NCBI GenBank assembly: GCA_024275415.1 | Contig: JAJRZD010000032.1 | Location: 25,141 to 57,140 of the forward strand | Direction of reading: 5' to 3' | Length of the DNA stretch: 32,000 nucleotides | Origin: an archaeon | Lineage (GTDB): Archaea > Asgardarchaeota > Thorarchaeia > Thorarchaeales > Thorarchaeaceae | Shown here: piece by piece, positions 1 to 32,000 of the stretch | Numbering within the stretch: the stretch's first letter is position 1 | How the letters are laid out: the number at the start of each line of letters is the position of its first letter | Notes under the pieces: generated by a model | What the model was told of the DNA's origin: nothing | Databases searched by the model: none | What the model saw: only the letters and a program-made list of their open reading frames with translations | Made by a program: the position numbers and the translations under genes

Positions 1-2889
1 TGGCAAGGTTGCCATGAAGGCGATGAACCAATCAAAGTATGTCAGGGGTAAGAAATAGAATTCAAAGCCGGGGAGTGCCCCGACGAGGATCTCTTGGGCT
101 AGTGGATTGTACATCAGCAGCAGAAATGCCATTATAATAAGTCCCAGCAACACAACGTATCGGATGATTCCAGGCTCTGAAACAGACTTGTGGAAGGGTA
201 GATTTACCCTTCGAATGATCAAGACCAATGTGCTTTCGAATATCAGTATCATGGTAAGCAGCATCGTTGTTGCTTTTGCTATCTGCAAATCCCAGCCAAA
301 TGGAAGTTGGGCTTCTTGACTATAATAGCCAGTCAAATTCTCAGGTACCAGCGCTAGTGGGTCACCCGGCTGAGCATTGAATGCAAGTGCGTACACTATC
401 GAAGTGCCAATGACCATTAGAAAAACACCAACACCCATGAGTACAGCAAGCCGTCTCGTGATAATGTCCTCACTATCTCGCGGCTTCTCCTCCATCGCCC
501 GCGGTGAAGTCTTATCAAAGACAAGTGCCAATCCAGGGAACGAATGGGTTGTTGCCACGAGAAGAAGGCTTTGCCAAGAAGTCAGCATGTTGAATCCGGC
601 AGGAAGGAGAAACAGAGCTCCGAAGAATATGATGGACTCAAAGAGATTGATGGCGATGTAGAAGAAGACCATCATCCGGATCTTGTTGAAGAGACCTCGA
701 CCCTCGTGTACCCCTGTGACGATAGACGCAAAACTATCATCCGTGATGACAATATCTGCTGCTTCCTTTGCTACGTCAGTGCCTGTTATTCCCATCGCAA
801 TCCCGGCATCACTCATAGCTAGGGCAAGAGCATCGTTCACGCCATCCCCAGTCATTGCCACGACCTTGTTCTGATCCTGATATCGTTCGACAATCAGCTG
901 CTTGTGCTCAGGGTTTACTCTGGCAAAGACATTCACGCGCTGGAAGTCATCCTCGGAAATCTCAGCAATCTGGGAACCTTCGACAGCAAGCGAGCCGGGT
1001 CTGTAAATGTTCAGGTTACTGGCTATTGTCTTTGCTGTGGCGGCTGCATCCCCAGTTATCATAATAACATTGATGCCAGCACTGTGGCACTCGCAAACCG
1101 CTTCCTTGACACCCTCTCGCGGTGGATCCACAATACATGCGAAACCTAGGTAGACGAGGTCTCGTTCAACTTGGTCACGTGCGTCAGGGACTGATGGCAG
1201 AACGTCCATCGTACGGTATGCAAGGGAAATGACTCTATAGCCTTTCGCTGCGAACCCATTGGTGAGGTCGGCAATCTGACCGCGGACATCATCCGTCAAC
1301 AATGTCAGCGTTCCCGAATTGTTGTAATGAGTGCACCGAGGAAGCATGACTTCCGTTGCCCCTTTGGTAAAGACGATGTACTTTGAGTCGTGATTACAAA
1401 TCTTCGACATGCGTTTGTATTGAGAGTCGAAGGGAAATTCCATCTCGACCTGATAGTTATCCTTCACTTCATTCTCGTTCATTCCACTCTTTCGAAATAG
1501 GGTCAAAAGAGCTGCATCTGTAGGATCGCCAACAGCCATATAGACTGGCCCTTGGTCGGGGATGTCCTTTGTGATGATGGCAGAGTCATTATTGATTCCG
1601 CCACATAGTAGCAACAGTCGCAAGTTGTCATATGACTCGACGCCCAGCAATGGTGATGTGTTTTCAGTGTCCAGATTGTCGTATGTGACATCATCACCTA
1701 ATCTCAGGATCTCTCCATCAGGTTCGTAACCATTGCCCGTGACAGTATAAAGGTGATTCATATCCCAGATGTATTTCACAGTCATCTCATTTTTAGTCAT
1801 GGTGCCAGTCTTATCCGAGCAGATGACACTGACACGCCCCAAGCTCTCAACAGCAGAGAGGTCTCTGATGATGACACCTTGCTTTGCCATCGCAAGAACG
1901 CCTGTAAGGAGGACTATCGTGGTAAGCAACGGGATGTTGATGGGCATTATCGTCATTGCTTTAGTGATTCCCGCCGTTATCGTGTCAATAATCTCATCGA
2001 AGCTCTCGACTCCAGGGGAACCAGTGAAGAAGGGGCCGAGAAAGGTGGCCCATGAGATGGAAACGAGCATCAGAAAGACTGCTGCAATCCCAAGGAGTTT
2101 CGCCAAGAGGTTCACTTTCTTTCTGAGGGGGATATCGCCAGTATTAAGCTCCTCGAGTGTGCCCTGTATCTTGCCAATCTCTGTCGCTCCGCCTGTTGTA
2201 GTTGCCACCACTTTTGCGGTTCCTGTGGCGATATACGTACCTAGGAATACCATGTTGTGCATGTCTGTCAGGGGTGCATCTGCATCAACCACCACATGAG
2301 CGTCCTTTGTGACGGGGACGCTCTCACCAGTCAAAGATGCCTCATTTGCGGCCAGATTCGAACATTGGATGATCCGACCGTCAACGGGGATTCGGTCACC
2401 CTGTTCGAGCTTAAGGATGTCGCCAGGCACAATATCTGCTGGATCGACTTTCATTTCTTCACCATCGCGGATGACCCGTGCATCACCAGCAGAGAGCTTC
2501 TCCAAAGCTTCGAGCTTTTTCTGAGCCCTGAATTGCTGGAAGATAGCAACGATACAGTTCACGGCCACAATGACCAGCCAGAACATAGCCTGTTCGAATT
2601 GAGAATTCTCCGTTGGGAACATAAAGGCGAGGAAAACAAGTGCAAATGAGCTCAGCAGATAGATGGTAATCAACCAGTTCAGTATTGGGGCAAGGTAAAC
2701 CTTCCAGAATGAGCCTTTGACCTTTGGAATGACATTCGGTCCATATCTGTGAAGCCTTTGTTCGACCTCGTCCTGAGAAAGACCATAATCGGGGTTCACT
2801 GACAAGACCTGCAGGACTTGATCCGGGGTCATAGCGTGATACTGTTGAGTCTTTGGTTCGAGTTCGATGGTGGATTGCTGCTCGGACAA
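1..2889 (-). CDS. P-type ATPase, P2 (SERCA/PacL-like) scaffold with atypical ion-binding residues; 3' end runs off the window (>=963 aa)
   Basis: Hand translation of the minus strand: TTG start at 2889 after GAGGT; N-term GLSQDEVEQRLHRYGPN; A-domain EASLTGES; phosphorylation motif ICSDKTGT (D at 1813-1815); N-domain FPFDSQYKRM and KGATE; DPPR, MITGD, MTGDGVNDA; hydrophobic C-terminal helices. Frame is open to position 1, which is probably why the ORF track lacks it. Confidence 0.96.
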   Translation of the reverse strand, partial: MSEQQSTIELEPKTQQYHAMTPDQVLQVLSVNPDYGLSQDEVEQRLHRYGPNVIPKVKGSFWKVYLAPILNWLITIYLLSSFALVFLAFMFPTENSQFEQAMFWLVIVAVNCIVAIFQQFRAQKKLEALEKLSAGDARVIRDGEEMKVDPADIVPGDILKLEQGDRIPVDGRIIQCSNLAANEASLTGESVPVTKDAHVVVDADAPLTDMHNMVFLGTYIATGTAKVVATTTGGATEIGKIQGTLEELNTGDIPLRKKVNLLAKLLGIAAVFLMLVSISWATFLGPFFTGSPGVESFDEIIDTITAGITKAMTIMPINIPLLTTIVLLTGVLAMAKQGVIIRDLSAVESLGRVSVICSDKTGTMTKNEMTVKYIWDMNHLYTVTGNGYEPDGEILRLGDDVTYDNLDTENTSPLLGVESYDNLRLLLLCGGINNDSAIITKDIPDQGPVYMAVGDPTDAALLTLFRKSGMNENEVKDNYQVEMEFPFDSQYKRMSKICNHDSKYIVFTKGATEVMLPRCTHYNNSGTLTLLTDDVRGQIADLTNGFAAKGYRVISLAYRTMDVLPSVPDARDQVERDLVYLGFACIVDPPREGVKEAVCECHSAGINVIMITGDAAATAKTIASNLNIYRPGSLAVEGSQIAEISEDDFQRVNVFARVNPEHKQLIVERYQDQNKVVAMTGDGVNDALALAMSDAGIAMGITGTDVAKEAADIVITDDSFASIVTGVHEGRGLFNKIRMMVFFYIAINLFESIIFFGALFLLPAGFNMLTSWQSLLLVATTHSFPGLALVFDKTSPRAMEEKPRDSEDIITRRLAVLMGVGVFLMVIGTSIVYALAFNAQPGDPLALVPENLTGYYSQEAQLPFGWDLQIAKATTMLLTMILIFESTLVLIIRRVNLPFHKSVSEPGIIRYVVLLGLIIMAFLLLMYNPLAQEILVGALPGFEFYFLPLTYFDWFIAFMATLP

Positions 2890-3084
2890 TGTCAGAACCT
2901 CTTCATAGGTGCATTGGATGAAAGGACTTGCCATTGATAAATGAACTTGTAATCTATAGTCCATCCCACCGCTTTCATTTGTATTTGGTAAGCTCCATCC
3001 CTTTTGAAGATTATTGATACCATTTTCGACAGGTTCTTGTGCTTTTGCTATTGGTCAAGTAGTACCTTAACAAGAGGTGTCAAG

Positions 3085-5058
3085 ATGGCTATCTATTATG
3101 ATATTCCACCAGAGCAAACGAAGTCCAGCGGTAGCAGGAAAATAGTAGCAGTGATCATCATCATCCTGATTCTCCTATCGACGGGAGTCATGGCCCTTTT
3201 CCAATTCATTCCCTCATTTGGGTCATTTTTTAACAGTGGTTCGGTTCGTGTAGCAGTCATCGATTCAGGACTTGACCAAGACGTTTCTATTTCAGGGAGG
3301 GTGGTTGCAGAACAAAGTTTCATACTGCCACAATATGGGTACAACATCACAGACTCGTCCACATCAGATTCAAACCCTGATGATGGTGCTGGAAATAACG
3401 TAAGACATGGCACTATGGTGACAAGAGCCCTGCTCCAAAATAGTGACAGTGCCCAGATTGTGGTTGCGAAAGTCATCGATTCATCGGGCCACGCTACTGC
3501 CAGTGCATTGGTAGCTGCAATATACTGGGCGGTGGAACAGAATAGCACAGTAATCAACATGAGCCTCGGTACAAGTCCGTCCTTCGGCGATCCCTTACAA
3601 GATGCAGTAGAGTATGCATTCTCGAAAGGCGTCATCGTCGTTTCAGCTGCAGGAAATGAGGGGGAGAACGGCATAGCAGGGAATAGCATCAGCTCACCAA
3701 GTGTCTTCTCGAAGGTCATCTCCGTAGCTGCATTGGACGAGAAAGGGGAACCTGCGTATTATTCAAGTTGGGGACCAACTGCCGATAGGAGCATGAAGCC
3801 AGACATCGCGATAGAGGGCTTCTTCGAGACCTCCAGTGCGATCTATTATGGAACGAGTTTTGCGGCACCAAGGGTCTCAGCCTATGTGGCCGAACTTGTG
3901 GCGTATTGCCAGAGCAAAGGGTACGAATATACACCGGGATTGATAATGGCAGCCTTATTCGAGGGAGCGACACCTCTGAACTATCCAGAATACATTGTTG
4001 GTGCTGGAAAGGCAAACTTGCAACAGTCAATGAACATCATAGATGCAGCATCAATCCAAGATGGCCTTCCACGTCTCATCAGTGTGGACACAAGTGGGTT
4101 GCCTCTTGACTTCGAAACTCTATTCCAAGGCGATAACTACACATTCAACGTTGAGATAACCACATCGACAGTATCAGAGGTCACAATCTCACTCATTGAC
4201 ATTGCTGAGGGAATCGTCGAGATACCAAGTCCGGTGAACATCAATCAAGTCGGAACCGTTCCTCTCTCGATCCATGTCCCGATGAGCTCGTCGCCAATCA
4301 GCGGGATGGTGTTTATCGAGGATGCATACTCGAATGCCACAGTGAGGGTTGAAATCACTCCTCAAGTAGCGGTAGCAAGGATAGCGTTCGATATCACGCA
4401 CACCCCTTGGAATATAGATACTACCTATGGACAATTCAAGGAGCTTTACATCCAACTCACAGAACAGGACATATCTGTAACGGAGATTAGGGACAGGAAC
4501 CTTCTGACGGCAGAGTACCTCTCTCTCTTTGATGCCGTATTCATGCTAGACCCAAGTGCATGGGACAGAAATGACACAGACTACAATAATCCAACGGCAT
4601 TCTCCATTCCTTTCACTCCTGATGAGATTGATGCTTATGAGGAGTATTTCCTCGATGGCGGTGGAATCTTCATAACTGCACTGGATAACAGTAGCTTGGA
4701 CATTGAATCGTTGAACGGGTTCCTAGAATGGACTGGCGCATCTGTTGCATATGATTCTGTCCCAGGAACTATTGGTGTGGTTGAGATAACTGACGTGGTC
4801 GCACATCCGATAACAGTAGGTGTTAGCTCCTTTGACTATCTTGGAGCGTCCATTTTGACTAATTCAAGTTACACCACACTTGGAAGATTCAGTGGGAAGA
4901 CTGTCCTAGCAGCCTTTGAGGGAACATCTGGTGGACGGATCGTCATCACAGGAACCAACTTCTTCATCGATAACTGGGGAATGAAGGGGATGTACGGATC
5001 ACCTGATGATGATGTTCTCTCACTACGAATCGGTCTATGGTTAACTGGACTCATGTGA
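3085..5058 (+). CDS. Membrane-anchored S8 (subtilisin-like) serine protease with C-terminal GATase1-like/DUF4350-like domain
   Basis: Catalytic triad motifs VAVIDSG, RHGTMV, YYGTSFAAP and oxyanion AAGNEG; N-terminal hydrophobic helix IVAVIIIILILLSTGVMALF. Start set at ATG 3085 (GAGGTG upstream) rather than 3004. Confidence 0.93.
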   Translation: MAIYYDIPPEQTKSSGSRKIVAVIIIILILLSTGVMALFQFIPSFGSFFNSGSVRVAVIDSGLDQDVSISGRVVAEQSFILPQYGYNITDSSTSDSNPDDGAGNNVRHGTMVTRALLQNSDSAQIVVAKVIDSSGHATASALVAAIYWAVEQNSTVINMSLGTSPSFGDPLQDAVEYAFSKGVIVVSAAGNEGENGIAGNSISSPSVFSKVISVAALDEKGEPAYYSSWGPTADRSMKPDIAIEGFFETSSAIYYGTSFAAPRVSAYVAELVAYCQSKGYEYTPGLIMAALFEGATPLNYPEYIVGAGKANLQQSMNIIDAASIQDGLPRLISVDTSGLPLDFETLFQGDNYTFNVEITTSTVSEVTISLIDIAEGIVEIPSPVNINQVGTVPLSIHVPMSSSPISGMVFIEDAYSNATVRVEITPQVAVARIAFDITHTPWNIDTTYGQFKELYIQLTEQDISVTEIRDRNLLTAEYLSLFDAVFMLDPSAWDRNDTDYNNPTAFSIPFTPDEIDAYEEYFLDGGGIFITALDNSSLDIESLNGFLEWTGASVAYDSVPGTIGVVEITDVVAHPITVGVSSFDYLGASILTNSSYTTLGRFSGKTVLAAFEGTSGGRIVITGTNFFIDNWGMKGMYGSPDDDVLSLRIGLWLTGLM

Positions 5059-5284
5059 GCGATGTGTTTCTCCGTACACGTCGCTTGCTGGATTTAGGAA
5101 GCTTAAAAGGGAGGATGTATATTGTTAAGGTACAAAAAACGAGTCGAAGTCGGATAAAAATCTGAGTCCGGATTCGTCCGGATTCTGGTTAGCTGGTGGT
5201 CAGGCAATCTGTTCACCAGCTATCCGCACATTCATTCTGCTTGGTTATAATCATCATATTTACATAGCACATACCTTTGTCATC

Positions 5285-6526
5285 TTGCTCAACAAAGGAG
5301 ATTGCATTGACTTGGCCAAGATAACAAAGGCGTCCTACGGTGTTTTGATTGCATGTACAATCTCTCACTTCATGAATCATCTCTATACAGGTGCGCTCTC
5401 TCCTTTCTTGCCCCTTATCCGTGATGAGCTGGGACTTACGCTGACTGAGGCAGGTGTCCTCACAAGTGCAGTCATCGTCACAATGACCTCTGCCCACCTA
5501 GTTGTGGGATATATGGGTGATAAAGGATGGCGGGATATTTTGATCTCGGTGAGCGTCATACTATCTGCTGTTGTGATGCTAATAGAGAGTTTCGCCACAA
5601 GTTTTTTGTTCCTAGTAGGAACACAGGTAGCATTGGGTTTTGCGGTGTCAGGATATCATCCCTCTGCATTCCCAGCAATCTCAAAGAAGTTCCCCCGAAA
5701 TGCAAGAGCCAAGGCCATTGGGTTCAATGCTGCTGGGGGTCTTGTGGGAATGGCAATCACACCATTCCTCGGAGTATTTCTCTTGGTAGTCCTTGGTGGT
5801 TGGAGAAACCCGCTATTTACACTGGGCTTGATGGGGGTTGCATTGTTCATCCCGATCCTGTTGTTGATGAGGTATGCAGACAACCAAGCGAAAAATGATT
5901 TCGAGAACGGGGAGGTGGAGGACGAAGGCCCACAAGTTGGATGGACACGGAATTATTTCATAGCAATCATATTTATGGGTCTCAGAAGCATCCCGTTCCG
6001 TTCGACGACATTGATGATGCCGATATACCTTGTGGACAGTTACGGATACGAGCCAGTCTGGGCGGGCTCACTGACCGCAATCATGTTGATGGCAGGTCTG
6101 TTTGGAGAATTAGTGTCTGCACCCATATCAGACCGGTCAGGAAAACGCGTACCGTACATGTTCCTCTCTGTCGTCAGCATGGTGCCCTTGTTCCTAATGC
6201 TGAACTTGGCACTTGAGCCACTACCGCTACTTCTTGTCCTCATAGGTATCGGATTCATCTATTTCTTTGGAGTACCTCCAGGTCAGGCATTCGAAACTGA
6301 GGTGACGCCCACTGAGAAACAAGGACTGGCATTCGGATTGCTATTCTCAGTAGGTGCGATTCCAGGGTCTCTTGCACCAGCCATCTTTGGCTGGATTGGC
6401 GATGTGTTCGGACTGGCATCCTCAATTCTGTTCCTGGTGATAGTGTGTGCGATTGCGTCCGTCGTAGCCCTGTTCCTGAAAGACACACCACTTGAGCATC
6501 ATGTGGTTATTGCAATGGAGGAGTAG
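5285..6526 (+). CDS. MFS transporter
   Basis: 413 aa with about 12 hydrophobic segments; motif A-like GYMGDKGWR and ISDRSGKR in the two halves; YHP motif and NHLY N-terminal pattern typical of Fsr-like MFS. Start uncertain. Confidence 0.9.
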   Translation: MLNKGDCIDLAKITKASYGVLIACTISHFMNHLYTGALSPFLPLIRDELGLTLTEAGVLTSAVIVTMTSAHLVVGYMGDKGWRDILISVSVILSAVVMLIESFATSFLFLVGTQVALGFAVSGYHPSAFPAISKKFPRNARAKAIGFNAAGGLVGMAITPFLGVFLLVVLGGWRNPLFTLGLMGVALFIPILLLMRYADNQAKNDFENGEVEDEGPQVGWTRNYFIAIIFMGLRSIPFRSTTLMMPIYLVDSYGYEPVWAGSLTAIMLMAGLFGELVSAPISDRSGKRVPYMFLSVVSMVPLFLMLNLALEPLPLLLVLIGIGFIYFFGVPPGQAFETEVTPTEKQGLAFGLLFSVGAIPGSLAPAIFGWIGDVFGLASSILFLVIVCAIASVVALFLKDTPLEHHVVIAMEE

Positions 6527-6535
6527 AGCCAACGT

Positions 6536-7414
6536 TTGAATCGAGTTGAGGGAAAGATGATAGACTATCATGTCCATCCCGATTACTCCATCGATGCACA
6601 AGGCTCGATTGATGAATACTGCAAGAAAGCAGTTGAGAGAGGGTTGAAGGAAATTGCGTTCACAACGCATGTCGATACAGATCCAGAAACTGACGACTGC
6701 ATCGTATCAGTTCGTGGAAAAACAATCGATGTGCGGACTTCCCGTTGGATCGAGGACTACGAGTACGCAATCAGGGCAGCTGAGGAAACCTATGTCGAAC
6801 AGGGGTTGACCGTACTCATGGGCATGGAACTGGACATATACCCCGAAGTGGTCAATAACCTGCCCGAGAGCATTCTCTCAGCAGAATGGGATCTCGTCAT
6901 TGGATCGATGCACCTCATAGACCACCTTGCCATTTCGAAAAGGAGTGATGCTGCATTAATCTTCTCACGTTATACACTTGAGGAGTTAGGAACTCTCTAT
7001 TACTCGACCCTTCAAGATACTGTGGAAACATCGATAATTAATGTGCTAGGGCATATCGATTTATACAGGAGGTATGGAAACAAATTCTATGGAGAGGAGA
7101 TTGATGATCTTTGGAAACCATACATCGACACGTTAGCAGAAAAGATGAAGAAACACGATGTTGGATTCGAAATTAACACATTGCCATGGCGAAAGGGGAT
7201 GGCACAGCCACATCCATCTCCGCATCTCATCGAAATGCTTACAGGAAAGGGAATCAAAACCGTGACACTTGGTTCTGATTCGCATTTTCCAGAGGATATA
7301 GGGAGTGACATCGTGAAAGCTGCACGGATGCTTGATGAACGCTGTGGATTGAAGCCATCGCGATTCAGAAAAGGAAACGCTGTTGGCAGAATTGAGGGGA
7401 TAGGAACACACTAG
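6536..7414 (+). CDS. PHP-family phosphoesterase, histidinol-phosphatase HisK/HisJ-like
   Basis: DYHVHPDYSID, FTTHVD, GSMH, LGHID, FEINT and TLGSDSH metal-binding motifs. Alternative start ATG 6557. Confidence 0.88.
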   Translation: MNRVEGKMIDYHVHPDYSIDAQGSIDEYCKKAVERGLKEIAFTTHVDTDPETDDCIVSVRGKTIDVRTSRWIEDYEYAIRAAEETYVEQGLTVLMGMELDIYPEVVNNLPESILSAEWDLVIGSMHLIDHLAISKRSDAALIFSRYTLEELGTLYYSTLQDTVETSIINVLGHIDLYRRYGNKFYGEEIDDLWKPYIDTLAEKMKKHDVGFEINTLPWRKGMAQPHPSPHLIEMLTGKGIKTVTLGSDSHFPEDIGSDIVKAARMLDERCGLKPSRFRKGNAVGRIEGIGTH

Positions 7415-7452
7415 AGTGATAAGGAAGGGATAAGGACATTCCTGCCTGATGA

Positions 7453-7881
7453 ATGATGAAAAACAAGCAGTCATTTCTCTTGGCGTTGCTTGGTGGAGTA
7501 ATTCTCCTTAGCCAAGGAATCACCGGAAGTATTGGTTTCTTTGCATATCTCTCGCTCGTAGAGGGGATTCCAGAGCTTGTGAATCTAGTTCCACTGATCA
7601 ATATGTTAATCTGGGTTCTCACGGCAATTGCGATGACGGGCGGGCTTGGTGCCATTGTAGGGGGATATCTTCTGACCACCAATAGAACAGGCACAGGTAA
7701 ATTTGTCATTGGGATCGCAGTGGGAATGAGCCTGATAGGATTGATTCTCAACCTCATCCAGCTTGTCTGGCTCTACGGATTCACATCTGCATTAGACTTG
7801 TTTGCAGTATCAGCACAATCATTGGGATTCGTAGGTGTCATCTTGACAATCCTCGCACGTCGAACGGCAAAGACAGACTAG
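7453..7881 (+). CDS. Uncharacterised integral membrane protein (about 4 TM, glycine-rich)
   Basis: 142 aa, four hydrophobic Gly-rich segments, co-oriented with neighbours. Confidence 0.75.
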   Translation: MMKNKQSFLLALLGGVILLSQGITGSIGFFAYLSLVEGIPELVNLVPLINMLIWVLTAIAMTGGLGAIVGGYLLTTNRTGTGKFVIGIAVGMSLIGLILNLIQLVWLYGFTSALDLFAVSAQSLGFVGVILTILARRTAKTD

Positions 7882-7923
7882 TCCCATTTGCAAAGAGTTA
7901 TTCATACTCCTTGAACGGGACAT

Positions 7924-8571
7924 TTGATGAACGACCAGACGCCTATAGAAAAGGCACTCAGGCTGATAAAGAGGGGTGACCTGAGAGATGCAGAGTGTGT
8001 GCTAAAGCAGCATCTCGAGCAAGAGCCCGAGTCATTGGAAGGATGGTACAACCTTGGGTATGTCCTTAGTGATATGAATCGCGAAGAGGAAGCAGTCAGG
8101 GCATATGATGAGGCTCTCTCGATAGACAATGGGATCTTTGAGATCTGGTTCAACAAGGCGAATGCACTTTACAACTTGGCGGACTTCAAAGCAGCAAGAA
8201 TCTGCTACGAGAAAGCTCTTGATATCAATCCTGATGATGCTGAAGGATGGAACAACCTTGGAAACTGCCTCTCGCGTCTTACAGAGGGAAAGAAGGCACT
8301 TGAGGCATATACTAGAGCCGTGGCTCTTGACCCGACATATGCAGAGGCTTTCTACAACAAAGCGAACTGTCATTTCATCGAAGGAGAAGACGAGCACGCT
8401 ATTGCGTATGCAGAGCTGGCTGTCCAGCTGAAACCTCAGCTGGCAGAAAGAGTGGCGCAATGGATAGATGTCGCACGGGACAGGCGAGAAGCAAGAGAAG
8501 CAGAAAAGCATCATGAGAAGAAAGGAAAGATGCTCAAGGAGAGTATTGACAGCGACCTCAGAGGTGGTTGA
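7924..8571 (+). CDS. TPR-repeat protein
   Basis: Repeated 34-aa units: GWYNLGYVL, IWFNKANAL, GWNNLGNCL, AFYNKANCH. Confidence 0.92.
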   Translation: MMNDQTPIEKALRLIKRGDLRDAECVLKQHLEQEPESLEGWYNLGYVLSDMNREEEAVRAYDEALSIDNGIFEIWFNKANALYNLADFKAARICYEKALDINPDDAEGWNNLGNCLSRLTEGKKALEAYTRAVALDPTYAEAFYNKANCHFIEGEDEHAIAYAELAVQLKPQLAERVAQWIDVARDRREAREAEKHHEKKGKMLKESIDSDLRGG

Positions 8572-8831
8572 CACCAGCTGTACAAAACCTAGAGGATCCT
8601 GGACATCTTGTTGTGGGTGCTTGGATAGTTTCGACGAGGCATATTCAGTGAGGTCGTCCATGACACACGTAGAACCTCACAGAGTTCACCCAGTGCCGTT
8701 CTCTGGAAGTACAACATTCTGGTGTCAAAGTTTGTACAACGTACAATAAACGGTTCACATCCATCCAATGAATGATTCAGTACATCTAAAAGGTTCATAC
8801 ATCTTCTACAGTTTTGGATGTGGATTGGAAG

Positions 8832-9383
8832 ATGGAAGATTCGCAATCACCAAAATCGGATACCAAGAACAAAAAGATACTCATGCTACTGGGGCTCCTT
8901 TTCATCCTCGGTTCTGTAGCAACAGCATGGCTAGTGGGATGGAGCTATCTTCCAATAGACGTTGAGCCCTCGGTGATTCTTGGCTTGGGACTGATTATTG
9001 GATTCACGATGATCTGTTGCGGTTCTTGGATGTTCACTATGACGATGAGCCAACGTATCCCCGAATACGGTGAGTTAGAAATCAAGTTCGAATCAGGTAT
9101 GGATCTATATCAGGATGAGGAATGGGAGAAAGCTCTTGAGATATTCAAAGAAGTAATGGGTCCTGAAATGAATCACAAGCGGGCTTTGTTCTACGCGGCG
9201 AAATGCTGCGAGCAAATGGATGACTTCGAGGGGGTCAAGCAATATTGCAAGTATTATATCAAGATGCAATCGAAGGACCGAGAAGCTTGGGAAATGCTTG
9301 CAAATGCTCACAAGCGACTCTTCGAATACGAAGAAGCAGAAGACGCCCTGAAAAAGGCTCAAAAACTTGGCTATCGAAAATAA
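8832..9383 (+). CDS. Membrane protein with two N-terminal TM helices and C-terminal TPR repeats
   Basis: Two hydrophobic segments (ILMLLGLLFILG; VILGLGLIIGFTMI) followed by TPR-like units (EWEKALEIF, RALFYAAKC, EAWEMLANAH). Start moved from TTG 8814 to ATG 8832 (uncertain). Confidence 0.8.
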   Translation: MEDSQSPKSDTKNKKILMLLGLLFILGSVATAWLVGWSYLPIDVEPSVILGLGLIIGFTMICCGSWMFTMTMSQRIPEYGELEIKFESGMDLYQDEEWEKALEIFKEVMGPEMNHKRALFYAAKCCEQMDDFEGVKQYCKYYIKMQSKDREAWEMLANAHKRLFEYEEAEDALKKAQKLGYRK

Positions 9384-9437
9384 TCATTAGAACATACACG
9401 ATCGAGATGTTAGAAGGTTCACAGGGAGAGATAGCAT

Positions 9438-11726
9438 ATGGGTGACGACAAAAGATGTAGCATAGACCTACTAGACGACTCGATTAACCTCACCAACGGA
9501 CTAGTAACAGTAGCATATCATTTTAGACATGGACACGTTTCGCTGAAGGTGAATTCATCAGACAAGACCTGTTTCTCAAAAAGCTACATCTTAGTCCATA
9601 CTGATAGAGAAGTGATTGACCTCCGAAAGATGACCTACAGATCATTCAGCGCAGTGGATTTCAAAGAGGAGCGACTCAAAGGCAAGGCCATGATAATAAA
9701 ACTCCAAGACTTCGAGAAGACTGCAGAGCTGACAGTTAAATTCTCGGTGTATGAGAACATTCCCGGTTATTCTGTTGTTGTTAAATACAAGAACGGGGGC
9801 AACGAGGTTCGCGTGAAGGGGATAGACCCATTGGTACTAGAGGTAGATGACAGCTCGCGCATAGTAACAGGGTGGGACAGTGACGAACTACGGTTCTTTC
9901 ACCATGGCTTCCACTCGTGGGAGCTTAGTCAATCACTTCCGATAGACGTTGGTGAGAATGTCAGCCATTTCTATACTGCACTGAAGAACAAAAAAACTCT
10001 GGAGAGCATGGTGTTCGGGTTCGTCACTACGGCGGATCATCTTTCAACAATCACAGTGGGAGGCAGGGAGGATAAGAAGTCCCGTCTGGCGATGATAGCG
10101 GCTACGTCTCATGCAGACAACATCCCTGTCACAGAAAAGGATAGCATCATCTCAGAGGAACTGCTCGTACTCTATGGCAAGAGCGCTGAGAAGAACCTTG
10201 ACACATACATGACACTATTATCGATGAAAATGAACGCATTGTCTTGGCCATACATCCCCACAGGCTGGTGCAGCTGGTACTTCTATTATACAATGCCCGA
10301 TGAAGGCGAGATCATCAAAAATACCGAGTTCTTGGCGAAGCGGTTCCATGAGAACATCCAATGGATACAGGTAGACGATGGGTATCAAAAAAGAGTCGGG
10401 GATTGGAAAGAGAATGCAAGGTTCGGTAGCGGGCTTGCTTCACTCGTTGAAAGAATCAAAAAGAACGGATTCCAGGCAGGAGTCTGGGTTGCTCCATTCG
10501 TCGCATCCGAGCATTCAGAGATTTTTAGGGACAGGCCTGATTGGTTTGTTAGAGATGAGGACAACAACCCCATCGTCGTCGGAGAGAATCCCTTGTGGCT
10601 AGGCAAGTTCTACGCACTGGATCTCACAAACCCCAAAGTGCTCGACCATATCAGGGGAATCTTCACGAAGTTGAAAGAGGACGGATTTGAGTACTTCAAG
10701 ATTGATTTCCTGTACCATGCGGCCATATTGGGCAGACGTTTCGACCAGACGGTGACTCGTGCACAGGCGATTCGGAAAGGTCTCTCAGTCATAAGAGAAG
10801 CAGTAGGCAACGATATGATTCTAGGATGTGGTGCTCCAATCGGACCCTGTGTAGGAATGGTCAACATGATGCGAATCGGGAATGACATTGCAACTGACTG
10901 GAGATACGATTGGGGAGGTGGAGTGTACGAATGCACTGTGAACACGATGACCAGAGCGAATATGCACGACAGGCTGTGGGTGAACGACCCCGATTGCGTG
11001 TTGGTCAGACAGGACGACAATAATCTTACCATAGCTGAGATTAGGCTCTGGCTGAATGTCGTCGCGTTGAGTGGTGGTGCAATCCTTCTGAGCGATCGGA
11101 TGATGGAGGTGTCAAAGGAAAGGCTTTCACTCATCGACAGGATTCTACCACCTTACAGGAAACGTGCTATCGCGGTTGATGCACTGGACAATGAGAACCC
11201 GACCACATTCGCACTTAAAGTCGAAAGCCCACTGGGAGAATGGGTGGTTCTAGGATTAGTGAACCTCAATGAGAAACCCATCGACGTGAGGGTTCCGCTC
11301 AAGGCTATCGGTCTCAACCCACGACAGCCACATCATGTCTTTGATTTCTGGGATGAAGAATACCACGGACTTGTCGAGGAGGAGATTGCTATCTTCGGAC
11401 TCGAACGCCATTCTAGTAGACTGTTCATGGTGAAACCCGAGAGCAGGATCCCGTCAGTCCTGAGCACCAACATGCACTTCACACAGGGGGCTGTGGAGTT
11501 AGGTGAGTTGGAATGGAATGCATCGACAAAGGAACTCAGGATCAGAGTACAGCAAGACTGCAAGCATGAGGGTTCCGTCTTCTTTGTCTTTGGAAACGAA
11601 TGGATCCCAACGCGTGCCTATGTAGACGAAGAACAAGTCCGGTTCGAAGAGGTTGCTCCTGAAGTGGTCGCTGTGAAACACAAGTTTCAGAGGGGACAGC
11701 AAGTAAGAGTCATTTTCTCACAATGA
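9438..11726 (+). CDS. Alpha-galactosidase, GH36 (clan D)
   Basis: GWCSWYFYY, IQVDDGYQ, nucleophile motif YFKIDF, ILGCGAP, acid/base motif RIGND, NDPDC. No signal peptide. Confidence 0.88.
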   Translation: MGDDKRCSIDLLDDSINLTNGLVTVAYHFRHGHVSLKVNSSDKTCFSKSYILVHTDREVIDLRKMTYRSFSAVDFKEERLKGKAMIIKLQDFEKTAELTVKFSVYENIPGYSVVVKYKNGGNEVRVKGIDPLVLEVDDSSRIVTGWDSDELRFFHHGFHSWELSQSLPIDVGENVSHFYTALKNKKTLESMVFGFVTTADHLSTITVGGREDKKSRLAMIAATSHADNIPVTEKDSIISEELLVLYGKSAEKNLDTYMTLLSMKMNALSWPYIPTGWCSWYFYYTMPDEGEIIKNTEFLAKRFHENIQWIQVDDGYQKRVGDWKENARFGSGLASLVERIKKNGFQAGVWVAPFVASEHSEIFRDRPDWFVRDEDNNPIVVGENPLWLGKFYALDLTNPKVLDHIRGIFTKLKEDGFEYFKIDFLYHAAILGRRFDQTVTRAQAIRKGLSVIREAVGNDMILGCGAPIGPCVGMVNMMRIGNDIATDWRYDWGGGVYECTVNTMTRANMHDRLWVNDPDCVLVRQDDNNLTIAEIRLWLNVVALSGGAILLSDRMMEVSKERLSLIDRILPPYRKRAIAVDALDNENPTTFALKVESPLGEWVVLGLVNLNEKPIDVRVPLKAIGLNPRQPHHVFDFWDEEYHGLVEEEIAIFGLERHSSRLFMVKPESRIPSVLSTNMHFTQGAVELGELEWNASTKELRIRVQQDCKHEGSVFFVFGNEWIPTRAYVDEEQVRFEEVAPEVVAVKHKFQRGQQVRVIFSQ

Positions 11727-11732
11727 TGTCGT

Positions 11733-12638
11733 TCAAACCACTGGATTCCTAAGTGTTCCGATGTCTTCGATTGACATCTCAACAATGTCTTTTGGTTTCA
11801 GGTATTCGGGAGGATCCCTTGCGAACCCAACACCTGATGGAGTGCCCGTTGCGATTATGTCACCGGGTTCAAGAGTGAAGGATTGTGAGAGATAGGACAC
11901 AATTTGTGGGACGTCGAATAACAGGTTGGAGGTATTGGAGTCCTGCTTTACGATACCGTTCACCTTAGTTTGCATCTTCAGCCCTGACCCATCGCCCAAC
12001 TCGTCTGCAGTCACGATGCAGGGTCCAATTGGGCAAAACGTGTCAATCGATTTGCCTCGAACCCATTGACCACCATCATGCTTTTGAATATCCCGTGCTG
12101 TCACATCGTTCAGGACTGTATACCCTGCAACATAGTCAAGTGCCTTTTCTTCCGAAACTTCCTTACAGCTCCTCCCAATGACCACACCGAGCTCTATCTC
12201 CCAGTCAATCTTCTTGCTGACCTTTGGGATGATGATAGGTTCGTCAGGGCCAATCACTGCACTCGGAAATTTAGCGAACATGACTGGAAACTTGGGCACC
12301 TCTCTGCCTGTTTCTTCGATGTGGTCACGATAGTTCAGACCCAGAGCAACAATCTTCCCCGGTCGTTCTATAGGAGCTAGGAGCCTGATAGAGTCGAAAT
12401 TGTATAGGAGGGGGCGTTCTTCTAGCTCAGATTCACTATAGGTGTCCAAAATCTGCCGCACAACATCAATGCCCGCAGACCACCGGAGCAAATCAATCAT
12501 CGTGCTCGGAAATAGCTTGCCATGGATATGGTGCATCCTGCCAAACCGTGATGCAGCCTCTGGAATATCCAGTATTCCGTCCTCCAATTCGATGCCTATC
12601 GATGGGACTCCTAACCGTGAGTAAGTCACTAATCGCAT
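11733..12638 (-). CDS. Fumarylacetoacetate (FAH) hydrolase family protein
   Basis: KIVALGLNY, DWEIELGVVIG, GYTVLNDVTARD, GKSIDTFCPIGP, TLEPGDIIATGTP. Confidence 0.95.
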   Translation of the reverse strand: MRLVTYSRLGVPSIGIELEDGILDIPEAASRFGRMHHIHGKLFPSTMIDLLRWSAGIDVVRQILDTYSESELEERPLLYNFDSIRLLAPIERPGKIVALGLNYRDHIEETGREVPKFPVMFAKFPSAVIGPDEPIIIPKVSKKIDWEIELGVVIGRSCKEVSEEKALDYVAGYTVLNDVTARDIQKHDGGQWVRGKSIDTFCPIGPCIVTADELGDGSGLKMQTKVNGIVKQDSNTSNLLFDVPQIVSYLSQSFTLEPGDIIATGTPSGVGFARDPPEYLKPKDIVEMSIEDIGTLRNPVV

Positions 12639-12699
12639 AGAATCTAATTACAAATAGTTTCATTTATCCGTAATGGTGCTTCAATAATGCTGACCAAAG

Positions 12700-13038
12700 A
12701 TGAACGACGCCTCAGATTCCAGAACACTGGATGAGCTTCCTGACCGAGTCTTTGTAGCGCTGGGCAGAAGAGGGATGGAAGGCATTCCCTTGAAGGAGTG
12801 TACCTACGAATGCGATAGTGTTGAACTCACACTGCTATCAGTCAGCACAAATTCACCAGATATCTCCAAAAAAGGAAAGGAGGAGATAACGGAAGATTGG
12901 ATCGTGCAATGTGAAAAGTGCGGGAGAAGTTTCACTTTCCGCTGCAAAAGCAGGTACTTTGATGGTGAGCGGATGGACACCATGGTCAATATCCTAGACG
13001 ACGAAGGAAAGGACTTGGGTTGGTTGGGAAGCTATTAG
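12700..13038 (+). CDS. Small hypothetical protein with a probable split zinc site (CTYEC ... CEKC)
   Basis: 112 aa; Cys pairs CxxxC and CxxC; ends 13 bp before the next gene with a GGGG/GGTG-type RBS between. Confidence 0.75.
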   Translation: MNDASDSRTLDELPDRVFVALGRRGMEGIPLKECTYECDSVELTLLSVSTNSPDISKKGKEEITEDWIVQCEKCGRSFTFRCKSRYFDGERMDTMVNILDDEGKDLGWLGSY

Positions 13039-13051
13039 GTGGGGTCACTCT

Positions 13052-14197
13052 GTGAGAACATACAAGATAGCACTCCTCCCCGGAGACGGGATTGGTCGTG
13101 AGGTGATTCCCGAGGCATTTCGTGTCCTTCAAGCAGTGGAGCATTCTGTTTCCGGATTCCATCTCGACCCGCATGAATTCGAATGCGGTGGTGAGTACTA
13201 CCTCAAGCATGGGAGGGAGTGGTCGTCGGAGGCTGAGGAGTTCACCAAGAACGAGGCGGATGCTGTGTTGCTGGGCGCAGTCGGTGGCATCACCGCGAAT
13301 GGTGAATCGATTAGACGACCAGACGGGCATCTCGCAGGGTATAGCGTTGTCATTGGGCTCCGCATAGAGTTGGAACTCTTTGCAAACGTACGTCCGGTCA
13401 AGCTCTATGAGGGAGTACCTACACCTCTTGCGAACAAGGAGTATCATCATGTGAACATGATCATGGTACGTGAGAATACCGAGGGTCTCTATGCCCCTCA
13501 AGATGAACCTTCCCGAGCCTCGACAAGCGATATGGTCATCGACAAGCGAGTGATAACCAAAAAGGGGAGCATGAGGGTCTGTGACCATGCATTTAGCGTG
13601 GCATCAAAATCAGCGGGGGCTCCTATAGACGGTGTGAAAAGAGTCACTTGTGTGGACAAGAGCAATCTCCTTGCAGGATGTCAGCTGTTCAGGAGGTCCT
13701 TTGACGAAGTAGGAGAGAGGTATCCTGATATTTCCAGGGATTATGCGTATGTAGATGCATTCACTCAATGGATGATAAGAAGACCTGAATACTATAACGT
13801 CGTGGTTGCTCCAAACGCATTCGGGGACATTATAACGGATCTTGGAGCCGCGATACAGGGTGGGCTTGGCATGGCCCCCGCGGGAAGCATTGGGACGAAA
13901 CACGCGGTCTTTGAGCCCGTGCACGGTTCTGCTCCGAAATATTACGGCAGGAATGTTTCGAATCCAATAGCTGCCATCCTGTCAGCAGCAATGATGTTGG
14001 ATTGGCTAGGCAGGAAACACAGCGACTCAAAACTCCAAGCAGCATCCTCGACCATCGAAGAGTGCGTCAAGGCTGTACTCGAAGAAGGTTCGATTCGTAC
14101 ATACGATCTTTGCATCGATAGGTGGAAATCAGTCACGCCAAGCTCGACAACTGAAGTTACTGACGCAATCATCAAGAGAGTCAAAGAGGGAGTGTAA
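13052..14197 (+). CDS. Isocitrate/isopropylmalate (beta-decarboxylating) dehydrogenase family protein
   Basis: [48 protein letters not shown]. Substrate not assignable from sequence. Confidence 0.95.
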
Positions 14198-14203
14198 GCA
14201 CAT

Positions 14204-15469
14204 TTGCCATATACTATTGCGGAAAAAATCATTGCTGCGCACACACACGAGAAAAATGTCAGTCCGGGCGACATCGTGGATGTGTCTGTGGACTTCATCA
14301 TGGTTCACGAGGTCTTGGGATCCAGAATAGTGTCCATCCTTGAAGAGATGGGGTTCAAGAAGGTATGGGATCCAGAGAAAGTCCTTGTCGTCAACGACCA
14401 TTGGGCTCCCGCTCCAGATACGGAAAGTGCACAAATCCATGTCCGTAACAGGCAGTTTGTCAGAGCACAGGACATCAAGCATTTCTGCGATGTCGATGGT
14501 GGTATCTGCCATCAGGTGCTTGCCGAGAAGGGGCTCGCTCGTCCGGGAATGCTCATAGTCGGGAGCGATTCACATTCCACGACATATGGTGCGTTCAACG
14601 CGTTCTCTACAGGTCTTGCGGCAACTGACAGCGCGATGATTCTGGCAACCGGAGAAATCTGGCTCAAAGTCCCAGAAGCGATAAGGATAGACATCGAGGG
14701 GCAATTGCCTACCAGAGTGATGAGCAAGGACATCATCCTGAAAATCATCACTGACCTTGGATCTGATGGTGCGAATTACAAGTCGATGGAATTCTTTGGA
14801 TCTTTGATTGATAATCTGTCAGTCGGTTCGAGGATGACGATGTGTAACATGACGGTTGAAGCCGGAGCAAAGTGTGGAATTATGCCAATGAGTAGTGCGG
14901 TGAAAGACTGGCTCGAAAAAAATGCGGCAGGTCGTGAGTATTCCCCAGTGTCGCCAGACAAAGATGCCGAATATAGTGGCTCTTTAAGTTACGACTTGAC
15001 TGATGATCCCGTTGAGCCAATGGTCGCCCTGCCTCACAGTCCAGTGAACAGTAAACCTGTATCTGAGATTGGCGATGTAGAGATTGATCAGGCATTCATC
15101 GGGTCATGCACTAATGGGAGATTGGAGGATCTTGAAATCACTGCACAGATCCTGAAAGGGAAGCGCATCCATAAGGACGTTAGGCTCATCATCACACCTG
15201 CTAGCAGGAGAACCTATATCGAAGCGATGCGAAACGGGACAATCGAAATCCTCATGGATGCTGGTGCCATTGTGACAAACAGTACATGTGGTGCCTGCAT
15301 CGGAGGACACCTAGGAGTGCTGGGACCATCAGAGGTCTGTGTGTCCAGCACGAACCGGAACTTCCAAGGAAGGATGGGACATCCTACATCCCGTGTGTTT
15401 CTTGCATCCCCAGCCACAGTCGCAGCCAGTGCGATTACTGGGATCATAACCGATCCAAGAGAGGTCTGA
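14204..15469 (+). CDS. leuC: 3-isopropylmalate dehydratase/homoaconitase large subunit (LeuC/HacA type)
   Basis: DHWAP, GICHQV, GSDSHSTTYGA, [4Fe-4S] ligands GSCTNGR and CGACIG, STNRNFQGRMG. The symbol denotes the family, not a proven pathway. Confidence 0.93.
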   Translation: MPYTIAEKIIAAHTHEKNVSPGDIVDVSVDFIMVHEVLGSRIVSILEEMGFKKVWDPEKVLVVNDHWAPAPDTESAQIHVRNRQFVRAQDIKHFCDVDGGICHQVLAEKGLARPGMLIVGSDSHSTTYGAFNAFSTGLAATDSAMILATGEIWLKVPEAIRIDIEGQLPTRVMSKDIILKIITDLGSDGANYKSMEFFGSLIDNLSVGSRMTMCNMTVEAGAKCGIMPMSSAVKDWLEKNAAGREYSPVSPDKDAEYSGSLSYDLTDDPVEPMVALPHSPVNSKPVSEIGDVEIDQAFIGSCTNGRLEDLEITAQILKGKRIHKDVRLIITPASRRTYIEAMRNGTIEILMDAGAIVTNSTCGACIGGHLGVLGPSEVCVSSTNRNFQGRMGHPTSRVFLASPATVAASAITGIITDPREV

Positions 15470-15472
15470 ACA

Positions 15473-15976
15473 ATGAGGGAATCACAAGTCCTTGAAGGGA
15501 AAGCGATAGTGTTTGGCGATGATATCAACACAGACCAGATTATCCAAGGACGTTATCTCCAGCTCCTAGACTACGCTGAGATGGCACAACACACCTTCGA
15601 GGTTGTCATGCCTGATTTCGTGCAGGTCGTAGAAGAAGGGGATATCATCGTGGCGGGTCGAAACTTCGGGGGTGGTTCCTCACGAGAGGAGGCACCGATG
15701 GTCTTGAAAACCAATGGAATAAGCTGCGTACTCGCAGAATCTTTTGCAAGAATCTTCTATCGCAACGCATTCAATGTGGGAATCCCAGCCATCGTAGTGA
15801 AGGGCATATCGAATCAGGTGAAAGAACTTGAACGCCTTCAAGTCAATCTGCTGGAGGGCATCGTCACACCATTAGGATCAGGAAAACGGTTGGTGGGAGA
15901 AAGAATACCACAGAAGATGCTGGAAATCCTCAGAGCAGGAGGAGCGGTCGAGTGGTACAAGTCACTATACAGGTAG
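15473..15976 (+). CDS. leuD: 3-isopropylmalate dehydratase/homoaconitase small subunit (LeuD/HacB type)
   Basis: GDDINTDQII, AGRNFGGGSSREEA, AESFARIFYRNAFNVG; follows the large subunit by 3 bp. Confidence 0.93.
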   Translation: MRESQVLEGKAIVFGDDINTDQIIQGRYLQLLDYAEMAQHTFEVVMPDFVQVVEEGDIIVAGRNFGGGSSREEAPMVLKTNGISCVLAESFARIFYRNAFNVGIPAIVVKGISNQVKELERLQVNLLEGIVTPLGSGKRLVGERIPQKMLEILRAGGAVEWYKSLYR

Positions 15977-16035
15977 AAAATACTAATAGGACTCGTTCAT
16001 CAGCAACCATAGGATAATCCGCAGAGGTCTTTTTA

Positions 16036-17814
16036 ATGAATATCATGCTGTTCTTGCTTATCTCACTCATCGTCCATGCAATACCGGTTCCCTATGAGTC
16101 ACAAATGCTCCGGTTCAATAGGCTGCTGAAATGGCTCCCATTTCGGTTGGCTTGGGGAACCATTGCGTGGGCTGTGATAACTATTCTTGGAATGATGGTG
16201 TTGCCTTGGGCTATTATTAGTCTCATTATGAGCTTTGCATTGTTGCTGCTCTTTGCTGGTGGTTTCAGACCAGGTCAAATCGATGACATCATAGGAGGAG
16301 CCAAAGTACCCTTCATCTGTTTTGGGCTTATCATAGTCATCGTACTCCCCGTCTTCTCAGGAATCATCGGCTGGACATCTGATGTTGCCAATGCGGAGTA
16401 TGTAGATTCGATGATATCTCAGACAACAGACCCGCTCTTTGACTCACCCATCCCTGACAATCAGGTACGACTGGTCACATCTGAGTATGCGTCATATGTT
16501 GCCCAACAACAGTTCGCATCCATTGGTTCGAACATAGATATTGCAGCAACTCATATCACGACCCGTAATGACCGGTTGGTATGGGTGTCTGTGATAGTAT
16601 CAACCAATGTACTATCTGAAAATTATGTGAAGGCATTAATCGTGGTCGATGCCAATGACCCATCATTGGTGGAAATCATCACAGATATACAAATTCCTGT
16701 TGGAGAAGGACTCTTCTGGGATAGGAATATCCAGTTTGGCAATTACTTGCAGGACATGACGAACTCGTATGAATACGCCTATCCGACCTGGGATCCAGCA
16801 GGCAATCTTGTCTACATCCAGACAAGGACTGCACTCGGGTTCGATTTCATAGAACGACCTCTTGGACCAATCATCTATTCCCAGAACGGAACCATCCAGA
16901 CCTTTGATACAATTGAGGACACTCCGAGATGGGTGACTCAGGTGTATAGCGAGGAGTGGTTGGAGCGAAGCATAGGCCGCTGGGGAGGATACCGTAGAGG
17001 AGATAGTTTCGACCTTTTCGCAGGTGGCTTCCTCTGGGTGATTCCTCCGTCGAATGACAGATTCCAGATGACTGAGGATACACGTTACATCCTCAACCCC
17101 GACACTAACAGGGTAGAGGCATTGGTGGCAGTCCATCCTCCAGGTTCATCCACGCTCTCTCTCAGTGGATTTGTAAGAGGAACGAATGATGGCATCTATT
17201 TCCATGACCTCAGAAACTCCGGTTTCGCCAGTGGGGAGGCTGCTATCAATGAGATCATCAAGCAGTTCCCAGACCCCAATTCAGGACAGTATTTTGGAGC
17301 GATGCCTTTGCTATATCCGGTTCAGATAGATGCGACTACCACAAGGTATGCATGGTATTCTCCGATTTACTGGATTGATGGGTACTATGACTCTGATGCC
17401 GAGCAGTACTACATCACAGACATCCGATTACATGCATTCGGAATAGCTGATGCTCAAGATGTAACTCTGTCTTACACGCTTGAGAGGAGTGGTACACTGA
17501 CTGGAGCTGCATTGGTAAAAGCCGTCCGAGAAGGATATGTCGCTGAGGTCGGTGGCGAGATCATCGGAGAGCCCTCAGACATATTCACACTGACAGCAAA
17601 TGTGACGAGCATTGCGTCCTATGTGGAGAATGGCGACACACACATCGTCCTAGGAACAGACAACTCGACTTACGAATACATTGTCGGCGCAAAGTCATGG
17701 ATGAATTTGACAGACTGGTACACACTGCTCAATCTACAAGTGAATGACAAGTTCACTGCAACTATCCAGATTGTTGACGGAGAATATAGGATAACCGCCA
17801 TAACAAAAGAATGA
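16036..17814 (+). CDS. Uncharacterised membrane protein: N-terminal TM bundle plus large soluble (probably extracellular) domain
   Basis: 592 aa; hydrophobic segments in the first ~110 aa, then a long hydrophilic beta-rich region; GAGGT upstream of the ATG. Confidence 0.8.
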   Translation: MNIMLFLLISLIVHAIPVPYESQMLRFNRLLKWLPFRLAWGTIAWAVITILGMMVLPWAIISLIMSFALLLLFAGGFRPGQIDDIIGGAKVPFICFGLIIVIVLPVFSGIIGWTSDVANAEYVDSMISQTTDPLFDSPIPDNQVRLVTSEYASYVAQQQFASIGSNIDIAATHITTRNDRLVWVSVIVSTNVLSENYVKALIVVDANDPSLVEIITDIQIPVGEGLFWDRNIQFGNYLQDMTNSYEYAYPTWDPAGNLVYIQTRTALGFDFIERPLGPIIYSQNGTIQTFDTIEDTPRWVTQVYSEEWLERSIGRWGGYRRGDSFDLFAGGFLWVIPPSNDRFQMTEDTRYILNPDTNRVEALVAVHPPGSSTLSLSGFVRGTNDGIYFHDLRNSGFASGEAAINEIIKQFPDPNSGQYFGAMPLLYPVQIDATTTRYAWYSPIYWIDGYYDSDAEQYYITDIRLHAFGIADAQDVTLSYTLERSGTLTGAALVKAVREGYVAEVGGEIIGEPSDIFTLTANVTSIASYVENGDTHIVLGTDNSTYEYIVGAKSWMNLTDWYTLLNLQVNDKFTATIQIVDGEYRITAITKE

Positions 17815-17842
17815 GTTGGGATTCCCCCAACTCCCTTTTTTC
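17813..17842 (+). terminator. Stem-loop plus T-tract terminator
   Basis: GAGTTGGG (17813-17820) pairs perfectly with CCCAACTC (17826-17833), 5-nt loop, then T7 at 17836-17842; lies between convergent genes. Confidence 0.7.
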
Positions 17843-17853
17843 TTTAAGACCAT

Positions 17854-19023
17854 CTAGAGCATTTCTTTGTAGACTTCACGTTGGATAAGGAATCTGAGAA
17901 TCTCCGCAGTTCCGCCTCCAATAGTCATTAGCCGTGCATCACGCAGAAATCGTTCCACAGGATAGTCAGTGGTGTAGCCCATACCACCAAGCACCTGTAA
18001 GGCATCATTAGTAATAGAGATTGCAGCTTCCGTAGCATACAACTTGGCGATGGATGCCTGCTTGGTTATCTTCATCCCCTTATCGTACATCCTTGCAGCA
18101 GTAAGGGTAAGTGCGCGGGCCGCTTCCAGTTTCATTGCCATGTCTGCAATCTTGAAACTCACGCCTTCAAAAGCACGGATTGCCCTTCCAAACTGCTGTC
18201 GTTCATTGGAGTATTTCACAGCGACCTCATAGGGAGTACGTCCATACCCAATTGCCTCGGCAGCAATGGCTGTTCGTTCACTGTCCAGCTCGTCCATGAG
18301 GATGCGGAATCCCTGTACTTCTTCGCCGAGAAGCATCTCAGAACCTAGACGAACATCTTCGAGTTTAAGCCATGAAACTCTGGCAGACTTCATGCCTAGT
18401 AAGTCATGATCCTTCACGACACTAAACCCATCAGCATCAGTAGGAACGATGAATGCTGACATACCATCCTTCGATTTGACTGATGGGTCAGTGATAGCGA
18501 ACGCGCACATATAGTCAGCCTGACTACCATTTGTGATGAACCGTTTCTCGCCATTAAGAACCCACTCATCACCATCCTTCTCGGCCCTAGTCTTCATCCC
18601 TGCGGTGTCAGACCCGACCTCCGGCTCAGTGATGCCGATGCATCCTATCTTCTCACCCTTGACCACTGGAGCAAGGTACTTCTTCTTTTGCTCATCAGTG
18701 CCGAACACCTTCAAGGGCATTCCGAAAAGGGTAGTGGATGCCATCCGTGCCATGTCGAGTCCTCCGTTAGCAGCAGAGATCTCCTCAGCGACTATGATCT
18801 CGTAGGACAGCCCCTTTGCAGTACCTCCGTAGTCCTTGTCATGATGGACTCCCATGAACCCTGCCTGGCCAATCTTTCTCAGAAGATCACGCGGGTAAGA
18901 ACCCTTGTCAATCTCATCTGCTATAGGGTAAATCTCCTTGTCACAAAACTCGCGAACTTGCTTTCTGAACTCAATCTCTTCCTCAGTCCATAGGACACTA
19001 CTAAGATAGTCTGCCATTGTCAA
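17854..19023 (-). CDS. Acyl-CoA dehydrogenase
   Basis: CIGITEPEVGSD, LNGEKRFITNG, RQQFGRAI, YPVERFLRDARLMTIGGGTAEI (the G-G-T region lacks the usual MCAD-type Glu, YEGT). Start TTG 19023 or ATG 19017. Confidence 0.95.
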   Translation of the reverse strand: MTMADYLSSVLWTEEEIEFRKQVREFCDKEIYPIADEIDKGSYPRDLLRKIGQAGFMGVHHDKDYGGTAKGLSYEIIVAEEISAANGGLDMARMASTTLFGMPLKVFGTDEQKKKYLAPVVKGEKIGCIGITEPEVGSDTAGMKTRAEKDGDEWVLNGEKRFITNGSQADYMCAFAITDPSVKSKDGMSAFIVPTDADGFSVVKDHDLLGMKSARVSWLKLEDVRLGSEMLLGEEVQGFRILMDELDSERTAIAAEAIGYGRTPYEVAVKYSNERQQFGRAIRAFEGVSFKIADMAMKLEAARALTLTAARMYDKGMKITKQASIAKLYATEAAISITNDALQVLGGMGYTTDYPVERFLRDARLMTIGGGTAEILRFLIQREVYKEML

Positions 19024-19048
19024 ACACGGTCAAGGCACTGAGGTGCGG

Positions 19049-19056
19049 TACTTAAA
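19049..19056 (-). promoter_or_regulatory. Candidate TATA box for the acyl-CoA dehydrogenase gene
   Basis: Minus-strand TTTAAGTA located 26-33 nt upstream of the TTG at 19023, the spacing expected for a leaderless archaeal transcript. Confidence 0.4.
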
Positions 19057-19073
19057 TTCCTAACGAATGTCGC

Positions 19074-19424
19074 TCACAGGTCATCATATGGCTCTTCACG
19101 CATGTTCTGGATAGTCTGAATCGCCAGCCTGCGTGCAGCATCTCGTTTCTTCTGGATGTCCAATGCTTGCGTGCGAATTTCCTGAAAGAGCCTCTTACGA
19201 GACTGGATGACTCGCTCAATCAGGGCTGCCACTGCCTCAGACCTGCTCTTGAAAATCTCAAGCTCGACAAGTGCGTCCAAGATGCCAACAATCTCAGAAC
19301 TCATCCGGGTCATCACCGATATCTCACGTTTCTTCAGACCGAAGCGTTCCTCTGATGCCCTGCCAAGAAGCTCTTCTCGCAAGCTTGCCTGGAGTGCTGA
19401 AAAATCCCTGTTCTCTTCTGACAA
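19074..19424 (-). CDS. Ribbon-helix-helix (CopG/NikR-like) DNA-binding protein with C-terminal helical extension
   Basis: ISVMTRMSSEIVGILDALVELEIFKSRSEAVAALIE fits the strand-helix-helix pattern with the SRSE signature. Confidence 0.75.
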   Translation of the reverse strand: MSEENRDFSALQASLREELLGRASEERFGLKKREISVMTRMSSEIVGILDALVELEIFKSRSEAVAALIERVIQSRKRLFQEIRTQALDIQKKRDAARRLAIQTIQNMREEPYDDL

Positions 19425-19496
19425 AGTTCAAGACCCCATAGACCAAGCGAAACTAATCAGGTCATATGATACAAAGAAGCATTATATTACTTTTCA

Positions 19497-19511
19497 CGTA
19501 ATACTATTACG
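19497..19511. promoter_or_regulatory. Perfect 7-1-7 inverted repeat, candidate operator
   Basis: CGTAATA-C-TATTACG in the AT-rich region upstream of the RHH gene. Confidence 0.4.
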
Positions 19512-19607
19512 CATCACGGATACGAGTAGGTAGCATTTTCGGTCCCTGAAACTCGTTACTAAGCGGGGCGCATATCGCAGCGGATGCGTTCCGGTCCGTG
19601 ATGCATC

Positions 19608-19931
19608 TTATTCCATTAACTTGTAGATGAAACGGTCTGACACATCACGGTCAATAGATACAACCCGACCGATGTGTGTATCGTCAATCACATCTTTTGA
19701 GCCTAGACACAATACCATCGCTCCAGATCTCAATCGAACCAATGCCAAAACAACTGGGGGGTCAAACCCGTCCGGAGGACGCTGCAAGGAGGTGTAGCTA
19801 GCGATGACACCAGAGGGTTCTACAATGATTTGTTCAAGGTCGTGGAATTCAGGGCCGCAATAAGGACATATTTCCCGTGGTGGGATGATGACAGCACTGC
19901 ATCTCTGACATTTAGAAGCTTCAATCTCCAC
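19608..19931 (-). CDS. DUF35-type Zn-ribbon + OB-fold protein (acyl-CoA-binding family)
   Basis: CQRC...PPREICPYC zinc ribbon followed by GVIASYT...PVVLALVRL OB-fold pattern. Confidence 0.88.
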   Translation of the reverse strand: MEIEASKCQRCSAVIIPPREICPYCGPEFHDLEQIIVEPSGVIASYTSLQRPPDGFDPPVVLALVRLRSGAMVLCLGSKDVIDDTHIGRVVSIDRDVSDRFIYKLME

Positions 19932-19993
19932 GGTGCTTACCCATTACAGCACAATGAGTAGAACCTGAAAAAGATTGTCAATGTTTTAGAATA

Positions 19994-20335
19994 CTATACC
20001 TTGTGTTTCTTCAGCGTATTGACTACGGACTTCAGATTCTTCTTGATGAATTTGCGGAACTTGGGGTCATCAGAGAGGAACAACGTTGTCGAATCTTGAA
20101 GATTGCTGATGTCACCATCAATCTCTATTGCCTCTCCGAGTTCGATAATATCGTTCTTGAAGACTCCTTCGATTGCATGAGGAGAGAATCCCTCCTTTTT
20201 GTATACAGGGAAGATTTGCGCCTTTGTCGCAGCGCCACCTAGCTTGAGCAATGCAAGAATCATAAGCCAATGATGCCAAGCCAAGGTGTAATTACTCAGG
20301 AATGCCATGACTTCTTCTAAGGGTCGTTGTGTCAA
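19994..20335 (-). CDS. Small hypothetical protein, possible winged-helix fold
   Basis: 113 aa; GGAGG 7 nt before the TTG start; ILALLKLGGAATKAQIFPVY resembles WH helix 1-helix 2. Fold assignment is tentative. Confidence 0.75.
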   Translation of the reverse strand: MTQRPLEEVMAFLSNYTLAWHHWLMILALLKLGGAATKAQIFPVYKKEGFSPHAIEGVFKNDIIELGEAIEIDGDISNLQDSTTLFLSDDPKFRKFIKKNLKSVVNTLKKHKV

Positions 20336-20361
20336 ACATGCGCCTCCAAGGTTTTCATTAT

Positions 20362-21681
20362 TCAGGTTTCGTCTTCACTTAATGTGTCTTTTGACTCTGC
20401 GCCTTCAGGCATAGATAACGACAACGGTCGAATCTTATCGTCCTCAATTTCCACGAGACCGGCATCAACGAACTTTTGCAGTTGACGCTTGAGCAGGATC
20501 GTAGGAATGCCAAGTGCCGAGGAGAGGTGTTGTAGCGGAAGCCAGTTTGTCTTTCCGGCGATGATGAAATATGCTTTGAAAGCTGGTTCGTCCTCAGCAA
20601 TCTGGTAGAGCGCATCCCATCGCGATTCCATCTCCTTCAACTGTGCTTTCAATGATTCAATCTCTGCCTCTTGAGCATCCCTGATACCTTTCCACTCAGC
20701 CGATTCGTAATGAACCGATTCAATCTTCTTCTCGAACTCTTCCTTCTGAGCCTCTAGTTCCGCTATTTCCTTTTTCAGTATGTCAATCGCGGCATCCCTC
20801 TGCATGAGCTTGTCCTCATACACCATTATCTGCCCACGGATGCTTGCGAGTTCTTCGATACGTGACTCGTACTCCTTTGCGATAGTTTCGGGAGTGCCAA
20901 GTTGAGCCAAGAGGTCTTTCTGCGAGCCTAACTGAACCTGCGATTTCTCAATTTGTCCCTTCATCTCAGCAATCTCAGCAGTCTTCTCTTCTAAAGCAGT
21001 TCGCAGTTCGGTAAGTGAAGTCCGGAGGTCCTCGATGTTCTTTTGACTCTGTTGAAGAGCTTCATCCTTCAACCTGATCAATTCTTCTTGTTCGGATGCT
21101 TTGCTTCTCCAGATACGAACCTCTGCTGCGGTACTCTCAAGTTGCTTATCAAGCTCGTTGAGTTTCGCGTAGAGTTGAACAAGCCTATTCTGGTGTTCTT
21201 CAGCGGTTTGAAATACCTGCAATGTTATCCCACTGCTGGTGGTAAGAACCATCGAGTCCAATCGTGATTTTGCCTCTTTGATTGCGTTCAGAATGGACGA
21301 CACCTGCTGTTTTGCGTTCAAGTTCTCTTTCAACCGATTCTTCACTACGGAAGCAGCTCTTGTCGCAAAAACACCAAGTCCAATCGTTTGAAGTTCTTTA
21401 GTGACGACAGAGATGACCTTCTCTAGCTCACCGTCAATCGCTGCCTCTGTAGACTCGACGTTTTCCTCGATGAACGAAAGTATCTCAGTGAATTGCTTGT
21501 GAACCTGTTGGAGCGTGTTGTCAGACTCTCCGGGTACGGTCTTGACAGATGTTTCCGAGCGAGCCTTGCTACCCGGATCCGAACCTAGCCCAGACTCTTC
21601 CATCACTGCTTCGATGAGCTCTTTGTCCTCATCAGTGAGCCCAACTCGTTTTTCAGGCTCGCGGTCTTCAGGATCGGACAA
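20362..21681 (-). CDS. Long coiled-coil protein with C-terminal winged-helix domain
   Basis: GAGGT then TTG start; about 200 aa of heptad-like E/K/L/Q-rich sequence; C-term LPLQHLSSALGIPTILLKRQLQKFVDAGLVEIEDDKI is a typical WH. Confidence 0.85.
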   Translation of the reverse strand: MSDPEDREPEKRVGLTDEDKELIEAVMEESGLGSDPGSKARSETSVKTVPGESDNTLQQVHKQFTEILSFIEENVESTEAAIDGELEKVISVVTKELQTIGLGVFATRAASVVKNRLKENLNAKQQVSSILNAIKEAKSRLDSMVLTTSSGITLQVFQTAEEHQNRLVQLYAKLNELDKQLESTAAEVRIWRSKASEQEELIRLKDEALQQSQKNIEDLRTSLTELRTALEEKTAEIAEMKGQIEKSQVQLGSQKDLLAQLGTPETIAKEYESRIEELASIRGQIMVYEDKLMQRDAAIDILKKEIAELEAQKEEFEKKIESVHYESAEWKGIRDAQEAEIESLKAQLKEMESRWDALYQIAEDEPAFKAYFIIAGKTNWLPLQHLSSALGIPTILLKRQLQKFVDAGLVEIEDDKIRPLSLSMPEGAESKDTLSEDET

Positions 21682-21693
21682 GTTGTCCCTACC

Positions 21694-22068
21694 TCAGTGT
21701 AGAACGCCTTTGTAGCCCATTGCCGTAAGTCTAGAAGCTGTTTCCTTTAGCTTTTCAGAAACAATAGCTGCTTCTTGAATCCGGCTCATGAGTTCCTTCC
21801 TGAATTCGAGAGCGGTCAGTTCACCATTATCAAGTCGAGCAGTCAGGTCGCTTCGCTCCGCCTGAAGCTCTTCTCGTCGCTGGTACAATCGCTCATATTC
21901 CGCAACAAGATTGACGAGTTCTCCCTGCTGTTCCGGAGGCAAAGCCTCAACCGGAGGTGCCTTTTCAGGCTCCTTTACAGCCGGGCCTGTCGTCATGATT
22001 TCGCGTCCTCTTACTCTGGCTGGTTGCACATGTTTCTTCTTTCTTCGCCAACTATCAAATAACCCCAT
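21694..22068 (-). CDS. Small helical protein with N-terminal amphipathic/basic motif and C-terminal helical hairpin
   Basis: Start reassigned to ATG 22068 (GGAGGT-agaaaaa-ATG), giving MGLFDSWRRKKK... 124 aa. Confidence 0.8.
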   Translation of the reverse strand: MGLFDSWRRKKKHVQPARVRGREIMTTGPAVKEPEKAPPVEALPPEQQGELVNLVAEYERLYQRREELQAERSDLTARLDNGELTALEFRKELMSRIQEAAIVSEKLKETASRLTAMGYKGVLH

Positions 22069-22086
22069 TTTTTCTACCTCCAAACT

Positions 22087-22638
22087 CTATTTGCCCAGAA
22101 TATCCTTTATCTCCTTCAATCGTTCCTCAAGTGACTGTCGCATGTTTTTTGCCACACTCGCTTTCTCGTCGTATTCCTCAGAACTGGCAGGGTCGTTCAG
22201 GGACATCTCGGCCAGTTCGTTCTCTTTCTCGAAAAGCCTTGCAATCTTAGCCTCAAGATCCTTCATCTCAGCTCGAAGATTCTCATGGGAGGCGTCCTCC
22301 TCTTCTGTGACCTCCTCCGGTTCAGGAGGCTGCTCGATGATGACCTCATCTTGGCCGTCAAGCTGCTCAGTCGAGAAACCTTTGACACGAACTTTGATGC
22401 CCTCGTCAAGTCGTACTTCTAGCTTTTCCATCCTTTCAAGGATCTGGGTCATCTGATCACTCAAGTTCTTTATTGCAACAGTCTGTCTGTCAATGGTCTG
22501 GAAAAGGGCATCTGCGAACTCCTCGAAGTTCAAGCCGTATTTGTAGCTATCAAGGACATCCTTGATGTTTGCTATGTCCTGAATCAGCTTCCTGCGCTCA
22601 TCAGGATCTATGATTTGGGATGAGTCTTTATCATTCAT
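22087..22638 (-). CDS. Helical/coiled-coil hypothetical protein with acidic linker
   Basis: 183 aa; GAGGTG RBS overlaps the end of the upstream GTPase gene; two helical blocks separated by EQPPEPEEVTEEED. Confidence 0.82.
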   Translation of the reverse strand: MNDKDSSQIIDPDERRKLIQDIANIKDVLDSYKYGLNFEEFADALFQTIDRQTVAIKNLSDQMTQILERMEKLEVRLDEGIKVRVKGFSTEQLDGQDEVIIEQPPEPEEVTEEEDASHENLRAEMKDLEAKIARLFEKENELAEMSLNDPASSEEYDEKASVAKNMRQSLEERLKEIKDILGK

Positions 22639-22640
22639 GG

Positions 22641-23519
22641 TTACACCTCAATCTCACTTATTATCTTGAAATCGACATTCTCGAAGACCACAGACTTCAG
22701 CAACTCGAGCCAGCGGTCACGAAAATCACGACGGTTTGCCTGCATACCATAAGCAGGAACATCCAAACGTCTTCCAACTTCCTTTGGAGACAATGCTCCA
22801 GGCAAATCCTGCTTGTTTGCTATAGCGACTGCTCGTGCATAAGGGAGCTCAGCCTTGAGAACAGGATAGGCAACACGCTTTGTCCAATCAAGGTTCTCTT
22901 GCGTTGAATCTGTGACTATCACAACAACACTACCGGCACGTATGATTTTCCCCCATTCTTGGACAAAACGATCCTGTCCGCCCAGATCGAACATGCTGAA
23001 AACATATGGGTCGAAATCAGCTTTCAAGAATGCCTTATCCCCAAAGAACGTGGGCACATATTCCTGAGGTGGTCCCTGTGACGGCAGTGTGGCCAGCTCA
23101 AGAAGTGTTGTCTTTCCGGTACCACCATGTCCAGCAAGGCAGACTTTCACAGGAATCTTGCTCACGATGCTTCGGAAACTGGGTTGGAACGGGCTGAAAT
23201 CGGTGGATTTCCACTCATCGCTCTCCAGAATACCCTCATAGGCAGTCATGAATTTCGAAACCAAGTTCATCATGGCTTCCTCTGCTTTCGAGAGAGATGA
23301 TTGTCTATCCATTGTGATTATGAATTGAGTGTCATGGCTATTCATGTACACATACCTGAAGCGTTCGATTTCCATGCTGTCGATTTTCCATTCGTGTAGT
23401 TTTTTCGCTGAAGATGAAACCAGCATCATGACAGCATTTGAATCAAGATCGTTGTTTGGAACAATAGTGTCTTGAAACAGTGGCTTGCCTTCTTTAAAGA
23501 CATGAAGCTCGCGTATCAT
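22641..23519 (-). CDS. N-terminal longin-like domain fused to an Arf-like small GTPase
   Basis: G1 GHGGTGKT, G2 YVPT, G3 DLGGQ, switch II EW, G4 NKQDL; first ~120 aa show a longin-type strand/helix order (MIRELHVF...RYVYM...FIITMD, then helices). Confidence 0.9.
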   Translation of the reverse strand: MIRELHVFKEGKPLFQDTIVPNNDLDSNAVMMLVSSSAKKLHEWKIDSMEIERFRYVYMNSHDTQFIITMDRQSSLSKAEEAMMNLVSKFMTAYEGILESDEWKSTDFSPFQPSFRSIVSKIPVKVCLAGHGGTGKTTLLELATLPSQGPPQEYVPTFFGDKAFLKADFDPYVFSMFDLGGQDRFVQEWGKIIRAGSVVVIVTDSTQENLDWTKRVAYPVLKAELPYARAVAIANKQDLPGALSPKEVGRRLDVPAYGMQANRRDFRDRWLELLKSVVFENVDFKIISEIEV

Positions 23520-23720
23520 AGTTTCTTAGTCCTCCAGATTTATCATACAATATCTTCGAGTGTGATAATGAACATTGGGCAGATTCCCATATGAGCGTAA
23601 TTCGTACCATTGCACTAGCGAAATATGTTTCACAATCTGCTCGTGGACATCATCCTTCAAGTTTCATCATCACTCCGTTTCTTGCAGGTTGAGGGGGACA
23701 ATACCCCCTCGGTTGCAATC

Positions 23721-26700
23721 CTATTCGTCTGCCAAATCATCCTCCTCTATGATGTCTTCATCGTCAGCTGAAACGTCCGTTTCGTCTGATTCGGAGCGCG
23801 CTTCTGCGTCCTCTTCGACATCTAAATCCTCGGGTTCATCAGAGAGTGAGTCTTCGATTTCCTCTTCAAGTTCCTCACTATCCTCCGAGTCTTCTTCTAA
23901 AGACTCAGATTCAGCAGTGTCTTCTTGTTCTGCTATTTCATCATCCTCCTGAGGCTCCGCATCATCGAGAACATCAGAGGCAGTTTCATCCTCAGAGGTG
24001 TCCAGAGTTGGTTCTTCGGGGATTACCTCTTCAGAGGTGTCCTCGGCAACTGTATCATCAGGTTCAGCCTCGTCCATCACTTCATCAACAGTAGGTTCTG
24101 CTGCAGGCTCCTCCGGTTCATCAGGGGATTCCTCGACCTTCTCAGTTTCGATTTTCTGCTCCCCAACATCTGCCTCTGATTCAACAGCCTCAGATACTTC
24201 CGCATCCTCCACTTCAGGAACCTCTGGCTCGGCTTCGATTATTGTGTCAAGCTCGGCCTCTAGCTCGGCCTCGAAGGATGAAACATCATCGGGGAGTGTT
24301 TCTTCGACACCCACATCCTCAAGCGCGTCCAGTTCATCAAGGAGACCTTCAGTGTCATCTAGTGACACATCATAATCCATCTCAGGACCTACTTCGATAA
24401 CAGGAGCTGAAAGGTCGAGTTCTGCCAGTCCGGGTGCCAGAAGCTCTGAAACAATCGAACCCATCGTCTTCACTTGATCAATCTTCGCCGTCTTGCCATC
24501 ACCCATGGCCTTCAATGCCTTGTTGATCTGCTTGATGGCGAATGGAATCTTGTAACGTTTGATTCCAATGTAGGATCCACTTCCGATGGCGAAAAGTCCA
24601 ATCATCAAGAGAATGGTCTGGAACATGGAGAGTGGGATTCTGAAGGAGCCGACGGATAGACCGAACACGGATGTCAGCGCGTCTACAGGTCCAAGTATGT
24701 CTACTGTGGCCTCGGTGATGGTCACAGAGATTACCGTATTGCTGGCGCTGGTGATGTTCGTGTAGAGCGGCGCCTCAATCACTACCTGAATGCTGTAGGC
24801 TGTCGTACTTCGTTCGCCAACCTGCGCACTGACTACACTTGCATAGTATCGCTCGTTCTCCTCATCGTAGAAGAGACCGTCACCTAGACTGAAAGTCAGT
24901 TGTGAGTTCACAGTGAGTTCTGCACGTGTCACCATTGAAGGAGTGATAGACCTCTGTCGTCCACCGACTGTATCAATGAACTTGAACCAGATGATTCCAG
25001 TCTGCCCTTCCTCGATATAGAAGCCGCTCGTTTCAGTCACGAGCTGTGTCGTCCCTACAAGAACGAGTTTTGGCTGGATGGTGACGGTAGTGTAGTTCTG
25101 CAGTTCAGCCGTTATGTTCAGGGTGAATATCCCAGGCACACGGTCATCACCAATCTCTTGAGGATTGAATGTCAAACGGTATACTTGAGTGCCTGCCTGA
25201 TAGCTGGCATAGAATATTTGGCCTCCGTACTCCATCGAGATGGTTGCTCCAGTCAAGACACCTGTCAGCGAAACAGAATCATCATCGACACTGTATGTCA
25301 GGATGATTTCGCCTGTATCCTCGCCATAGACGAGGGTATAGGTTCCCTGATCGGACTCAAGAGCAACATCTACAGGATTGATGACCAAATCGAGCACTCC
25401 ATTCGGAATGGTGAAGTTCTCGTTATCGACCACTATCAACAAGGTCCTGTCGCCAGCAGGAATCTCCATCGTGTCAACGGTCACATGATAGTCAACACTA
25501 GTATCCCGATAGGCAAGATAGCCAACGATGGATGTGCCCTGCCAGCTGTAGTACACCGTCGTATATTCAAGAGCCAGCAGCCCTCCACCGTGGGTATTGA
25601 ATACCCTGACTTGCAATTCGAACTCCTGCGACCAAGTCCACTCTAAGGAGGTGGGAGCATCAATGATTATCGTTCCCGAAATGGGCTCTATGACCACTGA
25701 AGTGGTGTTAGTGCTATCGACATAGTTTGGCAACTCGTAGGTGAAGGTCAAATCGTATGGATCCGCAGAGGCGGGGAACCAGTTGTCCGAGTCAAAGCTG
25801 AGAGTGAAGGTTCCGTTGTTGTGATTGACCATCTGTAGCGAGTAGGCCCCATAACTTACTGTAATAGTCGCCCCTAACCAGATATATCCTCCATGAAGTG
25901 CGTCGTAGAGATGAGCCTTGATGGCAATGGGGTCACTCCAATTGACAGCCCCAATGGAGTCGATTACTAATGAGGCATCGGTTTCAAGAACCAGCATGAT
26001 GACTGTGGTCAGGTCGTGCTCCTGATACCCATTCCTCATCAGCTCGATTGTGATTACATAAACTGAGCCTTGGACATTGGCATTCATCCCAAGGAGCTTG
26101 GTATCCACAGTGAGTGTGTACCAGCCTCCGCCTTCGTTGACGACATCAGTAATCGGAATGTCCAGTGGGATAAGAGTGTAGGTTTCTGATTCAGCATAGG
26201 TGATTGGCAAGTTATCAAGGGTGTTGTTCCAGTAAAACCGTACATCGAATACATCTGCGTAGAACACCTCGAAATACTGCTGTTCAAGTACGACCTCATT
26301 AGGCACTGCATCAATGCGCACGAAGAAGGTTATCTGGTCGGCAGTCCCTCCCGTAATCGTTGCAGTAACAACAATCTCGTAGAGCTGATCTTGCGGTACT
26401 GCATCGTAAGCGTTCAGGGTGACATTGTATATGCCGCCCGAGTAACCACTTAGAGTGCCACTCTCATCCACGACCGACTCGACAAACCAGCTGTATGATA
26501 CTGTCGCTCCTGTCACAGGAGTATTGATCCTAGACTGATCCCAGAGCGTCAGCTCGATAGTGAAATTACGAGTCCAATACACAATGAGCGGATTCTCAAT
26601 AGAGCCGAATTCGCTCTGAATCAGGAGCGGGACATTCACTGTGATTGTCAGGTCGATTTCACCATTCACATGATTGTCCTTGATAAGCTGGAGGCGTAAG

Positions 26701-29700
26701 ACCCATGTCGATGCTTCCACTTCTGTGCTTACAGTGATTCGGTAGATGCCTCCGCCAAGCTCCAGAAGCGCTACACTATCAGTCCAATTGCTGGAGAAAG
26801 TCGCGCCAGTAAGCCCAACACTATCCGAAACCCGTGAGAAGTCCACATCAAAGACCGCGGGCGATAACCAATCAATCTGGACTGTATCTGAGGTGATAGC
26901 AGTGAGGGTGGTTGGAGCCGGAGAAACTGTGATGAAGCTCGCAGGGCTTGTTATGGTCGCTGTGGCAGACCCGTAGTTGGCCTTCGAACAAGTGACACTG
27001 ATGTTCCATGAACCTACGGGAACAATATCCCTTGAGAATGTATAGGTCAGAACGCCACCAGAAACCGAAAGGGTCCTTGTGACATTGAGATACGACATTC
27101 CTGCATCCGTGTACCATCGGATAACGACTTGCACATTAGACAGTGTGGGTACGGTAGTGTTTCCTGCGAATCCGTATTCGAACTGGAAATCAGTGGTTGC
27201 CGGATCCCATGTATAATCATTGGTTGAAACTAGTGTCACCTGCATAGGAATCTCGATAATCGTCACTCCGACAATGAATGTCTGGTTGATATAGTTCCTT
27301 TTCTGAAGAGTAAGTGTAATCGAGTACACGCCTGTGTCAAGTCCATTGAGGACAGAGGGGAGAATCTGGTACAGGTGTGCACTCACTCCCAGCGTCCCAG
27401 ACCTGAGCTCGGTCGCACCAGACTTCACAGTATAGTTGAAGACATTCAGACCAGTCACATTCACACCATTTGTGGAATCGTATAACCAATAGGAATGGGT
27501 GCTGTGGTTACCATATTGCTCAGTATAGGATGAATCGCTTATTCCCAGACTGGTTTCAGCGGGATTCACTGTCAAGTAGATGGTTATTGTATCAGGATCG
27601 TCATATCCGGTGGTATGAGCGTTGATTACAATCGTGTAAGGTGTTTCAGACACATTTAGTTTCCACAGATCGGTGTCAACAATGATTGTGTAGTTCACAG
27701 CTGTGTCTTGGACAACATAATACTCTGTCGCCTGAGACCAGTAACCCCAGCCAATAGGCGTCGAACCCATGTATATCGTGTAATTCACCCATGTCGTGCC
27801 ATCAATATTTATGACTGATGTTGTGCTTGGACCGTCCCTATCATAATAGCCCACCACAAAAGATGCGTTTCTACCCCATTTTGCTGTCAAGTATGAAACA
27901 GTAGAGTTCAATTCGGTATAAAAGTCTGCATAGGCCGGTACATTAATTGTGATGTTATTGACGAACCACCAGTCCTTATCGGCCTTCACAAGTATTTCCG
28001 TGAGAAAGCCATTACTGGCATCGCCAGCGATGACTGTAACGTTGTAGGACACCGAATAAGGTGATGACATGTTGGCATGAATGACAAAGAAGGTGATTTG
28101 TCCTGTACTGTTGGTGCTACCTGTGGCAACCAAATTGCCACCCTTTAGAGTGATATTCACTTGAGCGCCTTGTACAAAGGTGCTAGGACCTGTCATTACA
28201 CGGAAGTTCGCACGAGAAATAGGTAATTCGACCGTATAAGATGTTTCACCTTGCAAACTTGTCAGGAATTTCGTATTATTTCGGGCAATTGGTGTTTCAG
28301 AATAGCTGTCGTCCTTCCACACATCCAAGTTCCAAGTCCCATTTACGATGCGATAGAAGTTATAGACGCCATCTGCATCAGTCGTGCGTGTGAGTGTGTA
28401 CACGTTCTCATTCTTGGTATTGTTAATCTTGACCGTTGCACCTTCGATGGGCTGGTCATCCCAGCTCATCACAGTGACACGAAGTGTGATCAATGGCACT
28501 TCGAATGTATACGAGTAGGGCCCTGTATCGAAGTCCGCTTCATTTCGTGACCAATTGCCAAATTGTAGCATTTGATCGTACTGATACGATGAAACGTTTC
28601 CATCATAACGAATGAAGAACGAGTATGCATCTTTAGGCAGCCGATAGAATGATGCCACACCAGATGCGTCTGTTGTCTGCTGGTCTATGTAGGCACTCCC
28701 ATCAGCGCTCGGTCCAGTCACATTGGAGGCCCGGATGCGTGTGGTTTCATCTGCGGTCTGTGCCATGGGATTGCCCATGAGATCCTGCAAGGTGATGTCA
28801 AAGGAGCCCATTGGGAGGATTACATCAATGGGTGTGACAGACCCTGTGATTGCGTGGTTCGAGGTGTTGCGAACCCAAATATGGGTATATGAGGTGTACA
28901 ACCATGAGGCTGCATCTATGACTGCGCGTACCTCATAGGTGGCATTGCCTAGGCCTTCAAAAACAACAAGTCCATTCGAATCGGTTATGCCTGTGCGATT
29001 TCGCCCCTGCTCGTCCAGCCAGATAGTGGAAGTTGTTGCATTGTAGAGGGTCACCTGCACACCCTCAACTACTGTGCCATCAAGGTCTTTGACTGTGATA
29101 TCGAATTCGAAAAGATGTCGTTCAGAGCCGTATGTAATACTAACTCCAGCCTGATCCTGGTCAGGAGAGTACGCAGGGACTGCCCAGCCATAACCTGTAT
29201 CATAGATTGGGTCGTAGGGAGCAGTTGTCGAGAACCTACCCACATCGACTACTCCGATGCTAGCATTCGATGTTATGTGATAGAGTGTCATCCCAGAGGA
29301 TACTGGTCTGAATGATGCCATTCCGCCAGCGGGGATTTGGAGTGTGCCACCATTGTATCCGCTTATTTTGACCTCGGCATTCTCAAGTGCGACAATCATG
29401 AACTTGTAACCATTGATGCCCCAAAGCTTGTAATTAGTGCCATAACGATGACCTGTGATAGTAGGAACCCAGTCACCAGCATCGGTCACAGCCGTAGGAT
29501 TGTAGAGACCTTCAACCATGAGCATTGAACCAGTATCGCCCTTGATGTGAAGGACATCCTCGGGATCCGTATCGCTTGCGACACCTCGTGCAATAAGGTA
29601 AGAGCTATTTGCTGCAATGTTCTGAGTGCCTACATATGTCCAGGCGCCCCCGTTGGAACTTCGCCACCAGCTGATGTCAACGGCGGTACTACCTAGGTTC

Positions 29701-30956
29701 GTGACTCTGGTGTAGTCGCCGCTGTTACCCATATCAATAGTATAGAATTCCTCACCTGCAAGATTGCCATTCACATCGGGATAGAATGCCCAGATGTCAC
29801 GGGAGTAGGCTGCGTCAACGTCCCCACATCTTCCAGTGATTGGCTTTGTGGCGTTTGCAATCTTGATGTCGTTATATACGATGTCCCATTTGTAAATATA
29901 CTCGCCTTCATCGAGGATGGCGGGCCATGTGTTCACCAGAGAGTAGTTGTTGAACCTCCAATTGGTATCCGCAGACCCATCCGCATTGGTAATCCAGACC
30001 TGAGTGTCATTCTCTTGTGCTAGAACCCAGTACTTCCCTTCGTTTCGAGCGTCGAAACCCTCAACGCCACCAAGGATGATTTCCGTTCCAGAACCTGAGC
30101 CCAGTTGGTTTGTCACTGGGAACCAGTCGTTCATAGCCGCATTTGAGCCTTCGTCACCTTGACCCATGTGCACATACATTGGGTAGTTGGAGTAAACAGC
30201 ATAATACCCGGTGAACAATGTGTAAGAGTATACATCGGGCTCGTAGCGTGCTGCTTGATATTGAGCGAGTGTTCCAGAAGGAACATTTGATGGATAGACG
30301 CTTCCGCTAGTCCCATCCCATTTGCCATCCAGATTGCGGGGATCGTCCCAAGTCTGGGAAGCAGAATCGTACATCTCAATGAGGTAATTATTGTTATCGT
30401 AGAAAGAAACGAGGCTGATGAGAGAGAATGTATAGGATTTGTAGGTGAATGGATAGAAGTTTGGATAGCTTACTGTTCCAACAGGCTCCTTGGCATAGTA
30501 GATGTAATAGTTGGTCTCAGTCGAGCCCGAGGAAACATTCACCAAGAAGGATATCCGAGTCGAGAGGATGTAATTCCCAGTGGCATCATATGTTGTATTC
30601 CAGACTTGGAATGGTAAGAGTGTCCATCCGGGGTTGTCATAGTACGCGACACGTATTGATCCCGCATAACAGTTGCCCTCTGTAAATGTGAGATACAGAT
30701 GCACGGGCGAATTGGTCTTACTCGCTTCAGATGCGTCAAGAGTGAAATTGAAGTACCGCCGATAGATGAAGGTACTATTCCACCATGTCGCTTCGTCTTG
30801 GAACCCGGCCAACTCGACCCCACTGTTCTTGACCTGAAGGGGGGTGGCGTCAGTAGGCTCCGGTGCTGGTTTGTTCATGGTGGATGTGTTTGTCATTGGC
30901 AATAGCAGGAACGTGACAAACGCCGCAAACAGGATAAACATGATTCGACGATTCAT
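23721..30956 (-). CDS. Giant (2411 aa) type I cell-surface protein: signal/anchor, DUF2341-like, IgGFc-binding-like, CarboxypepD_reg-like and Ig-like repeats, TM, acidic cytoplasmic tail
   Basis: Start reassigned to ATG 30956 (GGAGGT 8 nt upstream). Hydrophobic N-term; WWNSTFIYRR...YYIYY; four TT(D/N)xxGxxxF beta-sandwich units; about 9 units ending in a (Y/W)x(I/L)xxxxxxxNY-type strand; TM at about 24561-24630 followed by KRYK; many N-x-S/T sequons. Confidence 0.92.
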   Translation of the reverse strand: MNRRIMFILFAAFVTFLLLPMTNTSTMNKPAPEPTDATPLQVKNSGVELAGFQDEATWWNSTFIYRRYFNFTLDASEASKTNSPVHLYLTFTEGNCYAGSIRVAYYDNPGWTLLPFQVWNTTYDATGNYILSTRISFLVNVSSGSTETNYYIYYAKEPVGTVSYPNFYPFTYKSYTFSLISLVSFYDNNNYLIEMYDSASQTWDDPRNLDGKWDGTSGSVYPSNVPSGTLAQYQAARYEPDVYSYTLFTGYYAVYSNYPMYVHMGQGDEGSNAAMNDWFPVTNQLGSGSGTEIILGGVEGFDARNEGKYWVLAQENDTQVWITNADGSADTNWRFNNYSLVNTWPAILDEGEYIYKWDIVYNDIKIANATKPITGRCGDVDAAYSRDIWAFYPDVNGNLAGEEFYTIDMGNSGDYTRVTNLGSTAVDISWWRSSNGGAWTYVGTQNIAANSSYLIARGVASDTDPEDVLHIKGDTGSMLMVEGLYNPTAVTDAGDWVPTITGHRYGTNYKLWGINGYKFMIVALENAEVKISGYNGGTLQIPAGGMASFRPVSSGMTLYHITSNASIGVVDVGRFSTTAPYDPIYDTGYGWAVPAYSPDQDQAGVSITYGSERHLFEFDITVKDLDGTVVEGVQVTLYNATTSTIWLDEQGRNRTGITDSNGLVVFEGLGNATYEVRAVIDAASWLYTSYTHIWVRNTSNHAITGSVTPIDVILPMGSFDITLQDLMGNPMAQTADETTRIRASNVTGPSADGSAYIDQQTTDASGVASFYRLPKDAYSFFIRYDGNVSSYQYDQMLQFGNWSRNEADFDTGPYSYTFEVPLITLRVTVMSWDDQPIEGATVKINNTKNENVYTLTRTTDADGVYNFYRIVNGTWNLDVWKDDSYSETPIARNNTKFLTSLQGETSYTVELPISRANFRVMTGPSTFVQGAQVNITLKGGNLVATGSTNSTGQITFFVIHANMSSPYSVSYNVTVIAGDASNGFLTEILVKADKDWWFVNNITINVPAYADFYTELNSTVSYLTAKWGRNASFVVGYYDRDGPSTTSVINIDGTTWVNYTIYMGSTPIGWGYWSQATEYYVVQDTAVNYTIIVDTDLWKLNVSETPYTIVINAHTTGYDDPDTITIYLTVNPAETSLGISDSSYTEQYGNHSTHSYWLYDSTNGVNVTGLNVFNYTVKSGATELRSGTLGVSAHLYQILPSVLNGLDTGVYSITLTLQKRNYINQTFIVGVTIIEIPMQVTLVSTNDYTWDPATTDFQFEYGFAGNTTVPTLSNVQVVIRWYTDAGMSYLNVTRTLSVSGGVLTYTFSRDIVPVGSWNISVTCSKANYGSATATITSPASFITVSPAPTTLTAITSDTVQIDWLSPAVFDVDFSRVSDSVGLTGATFSSNWTDSVALLELGGGIYRITVSTEVEASTWVLRLQLIKDNHVNGEIDLTITVNVPLLIQSEFGSIENPLIVYWTRNFTIELTLWDQSRINTPVTGATVSYSWFVESVVDESGTLSGYSGGIYNVTLNAYDAVPQDQLYEIVVTATITGGTADQITFFVRIDAVPNEVVLEQQYFEVFYADVFDVRFYWNNTLDNLPITYAESETYTLIPLDIPITDVVNEGGGWYTLTVDTKLLGMNANVQGSVYVITIELMRNGYQEHDLTTVIMLVLETDASLVIDSIGAVNWSDPIAIKAHLYDALHGGYIWLGATITVSYGAYSLQMVNHNNGTFTLSFDSDNWFPASADPYDLTFTYELPNYVDSTNTTSVVIEPISGTIIIDAPTSLEWTWSQEFELQVRVFNTHGGGLLALEYTTVYYSWQGTSIVGYLAYRDTSVDYHVTVDTMEIPAGDRTLLIVVDNENFTIPNGVLDLVINPVDVALESDQGTYTLVYGEDTGEIILTYSVDDDSVSLTGVLTGATISMEYGGQIFYASYQAGTQVYRLTFNPQEIGDDRVPGIFTLNITAELQNYTTVTIQPKLVLVGTTQLVTETSGFYIEEGQTGIIWFKFIDTVGGRQRSITPSMVTRAELTVNSQLTFSLGDGLFYDEENERYYASVVSAQVGERSTTAYSIQVVIEAPLYTNITSASNTVISVTITEATVDILGPVDALTSVFGLSVGSFRIPLSMFQTILLMIGLFAIGSGSYIGIKRYKIPFAIKQINKALKAMGDGKTAKIDQVKTMGSIVSELLAPGLAELDLSAPVIEVGPEMDYDVSLDDTEGLLDELDALEDVGVEETLPDDVSSFEAELEAELDTIIEAEPEVPEVEDAEVSEAVESEADVGEQKIETEKVEESPDEPEEPAAEPTVDEVMDEAEPDDTVAEDTSEEVIPEEPTLDTSEDETASDVLDDAEPQEDDEIAEQEDTAESESLEEDSEDSEELEEEIEDSLSDEPEDLDVEEDAEARSESDETDVSADDEDIIEEDDLADE
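23724..24400 (-). repeat. Low-complexity Asp/Glu-rich coding region (protein tail)
   Basis: Translation is dominated by E and D (e.g. EEDSEDSEELEEEIEDSLSDEPEDLDVEED); no exact DNA tandem unit is evident. Confidence 0.8.
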
Positions 30957-30960
30957 TCTA

Positions 30961-32000
30961 CTAGACCTCCATGATGACATCCTTGTTGCTCGGGTGGAAA
31001 TTCCTCAGAGTTTCAAGATAGTGAATGGCCTGACGAGCGGGAATATCTCCGTCATTGTAAAGGTCAACAGTGCGAGAGATCAACCATTCGGGATAGACCG
31101 TGACGACCTCAGGATCGCATTTCAAAAGGACATGCTCATTCCCGCCTTCATCCTTGTATTTGGAGATGATGTTGGCTTTCTCAAGTTTCCGGAGTTGCTT
31201 TTTGATCTGACTTTTCGAGATGTCAAGCTTTGCTTCAAGAGTGGCGGTCAGCGTGGGGCCTCTCCTGAGCTCGCTTATGATATCGTGTGCATCGAAATCA
31301 AGAATGAACTGAGATAGCTCCTGAGCCTCGAACCAAAGGGTTTCAGACAGGTCTCTACGGAGGCGTGCCACATACTCGCGGTGGTATTTCCTTGCTGTGC
31401 GGAGATACTCATCGGCAATCTCCTTTGAAACCTTTCCTGTACGAACCGCCCTCGCTGTTTCTCGGGATATGCCTCGCAGGATGAAGATAGCTCGGGTCAG
31501 ATAGATGACCTCTGACGAAAGGCCCTCAACCCATCCAGTGGCGACAATGCCCATCTTCACGAGAGGTCTCAGAATCATGTCAACGTCAATCTTCTTGCCA
31601 ACCTCCTCGAAGATGAGTTGTTCTAAGTTGGTTGATTGTACCGTACCATCCTTCATAAGTGTCTGAAGAATCGCACGACGCACTGGGTCGTTGACGACAG
31701 ACGCCTGACGCTGTTCGGGTGTCATGTGAGTGTACCGGGATATCTGTTTGTACAACTTGGGCACGAGCGAGGTATATGCATCACCTTCGGCATTCAAGAA
31801 AATCTGAGTGGCAATCTCAGGCAATGCATCCTTGTAAGCGTCAGGATCCTCGTCAGTCCCCAGCACGAGGAACACCATGGAAGGCAGCCCCTTCAGGTGC
31901 ATGTTCAAACCACCATAATACACAGCCAGCTTGAAGTCGGGAAATGGTAGAGAGGAAAATCCGGGTCTTTGTGCCTCTTCTGTTTCGCCCAGCGTTGCAA
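30961..32000 (-). CDS. Longin/uDENN-like domain + two winged-helix domains; 5' end lies outside the window
   Basis: Frame is open from 31923 to the edge (...ATLGETEEAQRPGFSSLPFPDFKLAVYYGG...SMVFLVLG...PDAYKDALPEIATQIF). WH1 DPVRRAILQTLMKDG...ILRPLVKMGIV; WH2 LEAKLDISKSQIKKQLRKLEKANII. Confidence 0.82.
   Translation of the reverse strand, partial: ATLGETEEAQRPGFSSLPFPDFKLAVYYGGLNMHLKGLPSMVFLVLGTDEDPDAYKDALPEIATQIFLNAEGDAYTSLVPKLYKQISRYTHMTPEQRQASVVNDPVRRAILQTLMKDGTVQSTNLEQLIFEEVGKKIDVDMILRPLVKMGIVATGWVEGLSSEVIYLTRAIFILRGISRETARAVRTGKVSKEIADEYLRTARKYHREYVARLRRDLSETLWFEAQELSQFILDFDAHDIISELRRGPTLTATLEAKLDISKSQIKKQLRKLEKANIISKYKDEGGNEHVLLKCDPEVVTVYPEWLISRTVDLYNDGDIPARQAIHYLETLRNFHPSNKDVIMEV

Follow-up and report, generated by a model that had tools for sequence, protein, structure and literature searches.

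P-type ATPases are divided into subfamilies that are defined by the chemistry of their transport sites, and, to our knowledge, few new types of site have appeared, apart from uncharacterised groups in TCDB. In SERCA, D800 bridges both Ca2+ sites, and site I is reached through site II. The known single-site Ca2+ pumps LMCA1 and SPCA retain site II, not site I. In the P3A H+-ATPases, the proton acceptor is a TM6 Asp at the D800 position. The P4 lipid flippases carry the motif PISL in TM4 and lack the Glu in TM5 and TM8, with a Lys in TM5 instead. The archaeal P-type ATPase described here has LMCA1 (6zhf), SERCA1a and SPCA1 (PMR1) as its best sequence matches, with E values of about 1e-120. It shares with them the domains Cation_ATPase_N, E1-E2_ATPase, Cation_ATPase, HAD hydrolase and Cation_ATPase_C, the motifs TGES, DKTGT and GDGVND, ten TM helices and a spacing of 43 residues between the TM4 Pro and the phosphorylated Asp, but it differs from them in the transport site.

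The gene is located at the left edge of the window, that is, of the whole 32,000-nucleotide stretch of DNA that was analysed, and the minus-strand translation of positions 1–2964 contains TKAMTIMPINIPLLTTIVL. The complete ORF comprises 1007 aa (P0002; G000:C8:25081-28104), with the final 19 codons and the stop codon extending 60 nt past the window's edge, and the database copy (P0004) has 997 aa. Residues 1–35 are unconserved and were modelled with low confidence (AF2 pLDDT <50), so that M11 (window position 2934) may be the real start codon. None of the public sequencing runs, RNA included, is listed as holding the gene. The gene and its catalytic motifs are located as follows:

Positions 1–2964, minus strand: P-type ATPase gene (Pfam E1-E2_ATPase, Cation_ATPase, Hydrolase, Cation_ATPase_N and Cation_ATPase_C)
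Positions 2320–2331, minus strand: TGES dephosphorylation motif of the A domain, residues 212–215
Positions 1801–1815, minus strand: DKTGT phosphorylation motif with D384, invariant in alignments A1 and A2
Positions 832–849, minus strand: GDGVND hinge motif, residues 706–711

All five Pfam models (PF00122, PF00702, PF13246, PF00689 and PF00690) pass for this protein, and the model of the P-type superfamily (TIGR01494) gives 266 bits at a cut-off of 62. The protein has each of the motifs TGES, DKTGT, KGA, DPPR, MITGD and GDGVND, and no core residue of these motifs varies within the archaeal clade to which it belongs (alignments A1 and A2). Within TGES, G213 and E214 are invariant and T212 is at least 90% conserved in these alignments; E214 was found in 103/103 sequences and T212 in 102/103. 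GDGVNDA is followed by Leu713, at a position where the canonical pumps have Pro. The AF2 model (pLDDT 87, pTM 0.81) shows TM4 unwound at residues 340–342 and TM6 at residues 807–808, like SERCA. In Foldseek, SERCA and SPCA were the best matches over the full length (E about 1e-58, about 28–29% identity), and the best 50 matches were all of the P2 type, including LMCA1, the Na+,K+-ATPase and the gastric H+,K+-ATPase.

The best explanation of these features, taken jointly with the clade and the site described below, is that the window gene probably encodes an intact P-type ATPase that has ten TM helices and is competent in catalysis. The opposite reading, a decaying or non-transporting paralogue (for example, a regulatory ATPase) or an assembly or sequencing artefact, could appeal to the loss of the classical ligands and to the finding that a PDB sequence search with TM5–10 alone gave no match at E ≤ 1e-3. 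We consider it very unlikely, because the frame is open for 1007 codons, over 150 sequences, with identities as low as 33%, show strong conservation of all catalytic motifs and of the polar residues in mid-membrane, and the clade is widespread, often with two intact tandem copies per genome and with an unchanged TM4 motif in all 121 homologues compared.

This TM4 motif is the most conspicuous departure from the canonical pumps. The residues concerned are the following:

Positions 1930–1944, minus strand: TM4 motif P341-I342-N343-I344-P345 in the unwound part of TM4 (alignment and AF2 helix break at 340–342)
Positions 1960–1962, minus strand: Lys335 in the outer half of TM4, six residues before P341

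The codons CCC ATC AAC ATC CCG (window positions 1944–1930) specify PINIP, and P341 precedes the phosphorylated D384 by 43 residues. The same spacing is found in 93 canonical PEGLP pumps, which were chosen for a Pro-Glu pair at this distance and which served, against 30 representatives of the clade, as the canonical set in all comparisons below. The HMMER alignment to Listeria LMCA1 (6zhf) places 'mpinip' opposite 'ipeals', and therefore Ile342 occupies the position equivalent to Glu309 of SERCA, with Asn343 at the position of G310. Thus, the sequence-only reading, in which PINIP replaces PEGLP with Ile at the E309 position and with the first Pro 43 residues before the phospho-Asp, was borne out by translation and alignment. 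Position 342 is I, V, F, W or L in 30/30 representatives and Glu in 93/93 canonical pumps; the residue is Ile in the window protein and Trp in the Thermoplasmatota branch, which has PWSFP-type proteins. At the G310 position, 27/30 representatives have Asn. A sequencing error at positions 1939–1941 had been raised as a possible cause and was excluded: PINIP is unchanged in 121/121 homologues of 63–100% identity, and three substitutions would be required to turn ATC into GAA or GAG.

A Lys in TM4 six residues before the Pro had also been pointed out. It is indeed present as K335, and a basic residue (K or R) occupies this position in 62/73 close Thor-type homologues, but in only 5/30 clade representatives, the canonical pumps mostly having Leu (83/93). 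The basic residue is a trait of the Thor-type subclade only and not of the whole clade.

For the remaining residues of the transport site, HMMER alignments of queries longer than TM5–10 to LMCA1 and ATP12A gave the equivalent positions, which follow here with SERCA numbering:

Positions 637–648, minus strand: N773...E776 of TM5, equivalent to SERCA N768 and E771, both kept (HMMER alignments to LMCA1 and ATP12A)
Positions 544–558, minus strand: V803...T806-H807 of TM6 (HMMER alignments; AF2 helix break at 807–808)
Positions 235–237, minus strand: Glu910 of TM8, equivalent to SERCA E908
Positions 2533–2535, minus strand: Gln144 at the cytoplasmic end of TM2
Positions 2686–2688, minus strand: Pro93 of TM1

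The position of D800 is occupied by His807, and His is found there in 29/30 representatives (102/103 sequences), whereas 87/93 canonical pumps have Asp. The N796 position, Asn in 90/93 canonical pumps, is Val in the window protein and Y, F, V or I across the clade. The equivalent of T799 is Thr in the window protein, yet only 8/30 representatives have Thr there, and aromatic residues (Y or F) are present at TM6 positions 801 and 803 in the clade. The E771 position (E776) is Glu in 30/30 representatives. At the E908 position, 28/30 representatives have Glu, while the canonical relatives are divided between Gln (52/93) and Glu (35/93). Position 144, which we take to be E109 of SERCA, is Gln in 25/30 representatives and Glu in 93/93 canonical pumps, and position 93, presumably Q56, is Pro in the window protein and Gln in 86/93 canonical pumps. 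The rebuilding of TM6, with D800 changed to His and N796 to Val, Tyr or Phe while N768, E771 and E908 are kept, is larger than the change in TM4 and had been missed by the sequence-only reading.

The alignments show that, at the mapped positions, the side chains of Ca2+ site II (E309, N796 and D800) are all replaced across the clade; a test for these Ca2+ ligands found Ile342, Val803 and His807 in the window protein. They likewise show that the residues mapped to site I (N768, E771 and E908) persist, with stricter conservation than in the canonical relatives, and that Pro and Gln have taken the place of the polar residues Q56 and E109, which we assign to the cytoplasmic entry route. Compared with LMCA1, SERCA1a and SPCA1, the window protein thus retains the equivalents of N768, E771 and E908, but has E309 changed to Ile, G310 to Asn, N796 to Val, D800 to His, Q56 to Pro, E109 to Gln and the Pro after GDGVNDA to Leu.

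Among the curated subfamily models, the window protein reached 424 bits with the SERCA-type model (TIGR01116, cut-off 703), 472 bits with the PMR1-type model (TIGR01522, cut-off 798), 327 bits with the P3A model (TIGR01647, cut-off 615), 222 bits with the P5 model (TIGR01657, cut-off 618) and 99 bits with the P4 model (TIGR01652, cut-off 431). Other clade members scored 423–514 bits with the P2A Ca2+-ATPase models, and the genome's canonical paralogue scored 688 (PMR1 type), 677 (SERCA type) and 92 bits (P4). The P2C model TIGR01106 had no match in 151 Asgard genomes, nor in the controls. The clade reaches the cut-off of no curated subfamily model. Annotation pipelines nevertheless name its members 'Ca2+-transporting ATPase'.

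That the protein has remained a Ca2+ (or Ca2+/Mn2+) pump, working with a 1:1 stoichiometry at the residues of site I only, would agree with the presence of the equivalents of N768, E771, T799 and E908 and with the fact that Ca2+ pumps are the closest relatives in sequence and in fold. However, D800, the bridge between the two Ca2+ sites of SERCA, is His in 97% of the members, and T799 is variable across the clade. Site I of SERCA is entered by way of site II, which here is filled by Ile or Trp and by Tyr, Phe or Val. In addition, both Ca2+-pump cut-offs are missed (472 against 798 and 424 against 703 bits), and a canonical pump with the motifs PEGLP and NLATDG (P0003) is encoded in the same genome, so that Ca2+ export is already covered. 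Taken together, these observations make Ca2+ an improbable substrate.

Two quick tree reconstructions, which contained no references for P2B, P2C, P2D, P3B, P4 or P5, recovered the clade as monophyletic (SH-aLRT 99 and 100) and grouped it with the canonical PEGLP pumps (SH-aLRT 99 and 98). The P3A pumps formed a separate, long-branched clade outside this group, and the P1B pumps of the same genome formed a distant outgroup. This grouping, the TGES motif and the best matches to SERCA, SPCA and LMCA1 uphold the earlier assignment of the protein to a P2 scaffold.

A further suggestion had been that the protein is informative about the origin of the P4 flippases, since Ile at the E309 position was taken to point to P4. 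This premise did not hold: the Asgard orthologues of the P3A H+-ATPases (loci L014–L019) read IPVALP or IPAALP in TM4, so that a hydrophobic residue at this position is not peculiar to the flippases. A large or amphipathic substrate (a lipid, a polyamine or an organic cation), transported in the manner of P4 or P5 pumps by what might be a prokaryotic forerunner of the flippases, could still be proposed from the hydrophobic residue after the TM4 Pro, which the clade shares with the PISL of P4, from the TM6 aromatics at 801 and 803, and from the occurrence of the clade in Asgard archaea. Its P4 scores are also slightly above those of ordinary Ca2+ pumps (99–117 against 92 bits). The difference is so small, and the cut-off of 431 so far away, that together with the position of the clade beside the canonical prokaryotic PEGLP pumps the scores do not support a link to the origin of the flippases. 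The P5 scores of the clade lie far under the cut-off of 618 and overlap those of canonical pumps, and the P5 motif PP(E/A)LP is absent from TM4, where a single Pro precedes the Ile. The A domain has TGES, DGET being absent, in agreement with the sequence-only reading; TM4 has PINIP and not PISL; and the invariant Glu776 of TM5, together with the near-invariant Glu910 and His807, points to a ligand that is small and polar or charged. The best 50 fold matches included no structure of a P4 or P5 pump, and no partner resembling Cdc50, the beta subunit, nor any other conserved partner was found among the neighbours of the gene at 40 loci, which came from 10 Asgard families. The clade is archaeal and, because it also occurs in Thermoplasmatota, it is not tied to the eukaryote stem. 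We therefore regard a flippase-like substrate as unlikely, even more so than Ca2+.

As a working definition of the clade, we took TM4 P-[IVLFWM]-[NS]-[ILF]-[PV], the invariant TM5 Glu, a TM6 His at D800, the TM8 Glu and at least about 1000 bits to a family HMM built from alignment A1. The window protein carries all signature residues and scores 1331 bits, and the HMM leaves a gap between the members, which all score 1068 bits or more, and the canonical pumps, which reach about 926 bits at most. By our count, about 90 of the 151 Asgard genomes sampled (~60%) contain a member; the window's own family is represented by 26 genomes, the majority of which are among these carriers. In a contig scan with an alignment of the basal subclade, the matches listed were mostly canonical PEGLP pumps of unrelated phyla, and among these matches the family motif was found only in a Promethearchaeota locus (L032). 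The clade is large and archaeal, with members in many Asgard lineages and in Thermoplasmatota. It is absent from the literature that we searched on the PINIP motif, Asgard P-type ATPases and the FUPA families, a comparison that left TCDB aside, and is undescribed in that scope. The 40 loci revealed no functionally informative conserved neighbour beyond lineage-level synteny. A membrane protein with winged-helix repeats is encoded downstream, but it is restricted to the window's own family (f1), and for this reason we do not propose it as a subunit.

Which ion would such a site carry? The substrate is read here from residue chemistry. We favour the reading that the window protein carries a small cation other than Ca2+ at the remodelled site and keeps the P-type cycle, and we give this reading, together with the intact pump and the clade, a probability of about 60%. 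Roughly half of this probability falls to H+ in particular, and the remainder to small non-Ca2+ cations in general. The earlier expectation of a non-standard substrate stands as a reasonable inference: the site is non-standard (I342, V803 and H807), and an ion other than Ca2+ is likely. Mechanistically, site II would be filled and capped by the replaced residues, and one small cation would be bound in the middle of the membrane by Glu776, His807, Glu910 and Asn773, whose nearness to each other is taken from homology to site I of SERCA, while a normal E1/E2 phosphorylation cycle would run. Our guess for the substrate is H+, exported electrogenically, in which case His807 or a Glu-His pair could serve both as proton carrier and as built-in counter-charge.

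The preference for H+ is based on the analogy with the P3A pumps, which carry a hydrophobic residue where SERCA has E309 and appear to work with one protonatable site instead of a multi-cation cage, as we suppose for the clade; the two also share a P-x-x-x-P arrangement in TM4 and the TGES motif. They differ in length (about 815 aa in P3A against about 980–1007 aa in the clade) and in the residue at the D800 position, where the window protein has His. The distributions of the two types are not complementary; clade members co-occur with true P3A H+-ATPases in many genomes (e.g., G083, G109, G041 and G012), and thus there is no sign that the clade replaces a proton pump. By analogy, we would place H+ first, as a tentative assignment, and a transition metal second.

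The Glu/Glu/His/Asn cluster fits Zn2+, Mn2+, Fe2+, Co2+ and Ni2+ as well as H+. A pump for one of these divalent metals, or for Mg2+, would coordinate its ion with the carboxylates of E776 and E910, the imidazole of H807 and the amides of N773 and N343. This set is conserved, and His, carboxylate and Asn are the usual mix of transition-metal ligands in membranes, as in the ZIP and CDF transporters and in the HEGT motif of the P1B-4 pumps. His and Glu would be intramembrane ligands in the clade, as in the P1B-4 (HEGT-type) and other transition-metal pumps, but the P1B topology is different, with 6–8 TM helices and a TM4 that carries CPC or SPC. However, the genome already encodes five P1B-type heavy-metal pumps, the loss of the polar entry residues (E109 to Gln, Q56 to Pro) would be odd for a protein that draws in a divalent cation, and no metal regulator or chaperone recurs beside the gene in the 40 loci. 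A metal pump is thus a possible but doubtful alternative, to be taken more seriously than Ca2+ or a lipid.

If the favoured reading of a small non-Ca2+ cation is taken one step further, the clade would represent a new 'site-I-only' P-type subtype with a Glu-His-Glu site and a substrate known from no P2 pump, either H+, by a mechanism that arose independently of P3A, or a transition metal moved by a P2 scaffold, and old enough to be common to Asgard archaea and Thermoplasmatota. We hold this extension to be somewhat better than an even bet.

The clade is coherent, strongly conserved and widespread in archaea. Its label is that of a Ca2+ pump, although the defining ligands are gone. On present evidence, it has no bearing on the origin of the lipid flippases. 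It is a natural test case for the roles of the E309 and D800 positions. Knowledge of its substrate would correct the Asgard transporter inventories, from which a case for eukaryote-like Ca2+ signalling is made, and would show how a two-site pump is converted to a single-site pump by filling one of the sites.

The P-type ATPase gene of the window, at whose left edge its 5′ 98% lies, continues for a final 19 codons and a stop codon just outside (G000:C8:25081-25140, on the same contig of the source genome). Its relevant features are:

1-2964, minus strand: P-type ATPase gene, 1007 codons
1944-1930, minus strand: P341-I342-N343-I344-P345 (codons CCC ATC AAC ATC CCG)
residues 212-215, minus strand: TGES of the A-domain

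The translation, ...TKAMTIMPINIPLLTTIVL...ICSDKTGT, has 43 residues from P341 to D384 of DKTGT, the spacing at which Pro-Glu occurs in 93 canonical PEGLP pumps, which were chosen by this criterion. Because 'mpinip' pairs with 'ipeals' of the solved Listeria Ca2+-ATPase LMCA1 in the HMMER alignment, Ile342 stands where the gating Glu (E309, SERCA numbering) would be. Translation, spacing and alignment thus bear out the sequence-only reading that PINIP replaces PEGLP with Ile at E309, and its assignment of a TGES A-domain was likewise correct, DGET being absent from the ATPase sequence. The sequencing error at 1939-1941 that it had considered is ruled out: PINIP is identical in 121/121 homologues (63-100% identity), and turning ATC into either Glu codon would take a change at each of its three bases. 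The full set of phosphorylation-cycle motifs is present, with core residues invariant across the alignments of the clade, that is, of archaeal P-type ATPases with PINIP-like TM4 motifs; as judged from these motifs, the phosphorylation motor is intact.

In SERCA, site I is formed by N768, E771, T799, D800 and E908, and site II by TM4 backbone carbonyls, E309, N796 and D800. HMMER alignments to LMCA1 and the non-gastric H,K-ATPase located these positions, which were then compared between 30 clade representatives (33-61% identical to the window ATPase) and the 93 PEGLP relatives. Glu is found at the E309 position in none of the 30 representatives (most commonly I, 21; V, 3; F, 3; W, 2), as opposed to 93/93 canonical pumps; the following position (G310) carries Asn in 27. 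At N796, where 90/93 canonical pumps have Asn, the clade has Tyr, Phe, Val or Ile, and the bridging Asp (D800, 87/93) is a near-invariant His (29/30). T799 is variable, N768 is retained in 26 representatives, E771 is invariant (30/30), and E908 is Glu in 28, whereas canonical prokaryotic pumps mostly have Gln. Outside the ion site, the clade has Gln in place of a Glu that is invariant in canonical pumps at the cytoplasmic end of TM2, and Pro in place of a TM1 Gln (positions that we take to be SERCA E109 and Q56). In a 103-sequence alignment, E776 is present in 103/103, H807 in 102/103, N343 in 100/103 and E910 in 101/103. By these alignments, the TM4 motif is one part of a coordinated rebuild of the transport site, in which the three site-II side chains are exchanged for non-ligands, while site I keeps its carboxylates and amide, which are more strictly conserved than in the relatives. 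The Lys noted earlier in TM4 is present as K335; it is, however, limited to the Thor-type subclade (K/R in 62/73 close homologues, basic in just 5/30 representatives, Leu in canonical pumps) and is a subclade trait.

The window ATPase passed the superfamily model TIGR01494 (266 against a cut-off of 62) and reached none of the nine curated subfamily cut-offs.

Subfamily scores of the window ATPase (bits), with model cut-offs
PMR1 type: 472, cut-off 798
SERCA type: 424, cut-off 703
P2D: 412, cut-off 645
P2B: 402, cut-off 507
P2C: 345, cut-off 946
P3A: 327, cut-off 615
P3B: 312, cut-off 611
P5: 222, cut-off 618
P4: 99, cut-off 431

The canonical paralogue of the source genome reached 688 and 677 with the two P2A models and 92 with that for P4; clade members other than the window ATPase reached 114-117 (P4) and 198-263 (P5). 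The clade has therefore departed from the Ca2+ pumps without approaching P4 or P5. A confident AlphaFold2 model of the window ATPase, built from the 103-sequence alignment (mean pLDDT 87, pTM 0.81), has ten TM helices, with TM4 unwound at 340-342 and TM6 broken at 807-808, the same two places at which SERCA helices unwind to form the ion sites. With E-values between about 1e-58 and 1e-53 and identities of 24-29%, the Foldseek list was headed by SERCA1a, SERCA2 and SPCA1 and also contained LMCA1, Na,K-ATPases and gastric H,K-ATPases; its top 50 entries included no structure of the P4 or P5 type. TM5-10 alone, as a sequence query, matched no PDB entry, which indicates a strongly diverged membrane core. 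The proposal of a P2 scaffold with a non-standard substrate holds. The suggested bearing on the origin of P4 flippases does not, since the tests of P4 affinity by model score, A-domain motif and fold match all failed, and its premise was incomplete, Ile at the E309 position being also a P3A trait.

Two quick-search maximum-likelihood trees, built under LG+C20 from different taxon samples with the P1B pumps of the genome as outgroup, recovered the clade (SH-aLRT 99 and 100) and united it with the canonical PEGLP pumps (99 and 98), with the Asgard P3A H+-ATPases branching outside this group. In the second tree, one canonical PEGLP pair was the sister of the clade (support 94), which suggests, at a resolution that is not firm, that the Glu was lost secondarily. 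The boundary of the clade is sharp: among the 1.84 billion cluster representatives searched, about 40 bore its signature and PEGLP/NLVTD pumps ranked next, and with the clade HMM members scored at least 1068 bits versus at most about 926 for canonical pumps (884 for the genome's own PEGLP paralogue). Counted from the HMM matches listed, the clade is represented in about 90 of the 151 Asgard genomes sampled, among them most of the 26 that belong to the window's own family; no member was found in several small-genome Asgard families of this sample. Source labels comprise Thor-, Loki-, Hod-, Odin- and Helarchaeota, Promethearchaeota and one Korarchaeota. The deepest branch (TM4 PWSFP, same TM5 Glu and TM6 His) carries eight Thermoplasmatota labels, and the clade is therefore archaeal rather than Asgard-only. 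The Korarchaeota-labelled protein (P0128, loci L011/L012) nests within the Thor-type subclade, and an Arf/Ras/Roc small GTPase is encoded on the same contig; the protein may represent a mislabelled bin or a transferred gene.

Many Asgard genomes contain clade members as tandem pairs, both copies with intact catalytic motifs (loci L020, L021, L022 and L023; clade HMM matches on G141:C50, G147:C12, G121:C53 and G025:C86). The copies usually belong to two subclades, PINLP with QHIYIF..VHS and P(I/L)NIP with QWIFL..H, and may reflect subfunctionalisation or a heteromer. Outside the window, the source genome has a lone ordinary P2A-type pump (P0003, G000:C81:1453-4296, region L002; PEGLP in TM4, NFDE in TM5, NLATDG in TM6) and five P1B-type heavy-metal pump paralogues (contigs C21, C63, C118, C123).

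No neighbour was common to the 40 loci surveyed, which came from 10 Asgard families, so that gene context is uninformative on the function of the ATPase. Other genes on the contig are:

G000:C8 about 23106-25070 (L009:7966-9930), minus strand: P0281, 654 aa, just left of the window, starting about 10 nt past the ATPase stop
3004-5058, plus strand: subtilase (Peptidase_S8, 684 aa), divergent from the ATPase gene
5285-6526, plus strand: MFS transporter, after the subtilase
22641-23519, minus strand: Arf-family small GTPase (PF00025), 292 aa
23721-30980, minus strand: giant ORF, 2419 aa

In Thorarchaeota, a gene for a membrane-anchored protein of winged-helix-like repeats begins about 10 nt downstream of the ATPase gene. 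P0281 has one N-terminal TM helix, then about ten such repeats of about 55 residues, and weakly matches the E3 UFM1-ligase (UFL1) domain PF09743. The pair is kept in locus L010 and in 4/4 loci sampled from the window's own family; no P0281-like partner lies beside clade members of other lineages. The subtilase-MFS arrangement also recurs in L010, from another Thorarchaeote. In two other Asgard families (f12, f13), the gene directly upstream of the pump, on the same strand, encodes a protein of 194 aa whose domain is that of molybdopterin-binding oxidoreductases (PF00174; L125:5829-6410, plus strand, with equivalents in five f12 and two f13 loci). The Arf-family GTPase, a eukaryote-signature protein typical of Asgard archaea, adjoins two ORFs lacking a Pfam match. 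The giant ORF is probably a surface protein; its single recognisable region (residues about 832-908) has overlapping weak CarboxypepD_reg, SpaA and MG3/MG4 matches, families with prealbumin-like and Ig-like folds.

Based on the established SERCA geometry, site II would be filled by the bulky residue 342, where even Trp is tolerated, and residue 803, with the free TM4 carbonyls perhaps capped by Asn343, and a Glu776/His807/Glu910/Asn773 cluster would handle a single small cation. We tentatively favour H+ (probability roughly 0.3), an assignment drawn from sequence and analogy, because P3A proton pumps, to our knowledge the other ion pumps that are hydrophobic at the E309 position (Asgard orthologues read IPVALP or IPAALP in TM4), share this feature, because polar residues of the entry route are lost, and because a Glu-His pair, a classic proton relay, could also supply a built-in counter-charge. 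K/R335, which the Thor subclade has in the outer half of TM4, would suit one-way proton exit. The co-occurrence of the clade with genuine P3A pumps speaks against H+, and Glu/Glu/His/Asn would make a good metal site, so that the leading alternative, judged somewhat less probable than H+, is a divalent transition metal. A literature search found no paper describing the PINIP motif or the clade; a survey of Asgard transporters listed merely 'putative Ca2+ ATPase' orthologues (PMC7997004). For P-type ATPase specialists, the clade is of moderate to good interest, its chief value being the experiment that it invites.

Follow-up and report, generated by a model that had tools for sequence, protein, structure and literature searches.

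Can a protein at the surface of an Asgard archaeon place a small GTPase under its control? The question is raised by seven adjacent genes at the end of a contig from the Thorarchaeota, which an initial annotation had read as a module that couples a surface protein to a longin-GTPase switch. To our knowledge, hundreds of Asgard ESPs, including longin domains and small GTPases, have neither known partners nor a known cellular role. According to Tran et al. (PMC10933270), the layout of the genome says little about which regulator belongs to which GTPase. The separate parts have, of course, been catalogued. NPRL2-like longin proteins and longin-fused Arf/Rag-like GTPases are listed as Asgard ESPs (10.1101/2020.10.19.343400, PMC10933270, PMC11914678), with “NPRL2-like” standing as a family in Liu et al. 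(10.1101/2020.10.19.343400). No description of a system joining a surface protein, a longin protein and a GTPase was found in the literature. We conclude that such a membrane-to-GTPase system is probably real, and that it is apparently undescribed.

The window, by which we mean the whole stretch of 32,000 nucleotides analysed here, corresponds to G000:C8:25141-57140. Between its positions 19994 and 32000, seven co-oriented open reading frames had been annotated on the minus strand. All were recovered at the same coordinates, and these give the intergenic gaps of 4, 201, 2, 18, 12 and 26 bp that had been listed. Here, the genes are called g1 to g7. The contig ends at base 57140, and the 5' end of g1 is missing for that reason. 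The start codons of g3 and g7 are preceded, at a distance of 9-14 nt, by GGAGG. Within the 201-bp gap between g2 and g3, a GC-rich inverted repeat (23691-23710, minus strand; gagggggta ttg tccccctc) begins 11 nt past the g2 stop and, read off the sequence, could mark a transcript boundary or a site where the transcript is processed. Scans for sigma-70 promoter and intrinsic-terminator consensus sequences stayed at chance level, using models that are unsuited to archaea.

Are the genes found together elsewhere? The neighbourhood proved to be conserved, and more strongly than expected, with the order of all seven genes kept in approximately ten genera of Thorarchaeota. The module is nevertheless accessory, being present in about half of the genomes of the family; the other half still carry giant surface proteins with the tail described below. 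Searches with both g1 and g3 covered 25 genomes of the family; 19 have orthologues of the two and 6 have neither, and the apparent exception, G024, is a contig cut. Outside the family, a g1-like gene followed by a longin-GTPase gene is seen in f1 (as two paralogous modules), f7, f8, f13, f15 and f21, with a divergent arrangement in f24. Several other Asgard families also have a core made up of g1, g3 and g5, the last a small “MG...” hairpin protein. The locus L041, from f13, has a giant, g1, the GTPase and g5-like and g6-like genes in order on one strand, and G008 has g1-g3-g5-g7 without the giant.

The first gene, g1 (30961-32000, minus strand), encodes a protein that lacks in this window about 41 N-terminal residues of a full length near 388 amino acids, as judged by alignment with orthologues. 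Fold comparisons were consequently made with an AF2 model of a full-length orthologue that is 79% identical (pLDDT 84), and not with the truncated copy. The model and its fold matches agree with the annotated longin domain and two winged helices (WH). The longin domain spans model residues 1-131 and matches longin chains 8yqg_B, 4afi_B and 4zy8_C at Z 8-10; WH1 (135-217), a helical linker, WH2 (276-342) and C-terminal helices follow. The best matches over the whole length are NPRL2-type chains of GATOR1/SEA, 8fw5_B (Z 11.2) and 8adl_S (Z 10.4), and the top match in AFDB Swiss-Prot is S. pombe Npr2 (8.8e-5). NPRL2 from mouse, cow and fly aligns across model residues 2-342, and 9v0j_B over 371 columns. 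The domains are oriented differently in g1 and NPRL2, which keeps the TM-scores low (0.2-0.26).

At the level of sequence, g1 gave no match to the Pfam NPR2 or NPR3 families, and a profile search of PDB sequences returned wHTH regulators only. Judged from the model, the relation of g1 to NPRL2 is confined to fold and architecture. In NPRL2, Arg78 is the catalytic arginine finger in the longin domain, acting as a GAP on the Rag GTPase. The corresponding position in g1, read by eye, lies in a beta4-beta5 loop that is HLKG in Thorarchaeota, with an R in a single genus, and that the distant homologues in the alignment lack. This makes a GATOR1-type GAP mechanism doubtful for g1. The beta1-beta2 loop carries, in the alignment, a G(P) motif (WDDELGPVV). 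No counterpart of DEPDC5 or NPRL3 was identified, nor was a DEPDC5-like gene seen in the window, and the sole candidate for a second longin domain with which g1 might pair is the N-terminal domain of g3. In a tree of g1 proteins, those linked to GTPases form a single clade (support 98/96).

That candidate partner, g3 (22641-23519, minus strand, 292 aa), is the longin domain joined to an Arf-like GTPase that had been annotated, to judge by an AF2 model with pLDDT 90, its fold matches and a Pfam Arf match of 6e-12, which is above the cut-off. Residues 1-123 match the longin domain of VAMP7 (Z 16.4), and residues 120-281 match Arf6 (Z 20.4, 26% identity). The G motifs are intact and invariant in alignments A3 and A4 (G1 GHGGTGKT, switch I T157, G3 DLGGQ, G4 NKQD). 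The N-terminal amphipathic helix typical of Arf proteins is absent from g3, where the longin domain stands instead, an arrangement already known from Asgard archaea (PMC11914678). At E<=0.001, g3 has 552 representative relatives.

The giant surface glycoprotein is g2 (23721-30956, minus strand). Its translation agrees with the annotated type I membrane protein of 2411 aa, and the public gene call is equally long. Hydropathy and composition give an N-terminal signal or anchor, one C-terminal transmembrane (TM) helix, and a cytoplasmic tail of approximately 280 aa in which 39% of the residues are D or E. The protein has 48 N-x-S/T sequons. Its ectodomain is rich in beta-sandwiches, with Pfam CarboxypepD_reg, SpaA and Ig-like matches around aa 830-900. 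Neither DUF2341 nor LamG was found by Pfam in the g2 of this window; both are present in fused relatives of the Lokiarchaeia type. A search of the Atlas with the N-terminal part of g2 gave no usable match.

Orthologues of g2 are only 28-61% identical, while those of g3 at the same loci, like the neighbouring genes generally, are 75-84% identical. One segment of g2 is kept in all Thorarchaeota orthologues, a juxtamembrane motif that, with the TM helix, lies at 24366-24626 on the minus strand (...KRYKIPFAIKQINKA...SELLAPGLAELD). Giants that adjoin g1-like genes in other Asgard families carry the same tail motif, TM-[RK]-I-P-x-x-[IV]-K-[KQ]...LGL. A region search with the g2 tail returned six giants, all from Thorarchaeota, a number limited by the word prefilter. 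The third tail-bearing giant of this genome, on contig C1, runs into the contig edge.

What the analysis shows is the linkage of the genes, their fusion and joint duplication, their matching phyletic distribution, and the folds. Throughout the phylum, g1-like genes stand beside giant type I membrane proteins or are fused to them. Across families, a same-strand giant TM protein adjoins the g1-like gene in 14 of 23 loci, and these giants share the tail motif. Among closed genomes, 12 of the 19 matches to the tail motif lie <=4 kb from a g1-like gene, where chance would give roughly 2%; G149 has four tail-bearing giants far from any g1-like gene. When the rows of the g1-like and tail-motif searches were paired by hand, approximately 40 genomes were found to have the motif 40-100 bp from a g1-like gene. 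The motif is confined to families that have g1-like proteins. Families f5 and f18 are poor in g1, and there the lone g1-positive genome is also the lone tail-positive genome.

The two proteins can even be one. A 2087-aa open reading frame in G220 is such a fusion, and in 61 of 62 long homologues a single chain runs from ectodomain through TM helix and tail motif to a complete g1-like domain, which follows 15-25 residues behind the membrane-proximal motif. Fused giant-g1 proteins occur in many genomes of the Lokiarchaeia type. Because the motif persists in the fused receptors, what it binds may not be g1. Further, the cassette of g1 and giant is duplicated in G339 and in the present genome (contig C109).

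What do the four smaller genes contribute? The g4 product (22087-22638, minus strand) is, from its sequence, an acidic protein of 183 aa, apparently helical, whose C-terminus carries a hairpin motif (...NDPASSEEY...). Its orthologues are confined to the Thorarchaeota order, families f1 and f2 (alignment A6). It matches no family, and a PDB profile search returned generic coiled coils or chance matches. The same search with g5 (21694-22068, minus strand, 124 aa) returned nothing more specific. The N-terminus of g5 has a conserved MG[LI]x[DE] motif and a polybasic stretch, after which come a Pro-rich linker and what its sequence suggests is a helical hairpin. Homologues of g5 lie directly 3' of the longin-GTPase gene in f7, f13, f21 and, weakly, f15, and one follows a g1-like gene in f31; its Atlas matches are clusters from Thorarchaeota only. 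The hydrophobic moment of its N-terminus is not significantly above that of shuffled sequences, and an “amphipathic helix” there is thus still a guess. An ESCRT-I headpiece (Vps23/Vps28/Vps37) was considered for g4 and g5 and was not supported; g4, g5 and all 14 members of the g5 family gave no Pfam match to Vps28, Vps23_core or Mod_r at E<=1.

For g6 (20362-21681, minus strand, 439 aa), which has an acidic N-terminus, the annotated long coiled coil was borne out by coiled-coil matches, and nothing else matched. Its annotated WH domain corresponds to a WH-like C-terminal block that it has in common with shorter proteins of the distant modules L041 and L034. The last gene, g7 (19994-20335, minus strand), encodes a 113-aa basic protein, putatively WH-like from its sequence, which is conserved across the Thorarchaeota order (alignment A8). 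It has no family or PDB match, and only weak Atlas matches to bacterial clusters. No NCBIfam model reached its cut-off for any of the cluster proteins.

Conserved order, recurrence of the core, adjacency of giants that share a motif, fusion, and co-duplication of the cassette together argue that the cluster genes are functionally coupled. The proposal of the initial annotation is supported in part. Synteny, the pairing of g1 with g3 and the linkage and fusion of g1 with giants speak for a functional module that joins a surface protein to a longin-GTPase unit, whereas roles in cell contact, protrusion or uptake are speculative; its analogy with ESCRT-II turned out to be weaker than one with NPRL2. 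The reading preferred here, to which we give about an even chance, is that of a longin platform at the tail of a receptor, controlling an Arf-like switch, as the Thorarchaeota form of an Asgard-wide unit of giant and NPRL2-like protein.

Three other explanations compete with it. It is possible, of course, that the cluster is two independent units that stand side by side in Thorarchaeota, one of g1 and the giant and the other of g3-g7, the GTPase operon having nothing to do with the surface protein. The 201-bp gap with its GC hairpin falls between g2 and g3, synteny in the family is as strong for the OB-fold and acyl-CoA dehydrogenase genes on the flanks as for the cluster itself, G025 has [giant-g1] and [g3-g7] at two separate loci, and most giant-g1 units of the Lokiarchaeia type have no adjoining GTPase. 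These separations, with that in G008 and the remote giants of G149, also weigh against the preferred reading. However, g1 is the link. In seven families it adjoins the GTPase, also where no giant is present, as in G008 and in distant modules, and elsewhere it adjoins or is fused to giants; L041 has both kinds of partner on one strand, and orthologues of g1 and g3 come and go jointly. Two unrelated units are therefore unlikely. Alternatively, the module might not signal at all. It might instead be a machine for the biogenesis, targeting or positioning of giant membrane proteins, resembling SR-alpha/SR-beta, in which the GTPase cycle would control the insertion, export, glycosylation hand-over or placement of g2. 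Here, one could cite the joining in g3 of a longin fold to an Arf/SR-beta-like G domain (SR-beta chains match at Z 16.3-16.8), the partner genes, which always encode very large type I proteins, and the co-duplication of g1 with the giant. But Arf6, Arl13B and Sar1 fit g3 better than does SR-beta, and a permanent C-terminal fusion of adaptor to client suits the effector domain of a receptor better than a catalytic chaperone. Further, the family genomes without the module have their tail-bearing giants nonetheless. This explanation, too, we regard as improbable.

The third alternative concerns g1 itself, which would be a DNA-binding transcription factor of the ArsR type, regulating the adjacent giant gene. 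Fused forms would then be tethered to the membrane in the manner of ToxR, the longin domain would serve only in sensing or dimerisation, and the GTPase genes would be a separate matter. The gathering scores of Pfam HTH_20 (34 bits, cut-off 27) and HTH_5 (29.8 bits, cut-off 22) are indeed passed by WH2, whose sequence also matches TFE, SmtB and CzrA, with an NCBIfam ArsR/SmtB model at 35 bits, under its 55-bit cut-off. The linker and WH2 are basic (pI 8-9.3), and a regulator that lies beside its target and is duplicated with it is a common arrangement. Against these stand the architecture over the whole length, which is that of NPRL2, whose WH domains bind protein, and a size (388 aa, several domains) quite unlike the small soluble dimers of the ArsR/SmtB regulators. 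The WH2 recognition helix varies, and its basic residues are gone from the distant homologues; in nearly all long homologues the domain is held close behind the membrane-proximal motif; g1 and g2 overlap or abut, leaving no space for an operator; and adjacency to the longin-GTPase is conserved. A transcription factor is thus quite unlikely.

How might the receptor-tail platform work? Physical contacts, GTPase regulation and biological output we infer throughout. The g2 protein would project from the membrane as an adhesin or receptor, conserved only in its short juxtamembrane segment. At its tail g1 would dock; in genomes of the Lokiarchaeia type, the g1-like part is the C-terminal domain of the receptor itself. 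The longin domain of g1 would pair with that of g3, as in the NPRL2/NPRL3, FLCN/FNIP and Mon1/Ccz1 platforms, and through this pairing the receptor tail would control the Arf-like G domain. The MG-hydrophobic-polybasic N-terminus of g5 could anchor the complex at the membrane, with the hairpin, coiled-coil and WH proteins g4, g6 and g7 serving as effectors or as subunits of a scaffold. In sum, GTP would control assembly under the places that the surface protein marks. A complex prediction with alignments for the g1 and g3 orthologues of G003 scored 0.00, which weighs neither way.

A wider reading is offered more tentatively. The Asgard archaea may have a pathway from transmembrane receptor through longin platform to Arf-like GTPase that would be a prokaryotic forerunner of eukaryotic GATOR1/FLCN-Rag signalling, or of the recruitment of Arf/Sar by cargo receptors. 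Here, a fused or neighbouring NPRL2-like domain would recruit and regulate a small GTPase and a membrane-bound scaffold. The giant DUF2341/LamG/Ig-type glycoproteins of that pathway might then be the “complex surface proteins” that have been observed on Lokiarchaeial cells (PMC9834061).

The locus and its relatives offer a concrete wiring that can be tested, from a receptor with a tail motif to an NPRL2-like longin protein to a longin-Arf-like GTPase and a small protein that may be a membrane anchor. The cell surface of Asgard archaea is unusual and is thought to mediate cell-cell contacts relevant to eukaryogenesis. If the wiring is true, it connects that surface with the ancestry of GTPase control of the GATOR1/FLCN type. 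It would also provide matched sets of proteins for biochemistry, and the tail motif with a g1-like domain would become a marker for receptors in any Asgard genome.

How does this compare with known systems? With ESCRT-II (Vps22/Vps25/Vps36), g1 shares matches of its tandem WH region at low significance, but these extend over no more than part of g1, with scores lower than those of NPRL2, and ESCRT-II has no longin domain. In g4-g7, no match to ESCRT-I or ESCRT-II Pfam families was found. With SR-alpha SRX/SR-beta, the module shares a longin-type fold with an Arf-family GTPase at a membrane, near machinery for membrane or secreted proteins. It has, however, no SRP-type NG domain, g3 has no TM anchor, and SR-beta is the weaker match. 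With the longin-fused Arf/Rag-like Asgard GTPases (PMC10933270; PMC11914678; 10.1101/2020.10.19.343400), g3 shares exactly their architecture. In MK-D1, GTPase genes generally lie outside operons with roadblock, longin and TRAPPC3 genes (Tran et al., PMC10933270), whereas g3 has a conserved set of neighbours, g1, g5 and WH proteins.

For g1, the likeness is to GATOR1, whose NPRL2-type chains gave the best whole-length matches to g1. Like g1, NPRL2 and NPRL3 have an N-terminal longin domain followed by tandem WH domains, in approximately 380 aa. The G(P) motif of g1 resembles the GP motif described for longin GAPs (PMC12290439). GATOR1 acts on Rag GTPases, and g1 is paired, genomically, with a small GTPase that bears a domain of longin/roadblock type. 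There are also differences. On the g1 side, no sequence match to NPRL2 and no counterparts of DEPDC5 and NPRL3 were found, the arginine-finger loop, read by eye, does not look conserved, and the GTPase partner is Arf-like with an N-terminal longin domain, where that of GATOR1 is Rag-like with a C-terminal roadblock domain. We know of no eukaryotic parallel for an NPRL2-like protein attached to a giant surface receptor. The tie is made by gene order in some Asgard genomes and by fusion in others.

The main new result is the link between giant surface proteins and the g1-like proteins, the wider family of homologues of g1. Here, g1 (window positions 30961-32000, minus strand) encodes an NPRL2-like longin protein with two winged-helix (WH) domains and stands immediately before g2 (23721-30956, minus strand), which encodes the giant, a surface glycoprotein of 2411 aa. 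As the initial annotation had it, g2 is a type I membrane protein with a cytoplasmic tail; it carries 48 sequons, Ig/CarboxypepD_reg-type domains and one C-terminal TM helix, and its tail is 39% D/E.

Of 400 Asgard genomes, at least 311 have g1-like proteins by profile search, often with four or more copies each. At 14 of the 23 g1-like loci fetched, which span many families, the gene next door on the same strand encodes a TM protein that exceeds 1100-1600 aa and is truncated at the locus edge. These giants carry a juxtamembrane tail motif of g2, TM-x3-[RK]-I-P-x-x-[IV]-K-[KQ]-(about 35 aa)-...LGL. Five closed genomes hold 19 motif matches, and for 12 of these a g1-like gene is no more than 4 kb away (G220 5/5, G175 4/6, G041 3/3, G149 0/4, G026 0/1); by chance, on our own estimate, about 2% would be expected. 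When two phylum-wide searches were paired, the motif lay 40-100 bp from a g1-like gene in about 40 genomes, among the matches listed. The motif occurs only in families that have g1-like proteins; in the g1-poor families f5 (1 of 31 genomes) and f18, one and the same genome per family holds both. Such per-family counts are, of course, inflated by relatedness, and the cross-genome counts, taken from the rows listed, are lower bounds or samples.

The two proteins are also found fused. In G220, one ORF of 2087 aa contains an ectodomain, a TM helix, the tail motif and a complete g1-like domain. Its longer relatives number at least 62 strong matches from many independent assemblies, labelled as LamG or DUF2341 proteins of Promethearchaeota and others; 61 of the 62 listed have TM helix, motif and full g1-like domain in a single chain. 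The complete fused proteins are about 1950 aa long, and their domains include DUF2341, Laminin_G_3 and CarboxypepD_reg. This is classical Rosetta-stone evidence, and it argues that a protein of the g1 type acts at the giant's cytoplasmic end.

In the window, g1 and g2 belong to seven minus-strand ORFs of the same orientation (19994-32000), as first annotated, and the reported gaps of 4, 201, 2, 18, 12 and 26 bp were reproduced with starts backed by orthologues and the public gene call. A GGAGG, as in the ribosome binding sites given to most of the genes, was seen upstream of g3 and g7. The sole sizeable intergenic gap holds a perfect 8-bp GC-rich stem (gagggggt/accccctc-type; 23691-23710, minus strand), 11 nt past the g2 stop codon. 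An OB-fold/zinc-ribbon (ChsH2-like) gene, a 116-aa gene and an acyl-CoA dehydrogenase gene follow downstream on the same strand and are counted outside the module. The 116-aa protein (19074-19424, minus strand) resembles, by eye, a ribbon-helix-helix (CopG-like) regulator. Its gene lies two genes past g7 in the window and immediately past it in G025 (locus L032), and is retained near the module in several genera; it is a possible transcription factor of the module. Positions 1-17814 hold ordinary genes, for a P-type ATPase, an S8 subtilase, an MFS transporter, a PHP hydrolase, TPR proteins, a melibiase-like glycosidase, an FAA hydrolase, and an isopropylmalate/isocitrate dehydrogenase with an aconitase-family large subunit.

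The contig ends at base 32000 and cuts g1, which is short of about 41 residues at its N-terminus (its orthologues are 387-388 aa long). Its fold was modelled on a full-length orthologue from a genome of the same genus (79% identity; 20-row alignment; pLDDT 84, pTM 0.77). The model bears out the proposed longin plus two WH domains, predicting a longin domain (1-131), WH1 (135-217), a helical linker, WH2 (276-342) and C-terminal helices. The third gene, g3 (22641-23519, minus strand), was likewise read correctly as a longin-Arf-like GTPase. Its model (pLDDT 90) predicts a longin domain at residues 1-123 (VAMP7, Z 16.4, rmsd 2.1 over 116 residues) and an Arf-like G domain at 120-281 (Arf6, Z 20.4, 26% identity); alignments show all G motifs intact, including the catalytic Gln. 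Family and profile searches gave no family match for g4 (22087-22638), g5 (21694-22068), g6 (20362-21681) or g7 (19994-20335), all minus strand. The N-terminus of g5 is conserved, MG[LI]x[DE], and basic residues come after it; a Pro-rich linker then leads to a putative helical hairpin. The coiled coil annotated in g6 holds, and its C-terminal WH is seen as a WH-like block. No support was found for reading g4/g5 as an ESCRT-I headpiece.

The names that homologues carry assign the source organism to Thorarchaeota. Gene-neighbourhood conservation had been proposed as a check. By tblastn on 17 fetched Thorarchaeota loci, all seven genes keep the identical order in about 10 genera, with identities of 75-84% for g3, 62-80% for g1 and 28-61% for g2. 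The low g2 values mean that the ectodomain evolves fast; in the tail, a juxtamembrane segment of 55 residues is conserved. Synteny within the family alone proves little, as the flanking metabolic genes show it to the same extent. One genus (G008) has g1-g3-g5-g7, without g2, g4 and g6; G016 and G024 have two giants in tandem, and G339 reads g1-giant-g1-giant-GTPase.

The source genome holds further copies. Contig C109 (L038:138-7883) carries a second g1-giant cassette with the same tail motif (g1b, 388 aa, 72% identical to g1; giant B, 2192 aa, 33% identical to g2). This 8.2-kb contig probably belongs upstream of the point where the window's contig stops, and the assembly break seems to fall in the repeated g1. 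A third giant (C1:63019-71067; L058:9019-17067, minus strand) exceeds 2682 aa, its ORF cut by the contig end; it has a divergent motif copy (E 4e-4), and its upstream partner genes fall past the contig edge. On C28 (L037:4042-7351, minus strand), a paralogous module without an adjoining giant encodes a g1-like protein (368 aa), a longin-GTPase (283 aa) and a 195-aa hairpin protein; it also occurs in genus relatives without the window's module (e.g. G005, L057). The module is accessory. A g1 orthologue occurs in about 44 of 86 family genomes, by manual count of the rows listed.

Beyond the family, a g1-like gene is directly followed by a longin-GTPase gene in f7, f8, f13, f15 and f21. The pair also occurs in the second, paralogous module of the source genome and its genus and, divergently oriented, in f24. 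In f7, f13, f21 and, weakly, f15, the GTPase is followed by a g5-like protein that shares the MG[LI] N-terminus; in f31 such a protein comes after a g1-like gene. In f13 and f8 there is also a g6-like WH protein further on. At loci where no g5-like protein was detected, the gene past the GTPase still ends in a similar, weakly SHOCT-like hairpin motif, DL.F...G[FY]I..EEY. A maximum-likelihood tree built from 36 g1-like proteins groups those linked to a GTPase in one clade (support 98/96) and places a divergent paralogue pair outside it. GTPase operons of other lineages hold extra longin or roadblock-like proteins, so the helper set around the GTPase is variable. Examples are a 510-aa protein whose start motif is WNEKEG, encoded between g6 and g7 of G025 (L032:13420-14952, plus strand), and a 303-aa protein with two WH-like blocks in G031 (L034:4042-4953, minus strand).

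We favour, at about even odds, the view that a longin platform at a receptor tail positions and regulates an Arf-like GTPase. Here, g1 at the giant's tail would be the platform acting on g3, g5 would be the membrane-binding subunit, and g4, g6 and g7 would be scaffold or effector proteins. Sequence searches recognise WH2 of g1 alone, as an ArsR-like HTH, and g1 could be an ArsR-type regulator of the giant gene; we hold this quite improbable, and NPRL2-type chains rank first over the whole g1 length in three independent structure searches. The module, with its longin and G domains, might also be, in the manner of SR-alpha/SR-beta, a machine for biogenesis or targeting, which we think unlikely. 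So, to a like degree, are two independent units that merely adjoin. The giant and GTPase sub-modules need not be co-encoded, being separable in G025, G008, G149 and Lokiarchaeia-type units. The element common to both is g1. Among the 25 genomes searched for g1 and g3 orthologues alike, 19 have the two together and 6 have neither, the single apparent exception being a contig cut.

The component families have been described (10.1101/2020.10.19.343400, PMC9834061, PMC10933270, PMC11914678, PMC12290439, PMC10936438, 10.64898/2026.10.28.762692). The g1 family itself is not new, since Liu et al. listed an "NPRL2-like" family for most Thor MAGs (10.1101/2020.10.19.343400); the longin plus Arf-like architecture of g3 is known in Asgard archaea (PMC10933270, PMC11914678). 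Tran et al. report that GTPase genes of MK-D1 are generally not in operons with longin genes (PMC10933270). Our literature coverage was incomplete and prior description is possible; within it, we found no mention of linkage or fusion with giant surface proteins, nor a description of the tail motif or of a g1-g3-g5 operon.

The structure searches place g1 beside GATOR1. Foldseek against the PDB aligns its model with 9v0j_B over 371 columns, but with an E of just 1.8e-3 and a TM of 0.22. VIA-align gives 8fw5_B (Z 11.2) and yeast SEA complex chain 8adl_S (Z 10.4), and the AFDB Swiss-Prot search gives S. pombe Npr2 (8.8e-5), with mammalian and fly NPRL2 spanning model residues 2-342. Longin-longin pairing is established in NPRL2/NPRL3, FLCN/FNIP and Mon1/Ccz1, and by analogy the g1 longin may pair with that of g3 (see also PMC12290439). 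In contrast to NPRL2 of GATOR1, the g1 loop expected to hold the arginine finger is not conserved, in an alignment judged by eye, which counts against a strict GATOR1-like GAP mechanism.
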